NCBI GenBank assembly: GCA_964576745.1 | Contig: CAZNUY010000003.1 | Span: forward strand, 1 to 54,037 | Length of the DNA: 54,037 bases | Origin: an uncultured Candidatus Saccharibacteria bacterium | GTDB taxonomy: Bacteria > Patescibacteriota > Minisyncoccia > Phycocordibacterales > PALSA-1337 | Direction: 5' to 3' | In this document: piece after piece, positions 1-54,037 of the stretch | Layout: each line of letters opens with the position of its first letter | How positions within the stretch are numbered: the stretch's first letter is position 1 | Translations under genes and position numbers: made by a program | Notes under the pieces: model-generated | What the model was told of the DNA's origin: nothing | Seen by the model: the letters and a program-made list of their open reading frames with translations, nothing else | The model's database searches: none

Positions 1-59
1 AGTGCAATTATCGCCCCAACTATGACACCTTTTATTATTTGTTTTTTCATTTGATTAAT

Positions 60-1097
60 TTATACTAACTTCCCCACCTTCTCTACATGCTCCACCAACG
101 TATACGTATACCCCATCTCATTGTCGTACCATGCAAGGACTTTGACGAGATTACCACCAACGACACGAGTCATGAGAAGATCAGCGACGGAGGCGTGATG
201 ACTACCAATAATATCCGAAGAAACCAAAGGTTCATCGGAAACAGCAAATATACCTTGCCAACGATCGGTCTTAGATGCTTCGGTAAGGACTTTGTTGACC
301 TCTTCGGCAGTGGTGTCTTTCTTTGAGACGAAAGTGATATCTACGAGCGATCCAGTAACAACCGGAATACGAACAGATATACCGTCAAATAATCCTTTGA
401 GATTTTTCATAATTTTGGTCACTGCTATAGCAGCACCGGTCGAGGAAGGTACAAGATTCATCGCACCAGCTCTACCTTCACGGAAGTCCTTCTTATTTGG
501 ACCATCGACGATGCCTTGGCTTGCAGTATAGGCATGAGTTGTATTTAGCATGGCTTTTTCGATGCCGAAATTTTCATCTAGAATAGCTAAGAGTGGACCT
601 GCGGCATTTGTGGTACAAGAGGCGTTGGAGGTGATGAGGGACTTGGACAAATCTTCTTCATTCATACGCATGAGGACCATCGCGCCTTTGACCTTTGCAT
701 CGGCTTCATCTTTTGTTGGAGCAGAGACGACTACCCTCTTTGCACCTGCATCGATATGCGCTTGGGCTTTTTCTCCTGAAGTGAAGTGGCCAGTACATTC
801 GACTACGATATCGACATCGAGAGCTTTCCATGGCAACTTGGTGGCGTCTTTTTCGGAAATGAATTTGATCTCTTTGCCATTTACCAAAATAGCACTGGCA
901 TCTCCGCTGACTTTGACTTCTGCATCGAAAGCTCTATAGGCGGTATCGTGGCGAAGTAAGTAAGCGAAGTTATTGATATCGCCGAGATCATTGATGGCGA
1001 CAACCTCTATCGGACAATCAGGCTTCAATGTGATAACTCTCAAAAATGCTCGACCAATCCTTCCAAAACCATTTATTGCTACGCGTGTTTTTTTCAT
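60..1097 (-). CDS. gap: type I glyceraldehyde-3-phosphate dehydrogenase
   Basis: 345-aa ORF; N-terminal NAD-binding INGFGRIGR and catalytic-Cys motif SNASCTTN. Confidence 0.93.
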   Translation of the reverse strand: MKKTRVAINGFGRIGRAFLRVITLKPDCPIEVVAINDLGDINNFAYLLRHDTAYRAFDAEVKVSGDASAILVNGKEIKFISEKDATKLPWKALDVDIVVECTGHFTSGEKAQAHIDAGAKRVVVSAPTKDEADAKVKGAMVLMRMNEEDLSKSLITSNASCTTNAAGPLLAILDENFGIEKAMLNTTHAYTASQGIVDGPNKKDFREGRAGAMNLVPSSTGAAIAVTKIMKNLKGLFDGISVRIPVVTGSLVDITFVSKKDTTAEEVNKVLTEASKTDRWQGIFAVSDEPLVSSDIIGSHHASVADLLMTRVVGGNLVKVLAWYDNEMGYTYTLVEHVEKVGKLV

Positions 1098-1140
1098 ATA
1101 TTTATACTATTTTTATATATTGATTATATCATTTAACAAA

Positions 1141-1449
1141 CTATTTTTGTTTCTTATTTAACGCCTCCAAATTGCGCTGTAAGTCAGCAAGTTCGCGCTC
1201 GGTAGTTTGTTTTGTATGTTCAAGTTGTTGTACTTCTGCTTGCAATTTATCAGCGTTGGCCTTACTTTCCTCATATTTCTTTTTCAAACCATCAGCCTCC
1301 ATTTGCTTACGATCATATTCTTGTTTCTTACGATCTACATCGGATTGCATTCTTTTGTGCTCCTGTTTTTTTATCTCTAGCTCGCGAATTTCACGTTCAA
1401 TTCTGATTTTTAATTCTGTAACAGCGGATGTTGATGAAACGTCATGCAT
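1141..1449 (-). CDS. hypothetical coiled-coil protein (Lys/Glu/Gln-rich)
   Basis: 102-aa ORF co-oriented with neighbours; no recognisable catalytic motif. Confidence 0.4.
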   Translation of the reverse strand: MHDVSSTSAVTELKIRIEREIRELEIKKQEHKRMQSDVDRKKQEYDRKQMEADGLKKKYEESKANADKLQAEVQQLEHTKQTTERELADLQRNLEALNKKQK

Positions 1450-1506
1450 AGTATTGAGTTAATATTTTAATCAAATATGAGAATATTATACTGCAAATCA
1501 AATAAC

Positions 1507-1834
1507 GTAGCGAGAATCGAGTCTTACAGACTCTGTACAGGTTTCGCATGACTAGACCTTTTGCAAAGGCCTAGTCATATGCTCAACCTTTTCGATTCTC
1601 GCACGCACGCCCGCAGGGGCGTGCTTACCCGCACTTTCACTCACTTCGTTCGTTCAAGTGCGGGTAGCGAGAATCGAGTCTTACAGACTCTGTACAGGTT
1701 TCGCATGACTAGACCTTTTGCAAAGGCCTAGTCATATGCTCAACCTTTTCGATTCTCGCACGCACGCCCGCAGGGGCGTGCTTACCCGCACTTTCACTCA
1801 CTTCGTTCGTTCAAGTGCGGGTAGCGAGAATCGA
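1507..1834. repeat. two identical 157-bp tandem units (1509-1665, 1666-1822), each a 138-bp ORF-less core plus a copy of the tRNA-Gly 3' end
   Basis: Units identical by eye. The 19-nt tgcgggtagcgagaatcga is present at 1659-1677 and 1816-1834 (inside the tRNA). A 14-nt remnant lies at 1507-1520. Confidence 0.9.
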
Positions 1835-1886
1835 ACTCGCGTCTCAACCTTGGGAAGGTCGCATTCTACCACTAAACCATACCCGC
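1816..1886 (-). tRNA. tRNA-Gly (anticodon CCC)
   Basis: Reverse complement reads GCGGGTA..TAGTGGTAGAAT..CGACC-TTCCCAA-GGTTG..GCGAGTTCGATTCTCGC-TACCCGC-A. The cloverleaf arms pair. CCA is not encoded. Confidence 0.9.
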
Positions 1887-1936
1887 ATTGCATATTGCAT
1901 ATGTCAAACATCTGCTATCTTCATACGTCATCATCA

Positions 1937-2350
1937 TTACAAACCGACAAACTCTAACAACTTACCAAACCAACCTTTTTTTGTCTCCACCTTTTGCAAC
2001 ACCTCCGACTCTGTGCTCGATGAAACATGCAGAGCGCTGGCAACTTGATCATTCTCTACTATAACCGCTACAGATTCACCTTCTCGAACTGCACGATATT
2101 TGGTCCTGAGTTCTGCCTCAATACCCTGCTCAGTGGACAAATACTGAATCTTATTGGCCAAAACTGATCGATGCTCCTCCAGCTTTTCCAACTCGATTTG
2201 TGCAGTCTCTAGACGTTTGTAACTACCGTTCAATCGCTCTTTCATACTCCAAACAGCCTTTAGAAGAAATAGGAAAAATATGATCAAAATTACCAACGTA
2301 ATTGGTGATGAGATTATAATCCTCCAAATTCCTCGTTTGCCGTATTTCAT
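1937..2350 (-). CDS. FtsB/DivIC-like septum formation initiator (single N-terminal TM helix plus coiled coil)
   Basis: 137-aa ORF; TM segment IIISSPITLVILIIFFLFLL followed by a coiled coil and an IEAELRTKYRAVREGE-type tail. Confidence 0.5.
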   Translation of the reverse strand: MKYGKRGIWRIIISSPITLVILIIFFLFLLKAVWSMKERLNGSYKRLETAQIELEKLEEHRSVLANKIQYLSTEQGIEAELRTKYRAVREGESVAVIVENDQVASALHVSSSTESEVLQKVETKKGWFGKLLEFVGL

Positions 2351-2371
2351 AAACCACAGTATACTAGATTT

Positions 2372-2485
2372 ATGGTTTTATTTCATGAAAAAACAAAAAA
2401 GGCCGTAGGGATCGGCTTTATTGTCGTTGGCATTCTTGTTGTCGTCAGTATGATCCTCGGCTCAATACCATATTTCTGGTATTAA
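2372..2485 (+). CDS. possible 37-aa single-pass membrane peptide (MVLFHEKTKKAVGIGFIVVGILVVVSMILGSIPYFWY)
   Basis: Hand-translated short ORF below the ORF-track cutoff; hydrophobic core; no other support. Confidence 0.2.
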   Translation: MVLFHEKTKKAVGIGFIVVGILVVVSMILGSIPYFWY

Positions 2486-2505
2486 TTTTGTAGTTCAGAT
2501 GGGTT

Positions 2506-2643
2506 CAGAATAACACACGGAGCAATTGTATTTTCTGAGAGGCTCCGCAGAAATTTTCAGCAGAAAATTTCGAGGATTAAGCCAGAATTCTGCAGAATTC
2601 TGGCAGTCTCGAAGAAAGTACAATTGCTCCGTGTGTTATTCTG
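2506..2643. ncRNA. structured three-way-junction element, copy 1 (25-bp outer stem, two inner hairpins, conserved junction strands)
   Basis: 2506-2530 pairs perfectly with 2619-2643. Inner hairpins are gaaattttc-AGCA-gaaaatttc and gccagaattc-TGCA-gaattctggc. A second copy at 48441-48574 has identical junction strands and compensated stems. Confidence 0.55.
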
Positions 2644-2674
2644 TTGTCATTCTTTATACATACAAATCAAACAA

Positions 2675-4480
2675 CTACTCACCCGACCGCATTATTTTTA
2701 CAAAAACGTCTTGGGGAATATTGACGGACCCATGTTCTTTTAGTCGCTTCCTTCCCTCTTTTTGTTTCTCTCTCAATTTCATCTTGCGAGTAATGTCACC
2801 ACCAGAAAGTGTACCGGCCGCATCTTTTTTCTTACCAGAAATAGATCTTGAAGAAATAATTCTACCCAAAGCCTTTGCTTGAATTTTATACGTAAATAAT
2901 TCCCTCGGCATAATCGAATGTAGCTTTTCAACCATTTGCTCAGCTTCTTTTTCGGCACGACGTCGTGATACTACTCGTGCAAAAGCAATGACTGGTTCAT
3001 CAGCAACCAATACATCCATCCTAACTACATCGGCAATTCTTTCCTTGGTAATATCATACGATATTGAGGCATAACCGGATGAAATACTTTTCATTTCATC
3101 AAAGAAGTTGCGCATAAGCTCACGAAGTGGCATTTCCAAAATAACCATACTTCGATTGTCACCAAAATTCTCTGTTGAAATTACCTCGGCCTCATGATCG
3201 TAGAGCGACTTCATCAACCCATTGAGATACAAGGGTGGGGTGATTATTTTCATTGTTACAATAGGCTCGGTTATCTCTTTGACTTCATGATCTTCAGGAA
3301 ACAATGCTGGAGAATATACTGTGATCTTTTTGCCATTTTTCAATTCAACTTTGTAATTTATACTTGGCTGTGTAACAACTAGCTCAAGCTTGAATTCACG
3401 ACGCAAGCGTTCTGTAATTATTTCCAAATGAAGCATACCCAAAAAACCACAACGATAGCCTTTTCCCAAAGTTCCCGATGCCTCCTCTTCATAAGTAAAA
3501 GCCGAATCAGAAAGTTGTAATCTACCCAAGGCTTGACGCAAAAGTGGAAGATCGTCCTGACTTTCTGGGTATAATGAAGCCCAAACAACCGGTCGCGGAC
3601 TCTGATAACCAGGCAGTGGAGGTAAAGTGTCTCTTATTGAAGAAACCGTATCACCAACAGATGCAATGCCCGGCTCCTTTATTCCAGTTACGATATAGCC
3701 TATTTCGCCAGCAGACAACACATCTACCGGCTTATTGTCAGGAGCAAAGATACCAACTTCAATTGATTCAAATTCTTTGCCCGCCACTTTGAAGATGAGT
3801 TTGTCATGACGCCTAACTTGACCATCCATGATTCGGATAAAAACTATAACTCCGGTATGATTGGAATATTGAAAATCAAAAATCAATGATCTCAGTGGTG
3901 AATTTGCAGACGATAGATTTAGTCCATGTGGTGCTGGAACACGTTTTATAACCTCATCAAGAAGAAAAGGTACATTTTCACCTGTCTTGCCCGAGACTTT
4001 AATTACACTATCGATATCACAGTTCAACAATTGACAAACTTCTGTAACAACATCATCTGTTCTTGCTAGAGGCGAATCAATCTTACTTACAACGGGAATA
4101 ATTGTCAGTCCTGCCTCCCTAGCCATATTCAAAGTAGTCAAAGTCTGTGCTTGGACACCTTGAGTGGCGTCAACCAACAAAATTGAGCCTTCAACTGCTT
4201 TTAGAGAACGAGAAACTTCATAAGAAAAGTCAATGTGACCCGGGGTGTCGATCAAGTTTAAAATATATTCTTTGCCTCCACTATTCCACTTCATCCTGAC
4301 CGGTTGCATCTTGATCGTAATACCACGTTCACGTTCAAGCTCCATCGAATCCAAAACCTGATCTTGCATCTTTCTTTTTTCAATTGTCCCGGTAATTTCC
4401 AACATCCGGTCAGCCAAAGTAGACTTACCGTGGTCGATATGTGCAATTATTGAAAAATTACGTATATTCTCCTGATTCAT
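2675..4480 (-). CDS. lepA: translation elongation factor 4 (LepA)
   Basis: 601-aa ORF; G1 motif AHIDHGKST, DTPGH, and the LepA-type C-terminal region. Confidence 0.93.
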   Translation of the reverse strand: MNQENIRNFSIIAHIDHGKSTLADRMLEITGTIEKRKMQDQVLDSMELERERGITIKMQPVRMKWNSGGKEYILNLIDTPGHIDFSYEVSRSLKAVEGSILLVDATQGVQAQTLTTLNMAREAGLTIIPVVSKIDSPLARTDDVVTEVCQLLNCDIDSVIKVSGKTGENVPFLLDEVIKRVPAPHGLNLSSANSPLRSLIFDFQYSNHTGVIVFIRIMDGQVRRHDKLIFKVAGKEFESIEVGIFAPDNKPVDVLSAGEIGYIVTGIKEPGIASVGDTVSSIRDTLPPLPGYQSPRPVVWASLYPESQDDLPLLRQALGRLQLSDSAFTYEEEASGTLGKGYRCGFLGMLHLEIITERLRREFKLELVVTQPSINYKVELKNGKKITVYSPALFPEDHEVKEITEPIVTMKIITPPLYLNGLMKSLYDHEAEVISTENFGDNRSMVILEMPLRELMRNFFDEMKSISSGYASISYDITKERIADVVRMDVLVADEPVIAFARVVSRRRAEKEAEQMVEKLHSIMPRELFTYKIQAKALGRIISSRSISGKKKDAAGTLSGGDITRKMKLREKQKEGRKRLKEHGSVNIPQDVFVKIMRSGE

Positions 4481-4507
4481 AGTAGTCTTTACAGACTAGC
4501 AGAAAAG

Positions 4508-6187
4508 TTACATATGTTCCACTTCTGCAGGCGGTACGGGTGTCTTCCAGATCTTTTTGTGTAATGTAGTTATAACATCTTCTAACTCACGATTGTTCAG
4601 AAGTTTTAGCACTAGAACAAGAATAATTATACCCGTAAGACCTGCGCATAAGCCTTGAAGAAATAGTCCCCAAACCTTGGTCAAAGGAAATACAAGCGAG
4701 AAAACGCGAAGGCTCAAAAAGGCTACATACCCCATAATAATAGAACCAGCAAAGCTATGGAAAAGTGTAGAAAGGACGGGTTTCGAAAATCCTGGATAAG
4801 CCTTTTCGTACGTCAACCAATGTAAAACGGTATTGATAAAAGTTCCTATACTAAATGCCAATCCCAAAACCAAAACGCTCGTACCTACTTGGTCCGTAAC
4901 TTTTAACAAATCCTCAATAAAATATCGCAGGACAGGAAAAGCAAAATATGCACGATACAATGCCAAACCAGAACAAATTGTTACCACCGCTGAAATGACA
5001 TTTATGAATAAAGGCCTAGCGGTTTTGCCTTCGGCATAAAATGCTCTAACAAATAGTATTATCAGGCTCTGCCCAATCGTCGAAAAAGTAAAGATTGCCA
5101 ACATTGCAGCAGTAAGTCGGGTATCAGCCCAATCAAACTTACCAGCACCCAACACCGTTCTTACTATCTGCGCACGAAGAACAATGAATAGGACAGCAAG
5201 TGGCATTGACCAAAAGATAATATGCTGTGCAGAAGCGATCATCTTCTCTTTGAACTCTGTTATTCGACCCTTGAAAATCAACTTTGATAAAGTTGGAAAA
5301 ACTGCAGATGAATAACTTGCACCAATGAGCGTCATCGGTACTGATTGGAGGTTGAAAGCAAAATTGTATATCGATATAGAACCACTAGCCATGAGAGATG
5401 CAATCGAAACCAAAACAAAGGAAGAAAGTTGATTTGCTGATAAAGTAAGTGTGCGAGGAAAAGTGGTAATAGCAATTCTCCTAATGTCTGCCCATTTTAT
5501 ATTCAATGTAAAAACTGGAAACAACTTTTCATGGATCATAAAAGGAATCTGAATACCCATATGCAAGAAAGCTCCCACAGCAACGCCGACTGCCAAACCA
5601 GCAATACCAAAAATTGGATAACCAAACAATACTCCAGCTATTATTCCTGCATTATAAAAAACGGGACTAAAAGCATAAACCAAGAACCTATATCTCATCT
5701 GAGTCAAGCTAGAAAACAAATTTGAGAGACCAAGGAAAAATGGAGACAAGAGCATAATTCTCATCGATAAGATGAGCTCCGGTAACGCAGGATTATTGGC
5801 AAAACCAGGAATGATGATCGGTACGATATACGGGGCAACAATAAATACAACTGCACTCACCAAGATCATCCCACCAAAAAAGATAGTAAAGATACCATCA
5901 AAAAAGTTTTTTCCTTTATCTTTTGAGGATTCGAATTTCTCTATGAAATAAGGCAGGAGAATCGATGCGGAAACTAGAGAACCAATAGTAGTAAATATAA
6001 GATCCGGAACGCGAAATGCTGCATAATATATATCTAGAGCAGGGCCCGCACCAAAAGTGTACGCTAAAAGTTTATCCCGTATCAAAGCCAAAATTAGAGA
6101 AAGAAAAGCAAAAGATGCCAAGAGATAAGCGGCCTCATGTAGGCCGCGAATCTCTTGCCCTATAAATGTAAACCATCGCTTAACCAT
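4508..6187 (-). CDS. murJ: lipid II flippase MurJ/MviN
   Basis: 559-aa polytopic membrane ORF; N-terminal LSLILALIRDKLLAYTFGAG..DIYYAAFRVPD signature typical of MurJ. Confidence 0.8.
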   Translation of the reverse strand: MVKRWFTFIGQEIRGLHEAAYLLASFAFLSLILALIRDKLLAYTFGAGPALDIYYAAFRVPDLIFTTIGSLVSASILLPYFIEKFESSKDKGKNFFDGIFTIFFGGMILVSAVVFIVAPYIVPIIIPGFANNPALPELILSMRIMLLSPFFLGLSNLFSSLTQMRYRFLVYAFSPVFYNAGIIAGVLFGYPIFGIAGLAVGVAVGAFLHMGIQIPFMIHEKLFPVFTLNIKWADIRRIAITTFPRTLTLSANQLSSFVLVSIASLMASGSISIYNFAFNLQSVPMTLIGASYSSAVFPTLSKLIFKGRITEFKEKMIASAQHIIFWSMPLAVLFIVLRAQIVRTVLGAGKFDWADTRLTAAMLAIFTFSTIGQSLIILFVRAFYAEGKTARPLFINVISAVVTICSGLALYRAYFAFPVLRYFIEDLLKVTDQVGTSVLVLGLAFSIGTFINTVLHWLTYEKAYPGFSKPVLSTLFHSFAGSIIMGYVAFLSLRVFSLVFPLTKVWGLFLQGLCAGLTGIIILVLVLKLLNNRELEDVITTLHKKIWKTPVPPAEVEHM

Positions 6188-6210
6188 TGCACTATACTAG
6201 CAGATATTTG

Positions 6211-8667
6211 TTATTTTTTCTCTTTTACTGGAAGACCGGTACGCTTTTCTGGTGTTGACGCTGGAATCTTCTCATCGTTGAAGATCGATCTGCCACTTCG
6301 CAAATTTGATAGAATAAGAGCTACTTCTTCGTTATTTTCGTTTGTCTTTTGTAGATCTTCAAAAACCTCTATTGCTTTGTCGAAATCGCGCAATCTAGCA
6401 AAAGACAATCCTAGGAAGTACTTTGCATTGGCATAATCTGCCTGATACTTGATCGCTTCAATGAATGCTTGAGATGCTCCGTTGTAATCCTTTGCGTAAT
6501 ACCTAAGAAGTCCCAATTGGAATAACAAAACTGGATTCTGTGGATTGAGTTGCACAGCAATACCAGCTGCAATAACTGCATTTTGAAGATCTCCTTTGGT
6601 TGCATATATTTGCGAAAGCAAAAATACTGCATCTAGATAATTGTTTTTAACCTGAAGTGCCCTACCAAGATCCTTTATTGCATCATCATACTTACCATTC
6701 TTTGCTTCAAAATTTGCCAAATTCAAATATAGTGATGGATTGTACGGATTGAGGCTAATTGCGCTGTTATACGAAGCCAAAGCATTTTCATAACCATTTT
6801 GCATTTTTATACTTGCAGCCACCTCAGCAACTCTCGCTTCAGAAAGATAGTTATAATAATTTTTTGGATTGTATGCAGTTGCCTTTTTTGCATCAGCAAT
6901 ACCACGATTGAGTACATTATTGATGTCCGTAAGAATTGCTTGAGTAGTTGATGCGCTCGTCGTATTTGTAATTGTACTAGCCAACTTTTGAGCTGTAGCA
7001 ATAGAAATCTCAGCTTTGGATCTCCAATATACATCTGACTCATTGAGCTTGAGAGCAGTTGTGAATGCTTGATCTGCTTTTTCGAGATTTTGGTTTGTCT
7101 CGAATTCGCTAAGTCCGCGAGCAAAATAAGTAAATGCAAATATCTTCTTTATGTGCATAAGTCCAAAAATAATGAGAACTAGAATGACAACTGATACAAT
7201 CGAAGGGAATAATTTGGAGACTAATGTCCCTGATGATGGAATATATACTCTCTGATTTACAAGTCCATATGCGACACTTAGACTCACAAATAATGCAGTG
7301 ACGACAAAAGTTAACAAAATTATTGCGTGCGTTGGAATTGTGACAAATAACATCAACCAAAGGAATGTCATCATTGTAAATGAAGACAATAACATGTATC
7401 TCTTTTCAGAATCATCTGGTAATTTTTTTAGAATTCGTGTTGATAAGATTCCTAAAAATACAAACAAAAGTATCCACAATATTGTACCAACAGTACCATG
7501 AGAGGCTATGAAAGTAGGGACAAATCCAATACCGTACTGAAACTCTGTTCCCCAAGCATTTGTAGTGTTGATAATAAGTGGCTTGTAAGCCTGATATGCG
7601 TCAGAAAATCCGTTTGATCCGACTCCAAATAGAGGATAATTTTGCAAAACAGATGAAGTAACATTTAGGGTCGTTTGCCAAGGCAAGAATATTTCGAAAT
7701 GGGCTATCTTTAGTTTTGTCACGACTGAATCAAGAGTCGTAGGTCCACGATAAACTAATAGGGATAAAATTACAAAAGCAACAACAGGAAGAAGTGGTAA
7801 TGATTTTATGACTCTTTTTGTAAGTCCAATATTTTGACTAGATGTTTTATTCCATTTTTCAGAAAACAGAATTATGGATAAACCGAGAAATACGATAGCC
7901 CCAACATACCAAACTCTAATATCAGCGACGAAAATAATCCCCAAAGTTGAGATTGTGGTCAGTGTCCAGAAAATTATTTTCATCTTTTTTGATAATTGGA
8001 GAAAATTCAATCCAAACAAAGAAATGATGAGAATGAGGGTTGAGAATATTGCCAAACTATACCAACTACCCAGCATAGAAGACGTCAGGGTGGTAAAGAT
8101 ACCAAAGCTCAAGAATGTCTCACCAAAGACGACCCTCAAAAAGTGGAATAAAAATAGAACCAAGTATGACGAGACCATAGCAAAATACAAGACTATAGCT
8201 CGCTCTCGCTGTTTTTGAATCAAGTTATATGTTACAAAACCAGATAAAAACAGAGTTAACAAAAAGCCAGTAGTCAATACTTCGAAGGCCTGACCAAAGA
8301 ATGATTTTGCAAAGTGGAGACTGAGAGTCGAAGATATAACAATAGAAACAAGAAGCAGAACACTTGTTCTACACAATGATGTTGGTGGCAAAGAAATCTT
8401 TCTTTCTTTGAGAACAACAAAAGTTAAGAAGACTGCTGAAGCAATAACTCCTATATTGATCACGAGAGACTTTATCAATTCTAATGGTATATACTTACTA
8501 AACCAAAAAGATAATGGTGCTAGAATAATCGTAACAAGGAGAATATAAAAAGCGATATTATCTAGCTTGCCAGAATCAGACTTCACGGATGAGCTATTAG
8601 AAACTCCCATACCCGATCCATCTTTAACTCCAAAACTACTGTATTTATTTTCCAGTTCATTATTCAT
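6211..8667 (-). CDS. polytopic membrane protein, O-antigen ligase/Wzy-like core with C-terminal TPR repeats
   Basis: 818-aa ORF. About 500 aa of TM helices are followed by repeated TPR-like A..Y..A..L.P.N units. Confidence 0.55.
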   Translation of the reverse strand: MNNELENKYSSFGVKDGSGMGVSNSSSVKSDSGKLDNIAFYILLVTIILAPLSFWFSKYIPLELIKSLVINIGVIASAVFLTFVVLKERKISLPPTSLCRTSVLLLVSIVISSTLSLHFAKSFFGQAFEVLTTGFLLTLFLSGFVTYNLIQKQRERAIVLYFAMVSSYLVLFLFHFLRVVFGETFLSFGIFTTLTSSMLGSWYSLAIFSTLILIISLFGLNFLQLSKKMKIIFWTLTTISTLGIIFVADIRVWYVGAIVFLGLSIILFSEKWNKTSSQNIGLTKRVIKSLPLLPVVAFVILSLLVYRGPTTLDSVVTKLKIAHFEIFLPWQTTLNVTSSVLQNYPLFGVGSNGFSDAYQAYKPLIINTTNAWGTEFQYGIGFVPTFIASHGTVGTILWILLFVFLGILSTRILKKLPDDSEKRYMLLSSFTMMTFLWLMLFVTIPTHAIILLTFVVTALFVSLSVAYGLVNQRVYIPSSGTLVSKLFPSIVSVVILVLIIFGLMHIKKIFAFTYFARGLSEFETNQNLEKADQAFTTALKLNESDVYWRSKAEISIATAQKLASTITNTTSASTTQAILTDINNVLNRGIADAKKATAYNPKNYYNYLSEARVAEVAASIKMQNGYENALASYNSAISLNPYNPSLYLNLANFEAKNGKYDDAIKDLGRALQVKNNYLDAVFLLSQIYATKGDLQNAVIAAGIAVQLNPQNPVLLFQLGLLRYYAKDYNGASQAFIEAIKYQADYANAKYFLGLSFARLRDFDKAIEVFEDLQKTNENNEEVALILSNLRSGRSIFNDEKIPASTPEKRTGLPVKEKK

Positions 8668-8757
8668 TACATTTTATAAATTAAGCTATTTAATGCATTT
8701 ATTATAACAGAAAATGAAAAAAGAAATCCACAACATAATCTAATATCATAAGACAAG

Positions 8758-8786
8758 AAAATCCCACCTTTTTGAGGTGGGATTTT
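8758..8786 (-). terminator. intrinsic terminator hairpin downstream of the RNase P RNA (symmetric, could act on both strands)
   Basis: aaaatcccacc / ggtgggatttt form an 11-bp stem with a 7-nt loop; a T-run follows on the minus strand. Confidence 0.6.
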
Positions 8787-8789
8787 CAT

Positions 8790-9153
8790 TTAAGTCATAC
8801 CATAAGCCGAATTCTGTTGCATATGTCAGACATATGCATGACAACCATTTGTCTGGTCCCAAAATTGCTTTTGAGATCGAGCGGTTCTTTTTTGATAAGC
8901 CTTGCGGTTCTCAAAAACACGACCTTGCACCGAAGTAAGGATTTTGCCGTTGCAATCCTGTGTTACCACAGGCTTCATCCGTATTGCTACGGAGCTATTG
9001 TCTTTCGACTAAAGCGTCACTGTTCGCACCTCTGGTTATTAACCTGACGGGTGTTACCCGCTACTTGTTTCCACCGACTTGCGTCAGTGGCGGTGTTCGG
9101 ACTTTCCTCCCTGTATCGCAAGCGACACAGAGCGGTTGTCTGGTACAACTATC
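8790..9153 (-). ncRNA. rnpB: RNase P RNA, bacterial type
   Basis: Minus strand carries the P4 strands GGGAGGAAAGTCCGAAC and ACAGAATTCGGCTTATGG. P1 pairs AGTTGTACC with GGTATGACT. The region is more G+C-rich than its flanks. Confidence 0.8.
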
Positions 9154-9207
9154 GGAATTATACCACAAATGATAGATTTTGCAATGTGGTGATATTAGTT
9201 CTACTAG

Positions 9208-10035
9208 CTATTTTTCCAACCTTTTAACAAGTTGCTTATATGCTTTGGCGTTATTTACTGCAATCCAACATTCTGACGGTATACTGACAGCAGACAATTG
9301 TTTCTTTTTTGCTAATACCGGAAACAATACACTTTCGAAATCCGCTTTTTTATTTAGATCAAAATATTTTTCAAAGTAAGGATGAACTCCTGGCCCAAGA
9401 ATGGTTATACCGATATGTGTTGGTATTGGAATAGCCGGATACATCTCAATTTGATGTACGACATTGTTAATAATTTTCATACCAGTATAAGTATATGGTG
9501 TCTCCTCAACTACCACGACCGTGGCTAATTTATTTTGATCTAAGTGCCCCTGAGCAATATACCTTGGAAAATTACCCTTGAAATCCAGAATAACATCATC
9601 AGGATTATGAACAATAAAATAATGATTCTTTGGGATAAAATCTTGAATTATTGCATTTTTTATAGCACCACCCTTACCTACCGGCTTTTCGGGATCATAT
9701 GAATATCTGATGCTTACACCAAACTTAGACCCATCACCGAGGACATTTTCTATTGAATGAGCATTGTGAAAAACTGACGCTACAAAATTCTTGAAACCTG
9801 CGTCTCGATACATCTTTATTGCCATTTCAATCATTGTCTCACCATTTGGCAAAAGAAAAGCATTTTTATTCACCGCTTGACCATTTGTAACCTCAGAGAA
9901 TCGAGAGCTCTCACCACCAGCCATGAGAACAATTGTTGTATTGCTTACAAAATTATCCCAAACTTTATCATTAATTTTTTTGGGCTTCTTTACTCGATTA
10001 ATCTTTTTTCGTAGCTCTTTTAGTGCCTTCTTCAT
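9208..10035 (-). CDS. sugar-phosphate nucleotidyltransferase family protein
   Basis: 275-aa ORF with N-terminal LMAGGESSRF (GGxxxR NTP-transferase loop). Confidence 0.55.
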   Translation of the reverse strand: MKKALKELRKKINRVKKPKKINDKVWDNFVSNTTIVLMAGGESSRFSEVTNGQAVNKNAFLLPNGETMIEMAIKMYRDAGFKNFVASVFHNAHSIENVLGDGSKFGVSIRYSYDPEKPVGKGGAIKNAIIQDFIPKNHYFIVHNPDDVILDFKGNFPRYIAQGHLDQNKLATVVVVEETPYTYTGMKIINNVVHQIEMYPAIPIPTHIGITILGPGVHPYFEKYFDLNKKADFESVLFPVLAKKKQLSAVSIPSECWIAVNNAKAYKQLVKRLEK

Positions 10036-10087
10036 ATTGTGTGTTGTATTACAAAAATGGATATATCTATATCCATTTTTGAATCTA

Positions 10088-12412
10088 TTAGACTATTTCG
10101 CAGACACCAGAGACACAAGCGAGTTCCTTTTTGAGATCTGTTTCGTTCTGAATTTCGTAGGTAATAATTTTTGAATAATCGATATGTTCCATCCTTTTTG
10201 CCAATTCTTTGTATGTCTTTTCATCTATGGCTTCGTATGGAGCTAACTTGTAAACCACGTCTTCACGAGGCAAGAAAGAAAGTCCGCCAACAATATCCCA
10301 GTTTGAATATACCCAATTTGCAACCGCTATCCATTCATCATTACCAACAGAAATTGTTACGGATGGATTGTGTTCTGTATAATTTTCCTTGACCATTTTC
10401 CAATACTCCAACTGTTCGATAGCTGTCTGATCATCTCGGAATATCGAACCACTTGGGGCTTTGACTGGAAATTCCAAAACATAAGTGGTGGCATTTTCTG
10501 GCGACTGACCAACCTCGGGAAAATGAGGCACACCTTGATCTTTAAGCATTTTGAACAATGAATCTGTGGCAGATATACGAATCCTTCTGATGTAGAATTT
10601 TGAATGTCGTGGATGCATGCCGGAAGAACAATCTACAGTTTGTGAAAGAGTACCTGAGGGCTTAACACAAGTAATTGCGGTTGATTCGCCTATACCAAAT
10701 CTTTTGGCATATTCTTTGTTGATTTTGATAGCTTCTGCCTTGAGTTTGCGCATAACTTCTGGCTTTCGAACTACTGGGGAATCCCATTGTCCTGTTATAG
10801 AAACACCGAGAAGCCTCTCTTTTTCGCAATGTTCCTTCCATTCTTTTGAAAGATATGGGAAGTTGGTGAGACTGGACTGGTATGTACCGAGAATAGTTGC
10901 AATACGCATTTTCTTGAGTAATGTTGCTTCGGTATCCTCTGCTCGAGCAACAATCTCTGATAGGTTACAAAATTGTTTTGATTGGAGAATAATCTCGCCA
11001 CAAGGATTTGTGCCCATAGGGCCAACTATATGATTGCCTGTCTGATCAAAATATCCTTTGTACTCTTTTAAAACTTTTATTCTCCTTTCTGGTAAGGTAC
11101 TAGCTAACGATCCACGATTGAATATACCTCTCTCACCTGAACGACTCTCAATAAGAGCCATCCATTCTTTTAGGAATTCTTCATTACTTGGCTTATTTAT
11201 ATAGACAGCGGAATTATTGGATAATGCTCTATGAGGATGAGTCATGTAGAACGCACCTTTCTTTGCATCACGAACTAGTTCATCATTGAGGTCTGAAAGA
11301 GAAATCATAGCACTGCGCCTAACACCACCAGAAACAACACAATCACCAATCATACAGATAATATCGTGAAGATCGATGGTGCGCAGTCTCCTGCCCTGTC
11401 TCGCAAGCATCACCTGGCGTGCAAAAGAAAGCAATCTCATAAGTGGTGCTGGGCCAGATGATTTGCCACCCATAGTCTTGAGTCTTGCACCTTCTGGACG
11501 AAGCTGTGAAAAATCAAATTCTATGTCTTTACCAGACGCCCAGGTCTCCATACCCAGAGTGAGCGAATCTGCCCAACCCTCCTTACTATCTGGAATAACA
11601 TGTGTAGGAAGTTTCTCACCAGTCTGCATCATAATCTGTGGAAAACGTTCTACGTTGGCACTTTCTACTGCCCAACCAGCACCAGTTCCACACATTGATA
11701 TATACATAATCTCAGCAAGATCCTGGAAAGACTGCGGTGCTATAAATGAACAATTATATGCACAAACATTGGTAGCTGATGCGGCCTTACCAGCAAACTG
11801 AAGTAATCTCATAGAAGGCATCGCTTGGTGACTAAGAATAGCTTCGCGAATCTCTTTGTATTCGGTATCTTTGAGTTTATTGCCTAAATTCTCTTTCATG
11901 AAAGCAACATAACGATCGACTGTTTCGATCCAGGTCTCTCTTCGACCTTCATTATCCATCCATCTAGAATACGAACGATAATAGACAAATTCACCCAAAG
12001 CATTGCGGAAGTATTTTTTGGAATCAGTAGCTAATTTGCGGACACGCTCTGGAACTTCTACTCCTTGTAGACGCAACTTCGAGCGCTCTTCGCGGTATAA
12101 GACATAATGTTTGGCTGCTTTGACATAATCAGAACGCATCAACTCTTGTTCGACAATATCCTGACAACCTTCGACGGTAGGGACGAAATTGTTAAATTTG
12201 CGTTTAATTCTTAGTAATTCAGAATAGACCTGATTTGCTACAACCTTGGCTTCTTCTATAGTTCCCTCTCCGACTGAAGACATGCCTTTCCAAACGGCAT
12301 TAACAATCTTTTCTAGATCAAAAGGTACTATTCGACCATCTCTTTTTATAATCGTAGGGATAGAAGGGGCCTTGACCGCTCCTTTGGCGGTTGTTTTTTT
12401 CTTTTTTGGCAT
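10088..12412 (-). CDS. nrdJ: class II (adenosylcobalamin-dependent) ribonucleotide reductase with N-terminal ATP-cone
   Basis: 774-aa ORF; ATP-cone IIKRDGRIVPFDLEKI; active-site TNPCGEI..FCNLSEI; C-terminal Cys pair CVSGVCEIV. Confidence 0.85.
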   Translation of the reverse strand: MPKKKKTTAKGAVKAPSIPTIIKRDGRIVPFDLEKIVNAVWKGMSSVGEGTIEEAKVVANQVYSELLRIKRKFNNFVPTVEGCQDIVEQELMRSDYVKAAKHYVLYREERSKLRLQGVEVPERVRKLATDSKKYFRNALGEFVYYRSYSRWMDNEGRRETWIETVDRYVAFMKENLGNKLKDTEYKEIREAILSHQAMPSMRLLQFAGKAASATNVCAYNCSFIAPQSFQDLAEIMYISMCGTGAGWAVESANVERFPQIMMQTGEKLPTHVIPDSKEGWADSLTLGMETWASGKDIEFDFSQLRPEGARLKTMGGKSSGPAPLMRLLSFARQVMLARQGRRLRTIDLHDIICMIGDCVVSGGVRRSAMISLSDLNDELVRDAKKGAFYMTHPHRALSNNSAVYINKPSNEEFLKEWMALIESRSGERGIFNRGSLASTLPERRIKVLKEYKGYFDQTGNHIVGPMGTNPCGEIILQSKQFCNLSEIVARAEDTEATLLKKMRIATILGTYQSSLTNFPYLSKEWKEHCEKERLLGVSITGQWDSPVVRKPEVMRKLKAEAIKINKEYAKRFGIGESTAITCVKPSGTLSQTVDCSSGMHPRHSKFYIRRIRISATDSLFKMLKDQGVPHFPEVGQSPENATTYVLEFPVKAPSGSIFRDDQTAIEQLEYWKMVKENYTEHNPSVTISVGNDEWIAVANWVYSNWDIVGGLSFLPREDVVYKLAPYEAIDEKTYKELAKRMEHIDYSKIITYEIQNETDLKKELACVSGVCEIV

Positions 12413-12565
12413 ATGACTACGCAGGCGATGCGCAAACTTATATTCTTATAATTTAAACTATCTAATTTATTTTTCGTATCGACCGAAAAATAATTTTAAT
12501 TACTTATTAACATTGTACATCCCAAATGAAAGTAAAAAAACTGTGGACAATGATTTACATCACAA

Positions 12566-13069
12566 TTAGATTGTAAATGTAAGAGGGGTTCCAGATGCGA
12601 TACCATTTTCTTCCGCATAACCAGCGTTCAATTCTAGTACATATTTGACTGGCCGTGGTGGGAAGAAAATATTGGGATATGATTTTGGATCAACATCTCT
12701 TGTAACACCGACGACAACTTTGTCTTTATTTATCCATACTATATCAATAGGAAACGACATATTGCGCATCCAAAAACCTCTTGAAGCTATTACTGGAAAA
12801 ACAAAGAGCATTCCTGAACCAGGATCTAATGACTGGCGACCACTAAGACCGGTCTCTAATTGCTCAGATGATGTAGCAAGTTCTGCCTTGATATATCCAT
12901 TTGGAGCATGAATAAGAGTCTCTTTGGCTGAAATGGTATTTTTGCTGAGGTATTCTTCTAATGTGGGTAAAGAATTATTACTTGATAAATAAAACACGAG
13001 CGCAACCAGACCCAATACACCAATAATTACTGTAAAAATATGACTGCTAAAATTTGTTTTCTTATTCAT
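12566..13069 (-). CDS. DUF192 (COG1430) family protein with N-terminal TM anchor
   Basis: 167-aa ORF; GLSGR..L....GMLFVF...FWMRNMSFPIDIVWI pattern. Confidence 0.65.
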   Translation of the reverse strand: MNKKTNFSSHIFTVIIGVLGLVALVFYLSSNNSLPTLEEYLSKNTISAKETLIHAPNGYIKAELATSSEQLETGLSGRQSLDPGSGMLFVFPVIASRGFWMRNMSFPIDIVWINKDKVVVGVTRDVDPKSYPNIFFPPRPVKYVLELNAGYAEENGIASGTPLTFTI

Positions 13070-13070
13070 T

Positions 13071-13229
13071 TTAATTTCTAATACTCAGTGTCTTCAATAA
13101 ACTAATAAGTCCTGTAATAACCAATGCTGCTGATACAACTAGAATCATACTTGTTTCTTGCGGGATAGACAAACCGTAATTTTTGAAATAAATGAATGCA
13201 CCGGCAATTATAAAAATGTAGGGAAACAT
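13071..13229 (-). CDS. possible 52-aa two-helix membrane peptide
   Basis: Hand-translated (MFPYIFIIAGAFIYFKNYGL...). It directly follows the DUF192 gene on the same strand and is below the ORF-track cutoff. Confidence 0.25.
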   Translation of the reverse strand: MFPYIFIIAGAFIYFKNYGLSIPQETSMILVVSAALVITGLISLLKTLSIRN

Positions 13230-13289
13230 GATACTTGTTTTGAAGATACTTTATGCTAGCATTCTATCATACAAGCTAATATTTAATAT

Positions 13290-13694
13290 ATGGAACCGAT
13301 CAACATACTGCCCATAATCGTATCTTCATTAGTCGCCTTTGGTATTGGCTCATTCTGGTACTCGCCTTTCCTTTTTGGTAAAGAATGGATGGAAGGTAGA
13401 AAAATACAAGAAAGTACAATAGAAAAAAGTAGCGTTCTACGTTCATACAGTATCCAATTTGTCTTTACAGTAATCACTTTCTCCGTTCTAGCATTCCTCA
13501 TAAGCATGGCAGAAGTAAGATCCAGCACCGATGGATCTTTCGTTGGCTTACTAACATGGATTGGTTTTATTCTACCCATTTCCCTTTCTAGTGTTTTATG
13601 GAAAAGAGATACTTTTACCCTCTTTCTTATAGATGTTGTCTACAATTTGGTCATAATAACAATCGGTGGTGCAATAATCGGCGCCTGGAGGTAA
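13290..13694 (+). CDS. DUF1761-like membrane protein
   Basis: 134-aa ORF; N-terminal ...GIGSFWYSPFLFGKEWM pattern; four hydrophobic segments. Confidence 0.55.
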   Translation: MEPINILPIIVSSLVAFGIGSFWYSPFLFGKEWMEGRKIQESTIEKSSVLRSYSIQFVFTVITFSVLAFLISMAEVRSSTDGSFVGLLTWIGFILPISLSSVLWKRDTFTLFLIDVVYNLVIITIGGAIIGAWR

Positions 13695-13727
13695 TTGCCA
13701 AGTTCAATACACGTCCTAAAACTGCTT

Positions 13728-14336
13728 TTACAACGTTGACCCGACGCAATAGTACTTGAAGTTTGAATCACAAGCAGTATTACCAGTGGCTTGAGCATCC
13801 AAAAATGCACCTGTAATTGAGTTACTTAACAAAGCAGGACCCTCCATATAAAAGCGGATCTTATAACTTTTTTTGTCTGCAGAAACGACATAACCGTAGC
13901 TATATTGGTGATCCTGAGCTGTTCTATACAGTGGATCTTGAATGGAGCAGGCAAAATATGAAGGACCGATCGATGCTAGTGCCTGCTTTATAAATAATGA
14001 AAATTTCGAATCTGACATATTTGAACTATCGACTTTTCCTATTGTAGCCTTAATAAGATTCTCACTTGAAAGCGGTGTCATCATATTTGCCCAATTTTGA
14101 GGTATAGACTGATCAAATGATTGTGGTCCCAGATTGTCTGGATATACTCCATGATTGAGGTAATAAAGAGCCAATGCTTTTTGGACTTCTTTTATTTGAG
14201 TAATCCTTTGTGCATCACGACCTTTTGCTTTTGCACCCTCCAAGGCTACGAGAACAGTAGATGAAAGAACGGAAACGATAGATATAACCACTAGCAATTC
14301 AATAAGCGTAAAACCCTTTTTATATGAGATTTTCAT
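13728..14336 (-). CDS. type IV pilin / pseudopilin-like protein (prepilin-type N-terminal methylation motif)
   Basis: KGFTLIELLVVISIV signature. Start moved to the internal Met (MKISYKKGFTLIE) of ORF 13728..14369. Confidence 0.75.
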   Translation of the reverse strand: MKISYKKGFTLIELLVVISIVSVLSSTVLVALEGAKAKGRDAQRITQIKEVQKALALYYLNHGVYPDNLGPQSFDQSIPQNWANMMTPLSSENLIKATIGKVDSSNMSDSKFSLFIKQALASIGPSYFACSIQDPLYRTAQDHQYSYGYVVSADKKSYKIRFYMEGPALLSNSITGAFLDAQATGNTACDSNFKYYCVGSTL

Positions 14337-14556
14337 GGAAATTATTATATCATGGATTATGAGGGGCAAGTAGAATCTCTGACAATATTAGCGCGACCGC
14401 TTTTGGCACTCATAATCCGTGGGGGATTATTCCAATATTTGTTTATCTGGTCTTTTGTGTAGGGATCGAGATGAGTCTTGTTGAAGGAGATCGTTTTGTT
14501 CATGTGATGATTTTCCACCATTCTTTCTAGTTGACTTCATTTATCTAGCAAAAACT

Positions 14557-15837
14557 TTATAGTGGTAACATAATTTCGTAAAGCCTATAATCAGCGATAC
14601 TTCCAGCATATTCATTTAAAACCATCTTAACTTGATACGTAGTCATAAGCCTTTCTAAATACTCTAATGCTTTCATGTCCTTATTTGAAAATCCCAAATA
14701 AACCTTACCCTCTGGATTCAGATGATCATTAAGATTCTTAAAAAACTTATCAAGTACATTAAAATCATCGGTAGAAACACTATTCATCAATCTCGTATGG
14801 TTGGCAGAAATTTTCTCATGGTGAAATGGAGGATGAAATAGGATTACGTCTGCTTTTTCTTGACCAACAGGATCAAAGACCGAACCTTCTCTTACGTCTA
14901 TAATTTTTTCTAATTTAAGTCTCTTAACATTTTCCTTAGTATTTTCTACAGCTGAAGGATTAATGTCAACACTTATAACTTTTTTTGCACCATTAAGGGC
15001 GGCCAATATTCCTAGGTTGCCAGGTCCACAACCAATATCAAACACTATTTTATCTTCACAAATTTGACGCGAAATGTATTTAGCAAATGAAATTGAACTC
15101 CTAAATCTATTTGGAGGATACACATCGGGATGGATAACAAGCTCAAGACCCGCATACAATACGTTATATTTTTCATCGTACTGTTTGATGTTTTGATATA
15201 TCTGCTCTGATGTTAGAACTGGGTAATAATTTTTATTTATATAACCGCTAGCATCGTAATTAGTTATTATCTTATCGAGAACAGAGATTGCTTCCTTACC
15301 ATCTTTTACATAATAAATATTCTCTGGCAGTTTATCCCAATACAACCCCTCCTGTTTAATTTTATTACAAAGATCCTGATAAATTTCTGCCATCGGTGAT
15401 ACTATAATAATAGGTCTCTCTTCCTTACTAAGAAGCTGATTGATATGAACATCCAAGATTTCATGAAGAGTTCCTAATCCTCCTGCCATAGCAATAAATA
15501 CATCAGCCAAATCTGTCAGTCTTTGAATTCTATTTTTATATGCACTAAACCCTTCCCAATTGGTGAACCAGCTATGGATTTCGGGTTCATAATCTTTGAG
15601 ACCTACTCCGTAAACTTCACCACCGTGTGCAAATGCTTCTCTAGCAGTGACGCCCATAAGACCAACTTTTGAAGCTCCATTTACGAGAACATAACCCTTT
15701 TCAGCTAAACCACGAGCAATTTCTTTAGCGTCAGAAATATATTTTTCATTATTTGTATCATTTCCAGAACACATCAAAGTCACGTGGTATTTGTAACCAA
15801 GTTTTTCCTTTTGCTCTTTAGTGAATTTATTTAACAT
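14557..15837 (-). CDS. fusion protein: LOG/TIGR00730-like N-terminal domain plus class I SAM-dependent methyltransferase
   Basis: LOG motifs GASKVGLMG and AGGLGTLHE. Methyltransferase motif I is VFDIGCGPG; motif IV-like sequence is FHPPF. Confidence 0.7.
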   Translation of the reverse strand: MLNKFTKEQKEKLGYKYHVTLMCSGNDTNNEKYISDAKEIARGLAEKGYVLVNGASKVGLMGVTAREAFAHGGEVYGVGLKDYEPEIHSWFTNWEGFSAYKNRIQRLTDLADVFIAMAGGLGTLHEILDVHINQLLSKEERPIIIVSPMAEIYQDLCNKIKQEGLYWDKLPENIYYVKDGKEAISVLDKIITNYDASGYINKNYYPVLTSEQIYQNIKQYDEKYNVLYAGLELVIHPDVYPPNRFRSSISFAKYISRQICEDKIVFDIGCGPGNLGILAALNGAKKVISVDINPSAVENTKENVKRLKLEKIIDVREGSVFDPVGQEKADVILFHPPFHHEKISANHTRLMNSVSTDDFNVLDKFFKNLNDHLNPEGKVYLGFSNKDMKALEYLERLMTTYQVKMVLNEYAGSIADYRLYEIMLPL

Positions 15838-15918
15838 TTGTTAAATAGAATTAAAGCATTTTATTACAACATTGCATAGTTCTAAATGTTCACATACCGA
15901 AAATATAAGGGGTAATAA

Positions 15919-16431
15919 TCATGTCTCCCTATCAGAAATACTATATGTGCACAGTTTACGATTTCCGGGTTTATTTACAGCAGATAAAAGAGTAAGTTTT
16001 GGATTTGTAACAAATACTTTTATACCAGAACCGATCTTTTCTGGAAGAATGTTTAAAATAACCTTATCGATCAAACCTTCGCTCAGTGCTGAACTATTCA
16101 AGGTTGGACCACTTGTAAGTAATATATCCTGCCCTTCTAAAAAAGCATCTTTTGGAGAATTAGCAACTAAATATCCGTATTTCGGTATAAATTTATCATT
16201 ACTGGTAACAATAATCTTTTTAATATTCAAATCTTCAAAATCTTTGACCATCTCTTTTGGGTATCCTTGTATAGTTTCATATGTTTTTCTGCCCACCACA
16301 ACAGTGTCATAATTTCTGCAAATATCCAAAAAATCATCCCAAACTTCATCAGGAATAAAATCTTCACTACCATCAGGCCTTGCAATAAATCCGTCAGAAG
16401 AAATAACGTTGTATGAAGTTACCATAATCAA
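15919..16431 (-). CDS. dihydrofolate reductase-like / RibD C-terminal domain protein
   Basis: 170-aa ORF; VISSDGFIARPDGS...VVVGRKTYE pattern. Confidence 0.65.
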   Translation of the reverse strand: MIMVTSYNVISSDGFIARPDGSEDFIPDEVWDDFLDICRNYDTVVVGRKTYETIQGYPKEMVKDFEDLNIKKIIVTSNDKFIPKYGYLVANSPKDAFLEGQDILLTSGPTLNSSALSEGLIDKVILNILPEKIGSGIKVFVTNPKLTLLSAVNKPGNRKLCTYSISDRET

Positions 16432-16514
16432 AGTATAACAAGCCTAAAGATAAATTACATTCACATATGTAGAAGCTGACAATTGAATAATTGCATAAAT
16501 ATTGCTGACACTTA

Positions 16515-17657
16515 TTATTTATTACTTCTAAGAAACAAACTTTTCATTCCTATTAGACTGCTACATAATATTGCAAAATACATAAATAAAACAATTACAA
16601 GTGTTATTAAATTAATATATCCAGGCCATATATACATACCAATTTGGTCAATGTTTGACTGCGTCCCACTGTCAGGATTACTAGGATTATAAGGTGGAGC
16701 GACTCTTAGATGAAGTTTTTGAAAATCTTCAACATTAACACCTTTACATATCGTATCTCTTGGTAGGATATTAATAACTGAACTCTTGTCATCAATACTC
16801 AATCTAAGACTAATTGTATCCGCCTCGAGTCCATTTATAAAACAAAAACTCACCTGCTTAGTCCACGGCGGATCGAAGAACGGAAAAATATAACTCAACC
16901 ACTTCCCAACTTCATCAACATATCCCAACTCATTTGTTGAGAGGTATTCGATACTATCAGTAGGATTGCCGATAATAACACTTTGTATATAAGACTGAAA
17001 TAATTTTGACTTATCTATATTATATTTATTAAAACAAATATAAAATGACAACCCAATACAAATAACGGACACAATGAACAAGTTCCAAAAATATACTCTT
17101 TTCCAGATGTTTGAAATATAGAACCAAGGAATAATACCTACTTTCCTTTTGTATTCTAAATACCTATCCCCAAACTTTTTCTCAAGAAATCCATCCTCTT
17201 TTTTAATTACATACAACATAAAAAGTATGACAGGCAACATTAAAAAAGCCAACCAATAATGTAACTGGAGGTATATTCCAACACCAGTGAGTGCTGCCCC
17301 AGCATAGTATGGGTGTCGAGTAAATTTATACGGTCCACCTGTAAATAAAACATCACCGGAATCATCTCCCATAAATCCCCAATCTTTATTTCTATAAAAA
17401 CGAGTCCATATCATTAACGATAAACCAAGCAAGGAAAACAAAACACCCAAGTAGTAGCTAGGATTTGTAGTGTTTGTTTTCACTATCTCTAATAAGAGCA
17501 GTATTGGGAGTAAGAAAGAAATAAAGATCTCAATAATCTTTCTTCCCCAATAAATAAAGGAGGTAACCATTTTTCTATCCCTTTTTCCTTGTATCAAGGT
17601 AAAGCTATTTCGGAATACGATAAATCCTAAAAGTAATGCTATTGTCACTAATTTCAT
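16515..17657 (-). CDS. membrane methyltransferase (ICMT/PEMT-like) with about 200-aa C-terminal extension of unknown function
   Basis: 380-aa ORF; FTRHPYYAG motif within TM helices. Confidence 0.6.
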   Translation of the reverse strand: MKLVTIALLLGFIVFRNSFTLIQGKRDRKMVTSFIYWGRKIIEIFISFLLPILLLLEIVKTNTTNPSYYLGVLFSLLGLSLMIWTRFYRNKDWGFMGDDSGDVLFTGGPYKFTRHPYYAGAALTGVGIYLQLHYWLAFLMLPVILFMLYVIKKEDGFLEKKFGDRYLEYKRKVGIIPWFYISNIWKRVYFWNLFIVSVICIGLSFYICFNKYNIDKSKLFQSYIQSVIIGNPTDSIEYLSTNELGYVDEVGKWLSYIFPFFDPPWTKQVSFCFINGLEADTISLRLSIDDKSSVINILPRDTICKGVNVEDFQKLHLRVAPPYNPSNPDSGTQSNIDQIGMYIWPGYINLITLVIVLFMYFAILCSSLIGMKSLFLRSNK

Positions 17658-17677
17658 AGAATGAATGCTACCACTCG

Positions 17678-17700
17678 TTCACCACATTCACAATATTCAC
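17678..17700 (+). repeat. three TTCAC iterons at exact 9-bp spacing
   Basis: TTCAC at 17678, 17687 and 17696, immediately left of the junction copy at 17703. Confidence 0.7.
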
Positions 17701-17702
17701 AA

Positions 17703-17753
17703 TGTGACCCAACGGCCAAGTAGGTCGATATGCCTATTTAGGAGTCGACCTCG
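17703..17753. repeat. interrupted copy of the island-left junction (tgtgaccc.acgg + 25-nt insert + ggagtcgacctcg)
   Basis: Matches 18329-18353 (tgtgaccctacggggagtcgacctcg), including the island-specific cctcg that is absent from the tRNA. Confidence 0.65.
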
Positions 17754-17781
17754 ACTTCTGCCTTTATTGAATTTTTCTGAA

Positions 17782-18309
17782 TCACTTATGTGCAACAAAA
17801 ATTCCTTCAATATTTTCCAGCATTGTCTTATAAGAATCTTCATCAAAGCTGGTCCAAAATCCTATGAATTTACCATTATTAACTTTTTTACGAGGTAACC
17901 TTCCAGCAACAATATAATAACTTAATTTTTCAAGAACTTTTTTGTCTTCGTTGTTTATACTAATATCTTTCAAGTCTTCGAGCATTGAAATCAAATTATG
18001 ATGTGAATATTTTCCTGGTATGCACAACTCATCATTTTTACAAGTTATATTACCTTGACTAACCAACAAACCTTTAAGTAAGCACTCTATCGTCATACCT
18101 CGAAGCATCATGATCGTAGTCATGTAATCATTACATCCAATCTCTGCATTATTTTTCAAGTTCATCACTGATAACCAATTATCCGTTTCCAATTTTTCAT
18201 AAGCTTTCTTAAGCCTATCGGAATATGTTTGCCAAAGATTTAAATCTAAGACAATTTCGCAAAATTTTTTTGTGGAATCTTTATGATTCATTCTTTTTTT
18301 TAAGTACAA
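17782..18309 (-). CDS. hypothetical protein (weak HEPN-like helical pattern, not assignable)
   Basis: 175-aa ORF lying between the two junction copies. Confidence 0.45.
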   Translation of the reverse strand: MYLKKRMNHKDSTKKFCEIVLDLNLWQTYSDRLKKAYEKLETDNWLSVMNLKNNAEIGCNDYMTTIMMLRGMTIECLLKGLLVSQGNITCKNDELCIPGKYSHHNLISMLEDLKDISINNEDKKVLEKLSYYIVAGRLPRKKVNNGKFIGFWTSFDEDSYKTMLENIEGIFVAHK

Positions 18310-18326
18310 GATCTTAATTTCTAATT

Positions 18327-18348
18327 TTGTGACCCTACGGGGAGTCGA
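18327..18348. repeat. distal att-like direct repeat (copy of tRNA-Glu 3' end)
   Basis: Identical to 36710-36731. Confidence 0.85.
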
Positions 18349-18500
18349 CCTCGCCTCTCACTCGCTACCCGCTCGTTCGGGCTGGTCACCGGCTCGGCTG
18401 TTTCGCTTGCTAGCGAAACATGCCTCCGCCGTTCGCCTCCCCGACGCTCGCGCGCAGGCGCGAGCTTAGGCTCACACTCGCTACGCTCGTGTGACCTATT
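18349..18500. other. G+C-rich ORF-less structured module with a split reverse complement of the tRNA-Glu 3' end around a GCAG-loop hairpin
   Basis: ttcgcctccccg (18432-18443), AC, hairpin gctcgcgc-GCAG-gcgcgagc (18446-18465), T, taggctcaca (18467-18476), then the degenerate target gtgtgaccta (18489-18498). Confidence 0.6.
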
Positions 18501-18584
18501 AGCTTGGCTTTCAGAACTTACTAAACAAAGAGATTATATCAATTTGGCTCTAACTAATCTATCAGGTATTCTTGCTGAATAAAG

Positions 18585-18606
18585 TTCACGACGTTCACAC
18601 GTTCAC
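18585..18606 (+). repeat. three TTCAC iterons (spacing 9 and 8 bp)
   Basis: TTCAC at 18585, 18594 and 18602. Confidence 0.6.
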
Positions 18607-19109
18607 TCTATTTTTCTCCTATCTTTGTTTTTCTTTCTTTCCTCTCTTCGGATTCGTCTCTCTTCAGCTTTTTTCTCTTCTGCCTCTTTTCGAGCCTTCA
18701 TCTCTTCAGGAGTGACTACTCGCATATAATTCATGATCTTATAACCCTTTAAGTGCTCGAATGGATCAACGAATCTGTACCACTTTTCCATATGGGTATA
18801 ATCCTTTCCATCTTTTTCTCTCGTCTTAACCGAGTGAGATTTCAATAAATCTTTTGGTGGTAAAAAGTCCTTGTTGTCTTCAATGAGAAAGAGTTGTGCG
18901 TGAGTGCCCTTACCGTAGTAACTTATAGTTCGAGCTTTGAGAATACCTTCTTTAACCCATCTTCGAATGGTAACTGCCTTGAGCTCAAAGTTATATTCCA
19001 AATCAAATTCGCTATACCAACTATCCTTATCCTTTGCGAGAGAAGCTGGAATCTCTCCTTCATCAATTGCTTTCTGACAAACAAGACACTTTATTCCATA
19101 TTCGTCATA
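18603..19109 (-). CDS. HTH (excisionase/MerR-like) DNA-binding segment with Lys/Arg/Glu-rich tail; same frame as 19110..19952 and separated from it only by TAG
   Basis: Motif AVTIRRWVKEGILKA. The frame is open from 19109 down to TGA at 18603. The ORF track starts at a TTG at 19001, and no ATG lies upstream. Confidence 0.5.
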   Translation of the reverse strand, partial: YDEYGIKCLVCQKAIDEGEIPASLAKDKDSWYSEFDLEYNFELKAVTIRRWVKEGILKARTISYYGKGTHAQLFLIEDNKDFLPPKDLLKSHSVKTREKDGKDYTHMEKWYRFVDPFEHLKGYKIMNYMRVVTPEEMKARKEAEEKKAEERRIRREERKKNKDRRKIE

Positions 19110-19952
19110 CTAATTGTCACCTTCATTCATAATAGAGTGACCGCAAATAAAACAACGATAACCACGACCTTCGAGATGGAACCCTTTAGGGTTAGCCTTT
19201 AATTTCTCCTGAAGTATTTTTTCTTTCTCCTCCCATTCTTTCACAATTTTCCCCATGTTTTCCAATCTCCATTTTTGATCCCGATATTCGGCACCTTGTT
19301 CATCTGTTAGACAGAAACGATCCCGATCCTTAGCAAAATCAGCATCAAATTCATCATCCTTTTCTTTTGCGTGTCTCCATTCGTATTCATCAGTTTCTGT
19401 GTAGCCACATTTCGGGCAAGAGTTAGTTGTTATAACCTTTTTATCATCATCTTTTCTCCTTGTTTCGAGAGGAGTGCTGCAATGCAGACATAGTATGGGT
19501 TTAACTCTCCACTCTTCACCATCTGAAAAGAAAGCTCTGCGAGGAAGACATTTATTTGGGCAGTCATACATAAATAAAACACGATCAGGTTTTTCAAGAT
19601 CGGTCCAAAGGTCTTTGAATGTCACCTTCATTCTATTTCGGCATGTAAGGCAACGAATATCTTCTGGTGCTTGAGCTGAAGCGTAAAAATCATCTCTCTG
19701 CTTATCTTTATCCATCCATTCCTGAATAGTTTTATTTCTATTTAAATATCTTTCTCCCTTCGTAATATTAAGAGATAGTTTTTTAGCATAAGCTTCAGCA
19801 GCAGCTGCATCTTCTTCACTAATTGAGCCATCTTCAGGAAGAGGCTTTTTTGATTCCGTAAAGAATTTTTCTATACGCCGACACTCTTCTACAGTGTGTC
19901 TGTCATAGAGATCGGAATAATATTGTTTAGATTTAAGATGTGGTTCTGACAT
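19110..19952 (-). CDS. multi-zinc-ribbon protein (three CxxC...CxxC units, the last one completed only downstream of its TAG stop)
   Basis: 280-aa ORF; CLTCRNRM..CPNKC, CLHCSTP..CPKCG, CFICGHS then TAG. Confidence 0.6.
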   Translation of the reverse strand: MSEPHLKSKQYYSDLYDRHTVEECRRIEKFFTESKKPLPEDGSISEEDAAAAEAYAKKLSLNITKGERYLNRNKTIQEWMDKDKQRDDFYASAQAPEDIRCLTCRNRMKVTFKDLWTDLEKPDRVLFMYDCPNKCLPRRAFFSDGEEWRVKPILCLHCSTPLETRRKDDDKKVITTNSCPKCGYTETDEYEWRHAKEKDDEFDADFAKDRDRFCLTDEQGAEYRDQKWRLENMGKIVKEWEEKEKILQEKLKANPKGFHLEGRGYRCFICGHSIMNEGDN

Positions 19953-19957
19953 AGAAT

Positions 19958-22810
19958 TTATTCATCTTCTTGTTCTTTTTTCAGCATTTTCCTCTTCTCC
20001 AATTCTGCCTGATGTTCTTTCTCACTAGCTGCTATCATCTGTTTTAAGATAGTCACTGTTTCGGCAATAAATCTCTGACCTTTCTTTGAGCTAGTATTGT
20101 TAGCAAGAGCCTCTATTTCATTCACCTTGGCTTGCCATGCCTTACCAAAAAGATTTTCGCCAGCTGGGCCACTTACTGATCCAACATTTGTAAGATACCC
20201 TTTAAGAGTTCGTATGAGGTCTTTGTCATCTGTGATTTCAACTAGCCTGAGACAAAATTGAATATCAATGGAATCAAATTTCGGTAGTAATTCAATAGCT
20301 TCTGCAATTTGTTTTTTCTTACCACTCAACACGAGATCGTAGATAATTTCTTGAGCAATAGAAGGTGCAAACGAATCCAGAAGGCTGGAAAGGTTGTAGC
20401 TAAAGACAGAAATCTTTCCTAAATGCTTTTTACTCCAAACTTTTACTATTTCTTTTACTTTGTCAGTATTCTTTTCAAAGAGTGGTTTAAGTTCGTCTGC
20501 GTGTCTCGGAATAGCCTGATAATAGTGACCTAATTCAAAGGTTTTTGAGGATTTCTGTTTTTCAAGCATTCTTCGGTAGAGGACATCCATAAATAGCTCA
20601 AAATCAACTTCCCCTAAGGCAATTAAAATTTCAGTACCGTGGTGTTCTAAGGAAGAGACCTTTACTAATAGACCAGCAAAATGTTCTAAATCCACTTTTG
20701 GCCAGTCGGATAATGAGAGCATTCCGTCTCTTAAAGCAAAATCTATGGTCATCAAATTTAAAATAACCTGGTCTGGATAATTTTTCAGTAACTCAAGAAA
20801 AATCTTTCGACATTTTCCGGGGTCTAAGGCTGATATTCTGAAAACCCCATATAGGACATAGTAAAAATTTGGATATTTTAAGGGGAGCGCTTCAAAATCA
20901 AATTTATCCTTTCTAAATATAATATTTTCAAGAATTGAAATGTCTTCAGGAGAAACTTTGTCTACATTTCCTTTATCTAAATATATAAAGGAGGCAGCGA
21001 TAGCGACTGCAAAGTCAGGCTGCTTCTTGTGTGATAGAAAATCGATAACCGAATCTAGGATTGCACGATTGCCGCTATTTCTAATTCCACCTATGAGCTC
21101 TGCCAATTTTGTAGATAAAGGCAGATTACTTTGGACCGACTGCTCGATTAGTTTTTTTGCTACATTAGGTTTAGTTTTACCTACATCAACTAGAAAAGTC
21201 TTAAAATTGACGAGACCGTTTAATGGTTCCAACTCGCTCATTTTTGCAACATCAGACAAATCTTTCAGGTACTTTTTCAGATTCCCTTCCGAAATTGTTT
21301 GTACATGCTTGTCTATGGCTTCTTTCCATTCTCGATCTACTGTTTGATAGTCGTCTTCGTCTCGCAATTGAAAAGCTTGGCCGATGAGAAGACGATATAA
21401 ACCATATATTCCTTTATCATTTTGAAGTCTTTCTAAAAGCTTTCCAACTGGTGGAACGCTACCGCCATGAACCCTCTTCATCCAACCGAGCTGCTGCTCT
21501 AGCTTTAAGACAATTGGAGATTCAACAATAATTTTATTATCTTCGAGGATAATATTTGTAATTTCTTTGATGAAAAATCTCACATCACCTTCAATCATTT
21601 TCTGCGCTTTTTCTTTTTGTTCATCAGGACCAATTTCATGAGATACATGAGTAGAGTGCAGTATTATCTCTAAAATCTTCAGTTTATCCTGAACCTTAGC
21701 TATCTTGAACATAGAGATAAGTTCAATAACCACTTTTCTTCTAAATTTTGCTAAGTAGGGACTTGCATTTAGTGGTCCTCGGTGGAAAACCATCGTAATA
21801 TCATCTCTCATTGAAGTCCCATCATATGAAGGTTCAAGTAAAGATTCGTAAACAATTTTTAGGGTATCAATGTTGCTGATCTTTTCCTTGATGTCATGGG
21901 TTTCCAGAAAAGCATGCACAGCTTCTTGAGGACCATATCCCAAAGAAATTAACGCATGGTAATTATATGCGGCAACATGCTTCATTTTCTCAATAAGTAC
22001 ACTCTGAATGTTTTTATTAATTTCTATTTTGGAAAAAGAATATAAAAGATTAAAAACCTCCTTTGGCTCGAAGTATCGAATTACATCAAGAGCTTCTATG
22101 TATACTTTAAGCACTCTCTCATTTGCTGGAGAATTGTTTGCTTCAGATAGTAACTTTTGTCCGATAGATAGAATATGTGGAACAACTAGATGTTCACCTT
22201 TAACAGAACGATAATGAGCTAATTTCTCAAGGGTTTTTATTCTTTCAATTAGCACTTCTGGAGCAAGATAACCAACATCTTTTTGGTCAGCAAGTAAATC
22301 CTTTATAAGATGATCGTTCGTTTTATTGAAATGATGATTACATATGTCTTTCCACTCCTTGAGATAAGAATCGTCACCCTTCTTTATAATATTTTTCCTA
22401 TTAAAATATAATCTCTTTTCAGCAGGAACATTGCTTTTACCTAATATAGTTGCAGCTGTCTCTTTGCTTAAATAAAGCCAATACGCTACTTGTTCCGTAG
22501 GGTCAACTGCAATAAATAAAAGTGGTAAGTTGGAGGAAGCTGCATAAGCTAGCAGTTTGGATGGACATAATGAGAATGGGGCTTTAGTTTTCTTGGCATA
22601 GGAAAGCGGCTTGATTTGCACTTCCAAATTCAAACCAGTTGTTTCTCTTTTTGAGTTGAGGAGTTGTAAGTGTCCATCTGTATCCGGATATGTATCATCT
22701 CCCGATGTGAGCTTTTCTATTAACTTGTCAGATAAAATCTGCTTGAGAACGCCAATTTCCTGTTTTTCTATTGCTTTGCTTTTTGAGTAAACTGAGCGTT
22801 TGATTGCCAT
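19958..22810 (-). CDS. 950-aa protein: N-terminal DUF4365-like PD-(D/E)xK nuclease fold plus about 800-aa alpha-helical repeat region
   Basis: YPDTDGHLQL ... LEVQIKPLS ... PLLFIAVDPTEQVAYWLYL pattern. The rest is helical with no recognisable motif. Confidence 0.55.
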   Translation of the reverse strand: MAIKRSVYSKSKAIEKQEIGVLKQILSDKLIEKLTSGDDTYPDTDGHLQLLNSKRETTGLNLEVQIKPLSYAKKTKAPFSLCPSKLLAYAASSNLPLLFIAVDPTEQVAYWLYLSKETAATILGKSNVPAEKRLYFNRKNIIKKGDDSYLKEWKDICNHHFNKTNDHLIKDLLADQKDVGYLAPEVLIERIKTLEKLAHYRSVKGEHLVVPHILSIGQKLLSEANNSPANERVLKVYIEALDVIRYFEPKEVFNLLYSFSKIEINKNIQSVLIEKMKHVAAYNYHALISLGYGPQEAVHAFLETHDIKEKISNIDTLKIVYESLLEPSYDGTSMRDDITMVFHRGPLNASPYLAKFRRKVVIELISMFKIAKVQDKLKILEIILHSTHVSHEIGPDEQKEKAQKMIEGDVRFFIKEITNIILEDNKIIVESPIVLKLEQQLGWMKRVHGGSVPPVGKLLERLQNDKGIYGLYRLLIGQAFQLRDEDDYQTVDREWKEAIDKHVQTISEGNLKKYLKDLSDVAKMSELEPLNGLVNFKTFLVDVGKTKPNVAKKLIEQSVQSNLPLSTKLAELIGGIRNSGNRAILDSVIDFLSHKKQPDFAVAIAASFIYLDKGNVDKVSPEDISILENIIFRKDKFDFEALPLKYPNFYYVLYGVFRISALDPGKCRKIFLELLKNYPDQVILNLMTIDFALRDGMLSLSDWPKVDLEHFAGLLVKVSSLEHHGTEILIALGEVDFELFMDVLYRRMLEKQKSSKTFELGHYYQAIPRHADELKPLFEKNTDKVKEIVKVWSKKHLGKISVFSYNLSSLLDSFAPSIAQEIIYDLVLSGKKKQIAEAIELLPKFDSIDIQFCLRLVEITDDKDLIRTLKGYLTNVGSVSGPAGENLFGKAWQAKVNEIEALANNTSSKKGQRFIAETVTILKQMIAASEKEHQAELEKRKMLKKEQEDE

Positions 22811-22887
22811 ACATTATTTTTACATATACATTCATAGTCTTAGTTAAAGCGGATTTTAGCATTTTTTAGGCTTAAAATAAAGAAAAA

Positions 22888-22917
22888 TCGCACCTGCTGC
22901 CGAAGCTACAGGTGCGA
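22888..22917 (-). terminator. intrinsic terminator after purM (symmetric hairpin with A/T runs on both sides)
   Basis: tcgcacctg ... caggtgcga form a 9-bp stem, flanked by aaaaa and attttt. Confidence 0.6.
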
Positions 22918-22942
22918 GTATTTTTCAGGAACTTGTTCGAAC

Positions 22943-24046
22943 TCATCGAACCGCCAGCGTCTCGCCCGCGTACTCGAGACCTTTCGGCTTGATGACGACT
23001 TTCTTGTCGCCGTTCTCGATGTGCCCGGCAGCCAGAGCCTTGAGGCCGAGCTGTTGCGTCACCCCGAGAACTTTCTCGACGTCGGCTTCCGCCACGTAGA
23101 GCGCAAACCCTGCGCCCATGTTCAGGTTGCCGTAGGCTTCCTGATCATCGACCGGTCCATGCTCCTGGATGAAGCTGAAGATCGGAAGCTGCGTCGGAAG
23201 CGTGTCGATCATGTAGGCGAAAGGCTGCGTTGCCCGCATGAGCTTGCGCCAGCCGTGGCCGGTGACGTTCACCGCGTAGTGAATATCAACGCCTGCATCG
23301 AGGCAGTCTTCGACGAGGCCGACGTAAATGTGTGTCGGATCGAGAAGTGCTTCGCCGTAGCTTCGGCCGTCAGAGAGTTTCGTGAGATACCCGTCCGGCA
23401 GCTTATCGGCAATCTTGCGCGCGAGCGTGAGCCCGTTCGCATGGATACCCGAGCTTTCGACAATCACGATCATGTCGCCGTGAGCGATCTTACCGATGAT
23501 CAGACGCTCCTTCGGCTTCACGATTCCAATCGCGGAACCGGAGAGCACAACGGCTTCCGGAACCACGACACCCTTGAGAGTCGGCGTTTCGCCTCCGCCC
23601 CAAGTGCAGCGGGCCAAGTCGCAGGCTTTCTTCCAGCCGTTGACCAGATCGCGGGTGCGGTTCTCGTCATTGAACCAGTCTGAGACGCCGACTGCGAGAT
23701 GCATGGCGACCGAGAGAGGCAATGCGCCGAGTGTCACCAGGTCATTCACGATCATGGCGACCGTGCACTGAGCGACATGGTCGTAATACGATTTGCCGGT
23801 GAGGGCATACATCGCGTCCGCGACCAGGTTCTTGGTGCCGAGGCCTTCCTCCACATGAGCGAAGTAACTTTTAGCCGCTTCGATCAGGTAGGCGCTTTCG
23901 CCTCGTGAGGGTTCGAACTCCCGGAACTCGCCGCCATTGAGACGAGCGATGTTGCCAGCTGTTTCTCGCGCAGCAAGCTGCGCCATCCGTTTGAATGGGT
24001 CCATGGCATCGTAATTGACACCGGTACCCGCGTAGGTCATGTTCAT
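22943..24046 (-). CDS. purM: AIR synthase (PurM) family, phosphoribosylformylglycinamidine cyclo-ligase-like
   Basis: 367-aa G+C-rich ORF; EEGLGTKN (DGVGTK-like) and PurM-type N- and C-terminal domain layout. It is a divergent subtype. Confidence 0.7.
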   Translation of the reverse strand: MNMTYAGTGVNYDAMDPFKRMAQLAARETAGNIARLNGGEFREFEPSRGESAYLIEAAKSYFAHVEEGLGTKNLVADAMYALTGKSYYDHVAQCTVAMIVNDLVTLGALPLSVAMHLAVGVSDWFNDENRTRDLVNGWKKACDLARCTWGGGETPTLKGVVVPEAVVLSGSAIGIVKPKERLIIGKIAHGDMIVIVESSGIHANGLTLARKIADKLPDGYLTKLSDGRSYGEALLDPTHIYVGLVEDCLDAGVDIHYAVNVTGHGWRKLMRATQPFAYMIDTLPTQLPIFSFIQEHGPVDDQEAYGNLNMGAGFALYVAEADVEKVLGVTQQLGLKALAAGHIENGDKKVVIKPKGLEYAGETLAVR

Positions 24047-24090
24047 GTGTTGCTCCTTTTCTTTTGTGAAATGTTCAGATGCTGAACGTG

Positions 24091-24118
24091 ATATTACTTA
24101 AAATTTGACAAAAAGCAA
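24091..24118 (-). promoter_or_regulatory. sigma-70-like promoter of purM (TTGCTT, 16 nt, TAATAT)
   Basis: Plus strand atatta at 24091-24096 and aagcaa at 24113-24118. The whole module is nearly identical to the one upstream of purD. Confidence 0.55.
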
Positions 24119-24129
24119 ATAAAATAGGC

Positions 24130-24150
24130 CTACGATTTTTTAGGTCGTAG
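24130..24150 (-). terminator. weak hairpin terminator after purD
   Basis: ctacga/tcgtag stem with an A/T-rich loop and flank. Confidence 0.3.
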
Positions 24151-24177
24151 ACCATTTTGAGTTGGAGCAACACAACT

Positions 24178-25494
24178 TCATACTCCGAGAGACTTCGCGC
24201 CGATGTCCTTGCGATAATGCGCTCCTTCGAAATGAATGCACTCGACTCCGTTGTAAGCGTGATCGAGAGCTTCCTGAAGAGTTGCACCGAGTGCGGTGAC
24301 ACCGAGAACACGACCACCGGCAGTGACGAGCTGGCCATCAGCCTGTTTGGTCCCTGCATGGAACACGACGACGCCCGGAAGAATCTCGGCGTTATCGATG
24401 CCTGTGATCGGCAAACCTTTCTTGTAGTCGGGCGACGGATAGCCGCCAGACGCCATCACGATGCAGGCAGCGAAGCCGGGGTTCCACTCGACGTTAATCT
24501 CATGGAGCCGTCCATCAGCACATGCCTCGAAGATGTCGAGCAGATCAGTTTTCAGAAGTCGCATGTAAACCTGGGTCTCCGGATCACCGAATCGGGCGTT
24601 GAACTCGAGCACCGACAGGTCCCATTCGGGAACTGCTGGTGGATCGTTTCTCCGGACTTTGAGTCCCGGATAGAGTAAGCCAACAAACGGCGAGCCTTTT
24701 CCACGAAGACCTTCGAGGATCGGACCGACAATCTGTTCACCTGCAGCATCGTGGCTCACGAACCACGGCACCGGAGCAATCGTTCCCATTCCGCCGGTAT
24801 TCGAACCCTTGTCGCCGTCGAAGACAGGCTTATGGTCCTGAGCCGAGGGAAACATCTTGAACGACTTACCGTCGCAGAAGGCGTGGATTGAAACTTCTTG
24901 TCCTCCAGCGAACTCCTCGACAATGACTTCATCGCCGGCGCTTCCATGGAGCTTCTTGACCATGATCTCATCGAGAGCTTGTTCGGCTTCTGCGAGATCG
25001 TGGCAGACGTATGCCCCCTTTCCGAGAGCGAGACCCGATGCCTTCACCACGATCGGCAAACCTTGGTAGGCCGCGAAGTGGCGTCGGACATGTTCGAGTG
25101 CCTGCGTATGGTCAGTGTAAACATCGAAGTGCGAGGTTGGCACGCCTGAATCTTTCATGAGGCGTTTCGAGAACACCTTCGATGCTTCGATCTGCGCTGC
25201 GGCTTTGCTCGGACCGAAGATCTTCAGTCCTTTTGCCTGGAACGCATCAACGATGCCGAGCGCCAGCGGATCATCCTGACCCACAATGGTGAAATCAATT
25301 CCTTCCTTGAGTGCGAAGGCCAAGAGACCGTCCACATCCGTCGCTTTCACTGGGACGTTTTCTGCGATCTGTGCCGTGCCAGCATTGCCGGGGGCAACGT
25401 AGAGTTTTCCGAGACGTGGCGACTGATGAAGCTTCCATCCAATGGAATGCTCACGACCGCCACCACCAACGAGTAGTACTTTCATCTGGTTCAT
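24178..25494 (-). CDS. purD: phosphoribosylamine-glycine ligase (GAR synthetase)
   Basis: 438-aa ORF; MKVLLVGGGGREHSIGWKL N-terminus and ATP-grasp layout. Confidence 0.9.
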   Translation of the reverse strand: MNQMKVLLVGGGGREHSIGWKLHQSPRLGKLYVAPGNAGTAQIAENVPVKATDVDGLLAFALKEGIDFTIVGQDDPLALGIVDAFQAKGLKIFGPSKAAAQIEASKVFSKRLMKDSGVPTSHFDVYTDHTQALEHVRRHFAAYQGLPIVVKASGLALGKGAYVCHDLAEAEQALDEIMVKKLHGSAGDEVIVEEFAGGQEVSIHAFCDGKSFKMFPSAQDHKPVFDGDKGSNTGGMGTIAPVPWFVSHDAAGEQIVGPILEGLRGKGSPFVGLLYPGLKVRRNDPPAVPEWDLSVLEFNARFGDPETQVYMRLLKTDLLDIFEACADGRLHEINVEWNPGFAACIVMASGGYPSPDYKKGLPITGIDNAEILPGVVVFHAGTKQADGQLVTAGGRVLGVTALGATLQEALDHAYNGVECIHFEGAHYRKDIGAKSLGV

Positions 25495-25542
25495 GACTTG
25501 GTTCTCCTTTTCTTTTGTTAGAGGTTCTGTGTTCTGAGGCTG

Positions 25543-25570
25543 ATATTACCTAAAATTTGACAAAAGGCAA
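25543..25570 (-). promoter_or_regulatory. sigma-70-like promoter of purD (TTGCCT, 16 nt, TAATAT)
   Basis: Plus strand atatta at 25543-25548 and aggcaa at 25565-25570. Confidence 0.55.
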
Positions 25571-25585
25571 TAAAAATTTGAAAAG

Positions 25586-25613
25586 TTGCAAAAAAGATAT
25601 TTTTAATTAATAT
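25586..25613 (+). promoter_or_regulatory. sigma-70-like promoter of purN (TTGCAA, 16 nt, TAATAT), divergent from the purD promoter
   Basis: ttgcaa at 25586-25591 and taatat at 25608-25613; RBS taggagatagg before the ATG at 25653. Confidence 0.5.
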
Positions 25614-25652
25614 TCTTTTTAGATCATCAAACCAAATATAGGAGATAGGCAC

Positions 25653-26324
25653 ATGAGCAAATCGAAAGTTCTTGTCTTCGCGTCAGGGTCGGCTGAAGGT
25701 GGCGGATCGGGCTTTGAAAAGCTCATCCTTGCTTCCCGAGGTGGACCACTTGATGCAGACATCGTCGCAGTTGTTTCAAATCATGCAAACGGAGGAGTGC
25801 GTGCTCGGGCAGATAAGCTCGGCGTTCCCTTCCTCCACTTCCCGAAGCCATGGACCGCAGAAGCGTATCAAAAGTTCGCCTCCGAATCCGGTGCAGACTT
25901 CTTTGCGCTCTCCGGCTGGCTGAAATTGGTGACCGGACTCGATCCGGTTACCCGATTCAATTCACGGACTGTCTTCAACATTCATCCCGGACCACTTCCG
26001 GACTTTGGTGGTCCGGGACTGTATGGGCATCATGTCCACGAAGCAGTCATCGCAGCTTTCGGCCGGCGCGAGATCACACACTCGGCTGTTTCGATGCATT
26101 TCGTCACCGGCGAATATGATCGCGGACCGGTTTTCTTCCGGTGCAACGTCAAAATCAACGGAGACGATACAGCCGACACGATTGGCACCCGGGTCAATCA
26201 GCAGGAGCATATCCATCAGCCGAAAATCACCAGCATGGTGGTAAACGGTCTGATCAAGTGGGATGGAATCAATCCCGATTCGCTCCAAGTTCCGGAAGGA
26301 TACTCGGTCGAATGCTTCGCCTGA
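25653..26324 (+). CDS. purN: phosphoribosylglycinamide formyltransferase
   Basis: 223-aa ORF; VLVFASGS...NIHPGPLPDFGG formyltransferase motifs. Confidence 0.85.
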   Translation: MSKSKVLVFASGSAEGGGSGFEKLILASRGGPLDADIVAVVSNHANGGVRARADKLGVPFLHFPKPWTAEAYQKFASESGADFFALSGWLKLVTGLDPVTRFNSRTVFNIHPGPLPDFGGPGLYGHHVHEAVIAAFGRREITHSAVSMHFVTGEYDRGPVFFRCNVKINGDDTADTIGTRVNQQEHIHQPKITSMVVNGLIKWDGINPDSLQVPEGYSVECFA

Positions 26325-26345
26325 TTTACGCGCATGCGCATCATC

Positions 26346-26380
26346 ATGAGCGGTTCTGAAAAACGGACCGCTCATTTTTT
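26346..26380 (+). terminator. intrinsic terminator after purN
   Basis: tgagcggt / accgctca form an 8-bp stem followed by tttttta. Confidence 0.6.
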
Positions 26381-26402
26381 ATTTGAAATTAAGCAATTTT
26401 TG

Positions 26403-26430
26403 TTGCTTAAAGTCTAATTTTGAGTAATAT
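26403..26430 (+). promoter_or_regulatory. sigma-70-like promoter of purL (TTGCTT, 16 nt, TAATAT)
   Basis: ttgctt at 26403-26408 and taatat at 26425-26430. Confidence 0.5.
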
Positions 26431-26506
26431 GACGACTAGATAGCACCTCTCGGAGGTGCATTGTTTTTTGTCATCCCAAACGTAAACAACAAAAGAAGGA
26501 GAAGCC

Positions 26507-29500
26507 ATGATCTATCGCATGTATCGCCAGATGGACAGCGGCCTAGAACTTGGTTTCTACGTCGAAACCACTGGCCAGCTGTCCGAGCCGGAGCTTCAAC
26601 AGCTCCAATGGCTCATCGCAGAAACGTTCGAGCCGGCAAAGACCGGACTTGAACCCAGCCTCACAGCAGACGTTGTCGAGATTGGACCCAGGCTCTCGAT
26701 CGAGACTCCGTTCTCATCGAATGCCGTCTCTATCTGCCAGGCCATGGGGCTCGGCAGAATCACGCGCATCGAGCGCACGCATCGCTACGCCGGCAACGGC
26801 AGCTCGGACCACATTCTCAAGACTCGTCTTGATCGGATGACCGAGCAGCACTACCCCAGCGGGATCGAGACCTTTGACACCGGCGTCTCGCCGGATGATG
26901 TCCGAGTGATCGATCTCATTGGCCGCGGAAAGGCAGCTCTCGAGGAGATGAACAGCGCACTTGGCCTCGGCATGGATGCCAGAGACCTCGAGTACTATCA
27001 GCATCTCTTTGCGGAAGTCCTGAAAAGGAATCCGACCGACGTCGAACTATTCCAGCTGGGCAATGCCAACAGCGAGCACAGCCGGCACTGGTACTTCAAA
27101 GGTCAGATCGTCATCGACGGAACGCCGATGCAGGAGACTCTGTTCGAGATCGTTCAGCGACCGCTGAAAAATCTCGGCAGCGAAAACTGCAGCCTCGTTG
27201 CCTTCAGGGACAACGCCGGTGTGATCCAGGGATTTGGCACGCGTCTTATCCTTCCGGTCACGCCGGGCAAGCCTTCGGAAATGCGGCTCATGGAAAAGGT
27301 GATTCACATCACCTGCACCGCTGAGACGCACAACCATCCCACGTTCGTCGCACCGTTCCCCGGAGCTCAGACAGGAGCCGGCGGTCGGATACGCGACAAC
27401 AGCGCAGTCGGACGCGGCGGTATCGTCGGCATCGGTGTCGCCGGTTACTTTGTCGGAAACCTTTTCATTCCGGGTCACGAGATTCCTGGAGAGGCTATCG
27501 GCAAGGATAAGCCGTCGAAGTACGCTTCGCCGCTTTCGATCTTGATCGAGGGCAGCAACGGCGTGTCGAGCTACGGCAACCAGTTCGGCGAGCCTCTCAC
27601 ACTCGGCTTCACCAGAACCTACGGTCAGATGATCGGCAAAGAATGGCGCGAGCCACGCAAGCCGATTCTCTACAGCGGTGGCGTCGGGCATCTGTTCGAC
27701 GGGCATACTGCGAAGGAGACATCTGAAGTTGGAATGCTCATCGTGCGCATCGGCGGTCCTGCCTATCCCATCGGGGTCGGCGGCGGCTCAGCCTCAAGCA
27801 TGATGCAGGGCCAGAACACCGAGACGCTTGATTTCAACTCCGTTCAACGCGGTAACGCAGAGATGGAGAATCGTGCGAACCGAGTCATTCGGGCCTGTGT
27901 TGAGATGGGAGACAGCAATCCCATTTCGAGCATTCACGATCAAGGCGCTGGTGGTCCGAGTAATGTCCTTACGGAGTTGCTTGAGCCACTTGGTGGCAAG
28001 ATCAGCATTCGCGGTATCGTACTTGGTGACAAGACGATGTCCGTCCTCAAAATCTGGAGCGCCGAATTCCAAGAAGGATACGGACTCCTGATCAGGCCGG
28101 AGCAGATCGAGCTTTTCAAGTCGATCTGCAAGCGCGAGCGCGTCAACTGCGAAGTCCTCGGAGAAATCGACGGAAGCGGAAACGTTGTCGTTGAAGACTC
28201 CCTCAACGGGACAACGCCCGTAAGTCTCAACCTGGAGCAGATTCTCACGAACATGCCCCAGAAGACGTTCGAGTCAAATCGGCGGACCGAAGGCCTCAAG
28301 CCTCTGGACCTGCCGGACGTCACAGTCGCCGAAGCGCTTGAAAAAGTGTTCAGGCTTCCCAGCGTCGGCTCGAAAGGGTTCCTCGTTCACAAGGTGGACC
28401 GAAGCGTCACTGGGCTTGTATCGCAGCAGCAATGCTGCGGGATCGCCCAGATTCCAATCGCCAATGTAAGCGTGAATGCTCAGAGCCATTTCGGTTTGAG
28501 CGGAAGCGCCTCTGCAGTCGGCGAACAGCCAGTGAAGATGTTGATCGATCCGAAAGCTGGAGCTCGAATGGCGGTGGCAGAAATGTTCACCAACATGGCC
28601 TCGGCGCGGATCAGCGGTATCGGAGACATTCGATGCCGTGCAAACTGGATGTGGCCTGCGAAGTTACCACACGAAGGTGCCTTACTCTATGACGCTGCGG
28701 TTGCTATGTCTGACCTCATGGTTGGGCTCGGCATCGCAGTCGATGGCGGAAAGGACAGCCTTTCGATGGCTGCGACGATTTCGGGAGAGCTCGTAAAGGC
28801 TCCCGGAAGTTTGGTGATTCTCGGATACGCACCCGTGTCTGACATTACCAAGAAGGTCACGCCGGACATCAAAAAGCCCGGCGCTAGCAGTCTCGCATTG
28901 ATCGATCTTGGTCAGGGCAAAAATCGCCTCGGCGGTTCAGCTCTGGCTCAGGCATTCAACCAGCTCGGCGATAAGTCGCCTGACGTTGAAAATCCCAAGC
29001 TCCTCAAGAACGCGTTTCTTGCGGTGCAGCAGATGATCGGCGAAGGGTTGATTCTGTCTCTGCATGATCGAAGCGACGGCGGCCTCATAACCGCAGTAGC
29101 TGAGATGTGCATGGCGAGCCGGTGCGGATTCAATGTGAGCATCCCTCACGCTGCAGAAGCTCTGGCCGTCCTCTTTGGCGAGGAACCCGGGTTCGTTATT
29201 GAACTCGAGACTGTAAACGAAAAGCGGATTGTTGAAATCTGCGAATCGTTCGAAGTGCCGATCTCCACGATCGGTATCACCCTCGACAGCACATCATGCG
29301 TCGTCGATGCAAAAGATGCCGGAGAACTGTTCAGAAGTACTGTGATGGAACTCCGGAGCTGGTGGGAAGCCACAAGCGCCAAGATCGAAGAGCTGCAGAT
29401 GAACTCTGCGTGTGCCGAAGAAGAATACTCTGGTCACGAGGACCAGCTTCCCGGCATCGGTACGGCTCCGTCGTATCAGCTCTCATTCGCTCCAGTGGAA

Positions 29501-30331
29501 ACGCTTCCGGAAGTTTTGGAAGCGTCGGACAAGCCTTGCGTGGCAGTTTTACGCGAGGAAGGCACCAACGGCGACCGAGAAATGCTGGCTGCCTGTGCAG
29601 CTGCCGGTTTTGCTCCATGGGAAGTCACGATGAGTGATCTCCTTGAAGGCAGGATCGATCTGGATCAGTTCCAGGGCATCATCTTTGCCGGAGGGTTCTC
29701 CTACATGGACGTGTTCGACAGTGCAAAAGGCTGGGCAGGAACAATTCTTTTCAACGAGAAGTTGAGGGAGATGTTCAACCGTTTCTACGCCCGCGAGGAT
29801 ACGTTCTCGCTCGGCGTGTGCAACGGCTGTCAGCTGATGGCGCTGCTCGGATGGGTTCCCTGGAAAGGAATCGCCGGTGAAAAGCAGCCGAGATTCGTTC
29901 ACAACACTTCTGGCCGGTTTGAGTCTCGATGGGTGCAGGTGGAAGTTCTACCTAGCCCGTCGGTGCTTCTTGCCGGCATGGAAGGATCGAGGATCGGCGT
30001 GTGGGTCGCTCATGGTGAAGGTCTGCTGGTCTACCCAGATCAGTCGATCGCGCAGGAAGTTGCAGAGCGCAAGCTCTCTCCTCTCGCATACCTTGATCCG
30101 CACGGCAATCGGACGGAAGCATATCCGTACAATCCGAACGGCTCGCCGCTGGGGATTACGGCTCTGTGCTCTCCGGACGGGCGCCATCTTGCGATGATGC
30201 CTCATCCAGAACGTTGTTTCCGTTTGTGGCAATGGCCTTGGAAGCCAAACTCATGGAAAAGCCTCGAGGCTTCCCCATGGCTCCGAATGTTTCAGAACGC
30301 CAGACAATGGTGCATGGAACACCGGGCCTAG
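26507..30331 (+). CDS. purL: single-chain (large) phosphoribosylformylglycinamidine synthase
   Basis: 1274-aa ORF; TAETHNHPT and DNSAVGRGG synthetase motifs; C-terminal glutaminase GVCNGCQLM and MPHPER. Confidence 0.93.
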   Translation: MIYRMYRQMDSGLELGFYVETTGQLSEPELQQLQWLIAETFEPAKTGLEPSLTADVVEIGPRLSIETPFSSNAVSICQAMGLGRITRIERTHRYAGNGSSDHILKTRLDRMTEQHYPSGIETFDTGVSPDDVRVIDLIGRGKAALEEMNSALGLGMDARDLEYYQHLFAEVLKRNPTDVELFQLGNANSEHSRHWYFKGQIVIDGTPMQETLFEIVQRPLKNLGSENCSLVAFRDNAGVIQGFGTRLILPVTPGKPSEMRLMEKVIHITCTAETHNHPTFVAPFPGAQTGAGGRIRDNSAVGRGGIVGIGVAGYFVGNLFIPGHEIPGEAIGKDKPSKYASPLSILIEGSNGVSSYGNQFGEPLTLGFTRTYGQMIGKEWREPRKPILYSGGVGHLFDGHTAKETSEVGMLIVRIGGPAYPIGVGGGSASSMMQGQNTETLDFNSVQRGNAEMENRANRVIRACVEMGDSNPISSIHDQGAGGPSNVLTELLEPLGGKISIRGIVLGDKTMSVLKIWSAEFQEGYGLLIRPEQIELFKSICKRERVNCEVLGEIDGSGNVVVEDSLNGTTPVSLNLEQILTNMPQKTFESNRRTEGLKPLDLPDVTVAEALEKVFRLPSVGSKGFLVHKVDRSVTGLVSQQQCCGIAQIPIANVSVNAQSHFGLSGSASAVGEQPVKMLIDPKAGARMAVAEMFTNMASARISGIGDIRCRANWMWPAKLPHEGALLYDAAVAMSDLMVGLGIAVDGGKDSLSMAATISGELVKAPGSLVILGYAPVSDITKKVTPDIKKPGASSLALIDLGQGKNRLGGSALAQAFNQLGDKSPDVENPKLLKNAFLAVQQMIGEGLILSLHDRSDGGLITAVAEMCMASRCGFNVSIPHAAEALAVLFGEEPGFVIELETVNEKRIVEICESFEVPISTIGITLDSTSCVVDAKDAGELFRSTVMELRSWWEATSAKIEELQMNSACAEEEYSGHEDQLPGIGTAPSYQLSFAPVETLPEVLEASDKPCVAVLREEGTNGDREMLAACAAAGFAPWEVTMSDLLEGRIDLDQFQGIIFAGGFSYMDVFDSAKGWAGTILFNEKLREMFNRFYAREDTFSLGVCNGCQLMALLGWVPWKGIAGEKQPRFVHNTSGRFESRWVQVEVLPSPSVLLAGMEGSRIGVWVAHGEGLLVYPDQSIAQEVAERKLSPLAYLDPHGNRTEAYPYNPNGSPLGITALCSPDGRHLAMMPHPERCFRLWQWPWKPNSWKSLEASPWLRMFQNARQWCMEHRA

Positions 30332-30354
30332 GGATATGTTCCAAAGCCAATCCT

Positions 30355-30392
30355 GACCCCTTGCGTAGCAATGCGCGAGGGGTCTTTTATTT
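30355..30392 (+). terminator. intrinsic terminator after purL
   Basis: gaccccttgcg / cgcgaggggtc form an 11-bp stem (one G-U pair) followed by ttttattt. Confidence 0.65.
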
Positions 30393-30416
30393 AGATTCAA
30401 TTATATTAAAGCGACA

Positions 30417-30430
30417 TTCACAACATTCAC
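30417..30430 (+). repeat. two TTCAC iterons, 9-bp spacing
   Basis: TTCAC at 30417 and 30426. Confidence 0.6.
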
Positions 30431-30559
30431 AGTACATGGGGAAATTTAGGGAAAAAAGTGCCAAAAAGGAGCTCTTTTTCGCTCTATTTGGCCTAGGAGT
30501 GCACCTATTTTCACCTTTTTGCACTAGCGATTTGGAAAATTGCTGATGTTGCTATAACA

Positions 30560-30582
30560 TTCACAATATTCACGATGTTCAC
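30560..30582 (+). repeat. three TTCAC iterons, 9-bp spacing
   Basis: TTCAC at 30560, 30569 and 30578 (acattcaca atattcacg atgttcacg). Confidence 0.7.
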
Positions 30583-31813
30583 GTCCGAGGCTCGGCAGAC
30601 TGCCTCTATGAAGATGAAAATGACCATGTTAATGACATATTTACCTGAATGGAAAATCTATCTATGGAGAAAACTTTTATTGGAAGAAGAGAGTAATTTT
30701 AATGATCCTATCCTGCTCACTAGGTTCGTATTCTTTACTGAAATAGAACAACGACAAGAAACACGTAAGCGTCTGCTGCACTCCATTGATAGCCTGAACA
30801 ATGCCAAAAACGCTGCTCTAGTAACTAGATCACCAATGCTGATTGCTGATGGCAATCACACATCTCATACCGACGCTTACTATTCCTCTTATCCAAAGAA
30901 AGTAGGCTTGGCTCTTATCGAATTAGCAGAAAGTGATCCTGTTGCAATAAAGATTGAGAAAATAAATCTAAAGAAGGGTGATAAAAACAAAGATGTTACC
31001 GTTTCTGAACTGAAAGAGTTTCTTACTCCCTCATCAGATGTAATTTCTTTTGAGTACCTACAACTCAAAATAAAACTTGATAAAAAGGCTCTTGAGAAAA
31101 GACTAGGCACCTATCTGGATGCCTTCAGGGAAGGTGCTCTCCTTGCTGGACCAGACATTCGTTATTACTTCTTTGAAAAGCAGAAAGAAGATATTACTCG
31201 GTCCCTTCAGAATATGGCTAAAAAGTATGGAAATAAGAACATCACATTCACTTTAGATGAATTGGCCAAGAAAGGTGGATGGTATCAAAGAGACGAAAGA
31301 AACTACCGTCCTTTTGAAACCCTTTTTACACTGGAAAAACTGGGAGAGCTTGAGATTCATGACCTAAGAAAACATGAGATCATTCTTTCATTGAAGAAAT
31401 ACCTTTCGGCCGAGACTAAACAGTCTGCAGCTGGACCATCTATTCAAAAATCAGCTATTGAATCCATAAAATCAATTACTTTCATCTCTGAAAATAAGAA
31501 AGCAGATAAGGTGTCTTCTTTCTATATCAATCACCACATTCACGATGTTCACAAAATGCAGCGTTTGAGTGGTGAGGTCCGCAAATTAGCCAGGGTTGCA
31601 GCTGGTGAAGAAGTACCTTTTGAGAAGCAGACCCATGACTATATAAACACAAACAAGAATTGCGTACTCTATCGCAATGGCAAATATAAGCTGACCAAGA
31701 TCATTGACGGTCACAGCAGACCTCTCAAAATCAGTCGTGGCATCGAAGTAGAAATTATTGATGACAAGGTATTTAAGCGAAGACTAGCTGCAGCCGATAA
31801 AAACTCTGCTTAA
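30575..31813 (+). CDS. hypothetical island protein; start uncertain (the annotated ATG lies inside the iteron array; a later Met run MKMKMTM is possible)
   Basis: 412-aa ORF with AT-rich, host-like composition and no recognised motif; contains an internal iteron cluster at 31530-31552. Confidence 0.5.
   Translation: MFTSEARQTASMKMKMTMLMTYLPEWKIYLWRKLLLEEESNFNDPILLTRFVFFTEIEQRQETRKRLLHSIDSLNNAKNAALVTRSPMLIADGNHTSHTDAYYSSYPKKVGLALIELAESDPVAIKIEKINLKKGDKNKDVTVSELKEFLTPSSDVISFEYLQLKIKLDKKALEKRLGTYLDAFREGALLAGPDIRYYFFEKQKEDITRSLQNMAKKYGNKNITFTLDELAKKGGWYQRDERNYRPFETLFTLEKLGELEIHDLRKHEIILSLKKYLSAETKQSAAGPSIQKSAIESIKSITFISENKKADKVSSFYINHHIHDVHKMQRLSGEVRKLARVAAGEEVPFEKQTHDYINTNKNCVLYRNGKYKLTKIIDGHSRPLKISRGIEVEIIDDKVFKRRLAAADKNSA
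31530..31552 (+). repeat. three (A/T)TCAC iterons, 9-bp spacing, inside a CDS
   Basis: ATCAC at 31530, TTCAC at 31539 and 31548. Confidence 0.5.
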
Positions 31814-31874
31814 AGCAAGCTTAATCTTGCCGAAAGCCTGAAATCCCTTACAGCAGGGGCTTTTTTGTTATTGC

Positions 31875-31902
31875 TTTAAGAGCTATTTAAGCGTGCTTTA
31901 AG
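31875..31902 (+). promoter_or_regulatory. three TTTAAG direct repeats at 11-bp phasing, candidate operator upstream of 31964
   Basis: TTTAAG at 31875, 31886 and 31897. Confidence 0.35.
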
Positions 31903-31963
31903 TTTATCTCCGGACCTACGATGTAAGCAGATTTTTGCGAAATCTTTTATCAAAAATAATTAA

Positions 31964-32248
31964 ATGCTTATGAGAAAACATGTAACCAAGGTCCCGTTAG
32001 ATGACAATGAAAAATATCTGTCGAATGACATTGATGTAGCAGTAACGCTGCTATGCAAAGGCTATACCCTCGAAGATATTAAACTTCTTACCAATAAAAA
32101 GGCTACTTTCGTATTCAAAGATCATCCAGCTATTAAGGCTGCAGTTGATGGCTTTTGGAGTAACCGGATAGAAGTCCATCCTCTTGAGTTTGCGAATATT
32201 CGCAAGAACTTAAAATCACGCATTTACGCAATGCAGAAAGATTACTAA
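31964..32248 (+). CDS. DUF5659-like small protein
   Basis: 94-aa ORF. The pattern LLCKGYTL..I......ATFVF.D...I..AV..FW........P.EF.N..K.LKSRIY recalls DUF5659 (from memory). Confidence 0.5.
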   Translation: MLMRKHVTKVPLDDNEKYLSNDIDVAVTLLCKGYTLEDIKLLTNKKATFVFKDHPAIKAAVDGFWSNRIEVHPLEFANIRKNLKSRIYAMQKDY

Positions 32249-32263
32249 ACCAAATAAACAAAA

Positions 32264-33634
32264 ATGTATATGAATAATTACGAAGAACGAAAAGATAGAC
32301 CTATCTTTAAAACTACACTTTTGACTGGTGATGCTCTCTACGAAATGGTATACAGTCCGGTCCAGAAGAAAAGCTCCTATATCAAAACGGACCGACTTGG
32401 ACATACGGAAAACCTGGAGGAAGTAGAACTTGATGGTTATAAATACAGACCCTTGCCGCCAACCTATACCCTTGTAGACAAAAAGATTATTCACTTCCCA
32501 TCAATGGCAGCTTCTTACGAAAGCGAGGAAGAGATCTTAAATGAAATCAGAATCTTCATTCATAAGTACTTGGATATTTCTGAAATCTTTGAGCAGATCG
32601 CTAGTTATTACGTGCTCTTTACCTGGCTATTTGATCGCTTTAATGAGGTCCCATATCTCCGAGCCATTGGTGACTTTGGAAGTGGCAAATCACGCTTTAT
32701 CCAAGCAATAGGCATGCTTTGCTATAAACCGATAATGACTTCAGGCGCTACTGGCAGCGCTCCAATTTTCAGAATCCTAAGCCAGATACAAGGCACTCTA
32801 GTCATGGATGAAGCAGATTTCAAGTTTTCGGATATGACTTCTGAAATGATTAAAATCTTGAACTCTGGGTATCAGAAAGGAACTGCTGTTATGCGATGTA
32901 ATCCAAAAACTTTTGATCCAGAAGCATTTGATGTGTATGGTCCTAAGATTATTGCTACTCGTGAGACGTTTTCTGATAAGGCTCTTGAGAGTAGATTCTT
33001 GGTTGAGGAAATGGGTGCAGGAAAATTAAGGACCGACATTCCGAGAACACTAGATGAGACGTTCTATTCTGAAGCTGAAGCAATTAGAAATAAGCTACTC
33101 ATGTGGAGACTGAAGAATTATTTTGCTCCAATCGAAAGACGAACAGAAATTATCGAGGGTATTCATCCTCGACTAAATCAGATCGTGATTCCTCTCATGT
33201 CCATCATCAAGAATGACACCATTCGAGAGCACCTAAAGACATTCATCATTAAATACAACAGTGAGTTAATAGCTGATCGAGGTCTTACGTGGGAAAGTGA
33301 TATTGTTTTTGCAATTCTCAAGATTGAGCACGAAACAGGAGCTAGTGAGGTTACAGTCAAAAAAATAACCGAGGAAGTGAATAAAGAAAGTGACATCACT
33401 GACGACACTCTCCAAGCCAGGAAAGTGGGCTGGTATCTTCGCTCCAAATTACAACTAAAGTCATACAGAGGCAGACACGGTTTTACTCTTTCTTTTAAGG
33501 TAAATCGTAAGCGATTGGATATGTGGAAGGAACGCTTCGGTATTACCGATGCAGATATTCGAGGTGAACAAGTGAATGTCGTGAACGATGTGAACGTGCA
33601 GGAAGAGATTAAGCCAGAAGAAATAGCATTTTAA
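32264..33634 (+). CDS. P-loop NTPase (possible replication/mobilisation helicase-type ATPase of the island)
   Basis: 456-aa ORF; Walker A GDFGSGKS and Walker B LVMDEADF; the C-terminus is encoded by inverted iterons. Confidence 0.6.
   Translation: MYMNNYEERKDRPIFKTTLLTGDALYEMVYSPVQKKSSYIKTDRLGHTENLEEVELDGYKYRPLPPTYTLVDKKIIHFPSMAASYESEEEILNEIRIFIHKYLDISEIFEQIASYYVLFTWLFDRFNEVPYLRAIGDFGSGKSRFIQAIGMLCYKPIMTSGATGSAPIFRILSQIQGTLVMDEADFKFSDMTSEMIKILNSGYQKGTAVMRCNPKTFDPEAFDVYGPKIIATRETFSDKALESRFLVEEMGAGKLRTDIPRTLDETFYSEAEAIRNKLLMWRLKNYFAPIERRTEIIEGIHPRLNQIVIPLMSIIKNDTIREHLKTFIIKYNSELIADRGLTWESDIVFAILKIEHETGASEVTVKKITEEVNKESDITDDTLQARKVGWYLRSKLQLKSYRGRHGFTLSFKVNRKRLDMWKERFGITDADIRGEQVNVVNDVNVQEEIKPEEIAF
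33564..33594 (-). repeat. four TTCAC iterons in inverted orientation (GTGAA on the plus strand), spacing 8, 9 and 9 bp
   Basis: GTGAA at 33564, 33572, 33581 and 33590. Confidence 0.6.
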
Positions 33635-33652
33635 AAACCTAACTTAAATTTT

Positions 33653-34177
33653 ATGGAAAACAATCAAAATAAAGGTGGTCCAAAAACTCCTGAAGGAAAA
33701 GCTGTATCAAAACTTAACGCTCTCAAACATGGAATTTTGAGCCAGGAAGTGATGGTTGAGGGAGAAGATGAGAATACTCTCAAAAGTCTTAGTGAAGCTC
33801 TTATAGACGAACTGAAGCCTGGAGGACCGATTGAAGAGATGTTGGTGGACCGAATTATCTCTAGCCTATGGCGACTACGCCGATCCGTATCGGCCGAGAG
33901 GAACGCAATGGAATATATCAAAAATGAAGGTTTTCTTCTGGCTGGAATTGATGGTGTTTTTGATCCAAAACAAGACGCTCGTATCAAAGCCAAGAATATG
34001 CTTACCCATGAAGGGATTGAGACAATCTTACGCTACGAGACAACTATTGAAAGAAGTCTCTTAAAAGCGCTGCATGAACTAGAAAGAATCCAGGCTAAGA
34101 GAAGTGGTAAAGACGTTCCTCTGCCATCTGTGCTGGATGTGAATATTGATAGTTCGTTTGGCAAAAACGACCTGTAA
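33653..34177 (+). CDS. hypothetical protein (N-terminal GGPKTPEGKAVSKLNALKHGILS motif)
   Basis: 174-aa ORF in the co-oriented island gene string. Confidence 0.5.
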   Translation: MENNQNKGGPKTPEGKAVSKLNALKHGILSQEVMVEGEDENTLKSLSEALIDELKPGGPIEEMLVDRIISSLWRLRRSVSAERNAMEYIKNEGFLLAGIDGVFDPKQDARIKAKNMLTHEGIETILRYETTIERSLLKALHELERIQAKRSGKDVPLPSVLDVNIDSSFGKNDL

Positions 34178-34222
34178 ATATGGAGAATCCTTAATGATTT
34201 CGGCAGAAATATTGAAATTGAT

Positions 34223-34798
34223 ATGAGAAAGAACGAAGCTGACAACTACAAGAAAATACAGATATGGTGGCTTTTACGAGATATAAAGACAGGTCACAAA
34301 AATACCACTCTTACCTGGGGTGAGAATGGGTCCGATGGGAGTATAAATGTTGGTGTAATGCTGGTGGGTCCTGATAAATATGCTCGATTGACGTATAGCC
34401 AGACAGACAGGACCGGAAAGAATACAGACTTTGATTATAAGGTCCCAATTATTGAAACTCCCTGTAACTTTGGTAGCACTCGTTATTGGTTTAAGTGTCC
34501 ACTTATGAAAGATGGCCAACTATGTGGCCGACGTGTGGGCGTGCTCTATAAAGTCGATGATTATTTTGGCTGCCGGCATTGCTACAACCTCACTTACAGA
34601 TCACAAAATATAAATCGCAGGGATAAACTCTTCCCAATATTTAAAGCCTTTGAGATAGGAAAGAAAATGGAAAAACTCGGTGAGGCTAAGCGCTACACCT
34701 ACAAAGGAAAACTCACAAAGAAATTTAAGAAGCTGCAACAACTAGAAGAACAATCACTTGCAAACATCCAGAGCATTGCAGCGATGGAAAGACGCTAA
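34223..34798 (+). CDS. hypothetical Cys-rich (zinc-ribbon-like) protein
   Basis: 191-aa ORF; CNFGSTRYWFKCP...CGRRVGVLY...CRHCYNLTY. Confidence 0.5.
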   Translation: MRKNEADNYKKIQIWWLLRDIKTGHKNTTLTWGENGSDGSINVGVMLVGPDKYARLTYSQTDRTGKNTDFDYKVPIIETPCNFGSTRYWFKCPLMKDGQLCGRRVGVLYKVDDYFGCRHCYNLTYRSQNINRRDKLFPIFKAFEIGKKMEKLGEAKRYTYKGKLTKKFKKLQQLEEQSLANIQSIAAMERR

Positions 34799-34802
34799 CA
34801 CT

Positions 34803-35045
34803 ATGGAAAATAATTTATCAAATAATTCCAATACTGATCCTAAAACACCAACTCTTTCAAAAGTTGATTCAGAAACTGTGGATAAAAGTTCTGAAAAGCG
34901 TGCAAAGGGGTATATTCTTTCTGACGAAACTTTCAGAGCTTTGACGGATTTAGGCGATATTTTGAGAAGTATCCATCAGGACATGATTGATGAGGGGTAC
35001 GAGTTCGTTGATGGGACAATCCAGAAGAAAATTGATAAAATTTAA
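34803..35045 (+). CDS. hypothetical small protein immediately upstream of the recombinase
   Basis: Internal ATG (MENNLSNN...) of ORF 34758..35045, chosen to avoid overlap with the preceding gene. Confidence 0.4.
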   Translation: MENNLSNNSNTDPKTPTLSKVDSETVDKSSEKRAKGYILSDETFRALTDLGDILRSIHQDMIDEGYEFVDGTIQKKIDKI

Positions 35046-35048
35046 GTA

Positions 35049-36773
35049 ATGAAGATGAATATGAAAGATGAGGAAAAACTATTTAAAGACATTGAGAACG
35101 GAAAATATCGTGAGTTCTATTTGGTCTATAATCGAAAAAGCACTGATGAACCTGACAATCAAAAGAACTCTATTTCATATCAAAAGAATCAGAATGTCCG
35201 ATTTGCAAAGTTAGAAGGATTGCCACTAGCGCCTCTCACCCTCAAAAGTTTTTGTGCAGACGGCATTATTTCAGAAAAACATTCAGGCTTTAAGGAAGAT
35301 AGTGAGATTACTATCACGAATGAGGGATTGGTCCAATATAAAATCGAGAGACCAAAATTCCAGAAACTTTTAATGTATTTAAGCCGAGGACTTTTTAAGG
35401 GTATTGTTTGTCTTTGTTGGGACCGAGTAAGTAGAAATAAAGGTGATGATACGGTTGTAAGAAAGCTTATGAAGAATGGCATTGATGTTCGGTTCGTCTT
35501 TGCCAAATACGACAAAACTAGCTCTGGTGAACTTCATATGGACATTGATGGCATGTTCTCGCAGCATCACTCACGAGTAACAAGTGAAAAAGTGTCTTTA
35601 ACAATTAAGCACGCTAGAGAGAAAGGTAAATGCACTAACCGAGCTCCTATCGGTTATCTCAATGAAGGAAATATGGATTATAAGCCGCTGGACCCTGAAA
35701 GAGCGCCCATAATCCGTAGACTTTATGAGCTTTATAGTACCGGAGATTGGAGCTTATCTGATCTAGCTCGATATGCAAATGAGCAAGGCTTAACTACCGT
35801 TGCTATGAGACGTAAGAGAACAGAGGAAGAGAAACTCGCTGAAGAGGAAGATGATAATTTGATAGATATTCCAAAAGTATCTCGTCCAATTACCCAAAAT
35901 CATGTTCACCGGATGCTGACTAGTCCATTTTATATTGGAATGGTCCCTGCTGGTAATGGAAAACATACTCGAAGTTCAAGCCATCAACCATTAGTACCGG
36001 TAAATCTTTTTAATGATGTACAGCAACTATTAAGAAAGAACAAAACGAGTATTCACTATACTGAAAAGTTAGACCTTCCATTACGAGGGTTGGTTCGATG
36101 CGCTCTGTGTCAACGAATTTATACTCCTTACGTGAAAAAAGGCATTACTTATTACAGTTCACGATGTGTTGCTGGTTGTGAGAATAAGACTAAAAATTTT
36201 AATTTCGATTATATTGCTGACAAAATTGGTGAAAAGATAGCAAAACTTCACTATACCGAAGACGAACTAGCTGAAATGGATGCTCGCAGCAGTACCCAAA
36301 TATCTTTATTGGAAGAAAAACGATCAACGAAAATAGAAGAGATGGAAAGAAAGAAGAAAGTTCTTCGTGAGCAACTAAAATATATTAGGGTTGATAGACT
36401 TCCGCTTTTACATAGTGGGGCTTATACACCTGAAGGTATTGTGGCTGAGGAAAAGAGACTTGAAGGAGAGATTGCAGCACTAATGACTGACGAACAAGTT
36501 TCAGAGGAAGCAATGTCAGAAACAGTGAAGGACATAACGCAACTTTCAGAACTCCTAAAAAGGTCCGTACCTTATTACGATTTTGCAAAACCACACAAAA
36601 AAGAGTTGATTGCCCGTTGTATCTTTTCAGAACTCTTGTTGTCCGGAGATACGTTGCAACATAAGGTTAAAAAAGGATTTGAGGCCTTTGAAAACCGTTT
36701 TGTTGCGAATTGTGACCCTACGGGGAGTCGAACCCCGATTACAGCCTTGAGAAGGCCGTGTCCTAACCATTAG
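35049..36773 (+). CDS. large serine recombinase (integrase)
   Basis: 574-aa ORF; resolvase-type catalytic region YLVYNRKSTDE...SYQK and CWDRVSRN; recombinase domain; zinc-ribbon CALCQRIY...; coiled-coil tail. The last 20 codons and the TAG stop are antisense to tRNA-Glu. Confidence 0.85.
   Translation: MKMNMKDEEKLFKDIENGKYREFYLVYNRKSTDEPDNQKNSISYQKNQNVRFAKLEGLPLAPLTLKSFCADGIISEKHSGFKEDSEITITNEGLVQYKIERPKFQKLLMYLSRGLFKGIVCLCWDRVSRNKGDDTVVRKLMKNGIDVRFVFAKYDKTSSGELHMDIDGMFSQHHSRVTSEKVSLTIKHAREKGKCTNRAPIGYLNEGNMDYKPLDPERAPIIRRLYELYSTGDWSLSDLARYANEQGLTTVAMRRKRTEEEKLAEEEDDNLIDIPKVSRPITQNHVHRMLTSPFYIGMVPAGNGKHTRSSSHQPLVPVNLFNDVQQLLRKNKTSIHYTEKLDLPLRGLVRCALCQRIYTPYVKKGITYYSSRCVAGCENKTKNFNFDYIADKIGEKIAKLHYTEDELAEMDARSSTQISLLEEKRSTKIEEMERKKKVLREQLKYIRVDRLPLLHSGAYTPEGIVAEEKRLEGEIAALMTDEQVSEEAMSETVKDITQLSELLKRSVPYYDFAKPHKKELIARCIFSELLLSGDTLQHKVKKGFEAFENRFVANCDPTGSRTPITALRRPCPNH
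36710..36731. repeat. tRNA-proximal att-like direct repeat
   Basis: Identical to 18327-18348; covers the last 19 nt of tRNA-Glu plus 3 nt. Confidence 0.85.
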
Positions 36774-36784
36774 ACGATAGGGCC
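36713..36784 (-). tRNA. tRNA-Glu (anticodon CTC)
   Basis: Reverse complement reads GGCCCTA-TC-GTCT-AATGGTTA-GGAC-A-CGGCC-TTCTCAA-GGCTG-TAAT-CGGGG-TTCGACT-CCCCG-TAGGGTC-A, 72 nt, and all arms pair. Confidence 0.9.
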
Positions 36785-36823
36785 ATGTGAGATCCGAACA
36801 ATTAAATTCAAACGAATCACTAA

Positions 36824-38143
36824 CTACACCTTTTCCAACCACTCTTTTTCTTGCCTTACGAGCAGTCTATCGGCTTTTTCGGGTTCTTTCAAGAGTGCTT
36901 TGACCACGCGCTCCATCCGGATAGATTGAGATCCTTTTATCAAAATAACATCATTTGGATTGATCATTGGGAACAAAGTACCAGCGACTTCGGTAGAACG
37001 GTCAAAAGTCAAAACATTTTCTTCTTTCATACCTGATTTTATCGCTTCCTCGGCGGTGGCGTACGAGCGACTACCGACAGTAATGAGAATGTTGGCCACT
37101 TCAGCCACCTTCTTCCCTATTTCCCTATGTTGATCCGCCGAATATTTACCCAATTCCATCATGTCGCCGAGAACAGCGATCTTCTGACCACCAGTCTGGA
37201 TAGATTTGAGAGTATCAAGAGCAGTGACGACGGCGTCAGGAGAAGAATTGTAACTATCATCAATGATTATAGAATCATTTAGACCATTCAAAACATTCAT
37301 TCTTCCCTTTGGGGATTCGTGATTTTGCAGGGCAGAAATAACATTGTCAATATTTAATCCTTTGGACTTGGCTACTGCTATTGCGCAAAGATTTGGATAA
37401 ATGAGAGTACTACCCAAGACTTTTTTGTTTACCACCTCGTAATTTTTGCCATCTACTTGAATGCTAAATCCATAACCAGCAGGAAAATTATTTTCATATA
37501 CTATATGACCATTTGAACCACGGACTTCAGCGTTCTGACTTAGACCAAAAGTGATGACCTTGATATTAGTATCTAGCATTTTTGCAATGCTCAGAACTTT
37601 TTCATCATCACCATAGAGTATTACTGTACCACCCGATCTAACATTAGTTGCAAGGGCGGATTTTTCTAAGAATACCTGTTCTGCCGAATCAAAAAATTCT
37701 ACGTGTACAGGCGTGTTTGCAATCTTTGTTATAACAGCAATATTTGGACGAAGCCATCTAGCAACACTCTTTATGTCATTTGGATGATCTGCACCAATTT
37801 CTAGAACCAAAGTATCCGGATACGTTGTCCTTTTCATTATCAAAACAAAACCTTTCCAAATATTTTTTGACCAACCAGAGAGACTTTTCCAAGCATTTGG
37901 CGCGCCAATAATAGTTAGTGGTAGTCCAATCTCACTATTCATACTCTTATCACTTTTGCGGACGTAACCACCCCCGCTTCGAAGAGCGGTATATATTGCA
38001 TCTTTTGTTGAAGTCTTGCCGACACTACCCGTAACGGCAATGATAAAAGGCTTGTATTTGGCCAGAATCAATCGAGATTCTATGGTCAAAATGAAGGTCA
38101 AAATTTTCTTGATTAAATACATATAATGACGTGACTGCATCAT
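36824..38143 (-). CDS. murF: UDP-N-acetylmuramoyl-tripeptide--D-alanyl-D-alanine ligase
   Basis: 439-aa ORF; P-loop AVTGSVGKTSTK; Mur ligase layout; dcw-cluster position. Confidence 0.85.
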   Translation of the reverse strand: MMQSRHYMYLIKKILTFILTIESRLILAKYKPFIIAVTGSVGKTSTKDAIYTALRSGGGYVRKSDKSMNSEIGLPLTIIGAPNAWKSLSGWSKNIWKGFVLIMKRTTYPDTLVLEIGADHPNDIKSVARWLRPNIAVITKIANTPVHVEFFDSAEQVFLEKSALATNVRSGGTVILYGDDEKVLSIAKMLDTNIKVITFGLSQNAEVRGSNGHIVYENNFPAGYGFSIQVDGKNYEVVNKKVLGSTLIYPNLCAIAVAKSKGLNIDNVISALQNHESPKGRMNVLNGLNDSIIIDDSYNSSPDAVVTALDTLKSIQTGGQKIAVLGDMMELGKYSADQHREIGKKVAEVANILITVGSRSYATAEEAIKSGMKEENVLTFDRSTEVAGTLFPMINPNDVILIKGSQSIRMERVVKALLKEPEKADRLLVRQEKEWLEKV

Positions 38144-38150
38144 ACCTTTT

Positions 38151-39869
38151 TTATCTATCTGGCGCTATATTGAAATAATTGATAAGAAATTTTGCAATTT
38201 GATCGAATGGTTCGGTCAGAGTATCAGCAGCATATTCTGTTCCTTTTGGATAAACTTGAAATAGAAAGACTAAGTATTTTGGACTATATGCTGGAAAATA
38301 TCCAAAGAAAGAGTGTAAGTACCGATCAGGATAATATCCACCTTTTACATGGTCAGCCATCTGAGCAGTACCAGTTTTTGCTGCAATACTATAATGCTCA
38401 TTTTTTATTTTTCCCTGAAGAAGGGTTTCATCTACTACTTTGACAAGCATCTTTGTCACATCATCGGTTGTTTCTTTTTTCAGTATCGGGCCATTTTTTT
38501 GAATTGGCAAAATTTTGTTCGTGCCATCTGTATAACGAATTTCTCGGACTAAATGCGGGGTAATGGTGTAACCACCATTGGCAAGAACTGAAAGGGCTTT
38601 TGTAACAGCAATTGGCGAAACTGCAATACCTTGACCATATGCGGCGGTTGCAATTTCTACATCCCTACCAGTACGAAGGTTTCCAACAATTCCAGTTGCT
38701 TCATTGGGTAAATCAATACCAGTTTTTGAACCAATGCCATAACTGAAAAAATATTTAGCAAAGTCATCTTTTCCAACTTTAAGAGCCAGCGTAGCTGCAC
38801 CAACATTGAGAGAATAACTCAGCAAGTCTTGCATAGTTGTCTTACCTCGAGCTTTGTTATCGTGATTTGCTATTTTCTTACCACTTAGAGTCATCATGCC
38901 CGTATCTTCATAAGTAGAATTGATCGTCACCGCACCAAAATCTAGAGCTGTCGCCATTGTCAGTGGTTTTATTATTGATCCCATTTCATAAGCATTTTCC
39001 ACGAGTGGATTTGAAAAAACTTTTACATCACTTATACCACTAGTATCATTTGGATTAAAATTTGGCAAAGAAGCCATTGCCAAAATTTCTCCGTTATTGG
39101 GATCTATAATAACACCTCCAATATTTTCTGGTTGCCATTTATTCTTAGTTTGTTCTAGGATTTTTTCTAAATATTTTTGAGCTGTAGGTTCTATTGTTGT
39201 CACGATATCACCCTGTTTATGTAAAGAATTATTTTCATCATCTATATTTTTATTACCAAAAAGCTCTGCAAATAAATAGTTATTAGACGCTAGATTTGAA
39301 CGTCTCAAAACATTTTCATAAAATCTCTCCAATCCATAACGACCAACAATAGCACTTGAACTTGCACTTTCACCCAACAATCCAAGTTCATGAGATAACA
39401 TCTGATTGCCGGGGTATATTCTCCAAACTTCCTTGGTGGCTCCAAGACCTGCAATTTTTAGATTCCGAATTGATACGGCTATTTCTTCAGAAACCTGACT
39501 TGCTAATTCTTCATATTTATCATTTTTTTTACCGGCTTTCCTCAAAAATTCCTCTTCCTCAATATCGATATAGTCTGAAATAGCTCGAAATACAGTCTGA
39601 GGATCAGAAATCAAACTTGGATTGATGTATATTTTATAGCCACTTTTCAACGTTGCTCCTTGAACTTTTGTACTATCTTTTGCAGTGAGAAATATCGAAC
39701 CTCGATTTAAAATAGTCACGTCTTTCTCAACATACTGTAATTCTGCTTTCTTTGCATATTCACTTCCCCGCACTATCTGTAACCAATACAAAGTCGAAAC
39801 CAGCGCTACTCCAACTAGTAGCGCAATAATGAGGACTATTCTTGCTCTAAATTTAATACTAGCGTTCAT
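38151..39869 (-). CDS. ftsI: class B penicillin-binding protein (FtsI-type transpeptidase)
   Basis: 572-aa ORF; SIIK (SxxK), SLN (SxN) and KTGTA motifs; dcw-cluster position. Confidence 0.8.
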   Translation of the reverse strand: MNASIKFRARIVLIIALLVGVALVSTLYWLQIVRGSEYAKKAELQYVEKDVTILNRGSIFLTAKDSTKVQGATLKSGYKIYINPSLISDPQTVFRAISDYIDIEEEEFLRKAGKKNDKYEELASQVSEEIAVSIRNLKIAGLGATKEVWRIYPGNQMLSHELGLLGESASSSAIVGRYGLERFYENVLRRSNLASNNYLFAELFGNKNIDDENNSLHKQGDIVTTIEPTAQKYLEKILEQTKNKWQPENIGGVIIDPNNGEILAMASLPNFNPNDTSGISDVKVFSNPLVENAYEMGSIIKPLTMATALDFGAVTINSTYEDTGMMTLSGKKIANHDNKARGKTTMQDLLSYSLNVGAATLALKVGKDDFAKYFFSYGIGSKTGIDLPNEATGIVGNLRTGRDVEIATAAYGQGIAVSPIAVTKALSVLANGGYTITPHLVREIRYTDGTNKILPIQKNGPILKKETTDDVTKMLVKVVDETLLQGKIKNEHYSIAAKTGTAQMADHVKGGYYPDRYLHSFFGYFPAYSPKYLVFLFQVYPKGTEYAADTLTEPFDQIAKFLINYFNIAPDR

Positions 39870-40215
39870 TTCTCAAAGCCATGTGATTAAACTGATCATT
39901 ATAACCAATTTGTAACACAGGGACCTTTGAGATATACATACTAACTTTACCTTTGGTCATACCGTAGTCACCAAGATTATCTGGGTTTATATTTCCAGAA
40001 AGACTGAGATACTGAGAATCCAGTTCATCAACACTACTACTCAATACTGTCATTTTTGCCTCTGTTTGTTGGACGGCAACAGTATTGGATATAACTTTAA
40101 ACAGATTTAAAGAATACATTACGACTAGAATCAAACACCCAATCAAAAAGGTGTACGATATTATTTTCAGATTATCATTCAATTTGCTGTATGTCTGGGT
40201 GATTGCTTTAGTCAT
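39859..40215 (-). CDS. FtsL-like small bitopic membrane protein
   Basis: 118-aa ORF with a single TM helix, located between rsmH and ftsI. Confidence 0.4.
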   Translation of the reverse strand: MTKAITQTYSKLNDNLKIISYTFLIGCLILVVMYSLNLFKVISNTVAVQQTEAKMTVLSSSVDELDSQYLSLSGNINPDNLGDYGMTKGKVSMYISKVPVLQIGYNDQFNHMALRNER

Positions 40216-40232
40216 ATTTTATTAAAATTTAC

Positions 40233-41180
40233 TTATAATTTTGTTTTTTCTAAAATTCTCAATTTTGCACTTCGTGACCTTGGATTTTCTAATATTTCTT
40301 GCTCTTTTGCGGTAATCGGTTTTTTTGTAATTATTATTGCTTCATCGTTCAATTTTTCTTTAAAAAATTCTTTGACAATTCTATCTTCCAAACTATGAAA
40401 TGAAATAACTGCAAATCTTCCGCCTTTATTCAAAACTTCGTAACCTTTTCTCAAACCTTCCTTGAGCGCTCCAAGCTCATCGTTGACCGCTATCCTCAAA
40501 GCCTGAAATGTCTTTGTTGCCGGATGTATCCTGCCCCTCCTATAGAATCCTGGAACTGAGATCTTGACCAATTCTGCTAGCTCCATCGTGGATTCAATCT
40601 GCTTTTTCAAGCGATAATTGATGATCGCTCTAGCTATCCTTCTTGCAAATTTCTCTTCTGCATAACCAAAGATAATATTTGCTATAACCTCTTCATCCCA
40701 TTTATTGACTATATCTTTTGCGGTAAAAGGATACTTTTCTGGATCACCCATTGTCATAAGCAAAGGTTCATCTTTCTGGAAAGTAAATCCACGGTCGGAA
40801 TTATCCAGTTCATCTGATGAAATACCCAAATCCAAGAGAATAATGTCGACTTTGGAAATTTGATGCTTCGACAAGACAGAGTCTAGATTTCTAAAATTCT
40901 CATTTTGGAGAATCAGATTTTTGCTTTGATTCTTTAGAGTTATTTTGGCCCGATCGAGAGCTAATTGATCTCGATCCAAACCGACGATAACGTCTAGTTT
41001 ACCATCGAGCGCTTTTGCAATAGCAAGAGCATGACCTGCACCTCCTAAAGTACCATCAAGATATACATTAGTCCTCTTAAGAGTACCTGTTTTTTGTCTC
41101 TCTTTTGGTACTAGACCATCGACAACTTCATGTAAAAGAACAGCCTTATGAACACTTTCTCTAAATTTGGCACTCTCCAT
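40233..41180 (-). CDS. rsmH: 16S rRNA (cytosine1402-N4)-methyltransferase RsmH/MraW
   Basis: 315-aa ORF; HKAVLLHEV..YLDGTLGGAGHA..SFHSLEDR motifs. Confidence 0.9.
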   Translation of the reverse strand: MESAKFRESVHKAVLLHEVVDGLVPKERQKTGTLKRTNVYLDGTLGGAGHALAIAKALDGKLDVIVGLDRDQLALDRAKITLKNQSKNLILQNENFRNLDSVLSKHQISKVDIILLDLGISSDELDNSDRGFTFQKDEPLLMTMGDPEKYPFTAKDIVNKWDEEVIANIIFGYAEEKFARRIARAIINYRLKKQIESTMELAELVKISVPGFYRRGRIHPATKTFQALRIAVNDELGALKEGLRKGYEVLNKGGRFAVISFHSLEDRIVKEFFKEKLNDEAIIITKKPITAKEQEILENPRSRSAKLRILEKTKL

Positions 41181-41184
41181 AAGA

Positions 41185-41625
41185 TTAGATCATGCCAGCC
41201 TGACCGAGTTTCTCCGCCAGAGCACCAGCCTTACTCTCTACGTCACCGCGATATGAATTCCAAGCATCTTCATCCCAGAGCTCAGCGCGATCCTTGACAC
41301 CTATGAAGACTACTTTATTCTTCAACTTTGCTCGTTCGCGCAAATATTCCGGAAGAAGCATTCGACCAACACCATCAATCTCGACCTCAACCGCTCCTCC
41401 TAAGAGGTAGCGGTTGAAACCTCGATTGTCCGCCTGGAGTATCGAGCTTTCTTTCACTGACAAACGCTCGGCTATCTTTTCCCATTCCTTCATCGAAAAG
41501 ATGAACAAACAAGAATCGAGACCTGGCGTAATTACCACTTTCTTTCCCATTTCCTTGCGAAATTTCGCCGGAAGGGAGAGGCGGTTTTTGTCATCGATAG
41601 TGTGAGAGTATTGCCCGATGATCAT
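41185..41625 (-). CDS. mraZ: transcriptional regulator MraZ
   Basis: 146-aa ORF with two DxxxR-type repeats (IDDKNRLSLPAKFR; IDGVGRMLLPEYLR). Confidence 0.9.
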   Translation of the reverse strand: MIIGQYSHTIDDKNRLSLPAKFRKEMGKKVVITPGLDSCLFIFSMKEWEKIAERLSVKESSILQADNRGFNRYLLGGAVEVEIDGVGRMLLPEYLRERAKLKNKVVFIGVKDRAELWDEDAWNSYRGDVESKAGALAEKLGQAGMI

Positions 41626-41691
41626 ATGCTTGTAGGAATTGTGGTATTAGAGTGATCGTTCAAAATTTAAAATTATGAGATTCACCGCATA

Positions 41692-41728
41692 CCACTTCTT
41701 CCCACTTAGTGGATATTTTATACCACTT
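41692..41728 (-). promoter_or_regulatory. candidate MraZ operator: three AAGTGG boxes on the minus strand, spacing 10 and 21 bp
   Basis: Plus-strand CCACTT at 41692, 41702 and 41723, upstream of mraZ. MraZ is known to bind phased GTG-containing direct repeats in its own promoter. Confidence 0.45.
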
Positions 41729-41766
41729 TGATGATTTTTTCCAATAAAAACAGTGGATAAGTCCTT

Positions 41767-41803
41767 CTGAGGCGCAACCTCAGTCACTGAGGCTGCGCCT
41801 CAG
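41767..41803. repeat. REP doublet (inverted pair of 17-nt hairpins)
   Basis: ctgaggcgcaacctcag-tca-ctgaggctgcgcctcag. Confidence 0.75.
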
Positions 41804-41871
41804 GAAAAATTTATTGTTTTTTGATAATTATTTTATCTAGATTTTATCTCTGTCTGATATTATTGGCGTCA

Positions 41872-41888
41872 CCGAGGCTGCGCCTCGG
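41872..41888. repeat. single variant REP hairpin just upstream of the RAYT start codon
   Basis: ccgaggctgcgcctcgg. Confidence 0.6.
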
Positions 41889-41894
41889 GAAAAA

Positions 41895-42503
41895 ATGTCT
41901 TACCACCACATATACAATCGCGGTGCGCACAAAGCTCCAATTTTCCATGAAAATTCTGATTATATTCGCATGTTGAAACTACTCTATGTTGCGAATTCTT
42001 CCTCAGCTTTTCAACTCCGAGACCACGGAGAAGCTAATATCTTCGAAATAAATCGTTCGGACACACTTCTTGATATTGTCTGCTATTGCTTGATGCCGAA
42101 CCATATACATATAGCAGTAAAATCCAAAAGTGATCTTGAAAACGACCCCAGTATCACAAAGTTTATGCATAAACTATGCACTGGTTATTCTATGTATTTC
42201 AATTTGAAGTACAAACACTCCGGGACACTTTGGGAAGGTGGTTTTAAGAAAAAAATTGCAGATGACGAATTAGATTATATAAAAATTCTCATAAATTACA
42301 TTCACCTAAATCCATACAGCATCAAAGAACCTCAAATGACAAAAGAAGCCAGAAAGGAACATCCTCAAGAAGCTTTTGAATATTCTAAAAATTACGAATA
42401 CTCGAGCCTAAAAGATTATCTCGGCGAAGTTAGACCCCAAGGCACTATCCTTTGCGATAGCGAACTCAAAATATGGCTCAACACTGAGGCGCAACCTCAG
42501 TGA
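41895..42503 (+). CDS. REP-associated tyrosine transposase (RAYT, IS200/Y1 HUH family)
   Basis: 202-aa ORF; HUH motif MPNHIHIAV; downstream YIHLNPY Tyr motif; flanked by REP doublets. Confidence 0.8.
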   Translation: MSYHHIYNRGAHKAPIFHENSDYIRMLKLLYVANSSSAFQLRDHGEANIFEINRSDTLLDIVCYCLMPNHIHIAVKSKSDLENDPSITKFMHKLCTGYSMYFNLKYKHSGTLWEGGFKKKIADDELDYIKILINYIHLNPYSIKEPQMTKEARKEHPQEAFEYSKNYEYSSLKDYLGEVRPQGTILCDSELKIWLNTEAQPQ

Positions 42504-42520
42504 CTGAGGCTGCGCCTCAG
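42484..42520. repeat. REP doublet overlapping the stop codons of both RAYT and lysS
   Basis: ctgaggcgcaacctcag-tga-ctgaggctgcgcctcag. The spacer tga is the RAYT stop, and the lysS stop (42517-42519) lies in the second hairpin. Confidence 0.75.
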
Positions 42521-43971
42521 TTCCGCGGTTTAACCAACGGGAACAACTGCGTTTCTCGAAGAGGTTTGTTGGAAAGCACTGCAAATAACCGCTCACCAAA
42601 ACCAAAGCCACAAGTTGGAGGCATGCCGTGTTCGAGCATAGTGACAAATTCATCGTCAGACATCATTGCCTCTCTGTCGCCACCATCCAAAAGTTTCTTT
42701 TGCTCAGCAAAACGTTCTGCTTGATCGAGAGGGTCATTTAGCTCAGAATATCCTCTACCTATCTCGCTTCCAGCTATTATTGGTTGGAACATCTGCACCA
42801 CATCCCTACCAGAGACGCTCTTCGCCAGAGGTGCAACCAACTTTGGATGATTGATCAAGAACGCAGGACCAGCGATATTCTTGCGACAATATTTCCACAA
42901 GGTGTCGATAAGTCTCTCACGGTTTGCCCCTTCATAACTGATCTTGAGCTCGCTCAAGCGGTCTTTTATTTCTTCATCGGTAGCCGAAAGAATATCAACT
43001 CCAGTCTGTTTCTTTATTTCCTCAGAATAATCAATCTCAACCCAATCGTGATTGAGGTCAAAACTATGATCACGATATGTGAACTTGGTAGTACCAAATA
43101 CTTCATTTGCAATCTTGCGATACATCTTTACTACAAGAGCCATTCCGTCATGGTAATCAGCATATGACCAATAAAACTCCATATTTGTAAACTCTTGTAA
43201 ATGTTCCACACTCGAACCTTCGTTGCGATAGACTCGGCCAATCTCAAACGTTTTTGGAAAACCTCCTGCCATCAGCCTCTTTTGCCACAATTCACCGACA
43301 GAAATTCGTAAATATACGTCAAGATCAAAATCGTTGTGATGTGTTTTAAACGGTGTTGCTTCTGCTCCGCCAGTAGTCACTTCCAAAGTAGGAGTCTCAA
43401 CCTCAAGAAAGCCTTCTTCTTCGAGAAAATTTCGAGTCACCTTCCAAAACCTGGCTTTTTTGTAAAATAATTCTCGCCCCTCTGGATCCATAATAAAATC
43501 CAAATATCTTTTGCGAAGCTTCTCGTCTGGATCGACGAGACCGTGCCATTTTTCTGGTAATGGTAATAGCGCCTTGGAAGTCATGGTCCAAGATGAAACC
43601 AGAAGACTTTGTTCTCCTCTTTGAGTTACAAAAAATGTACCAGTGACACTAATAATGTCACCTATATCAACGGCCGAATTGAATAAATCAAATAGGTCAG
43701 ATTGTAAGACGTCCTTTTTTATTACCGCCTGAAATGTTGCCTTACCATCATCTAGAACAACGAATAAAATTGCACCTTGCCCTCTGATAGCCATAACACG
43801 CCCGCAAAGAGAAACCTCTTTCTTTTCTTTTTCGAAGTCCACGAAATTTGCCCTTGCATCAGCCAGACAAAAAGTCCTTGGAACCTTGGCTGGATAAGCA
43901 TCCATTCCAGCCTTCTTCAATAATTCCAGTTTTTTTAATCTTGCGGACCTTAATTCTTCTAATGAAGCCAT
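42517..43971 (-). CDS. lysS: class II lysyl-tRNA synthetase
   Basis: 484-aa ORF; OB-fold N-terminal domain; class II motifs (FEIGRVYRNEG; GFGFGERL). Confidence 0.9.
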   Translation of the reverse strand: MASLEELRSARLKKLELLKKAGMDAYPAKVPRTFCLADARANFVDFEKEKKEVSLCGRVMAIRGQGAILFVVLDDGKATFQAVIKKDVLQSDLFDLFNSAVDIGDIISVTGTFFVTQRGEQSLLVSSWTMTSKALLPLPEKWHGLVDPDEKLRKRYLDFIMDPEGRELFYKKARFWKVTRNFLEEEGFLEVETPTLEVTTGGAEATPFKTHHNDFDLDVYLRISVGELWQKRLMAGGFPKTFEIGRVYRNEGSSVEHLQEFTNMEFYWSYADYHDGMALVVKMYRKIANEVFGTTKFTYRDHSFDLNHDWVEIDYSEEIKKQTGVDILSATDEEIKDRLSELKISYEGANRERLIDTLWKYCRKNIAGPAFLINHPKLVAPLAKSVSGRDVVQMFQPIIAGSEIGRGYSELNDPLDQAERFAEQKKLLDGGDREAMMSDDEFVTMLEHGMPPTCGFGFGERLFAVLSNKPLRETQLFPLVKPRN

Positions 43972-43973
43972 TT

Positions 43974-44444
43974 TTATTTTATTATGTCTTCTATTTTGTA
44001 GTTTATCTTGCCTTTTGGAGCTGAAACTGTGACATTATCGCCCTTTTTGTGGCCAACAAGAGCCAACCCAAGTGGTGATAAATTTGAGATCTTACCCAAA
44101 GACATATCTGATTCTTCTGAACCAACAAGTGTATAAAGAAAAGATTTGTTATCACCGTCTTTTTGTAATCTAAAAGTAGAACCTATCGTAATAACATCAG
44201 TGCCTCCAGTTCCAATCATTACAGAATTTTTGATCAAATTTTCGAGTTTTCCTATACGAGCCTCGACTTCTGCTTGATCTTCACGAGCTTGATGATACTC
44301 TGCATTCTCTGACAAGTCACCAAGTTTCTTTGCATATTCGAGATGCTCAGCTATCTCTTTTCTCTTATTGACCTTCAAAAATTCTAGCTCTTTAACGAGT
44401 TCTTGATGTTTTTCTGCGGTCAGATATTGTACTTCGTTTGACAT
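43974..44444 (-). CDS. greA: transcription elongation factor GreA
   Basis: 156-aa ORF; N-terminal coiled coil with GDLSENAEY and a C-terminal FKBP-like domain. Confidence 0.9.
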   Translation of the reverse strand: MSNEVQYLTAEKHQELVKELEFLKVNKRKEIAEHLEYAKKLGDLSENAEYHQAREDQAEVEARIGKLENLIKNSVMIGTGGTDVITIGSTFRLQKDGDNKSFLYTLVGSEESDMSLGKISNLSPLGLALVGHKKGDNVTVSAPKGKINYKIEDIIK

Positions 44445-44527
44445 TTTATTGATGTTAGTTGATTCGATAAATTGTAGCAGAATTTACTGCAAAACTCAAA
44501 CAAACGAAATTATACAAGTAAAAATAA

Positions 44528-46243
44528 TTATTGTGAAGAAAGATATTCTGGCGTATTATCTCGCATCCATTCTAGTGTCTGACGGATGACTGCACCTGCC
44601 CCAACCTGATAATTGACCGTTCCTTTCTCCAACATAACCACAAAAGCATACCGCGGATTTTTATAAGGCCAATAACCAGTCATCCAAGAATTGATCTTTT
44701 CTTTTGAATAACCCAGCTCAGCAGTACCAGATTTTGCGGCTATTTCTATAAAAGGTACATTTAGCGATGCTGAAGTACCTTCTGTAACCGACATCCTCAT
44801 TCCTTCGTGAATAATGTCAAAATACGATCTCGGTATGTTAACTTGTGATTCGATATGCGGTTTTCTATCAGCAAGAATGGTCGGGGTATATATTGTTCCA
44901 TTATTTGCTATAGCTGATACCGCACGAGCGATCTGAATAGGAGTCACTTGAAAACCATACTGTCCAATGGACGTGTGGTAAGTATTTCCAACGAACCAAG
45001 CTTCATTAAATGTTTTTTTCTTCCATTCTGGAGTTGGTATTGTTCCCGCTTTATTTATAAGAATAGAGCTACTACCATCCAGGGTCGTTGTTCCAAAACC
45101 GAACATTTGCAAGTATTCATCAATCTTACGAATACCCAAACCCTTCTGATCTTTGAAGCCTCCGCCGACTGTATAGAAATAGGCATCCGAAGAAACCGCA
45201 ATCGCTTTCCTCATATCCACTGAGCCATGATTTTTCCAGTCACGAAAAACCGTAGACTTGGTCTCATCATAAGGATTTGGGATTGAAATTGATCCATTTG
45301 TTACAATTATTTTGTCTGGAGATATTATATTTTCATTCAAAACACCGAGAGAGACAAACAATTTTACTATCGACCCCGGCGTATACAAACCATCAATGGC
45401 CCGATCTAGAAAAGGTAAACTTTTATCATTCAAGAGCGCCTTTATTTGACTGTTGTCTTTTTTGTCTGACATCACCTGTGAGCTATATTCTGGATAACTC
45501 GTCAAAGCCAAGACTTCGCCATTGTTTATATCGACTATGACTCCTGCTCCGCCGGCAAAGCCAACTTTCTCGGCTACATCTTTTATATTTTGATAAAGTA
45601 CACTCTGGACGCGACTGTCTATGGATAATTTTATATTATTTCCCTGAATCGCTGGCCTAGTAACACTCTCTGAAACAATCTTGTTATGGGCATCTACCTC
45701 TACAAGACGGACACCGTGCTTGCCTCTCAATTGATCATCAAAATAACCTTCGGCACCAGCCTCGCCTTCAAAATCTTCTTGATAATAAAAACCATTATTA
45801 TCTTTTGATGGATATTTTACATAACCTAAAATATGAGATAGGCCTGTCGATGTTGCATATTTTCGAATTGCAACGGTATCACTACTCGTAGCATTGTCCA
45901 ATGGAGCATTCCAAGCCAACTGAATACCATTTCTATCAATAATCAAACCGCGACCTGCAAATAGCGGTATCGGACGAAGCGAATTGTTCTCACTCCTCTC
46001 TAGATATTCTTGACCGTGAATGATCTGCAATTTAAAGGCTTGACTAACAAAAACCAAAGCAATAAGCAAAAATACCGCAACAACTGAATATAGTGACCTT
46101 CGTGAAATTGATTTTTCGAGACGCCCTTCAAATTGTGAGGTATCATAATTTGGTAGATTACTTGAATCAAGCAAAATTTCATCAGGGCTAATTTCCTCAA
46201 TTCCCTTTTTATTATTAATAAATTTTGCTATTTTTTTGAACAT
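44528..46243 (-). CDS. mrdA: penicillin-binding protein 2 (elongasome transpeptidase)
   Basis: 571-aa ORF; SIVK (SxxK), SSD and KSGTA motifs; follows mreBCD. Confidence 0.8.
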   Translation of the reverse strand: MFKKIAKFINNKKGIEEISPDEILLDSSNLPNYDTSQFEGRLEKSISRRSLYSVVAVFLLIALVFVSQAFKLQIIHGQEYLERSENNSLRPIPLFAGRGLIIDRNGIQLAWNAPLDNATSSDTVAIRKYATSTGLSHILGYVKYPSKDNNGFYYQEDFEGEAGAEGYFDDQLRGKHGVRLVEVDAHNKIVSESVTRPAIQGNNIKLSIDSRVQSVLYQNIKDVAEKVGFAGGAGVIVDINNGEVLALTSYPEYSSQVMSDKKDNSQIKALLNDKSLPFLDRAIDGLYTPGSIVKLFVSLGVLNENIISPDKIIVTNGSISIPNPYDETKSTVFRDWKNHGSVDMRKAIAVSSDAYFYTVGGGFKDQKGLGIRKIDEYLQMFGFGTTTLDGSSSILINKAGTIPTPEWKKKTFNEAWFVGNTYHTSIGQYGFQVTPIQIARAVSAIANNGTIYTPTILADRKPHIESQVNIPRSYFDIIHEGMRMSVTEGTSASLNVPFIEIAAKSGTAELGYSKEKINSWMTGYWPYKNPRYAFVVMLEKGTVNYQVGAGAVIRQTLEWMRDNTPEYLSSQ

Positions 46244-46316
46244 AATTTGATAATAATTATTTGTCGAACTTAATTATCGCACATAGATGTTTTGGTAAAA
46301 CCCAGAATACAATTTA

Positions 46317-46583
46317 TCACTTTCTAAGTACCTTTTTTAGCCAATAGAAGATCAAGTATACGCTAACAGAGTATATCAGACCAGCAAAACCAAATATGCC
46401 TAAATTTTCATTGAAGCCAAATAAAGCATCGAATATGAGACCGAAAATGATAAGTTCAAAAAAATTATTGAAATATAAAATAGCTACTAATGAGACAACT
46501 ACAGCCACAACCCACCAGCCATAAATTACCGACAATAGCAGTACAAGATCAATTAAAATTCTTGAAAAATTATTTTTAATCAT
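46317..46583 (-). CDS. mreD: MreD-like small polytopic membrane protein
   Basis: 88-aa hydrophobic ORF between mreC and mrdA; call based on position. Confidence 0.4.
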   Translation of the reverse strand: MIKNNFSRILIDLVLLLSVIYGWWVVAVVVSLVAILYFNNFFELIIFGLIFDALFGFNENLGIFGFAGLIYSVSVYLIFYWLKKVLRK

Positions 46584-47355
46584 TAGAAATACTAATTTTA
46601 ACCCATTTTAATTCATAAATATTGATAGGAGCTGAAAAAATAATCTTTTCGAAAGTTAAAGATGGATTGGAATCGATGTTGGTGACTTTACCCAACGGTT
46701 TGCTTCCTATATCCAAAGAAACAACAAAATCATCTAGGGAAATATTGAGACCCCTGGGAAGCTCAATCTCGTACTGACCACCACCCCTCCCTGTCGCAAC
46801 CGCTCCGACATAATTCTTTCCGATCTGAACCTCGTGTTTTTCCATGGGAGATGAAAATAGCAATACTTTTGAGGTATTCTTGAAGACATCGATAACCCGA
46901 CCGATCGGCACTTCCCCGGTCGTATAGACAATACTAGAAGTTGAAACATCCTGATTGGTACCAGCATCAACTATGAGTTCATCATAAGCAACGAAAGGTG
47001 GTTTCTTTATTATTGGCGCAATAATATAGTCCGTCGATGTCGATATATTGAGAATTTTTCTAAATTCTTCATTTTCATTTTCTATGTATGAAGTTATTGC
47101 CAGACTGGAAGAATTGCTTTCTATCTGTTGTTTGAGCAAAGCATTTTCATTTAATAATTTCTCGACGTCGTTGAGACTGCCATTATTGATAGAATATTCG
47201 AGACGCCAAAATGGACTAATGATGCTATTTACGAGAGCGGGAATAAAATGTGGAAATAAATAATTGAACATAACAAAAATAAGAACGACAACAATGATTG
47301 TCCAAAGGTAAATACTTTTTATCCAGCTTTTTTTATTTCTTTCTATGTATATCAT
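46576..47355 (-). CDS. mreC: rod shape-determining protein MreC
   Basis: 259-aa ORF; N-terminal TM helix, coiled coil and beta-rich C-terminal domain; follows mreB. Confidence 0.6.
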   Translation of the reverse strand: MIYIERNKKSWIKSIYLWTIIVVVLIFVMFNYLFPHFIPALVNSIISPFWRLEYSINNGSLNDVEKLLNENALLKQQIESNSSSLAITSYIENENEEFRKILNISTSTDYIIAPIIKKPPFVAYDELIVDAGTNQDVSTSSIVYTTGEVPIGRVIDVFKNTSKVLLFSSPMEKHEVQIGKNYVGAVATGRGGGQYEIELPRGLNISLDDFVVSLDIGSKPLGKVTNIDSNPSLTFEKIIFSAPINIYELKWVKISISND

Positions 47356-48400
47356 CTTCGCTTTGCAATAGGATTGAATTATATTTCTCTAAATTTTCCA
47401 AAATTATGCCTGCACCGCGAGCAATAGCGGTAAGTGGATCTTCGGCGATGGTGACGGGAAGTTGCAAAGTTTCTGATAATAATTTGTCCAAGCCTTTTAT
47501 GAGTGCCCCACCACCAACCAAAAATATGCCTCGCTTCATAATATCGGCCAAAATTTCTGGTGGGGTTGTCTCGATAACTTCACGAGTCGAGTTAACTATA
47601 ACCTCTATAGACTGACCAATGGCTTCACGGACATCTGAATCGGTGATAACAACTTCTCGAGGTAGGCCAGTGATGAGATCTCTACCACGGATGGTTGTCT
47701 CGAGTGGCTCACCGGGTACGACGGCTCCGACCGCAATCTTGATGTATTCGGCTGTCGTCTCGCCAATAAGGATTTTGAACTCATTTCGAATGTAAGAAAT
47801 AATATCATTGTTCAATTTGTCACCTGCAATTTTGAGACTTTTTGACTGGACGATGCCACCGAGAGAAATGACAGCAATATCTGCGGTACCACCACCAATA
47901 TCCATAACCATACTACCGATGGGTTCGAATATGGGTAGTCTAATACCAACTGCTCCAGCTATCGGCTGCTCGACGACATAGACCTCTCTTGCTCCAGCGT
48001 TCTTGGTTGCATCACGGACTGCCCTAACTTCGACGTTTGTCACTCCTGAAGGTACACCGACGACGACTCGTGGACCGAGGAGCTTTTTTGGCATGTACTC
48101 CCCCGCCTGCTTGAGCAAGTAAGCGATCATCTCTTCGGTAACCTCGAAATCTGAAATGACACCGTCGACGAGTGGTCGAACGGCTTTTATGTGAGCAGGA
48201 GTTCTACCCAACATGTCCTTTGCCGCTTTGCCGACTGCTACTACTTGACCAGTTTTTTCATTTACAGCAACAACTGATGGTTCGGAGACTACAATACCCT
48301 TACCTTCGACATATACAAGAGTATTTGCGGTACCTAGATCGATACCAACATTGTTGGAGAGTTTATTCAAAATTTTTTCTTTGGTCTCCTTGAAATTCAT
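47333..48400 (-). CDS. mreB: rod shape-determining actin homologue MreB
   Basis: VGIDLGTANTLVY, DIGGGTADIAV and GGGALIKGL motifs. Start set at the internal Met (MNFKETKEK). Confidence 0.92.
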   Translation of the reverse strand: MNFKETKEKILNKLSNNVGIDLGTANTLVYVEGKGIVVSEPSVVAVNEKTGQVVAVGKAAKDMLGRTPAHIKAVRPLVDGVISDFEVTEEMIAYLLKQAGEYMPKKLLGPRVVVGVPSGVTNVEVRAVRDATKNAGAREVYVVEQPIAGAVGIRLPIFEPIGSMVMDIGGGTADIAVISLGGIVQSKSLKIAGDKLNNDIISYIRNEFKILIGETTAEYIKIAVGAVVPGEPLETTIRGRDLITGLPREVVITDSDVREAIGQSIEVIVNSTREVIETTPPEILADIMKRGIFLVGGGALIKGLDKLLSETLQLPVTIAEDPLTAIARGAGIILENLEKYNSILLQSEDDIHRKK

Positions 48401-48440
48401 ATAAGTGAACATTATCATAAAGGCAAAAAAAGAGGAACAT

Positions 48441-48574
48441 GTAAGTCAAAAGCACAAACATTACTTTCTTCGAGGCCGCCCAAATTCTGCAGTATTTGGG
48501 CTTAATCCTCAGAATTCTTTGCTAAGAATTCTTGCGGAGCCTCTCAGAAAATAATGTTTGTGCTTTTGACTACT
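48441..48574. ncRNA. structured three-way-junction element, copy 2 (inverted relative to copy 1)
   Basis: 20-bp outer stem 48444-48463 / 48552-48571. Inner hairpins are gcccaaat..atttgggc and agaattctt-TGCT-aagaattct. Junction strands ctttcttcgag, ttaatcctc and tgcggagcctctcagaaaa are the exact reverse complements of those in copy 1. Confidence 0.55.
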
Positions 48575-48624
48575 TGATTCCTGGCAGTTTACGGTGTATA
48601 AATCCATCGGGAAAGATAAAAACC

Positions 48625-48834
48625 ATGACAACAACCGAAAACCCTCATGTGTGGTTCTGCAGGGAGTGCAAAAAGAAGGGTTCCATGTTCTCAAATGATG
48701 CAGACGACTGGTTGATGGTCAATAAAGAGCATGGTATCTCTTCTCCTACTTGCAGAGGACTAGTTCGCACCGTTCCCGCAACGGAGGCAGAACAAGATCC
48801 GGAAATCAGGAATTACAAGGATTGGGCGGACTAG
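48625..48834 (+). CDS. hypothetical 69-aa protein
   Basis: Internal ATG (MTTTENPHVWFCRECKKKG...) of ORF 48532..48834. The upstream part of that ORF overlaps the structured element. Confidence 0.35.
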   Translation: MTTTENPHVWFCRECKKKGSMFSNDADDWLMVNKEHGISSPTCRGLVRTVPATEAEQDPEIRNYKDWAD

Positions 48835-48852
48835 AAGTACCAACACCTCGAC

Positions 48853-49040
48853 TTGACAGGTGGCACTAAATAATTTAGTATTCACACCGATCTAGCTGTT
48901 GACCGAACTCCGGTTGAAGTTCTTGGTCGGAAAACACAGCTAGGGGGAGGGCCACGCCCTCGTCGCGGCAAATCAAGTGATTCTGCCCGTCATCAACCAG
49001 CCGGCCGAAGGGTAACTCCTGAGGCCGGTTCTTTCATTCA
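48853..49040 (+). ncRNA. candidate stand-alone structured sRNA with its own promoter-like and terminator-like signals (family unknown)
   Basis: TTGACA (48853), 17 nt, TAGTAT (48876). Long-range stem ctagctgt (48892) / acagctag (48936). Hairpin gagggc-CAC-gccctc. Terminal hairpin ccggcc (49001) / ggccgg (49023) followed by a T-rich tract. G+C is higher than in the flanks. Confidence 0.3.
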
Positions 49041-49060
49041 TAGAAAAACAGAAGATTTGC

Positions 49061-49078
49061 ACTACACTTAGGTGTAGT
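49061..49078 (-). terminator. possible terminator hairpin after the SMC-like gene
   Basis: actacac / gtgtagt stem; the T-run on the minus strand is a few nt downstream. Confidence 0.3.
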
Positions 49079-49096
49079 ACTCAAATATCACTCTTA

Positions 49097-51439
49097 TTAC
49101 TTCGCGACCGCAACCGCATCTTCAAAGGCGATCGATAGAAGTCTCGAAGCACCATCAGCTCCCATTGTCACACCATATATGATACCGGCACGAGACATGG
49201 TTTCGCGGTTGTGAGTGATGAGGATGAGTTGAGAGCGCTTGGAAAGATTTTCGATCATATCGCTGTACTTCTTGGAATTGGCTTCATCGAGAGCGGCGTC
49301 GGTTTCATCCAAAATAATAAATGGTGGTGGATTGACTTGAGAAATTGCAAACAACAGAGCAATCGAGGTTAGGGCGCGTTCGCCACCCGAGAGCATCATG
49401 AGACCTTTTACTCTTTTTTTTGGTAATGAGACATTGACATCGAGACCTTCTAGACTATTTTTATCATTTTCATTTTCCAACCTAGAAGTAACATCGCCAT
49501 CTTCATCACCTTCAGACCCGCCGAGCAAATTATTCAAATCATCAATATCAGAGCTTTTTTTCTTTTTTACTTCTTTGACGATATCGAGAGAAGCACTACC
49601 CCCACCGAACATGAGAGTAAAATAATTGTTAAATTCACTATTGATCTTTTGAATACCATTTTTGAATTCAAAATCAATTTTAACATCGAGGTCGCGAATA
49701 AGGTTATGCAATTCATCTTTTGCCTTTGATAGATCCTCGAGCTCTTTTTGCAAGAAAATATCTCGCTGTTCTGTTTCATTACACTCCTTCATAACCTCCC
49801 CACCACCACCGGCTCCATAATCCTCCATGCGGATCTTGTTTCGCTCAATTTTCTTTTTTCTTTCTTCTTGGGCACTTCTGGAGTTTTCACCAGACAACGT
49901 TAGCTCGACACCTGAAATATTTTTCGTGTCACCATGTCCATTCTCTGTCACCATACTTTGCAACAAATCCTTGTAGTCAGTTGCTTCCCTGCCAACCATT
50001 ATGCCGGCTTGTCCCAATTCTTGTTTGAATGATGCCTCAGCACGAGTCACAACCTCAAGTCTACTATTCAAAAAAGCCAAAATATTCCTGATTTCATTTT
50101 GTCTAGCTATTATTTTGAAAATATTCTTTTCGGCTTCACGGTCTGTATCCTTCTCTTTTTCTATTGTCTCGCGAAGTTGATTGTACTCGAGAGTCAGGTC
50201 TCTTTCTCGGTTCTTTACAGCTTCTATCTTACCTTCGACTTCATGCTTTTCACCATTCAACTTTTCTATTTCAGCAGTGGACTCACCGATGAGAGCTGAG
50301 TCAGTCTTGGCACGATGTCCAGCAACAAATGAACGTAACAAGTTTATAATTTCACGGAAAAGTTGCCCCGCATCCGAAAGCGAATTTAATGATTCTATTT
50401 TTGAAATGACATCTTCGACATCGCGAAGATATACAGTCTGAAAAGCTTCCTGTTTTTGACGAATTTGTTCTTTCTCAATTGTTCTTTTGTTTGCATTGAT
50501 CTCTCCGTCGATACGGCCCAAATCACGGACCAATCCGTCTCGCTCTACACGGATATCTTTGAGTCGCTCTTCCAATGCAACCACTTGCACCGTTTTTTTG
50601 TCAGCCGATTTTGATTGAGTAATTATTTTTTTGGCCAGAGTCAATTCATTCTCAAGTTTTTGCAATTCGGCTTTTGGTTCTTTGAGTTCAGCATCGATCT
50701 TGGCTTTTTCATTTTTTATATAAATTTCTTCGATAGCAAAATATTCACGGTACATAGTGATGAGTTCCTTGCGGAGCTCTTCTGCCTTTTCGAGTTTTTC
50801 TACCTGCTTTTTGAGGAACTTGAGATGAGGAGCTATCTCTCTCCTCAATGATTCGACTTGTTTCATATTCTCTTCGGTCTTTTCGAGTTTGCGAATACTC
50901 TCCAACTTTTTCCATTGATAGATTTTGAGACCAAGTGCATCCTCGATCATTTCACGTCTTTCACGAATCGAGGCTCCCAAAATACGATCAGCTTCACCCT
51001 GAGAAATGATGTGATGCCCCGTTGCACCGATATGTGCAGATGCGAGAAGTTCGACAATATCCTTGAGACGAACTTGGCTACCATTCAATAAATATTCGTT
51101 GACACCGTCACGGTTGACGACGCGTTCGATACTGACATCTTCAAAGTCGATCGATGGGAAAAGTCTACGAGTATTGTCGAAAGTTAGCTTTACGCTAGCG
51201 CGGTTTGCTCTTGCGATAGAAATAGAGTCACCACCACCATTCCAGATCATATCCTCACCTTTTTTGCCTCGAAGAGATTTGATCGATTGCTCACCCAAGA
51301 CAAAACGAAAAGCCTCAGCAATGTTTGATTTGCCGGAGCCGTTTGGACCAACGATACCTGTGATGGTCGAAGTGAAATTGAGGCTTGCCTTTTTTGCAAA
51401 TGACTTGAAGCCAGAAAGTTCGAGTGATTTTAGGTACAT
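49097..51439 (-). CDS. smc: SMC-family chromosome segregation ATPase, unusually short (about 780 aa)
   Basis: N-terminus MYLKSLELSGFKSF..GPNGSGKSN; C-terminus LSGGERALTSIALLFA and ILDETDAALD; long coiled coil between. Start set at the internal Met. Confidence 0.75.
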   Translation of the reverse strand: MYLKSLELSGFKSFAKKASLNFTSTITGIVGPNGSGKSNIAEAFRFVLGEQSIKSLRGKKGEDMIWNGGGDSISIARANRASVKLTFDNTRRLFPSIDFEDVSIERVVNRDGVNEYLLNGSQVRLKDIVELLASAHIGATGHHIISQGEADRILGASIRERREMIEDALGLKIYQWKKLESIRKLEKTEENMKQVESLRREIAPHLKFLKKQVEKLEKAEELRKELITMYREYFAIEEIYIKNEKAKIDAELKEPKAELQKLENELTLAKKIITQSKSADKKTVQVVALEERLKDIRVERDGLVRDLGRIDGEINANKRTIEKEQIRQKQEAFQTVYLRDVEDVISKIESLNSLSDAGQLFREIINLLRSFVAGHRAKTDSALIGESTAEIEKLNGEKHEVEGKIEAVKNRERDLTLEYNQLRETIEKEKDTDREAEKNIFKIIARQNEIRNILAFLNSRLEVVTRAEASFKQELGQAGIMVGREATDYKDLLQSMVTENGHGDTKNISGVELTLSGENSRSAQEERKKKIERNKIRMEDYGAGGGGEVMKECNETEQRDIFLQKELEDLSKAKDELHNLIRDLDVKIDFEFKNGIQKINSEFNNYFTLMFGGGSASLDIVKEVKKKKSSDIDDLNNLLGGSEGDEDGDVTSRLENENDKNSLEGLDVNVSLPKKRVKGLMMLSGGERALTSIALLFAISQVNPPPFIILDETDAALDEANSKKYSDMIENLSKRSQLILITHNRETMSRAGIIYGVTMGADGASRLLSIAFEDAVAVAK

Positions 51440-51451
51440 GTAAATGCGCAT

Positions 51452-51470
51452 ACAGAGGTGTCACCTCTGT
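51452..51470. repeat. 19-nt palindrome acagaggtgtcacctctgt, left copy
   Basis: Identical to 51868-51886. Confidence 0.85.
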
Positions 51471-51867
51471 AATATATATTGTATCGCGTTTGGCGGAAGT
51501 TCGCATCTGCGAGGCGAGGCCTCGCCTCGAGAAAAAGCAAAGCCGAGGAAAACCCCGGCTTGAAATTTGCGCTTTTGCATGTCAGTATCCCTGACATGTC
51601 TGCATGTGTTCGTCGACACACTCGACACGGATCCTCCTACCACACTTGTTGCAAACTTCGCAACAAGAAGTGGCATGAGCAACCGATTCGCTTTCATTCG
51701 GGTCATGACACCTACAATTGCAGGTATCATTGCCGAGATGATGCCAACTCGGCTGAGGACCACTGCTACCATGAATAGCCAGCAAAACACCGACATAATT
51801 TGTGTTCATATTCCACAACATCTTACAACTTTCTTAAAATATAGTCAAACAGATGTCTGACATATGC

Positions 51868-51886
51868 ACAGAGGTGTCACCTCTGT
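51868..51886. repeat. 19-nt palindrome acagaggtgtcacctctgt, right copy
   Basis: Identical to 51452-51470. Confidence 0.85.
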
Positions 51887-51895
51887 TTCTCTGCC

Positions 51896-52594
51896 CTACC
51901 ACCCTTTGATAGCTAGCGCCTTCTCTGCCGCCTGTTGTTCAGCTTCTTGTTTGGAAGGACCTACACCCGTTGCAATCTGCACATCATTCAAAAAAACTCC
52001 AAGTGTGAACTTTTTATCATGATCTGGTCCGACTTCCTTGAGCGTCTTGTACGATGGTGTGATACCAGTCTTCTCTTGAGATTTTTCTTGGAAACGACTC
52101 TTGGCATCAATCCAAGTTTTATTGGCAACGATCTCTTCGATATCAATAACATTCAATATATGTTCTGAAATAAAATTAGCGGCAATATTGTAACCTTGAT
52201 CCAGATAGATTGCACCAATGATCGCTTCAACGGTATTTGCAAGAATGATGGAACGAGCACGACCAGTGTCCTTAGTCTCACCTTTTGAAAGGAGAATGTA
52301 GTCGTTGAGACCAATATGCTCGGCAACCTTTGTGAGGCTAACGGTGTTCACGATAGCAGAACGGTATGCTGTAAGCGCACCCTCAGCCTTCTGAGGATAT
52401 TTTCTAAACAAAAAACTAGTGACTACCAATTCCAAAACAGCATCTCCTAGAAATTCGAGACGCTCGTTGTGTTCCATGCCTTTGGTGCGATTTTCATTGA
52501 GATACGAACGGTGAGTACAAGCTATCTCCAGAAGTCCGACATCTGCAAAAGTTACACCGATATGCTTTGCAAGTTTTTCAAAATCTTTCTTCAT
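51896..52594 (-). CDS. rnc: ribonuclease III
   Basis: 232-aa ORF; signature ERLEFLGDAVL and a C-terminal dsRBD. Confidence 0.92.
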   Translation of the reverse strand: MKKDFEKLAKHIGVTFADVGLLEIACTHRSYLNENRTKGMEHNERLEFLGDAVLELVVTSFLFRKYPQKAEGALTAYRSAIVNTVSLTKVAEHIGLNDYILLSKGETKDTGRARSIILANTVEAIIGAIYLDQGYNIAANFISEHILNVIDIEEIVANKTWIDAKSRFQEKSQEKTGITPSYKTLKEVGPDHDKKFTLGVFLNDVQIATGVGPSKQEAEQQAAEKALAIKGW

Positions 52595-52643
52595 GTTATT
52601 TATTCAAATTATTTCCGTCGGGAGTATTTAATATATAACTTAA

Positions 52644-53558
52644 TTATTTACTATCAAACTTATTTTCTGTAAGTATCTTTATAGACTGAGTGACTATCGG
52701 CAAAATATCATTATAAAAATTAAGTTCTAGAATGTCAGCCAACTTGAACCATTTTGCATCATCAAGTCCGGGTTTATCTGCTAATTTGAGATCTGTAAAT
52801 TTTGATTCGGCAAGATAATAATGAACTTGCTTTCGGATTTTACCTTTTTCTGGATCATTGGCAATATACTCATTCGATCCGAGGTCGGCGATAATTTTGA
52901 CATCAAGACCAACTTCTTCTTTGACTTTGGACACCGTACCTTCTTTGGGATCCACACCCTCCAATATTTTGCCTTTTGATAATGTCCAGTGGCCAAAGAC
53001 GTCGTGAACGAACGCCAAATAAATCTCTGATCCATCTCTAGCACAAATAACTGCCCCACCCAAATGTTGGATAGGCATACTTTCATAAGGAATATCAGCT
53101 ATCTTTGGTTTGACTGGTGAGACTGCATCTTTGTCTGGTTCACCGAGCTCTTTGTAGACAGCGCCCATGACGCCGTTTATGAAGCGTCCGGATGTCTCAC
53201 CCCCAAATGTCTTGCCGAGTTCTATCGCTTCATTGATTGCAACTTTTGCTGGCACATCCTTGCGGTCAGAAAAAAGTAATTCGTACAAACCAATACGAAG
53301 AACATTGCGATCGATAGGAGAAATTTTGTCCAATGGCCAATCTGGTGCGGCTTTCTCAATAATATGATTGAGATCTTCCCTTTTTGCCAAAATACCCTTT
53401 GTTAGGTTTTCTATAAATGAAACGTCTGACATCCCAGGAGCGAACTCAAGAGAATTCCTCTTTATGATACTTGAAATATCGATATCCTTTTGACCATTAA
53501 AATCCCACTCGAAGAGTGTTTGGAGAACTACTGAACGAGATAGGTGACGATTTGCCAT
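52644..53558 (-). CDS. nusB: NusB antitermination factor fused to a C-terminal Nudix-like domain
   Basis: N-terminus RHLSRSVVLQTLFEWDF...INEAIELGKTFGGETSGRFINGVMG (NusB). C-terminus KGKILEGVDPKEGTVSKVKEEVGL aligns residue-for-residue in length with the MutT Nudix box, but RE is replaced by SK. Confidence 0.75.
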   Translation of the reverse strand: MANRHLSRSVVLQTLFEWDFNGQKDIDISSIIKRNSLEFAPGMSDVSFIENLTKGILAKREDLNHIIEKAAPDWPLDKISPIDRNVLRIGLYELLFSDRKDVPAKVAINEAIELGKTFGGETSGRFINGVMGAVYKELGEPDKDAVSPVKPKIADIPYESMPIQHLGGAVICARDGSEIYLAFVHDVFGHWTLSKGKILEGVDPKEGTVSKVKEEVGLDVKIIADLGSNEYIANDPEKGKIRKQVHYYLAESKFTDLKLADKPGLDDAKWFKLADILELNFYNDILPIVTQSIKILTENKFDSK

Positions 53559-53623
53559 ATTATTTAAAGAACAATTTCATTATCATTATTTATCTTTTTC
53601 AAACTTACTTCGATCGGTGATCT

Positions 53624-53821
53624 CTAGGCCTTTGCTTTGATTTTCTTTGGGGCCATATCGATGACCTTTCTTCCTTTATAAGAACCGCAATTCATACAAA
53701 TACGGTGACTCTGGTGCAAAGCGTTGCAATTTTTGCACTTAGAAAAATGAACGACCGTAAGAGCGTGATGTGATCGTCTATTATTGCGATGTGAGCGCGT
53801 TGCGCGCATTCGGTTTACCAT
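53624..53821 (-). CDS. rpmF: 50S ribosomal protein L32
   Basis: 65-aa product MVNRMRATRSHRNNRRSHHAL...CKNC...CMNCGSYKG. The upstream part of ORF 53624..54010 is judged non-coding. Confidence 0.8.
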   Translation of the reverse strand: MVNRMRATRSHRNNRRSHHALTVVHFSKCKNCNALHQSHRICMNCGSYKGRKVIDMAPKKIKAKA

Positions 53822-53982
53822 GACACTAATATTACATATTTTTATTTTTTGTGCAACTTCTACAAAACTCTCGAAATGTAACAATCCCCCGCGAGGTCTT
53901 AGTACCCGATTTAAGATCGTTCGTATTTCTGAAGCATTGATAGAAGATAAAAAATCTGTTACAGTCTTATCCGTAAGTATTA

Positions 53983-54037
53983 CCGCCCATAGCTCAGTCT
54001 GGTAGAGCACTCGCCTCTTAAGCGATTGGTCGTTGGT
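53983..54037 (+). tRNA. tRNA-Lys (anticodon CTT), 3' part truncated by the window end
   Basis: TAGCTCAGTCTGGTAGAGC D-arm and anticodon loop CTCTTAA. The 5' boundary is approximate and one anticodon-stem pair is mismatched. Confidence 0.55.

Follow-up and report, generated by a model that had tools for sequence, protein, structure and literature searches.

What does a single-chain protein of 950 amino acids, with a nuclease-like N terminus and a very large helical body, do in the genome of an uncultured Candidatus Saccharibacteria bacterium, and does it act alone or together with the Zn-ribbon gene beside it? The original prediction for this locus, made from the letters of the window (that is, the whole stretch of 54,037 nucleotides that was analysed), read the protein, here called P0001, as a candidate defence component paired with that neighbour. 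We addressed the question by considering in turn the parts of the protein, the family to which its body belongs, the adjacent gene, the mobile DNA in which the locus lies and the known systems that it resembles.

A predicted nuclease head

The P0001 gene is a single intact open reading frame on the minus strand (19958..22810, ATG start, TAA stop included; ORF list and translation), and its product can be aligned end to end with the homologues P0003, P0004 and P0005–P0014. Between the gene and the pur block lies a terminator-like hairpin with a U-run (22873..22916, minus strand), which was spotted by eye and then folded (−20.3 kcal/mol, z = −4.4, a 10-bp stem and then UUUUUCUUUAUUUU), and which suggests that the P0001 gene has its own transcription unit.

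The peptides quoted earlier for the head are all present (YPDTDGHLQL at residues 41–50, LEVQIKPLS at 62–70 and PLLFIAVDPTEQVAYWLY at 96–113). Against the Pfam model DUF4365 (PF14280), P0001 scores 23.9 bits over residues 44–140, just under the cut-off of 24.3, and for P0003 and P0004, its two closest relatives, the precomputed DUF4365 matches are flagged as weak; other relatives lie above the cut-off (28.8 bits for the fused protein of G301, 31.0 for P0156, 38.3 for P0055 and 43.6 for the split head of G295). A profile of the family heads matches the solved DREN-APAZ (9jsb) and DUF4365 (9qbq) chains at E = 0.001 over a span that includes the IDG, VQIK and AYW motifs, and this match and the relatives' Pfam scores bear out the proposed restriction-endonuclease fold of the DUF4365 type. 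The PADLOC model Aga_REase also matches P0001 (4.2e-7), over model positions 39–127 of 429 only. In the AF2 model (m70309f6a9525; head pLDDT mostly 72–93), a helix (10–26) is followed by four strands (31–35, 47–51, 57–68 and 78–83), a second helix (84–92) and two further strands (97–103 and 108–113), the alpha-beta-beta-beta-alpha-beta order of the PD-(D/E)xK type.

The catalytic motif needs to be redrawn. In an alignment of 18 heads, the columns of E15, D45, G46 and K67 show no variation and that of Q65 almost none; E63, on which the proposed E-x-K motif depended, does vary, and the motif is therefore better read as D...Q-x-K. The pair Q65-x-K67 agrees with Q62 and K64 of the DUF4365 nuclease TmuRE, which were mutated as its active-site residues (PMC10810196). 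The stretch at the core of the catalytic site runs from the IDG motif (D45-G46) to the VQIK motif (Q65-I-K67) and is encoded at 22610..22678; the codon of E15, the invariant glutamate of the first helix and a putative metal ligand, lies at 22766..22768 (both minus strand). Residues 1–145 (22376..22810, minus strand) are thus predicted to be a DUF4365/DREN-type PD-(D/E)xK nuclease domain with an intact E15...D45...Q65-x-K67 site.

A HEAT-like body behind the head

Between head and body lies a connector (residues 146–230; 22121..22375, minus strand). Its long helix (148–174 in the AF2 model) bears W153..H160-x-N162..N165-D166, conserved in the columns of the DUF4365-fused subfamily, and is followed by the first helices leading toward the solenoid.

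A first AlphaFold model, built from 3 sequences, left the head unfolded (pLDDT 67.6) and was superseded by the model from a 43-row alignment. In the AF2 model (pLDDT 88.6, pTM 0.74), P0001 beyond its head is almost wholly helical and the body, of about 720 residues, consists throughout of helical repeats (pLDDT mostly 80–97), for which Foldseek ranks importin-13, transportin, CRM1, CAND1 and PP2A-A as the best matches. Sequence searches of the body gave no match in Pfam, PADLOC or PHROGs, and a sequence search of the PDB returned marginal matches only, to designed armadillo-repeat proteins. Given that phmmer alignments across the family begin at about residue 230, we take the family's conserved module to be residues 231–950 (19961..22120, minus strand), which the model portrays as a HEAT/karyopherin-like alpha-solenoid.

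The body had been described as a very large helical repeat with no nameable motif; the first half of this description agrees with the model and the second does not hold, since the body carries family motifs. A beta-hairpin insert (residues 328–346; 21773..21829, minus strand; strands 328–334 and 340–346 in the AF2 model) stands out as a conserved block in both A3 and A4, two alignments of the family, with S-(F/Y)-(E/D)-G-T...T-x-x-x-H-x-G as its motif. The Y-x-A-I-P motif, here YYQAIPRH (residues 763–770; 20501..20524, minus strand), contains a nearly invariant Y764 and an invariant P768. The glycine motif VGSVSGPAGE (residues 876–885; 20156..20185, minus strand) is a clade variant of TGVVSGEYG, the form that is near-universal in the family, and its G877 and G881 are invariant family-wide.

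One body with interchangeable heads

An exhaustive phmmer search of 1.8 billion representative proteins, on which the family count is based, recovered 481 clusters with this body at E <= 1e-3 (word-index homologue searches gave at least 3 and at least 8 proteins). The hosts are CPR bacteria, Proteobacteria, Cyanobacteria, Firmicutes and one Micrarchaeota genome, and include free-living Pseudomonas, Pelomonas and Variovorax as well as cyanobacterial plasmids. In the phylum of the bacterium studied here the distribution is patchy: of a sample of 401 genomes, 9 (about 2%), from 9 genera, have a member of the body family. With alignment A1, a search for related loci in genome_contigs and IMG/VR yielded no close relatives, and the TGVVSGEYG motif alone led to 57 family loci in genome_contigs; phage records contained no matched relatives, a result that, like that from IMG/VR, is neutral for a defence reading.

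The same body is fused to heads of the DUF4365, RelA/SpoT, TIR or NB-ARC kinds or to a protein annotated as poly-gamma-glutamate hydrolase, and in an alternative layout the head has a gene of its own (PIN_12/DUF4935, DUF4365, NB-ARC or of unknown type) that the body gene closely follows. Of the fused or stand-alone heads among the best 150 of these proteins, 42 cluster as DUF4365-like, 37 as RelA/SpoT-like and 3 have TIR or NB-ARC matches; about 55 proteins are body-only. Across the 57 genome loci, in which head types were assigned with locally built HMMs and precomputed Pfam labels, each body-only gene whose contig reaches upstream of it is preceded, at a distance of −26 to +7 nt, by a head gene of the PIN_12/DUF4935, DUF4365 or NB-ARC type. 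A tree of 186 body sequences requires 41 changes of head state, and the RelA/SpoT-headed sister proteins match the PADLOC candidate PDC-S33 at 1.6e-13. What stays constant in this large, sporadically distributed family is the solenoid; the toxic heads are interchangeable and are either fused to it or encoded in a translationally coupled gene upstream.

These observations bear on two readings in which the protein has no part in defence. In the first, P0001 would be a nuclease on a karyopherin-like scaffold that serves DNA repair, RNA processing or cargo handling; HEAT solenoids do act as general protein-binding scaffolds, some loci have housekeeping neighbours and the body motifs are conserved. 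We nevertheless hold this to be very improbable, given that the family occurs in so few of the phylum's genomes and is scattered through unrelated phyla, that the DNA is variable or mobile at every locus that could be judged, and that the heads which replace one another are toxic enzymes of unrelated chemistry (nuclease, pyrophosphokinase, TIR and PIN), an exchange that would be senseless for a single housekeeping reaction. In the second, the protein would be an offensive toxin that an episymbiotic CPR cell directs against its host or competitors, and whose delivery or targeting would fall to the solenoid. CPR bacteria do live attached to other cells and the heads resemble polymorphic-toxin domains; yet the toxic domain is N-terminal, unlike that of polymorphic toxins, Pfam, PADLOC and PHROGs searches found no secretion-associated domain, no conserved small downstream candidate for an immunity gene was seen at the 57 genome loci, and the family is equally found in free-living hosts and on plasmids, so that we regard a weapon of this kind as extremely improbable.

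A facultative Zn-ribbon/HTH neighbour

The multi-Zn-ribbon/HTH gene (18603..19952, minus strand) begins, as the original prediction had it, 5 nt from P0001 (ATG at 19952, after the P0001 TAA stop). Rather than an intact gene for 280 amino acids, this is a frame of 449 codons with a single in-frame TAG (19110–19112), at a position where homologues have Trp, which cuts this copy upstream of its HTH part. We considered a sense reading of TAG in this genome and rejected it, as a single such stop was seen and the other ORFs of the window are long under table 11.

Such close spacing could mean that the two genes form an obligate system, with the Zn-ribbon/HTH protein serving the nuclease-solenoid protein as its specific antitoxin, regulator or co-sensor. 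In the 401-genome sample of the phylum, in which 44 genomes carry the Zn family, the two families are adjacent in G000 and G346 only; in G346 the Zn/HTH homologue lies downstream of a RelA/SpoT-body gene with an IS1595 transposase gene between them. One further adjacency, and with it a total of three loci, comes from L057 among the 57 genome loci, where a 225-aa gene that begins 4 nt after a split head and body pair has 59% identity to residues 230–419 of the window's Zn-ribbon/HTH protein. Three adjacencies exceed an informal chance expectation for a gene family found in about 11% of genomes. Against this, the neighbour is absent from 56 of the 57 genome loci, from six of the nine sampled genomes of the phylum that have a body gene and from the four further contigs that carry L019, L020/L021, L022 and L023, as well as from the closest informative relative, P0003 (57% identity, L001), the contig of which extends past the gene (that of the other closest relative ends 72 nt after it). 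The Zn/HTH family is moreover about five times as common as that of the body, and it also follows unrelated genes (SMODS+AGS_C, DUF5677 and many unknown ones), and the window's copy is itself truncated before its HTH part. An obligate partnership is distinctly improbable in the light of these data, and the data do not support the pairing as a defining feature of the locus.

The Zn-ribbon/HTH gene is instead a facultative neighbour of the P0001 gene, of a family that also follows other conflict genes, and is more plausibly a regulator or a gene of the island. As a secondary possibility, the occurrence of the family behind SMODS+AGS_C and DUF5677 genes may indicate that multi-Zn-ribbon/HTH proteins act as a common regulator of conflict cassettes in Patescibacteria.

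Mobile islands and defence genes

The P0001 gene is carried by an 18.4-kb island (18327..36731) at tRNA-Glu, bounded by an exact 22-nt direct repeat (18327–18348 and 36710–36731) and equipped with a serine recombinase (35049–36773), which confirms the mobile-island location proposed earlier. Serine recombinases lie close to seven CPR family loci, and members in Legionella and an alphaproteobacterium are found on small integrase islands.

Known defence genes (Hachiman, Thoeris and restriction genes) adjoin the family in individual loci. The Pseudomonas graminis locus is an island with HamA, ThsB_TIR, ThsA_Macro and an integrase; in L111 a PLD/SNF2 helicase and an MmeI-type methylase lie directly upstream, the methylase recurs in L052, L061 and L062, and an SRA-HNH gene adjoins the family member of G055. 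Some loci (L019 and L112) have ordinary housekeeping neighbours, as is expected for small genomes, and are not informative. We infer a defence role for the family from its architecture and neighbourhood, and the exchange of heads (RelA/SpoT, TIR, NB-ARC and PIN_12) together with the defence-gene neighbours leaves a role in defence or conflict, as first suggested, the best reading.

A setting of this kind would also suit an addiction module or fused toxin–antitoxin, in which the solenoid restrains the head in cis and the main role is to stabilise the island rather than to sense phages. Consistent with this alternative, the gene travels as cargo on a recombinase island, relatives occur on plasmids and on minimal integrase islands with head and body as nearly the sole cargo, and the RelA/SpoT, PIN and nuclease head families also occur as toxins of toxin–antitoxin systems. 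We consider it unlikely as the main role, as an antitoxin of 800 amino acids would far exceed known antitoxins in size and the NB-ARC fusions and the Hachiman, Thoeris and restriction neighbours indicate immune sensing; addiction and defence roles can, in any case, coexist.

Relation to known systems

In keeping with the original prediction, which knew of no described system with this composition, PADLOC matched the head only, and the literature searched contained no published description of such an architecture. One system of similar layout is DSR2 (defence-associated sirtuin 2) of Bacillus subtilis, like P0001 a single chain of about 1,000 amino acids with an N-terminal toxic head, a C-terminal HEAT-like solenoid and no NTPase. 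Its solenoid captures a phage tail-tube protein, by which the head is activated (PMC11850899, PMC11263360). The DSR2 head is a SIR2 domain, whereas that of P0001 is a DUF4365 nuclease with no SIR2 match (Pfam and PADLOC), and the solenoids are alike at the level of the fold only, with no PADLOC match to P0001 outside its head and no DSR2 among the best 50 Foldseek matches listed for P0001.

Olokun models are included in PADLOC-DB 2.0, and in the PADLOC scan none of them matched P0001, the body-only P0017, the G264 body or the split heads. That anti-phage system consists of the adaptin-like OloA and the PD-(D/E)xK nuclease OloB in a 2:2 complex (bioRxiv 10.1101/2025.07.10.664194), a pairing of helical repeat and nuclease that resembles the split head and body operons of our family; gene order and head families (DUF4365, PIN_12, RelA/SpoT and TIR) differ, and in P0001 the parts are fused. 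On the best reading, P0001 would work like DSR2 or Olokun while being a member of neither.

P0001 also shares with SPARDA the DUF4365/DREN nuclease family and an IDG...VQIK Q-x-K site. In SPARDA the DREN nuclease is a collateral DNase and RNase that is active only on assembly after target recognition (PMC12205087). The sensor of SPARDA is a guide-loaded Argonaute, whereas the putative sensor of P0001 is a protein solenoid, and membership in SPARDA was rejected, as the PADLOC match of P0001 takes in only the nuclease part of the model and no APAZ or Argonaute match was found in the scanned ORFs (14557–26324).

The RelA/SpoT-headed sisters recall CapRel SJ46 and other fused toxSAS proteins, in which the toxic head is autoinhibited and triggered via the protein's own C-terminal part. 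CapRel has a RelA/SpoT head and P0001 a nuclease head, and the C-terminal part of CapRel is small (roughly 100 amino acids) and unrelated to the family body. The combination of an effector head with a repeat sensor, and the swapping of effectors, are in turn reminiscent of Avs and other STAND proteins, and in P0080, P0133 and L052 an NB-ARC STAND ATPase does precede the body, which there takes the position of the sensor repeats. Identity of P0001 itself as a STAND ATPase was rejected, as Pfam found no NTPase in it and most family members likewise have none.

A model for P0001 and its family

Taking these observations together, we think it fairly likely that P0001 is a self-contained sensor-effector of a conflict system (most likely anti-phage or anti-plasmid, acting by abortive infection) carried as cargo of a serine-recombinase island. 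In the mechanism that we propose, the solenoid would keep the nuclease head inactive until it recognises a trigger that stems from the invader, probably a phage protein; the bound trigger would change the conformation or oligomeric state and bring nuclease heads together, and the activated heads would degrade nucleic acid indiscriminately and so stop the infected cell. The downstream Zn-ribbon/HTH gene would not be needed for this action. As a counterpoint, the conserved TGVVSGEYG, Y-x-A-I-P and SFEGT hairpin motifs could point to a conserved ligand or partner rather than to a diversifying sensor of phages.

For the family as a whole, we see an about equal chance for and against a wider proposal, namely that the HEAT-like body is the NTPase-free sensor hub of a broad, unnamed immune family of bacteria and at least one archaeon, coupled in cis or in trans to at least six kinds of effector (DUF4365 nuclease, PIN_12, RelA/SpoT, TIR, NB-ARC-linked heads and the domain annotated as poly-gamma-glutamate hydrolase). 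If so, one helical-repeat module would stand behind hundreds of uncharacterised defence candidates in very different microbes, an NTPase-free sensor family would join the short list of single-chain sensor-effectors (DSR2 and CapRel), and a DREN-type collateral nuclease would be at work outside the context of Argonaute. The proposal would be directly testable in the cultured strains of Pseudomonas, Pelomonas, Variovorax and Legionella that carry the family, for which the natural head swaps offer ready-made chimeras, that is, one sensor controlling chemically unrelated effectors. In the ultra-small genomes of CPR bacteria, the hub would be among the few recognisable modules of innate immunity, borne on serine-recombinase islands, and would provide a handle on the phage resistance of these bacteria, whose known defences are few.

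Gene and genomic island

The 950-aa protein under study (P0001) is encoded by a single uninterrupted 950-codon ORF on the minus strand (19958-22810), identified from the ORF list and translation, and all the peptides quoted in the original prediction are present in this translation. The genome of origin (828 kb in 89 contigs) is of the CPR/Patescibacteria type, and the gene is housed in an 18.4-kb island with identical 22-nt direct repeats at its ends (18327-18348 and 36710-36731). Of these, the right-hand one overlaps the 3' end of tRNA-Glu. Given these repeats and a 574-aa serine recombinase among the island contents, the anticipated location on a mobile island holds. The recombinase ORF (35049-36773, plus strand) itself overlaps both the tRNA-Glu gene (36712-36784, minus strand) and the right-hand repeat. 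The island also contains a purine block (22943-30331; that is, purM-, purD-, purN- and purL-type enzymes), which, with 55-60% G+C inside a genome and island of 35-40% G+C, can be regarded as compositionally foreign cargo. Between this block and the P0001 gene lies a strong hairpin with a U-run (22873-22916; -20.3 kcal/mol, z = -4.4), and 5 nt separate the TAA stop of the gene from the start of the next same-strand ORF, the small gap noted originally; the gene and this neighbour are probably transcribed together as a unit of their own.

A further island gene (32264-33634, plus strand; 456 aa, unmatched in Pfam) shares 41% identity with a homologue in a Moraniibacteriota genome (L058:1132-2358), located approximately 5 kb from a RelA/SpoT-solenoid gene, and it may be that the cassette exists in different versions on related islands. 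Just beyond the island, a 426-aa protein (14557-15837, minus strand) fuses a SLOG/LOG-like domain to a class I methyltransferase, the latter matching PADLOC mad2 (MADS system; 5e-26), and a 175-aa ORF immediately outside the left repeat (17782-18309, minus strand) has weak HEPN and RnlA-toxin-like matches (E ~0.006).

Nuclease head

Residues 44-140 of P0001 score 23.9 bits against Pfam DUF4365, slightly below the 24.3 cut-off, and the same stretch matches the PADLOC Argonaute-associated REase model (4.2e-7). Several relatives score above this cut-off: a stand-alone 304-aa head gene of genome G295 reaches 43.6 bits, P0055 38.3, P0156 31.0 and the G301 fusion protein 28.8. A profile of 18 heads reaches the solved SPARDA DREN-APAZ chain 9jsb and the DUF4365 protein 9qbq (E = 0.001), aligning the IDG, VQIK and PV-LL...AYW strand segments. 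The proposed DUF4365-type head is thus corroborated by PADLOC, solved DREN chains and the Pfam scores of relatives. In the AlphaFold model (43-row alignment), the elements of the head follow one another as in restriction endonucleases: a helix (10-26), four strands, a helix (84-92) and two strands.

The active-site motif has to be revised. Across the 18 heads, E15, D45, G46 and K67 are invariant and Q65, D39, P42 and W111 nearly so, whereas E63, on which the E-x-K motif of the original prediction depended, is variable. For the DUF4365 nuclease TmuRE, the active site is predicted to comprise Q62 and K64, and Q62A/K64A served the authors as inactive mutant (PMC10810196). Taken together, head conservation, the DREN alignment and TmuRE indicate that the motif is D...Q-x-K rather than E-x-K; judged from its sequence, P0001 retains this site intact.

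Solenoid body

The huge helical-repeat body that had been proposed is confirmed by structure prediction. A first AlphaFold model from 3 sequences was mediocre (pLDDT 67.6), and a second from the 43-row alignment (pLDDT 88.6, pTM 0.74) shows residues ~180-950 as stacked paired helices with a single beta-hairpin insert (328-346). The top structural matches of both models are karyopherin-type HEAT solenoids (importin-13, transportin, CRM1, CAND1 and PP2A-A), with low TM-scores, as is usual for flexible solenoids. Searches of the body sequence against Pfam, PADLOC, PHROGs and PDB returned nothing beyond marginal matches to designed armadillo proteins. Whereas the original prediction named no motif in the body, three are recognisable family-wide: an S-F-E-G-T hairpin, Y-x-A-I-P (Y764, P768) and the glycine motif TGVVSGEYG, which reads VGSVSGPAGE in the clade of P0001; G877 and G881 are invariant across the family.

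A constant body with exchangeable heads

When 1.84 billion representative proteins were searched exhaustively with phmmer, 481 matched at E <= 1e-3 (71 at 1e-30), and almost all alignments to P0001 start at approximately residue 230. Among the best 150 of these 481 matches, 42 carry DUF4365-like heads, 37 RelA/SpoT heads and 3 heads of the TIR or NB-ARC cluster, and ~55 are body-only proteins of ~800 aa. In the 57 genome loci described below, wherever a body-only gene has upstream contig sequence, the preceding gene ends -26 to +7 nt before it; in Proteobacteria (for example Pseudomonas graminis UASWS1507, Pelomonas sp. Root1217 and Legionella adelaidensis NCTC12735) this gene encodes PF16289 PIN_12, a PIN-like nuclease previously called DUF4935, and elsewhere DUF4365, NB-ARC or an unknown type. 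A 2017 PIN survey described DUF4935 as of unknown function and 'usually mono-cistronic'.

Within the phylum, a family HMM found the body in 9/401 sampled genomes, each of a different genus: DUF4365 is fused to the body in the present genome and G301 and is a separate overlapping gene in G295, RelA/SpoT is fused to it in G045, G160, G273 and G346, and separate heads of unknown type occur in G055 and G264. At least 41 head-state changes were counted on a tree of 186 bodies, in which P0001 falls with full support into a 12-member DUF4365-fusion clade. Some members are broken (the G160 body as overlapping 777-aa and 292-aa frames, L006:704-3738; the gene at L085:7361-9405 in three pieces), consistent with frequent decay of accessory genes.

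A TGVVSGEYG block search yielded 57 family loci from species-representative genomes. Their sources comprise CPR lineages (Patescibacteria, Paceibacterota, Moraniibacteriota, Saccharibacteria, Falkowbacteria and Uhrbacteria), other uncultured groups (Nitrospirae, Deltaproteobacteria, Anaerolineae, Bacteroidota, Bacilli and one Micrarchaeota archaeon) and cultured bacteria (Pseudomonas graminis, Pseudomonas sp. KK4, Pelomonas, Cupriavidus, Variovorax, Undibacterium, Piscinibacter, Mitsuaria, Massilia and Lysobacter). Members are encoded on five plasmids as well (Legionella adelaidensis, Pseudanabaena, Rhizobium rhizogenes, Sphingobium and Aulosira), annotated only as hypothetical, 'RelA/SpoT domain-containing' or 'poly-gamma-glutamate hydrolase family'. 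One protein with the last annotation, of 1310 aa and from R. rhizogenes plasmid pC6.5d (L115:4891-8823), has a C-terminal solenoid body, and its gene is flanked by IS elements and a gene of the SIR2 family; the hydrolase-annotated part may be a further head type.

Neighbourhoods and the Zn-ribbon/HTH gene

Defence-type context was observed at individual loci. A PIN_12-body pair of P. graminis has HamA, a resolvase, AlpA, a phage integrase, ThsB_TIR and ThsA_Macro as neighbours, and in a patescibacterial locus (L111:819-13226) HTH_17 is followed by a PLD/SNF2 helicase (1063 aa), an MmeI-type methylase (1049 aa), a 220-aa head, the body and a UvrD helicase. An MmeI-type methylase is again directly upstream in three other loci (L061, L052 and L062); in some lineages the head-body pair may form part of a restriction-like system. 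An SRA-HNH gene adjoins the body locus in G055, head-body pairs occupy small integrase islands in Legionella and one alphaproteobacterium, and seven CPR loci have a homologue of the island's serine recombinase, or a Resolvase-domain gene, within a few kb. Some other loci have housekeeping neighbours only.

The proposed pairing with the Zn-ribbon/HTH gene found little support. This Cys-rich neighbour does lie 5 nt away, as a 280-aa ORF (19110-19952, minus strand), but it is not intact: its frame continues past a single TAG (19110-19112) into the ORF 18603-19001, giving 449 codons in all (18603-19952, minus strand), and an excisionase/MerR-like, HTH-looking stretch (TIRRWVKEGILKA) lies C-terminal to the TAG. 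Since homologues (G211 and L057) have Trp at this position, the product would be either truncated before the HTH part or dependent on read-through. The Zn-ribbon/HTH family occurs in 44/401 phylum genomes, approximately five times more commonly than the body, and adjoins the body gene only here, in G346 (with an IS1595 transposase in between) and in L057 (a shortened 225-aa copy of 59% identity that starts 4 nt beyond the body). It was not found beside P0003, the closest relative with a contig extending past the gene (that of P0004, the other close relative, stops 72 nt after it), or at any other body locus examined.

Elsewhere, family members follow mutually unrelated genes, usually within 3-46 nt, including those for a SMODS+AGS_C nucleotidyltransferase and DUF5677. 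Downstream of the SMODS+AGS_C (CD-NTase-like) enzyme, the gap is 3 nt in one locus (L032:6535-7866) and 548 nt in another (L031:5911-7212); a third copy overlaps the upstream DUF5677 gene (L038:8104-8901), and in L037 a 453-aa family gene precedes a 1014-aa RelA/SpoT-body gene. The Zn-ribbon/HTH protein may serve several conflict cassettes in common, as a regulator or component, and we regard its gene as a facultative companion of conflict genes (a regulator or island gene) rather than a defining partner.

Proposed mechanism

P0001 joins an intact DREN-type nuclease site to a HEAT-like solenoid; in its family the body stays constant and the toxic heads are exchanged, in cis or in trans, and the surroundings are mobile and defence-type. 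We suggest that the solenoid would hold the head off and recognise an invader-derived trigger, whose binding would alter conformation or oligomerisation and bring heads together; the nuclease might then degrade nucleic acid non-specifically, halting the infected cell. This scheme is modelled by analogy on three systems: DSR2, in which a HEAT-like C-terminal domain captures the phage tail-tube protein and the SIR2 head is activated (PMC11850899); SPARDA, in which filament formation is followed by collateral activity of the DREN nuclease (PMC12205087); and Olokun, a 2:2 complex of a PD-(D/E)xK nuclease and an adaptin-like protein (bioRxiv 10.1101/2025.07.10.664194). The strongest internal hint of sensing comes from the NB-ARC fusions, which place the body at the position of STAND sensor repeats.

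The defence-type role first proposed is favoured by architecture and context, and we consider this function moderately likely. No PADLOC model matched P0001 beyond the head and, as the original prediction had supposed, no paper describing this architecture was found in the literature. P0001 would work like DSR2, Olokun or CapRel, yet fails membership of each; it differs from DSR2 in lacking a SIR2 domain, from SPARDA in lacking an APAZ domain or Argonaute, and from STAND proteins in lacking an NTPase. We rate P0001 as a probable modular sensor-effector immune protein.

Follow-up and report, generated by a model that had tools for sequence, protein, structure and literature searches.

The four purine biosynthesis genes found in the analysed window, a stretch of 54,037 nucleotides from an uncultured Candidatus Saccharibacteria bacterium, probably constitute a portable purine module of the Patescibacteria (CPR), carried as cargo by a serine-integrase island at a tRNA-Glu gene, acquired from another CPR lineage and serving, as we infer, as part of the de novo IMP pathway. 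According to this explanation, the module would comprise four complete transcription units (purM, purD, purN and a large purL), each provided with AT-rich promoter and terminator spacers, and would circulate horizontally among Patescibacteria. In this genome the module lies in the variable cargo region of an 18.4-kb island, which a large serine integrase probably inserted into the tRNA-Glu(CTC) gene at its 3' end, directly past the dcw cluster; the insertion restores an intact tRNA, and the displaced 22-nt piece of its 3' end remains at the opposite side of the island. The donor CPR lineage was probably more G+C-rich (~50% G+C), and the pur coding sequences may not yet have drifted to the ~37% G+C of the present host. 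The four enzymes would act in de novo IMP synthesis, with purF, purE/K, purC, purB and purH presumably encoded elsewhere in the genome.

The island spans positions 18327–36731 (18.4 kb) and its ends are a perfect 22-nt direct repeat of the tRNA-Glu(CTC) 3' end. Its left boundary is the displaced copy, attL (TTGTGACCCTACGGGGAGTCGA; 18327–18348), and the attR core at 36710–36731 is identical to it. With up to three mismatches allowed, the repeat matched the window twice against 0.00 matches expected, and the same search of the window revealed no degenerate internal att copies of the kind that would indicate tandem islands. The integration target tRNA-Glu(CTC) (36712–36784, minus strand), identified by ARAGORN and by the Rfam tRNA model (60.6 bits), was the only hit in an Rfam search of the island. 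It lies directly downstream of a Mur ligase gene of the dcw cluster (36824–38143), and a PEMT gene is among the genes that flank the island. Adjacent to the tRNA is a gene for a large serine integrase of 574 aa (35049–36773, plus strand) with Resolvase, Recombinase and Zn_ribbon_recom domains and a match to the integrase family phrog_95 (3.4e-52), and the 3' end of this gene crosses the att core into tRNA-Glu in antisense orientation. Integrase residues R29, S31, D125, R126, S128 and R129, belonging to the R-x-S and DRxSRN motifs, were invariant across six sequences; the protein had no PDB sequence match, and no Phage_integrase (tyrosine recombinase) domain was detected in the island. The att repeats derived from the tRNA-Glu 3' end and the adjacent serine integrase agree with an earlier sequence-only reading, which had placed the block in a mobile island. 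That reading had also called the island AT-rich around a G+C-rich block, which was overstated, as the remainder of the island has an ordinary, host-like composition.

The conserved core of the element (30417–36709, plus strand) encodes, besides the integrase, a 412-aa protein, a DUF5659 protein (31964–32248) and proteins of 456, 174, 191 and 95 aa. The stretch 30417–36784 is 86.7% identical over 6376 nt to a related locus without pur genes (L096), and many related loci have the core gene set, wholly or partly; besides the integrase, no core protein was given a function by PHROG or PADLOC. Relatives of the integrase numbered 246, and among the 80 loci fetched the integrase ORF overlaps tRNA-Glu in the same manner in approximately 36, while nine share the tRNA-Glu/Mur ligase/dcw context. 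Pur genes were found on none of these 80 related elements, which marks the pur module as variable cargo. The left arm (18603–22810, minus strand), encoding proteins of 132, 280 and 950 aa, has a host-like composition (GC3 0.27–0.30), and its genes are absent from the same 80 elements. In the closest related elements, no left-end repeat was found within ~10 kb with up to four mismatches allowed. Less probably, the island may have grown by several independent insertions at the tRNA, although it has no internal att remnant. No empty attB or circular attP of this element was recovered among the related loci, all of which were selected via the integrase, and the contig starts of two distant relatives (L144 and L170) hint at attP or tandem junctions. 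Our literature search found no paper describing the four-gene module or the tRNA-Glu integrase family, and the tRNA-Glu-specific serine-integrase elements appear to be undescribed so far.

Serine-type integrases are a known minority case among tRNA-integrated islands. Islands catalogued by Islander have an intact tRNA at one end, a displaced 3' fragment at the other and an integrase beside the tRNA (PMC4383910); the present island shares the regenerated tRNA, the 3'-fragment repeat, the adjacent integrase and the distal position of the cargo, but differs in having a large serine recombinase in place of the usual tyrosine type, an integrase ORF that runs antisense into the tRNA, and a CPR host. 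Tycheposons of Prochlorococcus are cargo elements at specific tRNAs of a streamlined genome that carry metabolic and nutrient genes, a minority of them having large serine recombinases and each integrase clade being specific for one tRNA (bioRxiv 10.1101/2020.12.28.424599). They resemble the present case as tRNA-targeted cargo elements that bring metabolic genes into streamlined genomes, although the sequences are unrelated, no replication genes were recognised here and the cargo concerns purine biosynthesis rather than nutrient uptake. In SCCmec-type islands, large serine recombinases target a conserved housekeeping gene, inserting at its 3' end, and the islands are flanked by direct repeats of ~15–20 bp. 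The type of recombinase, the site-specific 3'-end insertion, the direct repeats and the variable adaptive cargo are common to both, whereas the target here is a tRNA and not rlmH/orfX, a single integrase takes the place of CcrAB, and both lineage and cargo are unrelated. Phages carry purine genes as auxiliary metabolic genes, such as cyanophage purM/purN/purC, and thus also represent subsets of the de novo purine genes on a mobile element; in contrast, the pur genes here are chromosomal residents, carried as cargo and kept under purifying selection in cells. In a PHROGs scan of ten island proteins, those of the left arm and the integrase core, the matches were limited to the integrase and a single weak one of Lar-like type, with no phage structural, packaging, lysis or replication genes among those ten. 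A prophage carrying the pur genes as auxiliary metabolic genes was rejected, as neither PurL nor the 456-aa core protein had viral-contig relatives.

Composition analysis of the window in 1-kb steps showed G+C values of 0.36–0.37 at 21–23 kb, 0.51–0.60 at 23–30 kb and 0.39 from 31 kb, and 200-nt windows placed the composition steps at ~22.9 kb and 30.3–30.4 kb. The block at 22927–30393 has 51–60% G+C in comparison to 32–42% in its flanks. The sequence-only reading had located a jump at about 22935 and a drop at about 30392, which fall within 8 nt and 1 nt of the limits of homology to the locus L093; its figure of about 30% G+C for the flanks was slightly low. GC3 values were 0.57–0.73 for the four pur genes and 0.24–0.43 for the 22 other genes of the window that were measured, indicating that the G+C excess is not an effect of amino-acid composition. 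The three spacers within the block have only 34–40% G+C, so that G+C richness is confined to the coding sequences. Long antisense ORFs in the block are plausibly composition artefacts, as had been proposed.

Two of these spacers hold copies of an AT-rich promoter/RBS cassette of ~80 nt that are 83–84% identical to each other, both on the minus strand. Copy A (24048–24125) precedes purM, and copy B (25499–25577) precedes purD and falls inside the control region (25495–25652; G+C 0.34–0.40) between the divergent genes purD and purN. Copy A is kept together with purM in L005/L083, L085, L092 and L093, and in part (up to 24096) in L007. The purN terminator is at 26346–26375 and the purL terminator, conserved in five genomes, is at 30355–30384; in five genomes the homology ends directly past the purM and purL terminators.

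Domain and family analysis assigned the four genes to the enzymes that lead from PRA to AIR, as had been claimed from the sequence, with purM and purN scoring under the NCBIfam cutoffs; the reactions given below follow from the known roles of these families. The purD gene (24178–25494, minus strand; GAR synthetase, step 2) contains the GARS_N/A/C domains and matches TIGR00877 with 481 bits (cutoff 288), and its product forms GAR from PRA and glycine. The purN gene (25653–26324, plus strand) encodes a probable, divergent GAR transformylase for step 3, in which GAR is converted to FGAR with 10-formyl-THF. Its Formyl_trans_N domain (6.6e-19) is above the Pfam cutoff, its best NCBIfam match is PurN (TIGR00639; 87 bits, under the cutoff of 150) with PurU as the second-best family, and its best PDB matches are PurN proteins, where 'NIHP' and 'D' align with the catalytic Asn-x-His and Asp positions. 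The purL gene (26507–30331, plus strand) encodes a single-chain large FGAM synthase (step 4; TIGR01735, 1486 bits, cutoff 1123) with five Pfam domains including GATase_5, so that N-domain, linker, two AIRS-like halves and glutaminase domain are on one chain; PurL converts FGAR to FGAM with glutamine and ATP. The purM gene (22943–24046, minus strand; AIR synthetase, step 5, FGAM to AIR) is a CPR-specific divergent form with AIRS and AIRS_C domains above the Pfam gathering cutoffs. Its best NCBIfam match is TIGR00878 (177 bits, under the equivalog cutoff of 236), its top PDB matches are all PurM (9.5e-33, residues 36–356), and the thiL profile scores 34 bits only. This PurM family is 78–94% identical across CPR, and many genomes show linkage between its gene and purL; judged by best match and context, the product is a divergent PurM.

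All four proteins gave full-length family matches. Their domain architectures are those of the E. coli-type purD, purN, purL (large) and purM products, with PurD and PurL above the equivalog cutoffs and the PurN catalytic motifs aligned, whereas purM and purN are here divergent CPR-specific forms below the NCBIfam cutoffs. Unlike in a classical pur operon, purM-purD is divergent from purN-purL, with a separate promoter and terminator for each gene. The dN/dS values of the pur proteins (0.05–0.12) show strong purifying selection and hence that the genes are in use.

The limits of the module (22927–30393) follow from GC3 and from comparison with L093, another Patescibacteria MAG with the same four genes, to which the block is 86.9% identical over 7495 nt (L093 positions 11117–3674) and which has zero homology to the flanks outside these limits. 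Promoter spacers travel together with the pur genes between loci, and no terminal repeats or transposase belonging to the module itself were found. These alignments mark out the G+C-rich block as a discrete, portable unit. Hundreds of homologues with 60–94% identity occur in Patescibacteria, where the same four-gene set is common.

The sequence-only reading had considered the block striking on the premise that CPR lack purine synthesis, and had taken it for exactly steps 2–5, with ThiC as a possible reason for stopping at AIR. Its statement that purF and purE/K/C/B/H are missing from the window was confirmed, as a Pfam scan of the window ORFs and of ~10 kb past its right end (~64 kb in all) found no domains of these proteins or of thiC. 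A host without purF and steps 6–10 might use the four enzymes as a stand-alone partial pathway that delivers AIR or another intermediate to ThiC for the thiamine pyrimidine or to exchange with a host cell. In line with this alternative, steps 2–5 travel together by themselves both here and in L093, no pur genes other than purB were recognised in about 30 CPR neighbourhoods, and CPR genomes have generally been described as being without nucleotide synthesis (PMC12455944, PMC7304191, PMC11809585). On the other hand, the complete route from PRPP to IMP (KEGG M00048) has been reported in the class Paceibacteria (PMC9166423), the pur genes of relatives are scattered and some, such as purD, occur singly, purB abuts purL in L085, L015 and L024, no thiC was seen anywhere, and the view covers ~64 kb of the genome. 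This dispersal in relatives means that the clustering of the four genes here says little on the completeness of the pathway, and the locus alone does not show host auxotrophy or a pathway end at AIR. A signature-motif screen for PurE/F/C/H and ThiC in 593 kb of CPR loci returned nothing, although the screen was insensitive, as it overlooked known purB genes and gave almost no hits in 1.08 Mb of non-CPR controls. Overall, both the premise and the proposed stop at AIR were overstated or lacked support, and a stand-alone partial pathway is unlikely. A broader version is likewise unlikely, in which a self-sufficient PRA-to-AIR unit spreads among purine-auxotrophic CPR symbionts and either completes a pathway that symbiont and host share between them or feeds an AIR-derived product, its G+C actively maintained in a pan-CPR gene pool and tRNA-Glu elements acting as the general vehicle.

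Transfer among CPR was further indicated by comparing the divergence of pur genes with that of other genes from the same loci. Against L092, dS was 0.41 for PurL and 0.47 for PurM, while PBP2 showed 48% protein identity with saturated dS; PurD is 80% identical to that of L090 in comparison to 45% for MreB, and PurL is 72% identical to that of L010 in comparison to 39–51% for dcw/LysRS proteins. The locus L016 is closer by RNase III/NusB (74–78%) yet more distant in PurL (73–74%). The unsaturated dS values indicate that the module arrived recently. The closest PurL sequences are all in CPR contexts, and the nearest non-CPR sequences, from Alpha/Deltaproteobacteria and Nitrospirota, are 53–61% identical. 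A donor from a G+C-rich phylum outside CPR was therefore not borne out, and from the identities and dS values the donor is another CPR bacterium. The GC3 of pur genes is above that of the flanks in nearly all CPR loci examined, by 0.01 to 0.33, with almost no excess in L004 and L005, where the host GC3 is ~0.55–0.58 and whose lineages are plausible sources of the module. The excess persists for single pur genes among housekeeping genes (L088 and L090), which suggests that islands are not the sole route.

Alternatively, the pur genes could be ancestral and vertically inherited, their G+C-rich codon usage kept by selection and their position in the island incidental. The GC3 excess in nearly every CPR locus, including a solitary purD amid housekeeping genes, would fit this possibility, as would the breadth of the main CPR PurL clade and the PurL divergence of L016, which matches that of its neighbours (dN 0.19 versus 0.18–0.20). 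However, selection on the proteins cannot explain pur synonymous divergence of 0.34–0.47 beside so distant a PBP2, the block joins unrelated flanks at mosaic junctions, it is enclosed by att repeats, and a GC3 excess ranging from ~0 to 0.33 fits differing residence times. Vertical inheritance is thus very improbable as a full account, and some selective upkeep of pur G+C may occur.

An assembly chimera, which the sequence-only reading had named as a possible refutation, is unlikely because the junctions recur in several assemblies and the block is present in L093. Such a chimera, or a G+C-rich donor outside CPR (such as Proteobacteria) that passed the block on directly and recently, would agree with the sharp composition steps, with a large single-chain PurL typical of Proteobacteria-type lineages, and with Alpha/Deltaproteobacteria and Nitrospirota as the sources of the nearest non-CPR PurL sequences, but together they are extremely improbable, given that block and flanks recur in seven contigs from different assemblers and samples, that the spacers in the block are AT-rich and host-like, that the nearest relatives of the block genes (86–94% aa and 87–89% nt identity) are all within AT-rich CPR contexts, and that purM and purN belong to divergent forms specific to CPR.

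The usual picture of Patescibacteria is one of irreversible reduction and of dependence on hosts for nucleotides. Transfer of a portable module between CPR lineages would mean that core biosynthetic genes move between distant members as ready-to-express units with their own promoter and terminator, and that reduced genomes can regain such genes, for which a tRNA-targeting island with a large serine integrase would be at least one route. Such a module may explain, by a concrete mechanism, why purine synthesis is distributed so patchily among CPR. Blocks that deviate in G+C like this one may be lost in metabolic inference from MAGs and in contamination filtering, and the integrase family, which is abundant and has a defined attB (tRNA-Glu), could be a genetic tool in CPR.

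DUF1761 and RibD_C domains are encoded close to pur genes in the window as well as in L092 and L093; the proteins from different loci show no detectable relationship, and a link to pur function was rejected as coincidence. The 950-aa protein of the left arm has a DUF4365/REase-like N-terminus with a PADLOC match to Aga_REase (4e-7). Directly inside attL, a G+C-rich non-coding stretch (18349–18500, plus strand) that has no Rfam match is strongly structured, with a minimum free energy of -80.6 kcal/mol in comparison to -60.8 for shuffled sequences (z = -5.06).

Base composition in 1-kb windows changed from 0.36–0.37 G+C directly left of the block to 0.51–0.60 at 23–30 kb and to 0.39 from 31 kb, with steps at ~22.9 and 30.3–30.4 kb in 200-nt windows, and the G+C-rich block described in the sequence-only reading is therefore real. 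Its four genes were found again by domain and NCBIfam matches as purM (22943–24046, minus strand; AIRS and AIRS_C domains, with purM as best NCBIfam match), purD (24178–25494, minus strand; TIGR00877, 481 bits against a cutoff of 288), purN (25653–26324, plus strand; Formyl_trans_N, with PurN as best match) and purL for a single-chain FGAM synthase (26507–30331, plus strand; TIGR01735, 1486 bits against a cutoff of 1123). Synonymous-site G+C (GC3) of the four pur genes was 0.57–0.73 in comparison to 0.24–0.43 in the 22 other window genes measured, and the three spacers inside the block had only 0.34–0.40 G+C; the compositional contrast of the block lies at synonymous sites. The remainder of the window encodes cellular housekeeping functions including GAPDH, LepA, MurJ, class II RNR, MraZ-MraW-FtsI-Mur ligase, LysRS, GreA, PBP2, MreC/MreB, SMC, RNase III and NusB.

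Comparison with an independent Patescibacteria MAG contig (L093; GCA_028865725.1) showed the same four genes in identical arrangement, with 86.9% identity over 7495 nt to window positions 22927–30393 and zero similarity outside these positions (blastn). GC3 of the L093 block was 0.57–0.70, while its left-flank genes, unrelated to those of the window, had values of 0.29–0.35, and a Trp-repressor-like gene and a tyrosine integrase lay to the right. In five genomes similarity ended directly past the purM and purL intrinsic terminators, and the AT-rich promoter/RBS spacers were conserved together with the pur genes. The purM terminator (window 22884–22930) occupied the same position in L093 and in a further comparison contig, L092, where its sequence differed and the hairpin was still formed; it is thus conserved in structure but not in sequence. 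By these alignments the block is a discrete, portable module. Its presence in an independent MAG also makes an assembly chimera unlikely, as does its recovery with both flanks in seven contigs, drawn from assemblies of ENA, NCBI and Logan; the organism's neighbouring genes were seen in further samples.

Homologues of PurL numbered dozens at 60–90% identity, many labelled as Wildermuth-, Andersen-, Kaiser-, Taylor- or Doudnabacteria or as Patescibacteria, and those of PurD and PurM were similarly distributed. In a neighbour-joining tree the window PurL clustered with L093, L003, L092, L004 and a Wildermuthbacteria sequence, while the nearest PurL sequences from outside the CPR (Alpha/Deltaproteobacteria, Nitrospirota) were 53–61% identical. 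Pairwise comparison with L092 gave dS values of 0.41 for PurL and 0.47 for PurM, as against 48% amino acid identity, a dN of 0.47 and saturated dS for PBP2; corresponding identities were 80% for PurD and 45% for MreB in L090, and 72% for PurL and 31–51% for eight dcw/LysRS/GreA proteins in L010. The pur genes are thus much more alike than the genomes that carry them, and their source is other CPR bacteria. L016 is a comparatively close relative (RNase III 78%, NusB-NUDIX 74%), but L092 and L093 have PurL sequences nearer to the window copy than that of L016 (73–74%); the window copy is therefore a separate and more recent acquisition. Values of dN/dS for the pur genes were 0.05–0.12, indicating purifying selection. 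purD and purN had dS values of ~1.0 against L093, and for purL and purM dS was 0.34–0.47; by this measure purD and purN are older than purL and purM, and the module is therefore itself recombinant.

The G+C excess was not particular to this contig, as pur GC3 exceeded flank GC3 in nearly every CPR locus examined, by 0.01 to 0.33. Solitary purD genes among housekeeping genes were also GC3-rich (0.59 vs 0.22–0.45 in L088; 0.52 vs ~0.28 in L090), and there was almost no excess in L004 and L005, where host genes themselves reach a GC3 of ~0.55–0.58. Where purB adjoins purL its GC3 was host-like (0.46 vs 0.43 in L085). The near absence of an excess in L004 and L005 fits CPR lineages of ~50% G+C as source, followed by amelioration to varying degree, and some selective maintenance of pur G+C could also act alongside spread and amelioration.

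An ~80-nt promoter/RBS cassette occurs in two copies (24048–24125 and 25499–25577, 83–84% identical) on either side of purD. L083 and L085, which carry purM-purN-purL, have a single cassette copy where the window has purD with two copies, and purD stands alone elsewhere in genomes of this three-gene variant. The single cassette in these genomes suggests that purD is acquired or lost when the two repeats recombine.

Several papers state in general terms that CPR bacteria are without nucleotide synthesis (PMC12455944, PMC7304191, PMC11809585), and the sequence-only reading had proposed a partial pathway of steps 2–5, with AIR possibly diverted to thiamine through ThiC. Neither purF, purE, purC or purH nor thiC was seen in the window, in the 10 kb beyond it or in the annotated neighbourhoods, a sample of no more than a few percent of each genome; the view of an organism with steps 2–5 only was based on 54 kb. 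In relatives the pur genes are dispersed, purB (Lyase_1 and ADSL_C) stands beside purL in three lineages, and a gene for OMP decarboxylase is present on the contig of one relative; the route from PRPP to IMP (M00048) has been reported for Paceibacteria (PMC9166423). A partial pathway in an auxotroph is on balance unlikely.

The sole long perfect direct repeat of the region is the 22-nt sequence TTGTGACCCTACGGGGAGTCGA at 18327–18348 and 36710–36731 (two window matches vs 0.00 expected), and a search for a degenerate att copy between 18327 and 36731 found none. The right copy forms the 3' end of a tRNA-Glu(CTC) gene (36712–36784, minus strand). A regenerated tRNA with a displaced fragment is the standard mark of tRNA-gene integration (PMC4383910), and the repeat together with the intact tRNA-Glu indicates that the island integrated into the tRNA gene. 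Adjoining the tRNA is a 574-aa large serine recombinase (35049–36773; phrog_95 match, 3.4e-52) with invariant R29/S31 and DRxSRN motifs, whose ORF crosses the att core and enters the tRNA in antisense.

Serine integrases targeting tRNA genes are a minority case. A JGI metagenome scan gave 246 relatives of this integrase, and gene context was taken from 80 fetched loci (L096–L175). The integrase 3' end overlapped tRNA-Glu (CTC or TTC) in antisense by ~55 nt in ~36 of the 80, and small subclades had tRNA-Ala, tRNA-Leu or tRNA-Arg instead. A core of DUF5659, 456-aa, 174-aa, 191-aa and 95-aa proteins and the integrase was common, whole or in part, to many of these loci, and in nine of them the Mur ligase/dcw cluster came next, as in the window; pur genes were found in none of the 80. 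The closest relative, L096, was 86.7% identical to window 30417–36784, its homology beginning 24 nt past the pur module end with other genes to its left. These match limits and the pur-less relatives indicate that the island is a three-part mosaic of a left arm found in no relative (18349–22926), the pur module (22927–30393) and a conserved integration core (30417–36731).

The feature is best understood as a purine module of four genes that circulates horizontally and is here the cargo of a tRNA-Glu-integrated serine-integrase island in a CPR host. Tycheposons are the closest concept, being likewise genomic islands with metabolic cargo. No description of this serine-integrase family was found in the literature; the findings on the mobile module and on the integrase family are solid, and neither seems to have been described before.

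pur genes also lie near tRNA-side elements elsewhere. A serine recombinase ORF unrelated to that of the window overlaps tRNA-Gln in antisense in L003, with purM-purL on the tRNA 3' side; L004 has a 6.9-kb recombinase element beside purL, bounded by a 20-nt tRNA-Gln repeat; and L008 has tRNA-Gln and tRNA-Gln fragments 1.3 kb from purL. In L010/L087 purL-purM, with no integrase, has the dcw Mur ligase gene on one side and on the other the 3' end of tRNA-Glu(CTC), which is also the target of the window island. The L008 contig (JBDRFJ010000038.1), named 'Pseudomonadota bacterium' in its record, has purM/purL of CPR type, 76–81% identical to those of the window, with AT-rich flanks and a tRNA-Gln, and is likely mis-binned or mislabelled.

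Several further features of these elements were observed. The starts of the metagenome contigs L144 (1–55 / 7725–7779) and L170 (1–35 / 8957–8991) repeat the integrase 3' end and att core, as would be expected had reads of the integrated form been merged with those of a circular (attP) or tandem one, and imply element sizes of 7.7 and 9.0 kb. The otherwise AT-rich cargo region of L096 contains a different G+C-rich ORF (982–1701; ~0.55–0.63 G+C per 100 nt), suggesting that compositionally foreign cargo may be common in this element family. Directly inside attL, the G+C-rich, non-coding stretch 18349–18500 folded much more stably than shuffled sequences (MFE -80.6 kcal/mol, z = -5.06) and had no Rfam match; it may act as an attP-arm structure or as a small RNA. 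The motif ATTCACRAYRTTCAC, with tandem TTCAC half-sites, occurs seven times vs 0.04 expected (17686, 18584, 30416, 30559, 30568, 31538 and, on the minus strand, 33572), mostly in island-core spacers, with one copy 640 nt beyond attL upstream of a PEMT-like gene, and may bind a regulator or belong to promoters. The 950-aa left-arm protein (19958–22810) may be a defence gene, having a DUF4365/restriction-endonuclease-like N-terminus (PADLOC Aga_REase, 4e-7) and ~800 residues with no match whatever. Left of the island, a 426-aa fusion (14557–15837) joins a SLOG (LDcluster4/Lysine_decarbox-like) domain to a small-domain methyltransferase, and an IS200-like Y1 transposase gene (41895–42503) between MraZ and LysRS interrupts the otherwise conserved dcw/LysRS/GreA/PBP2 gene order.
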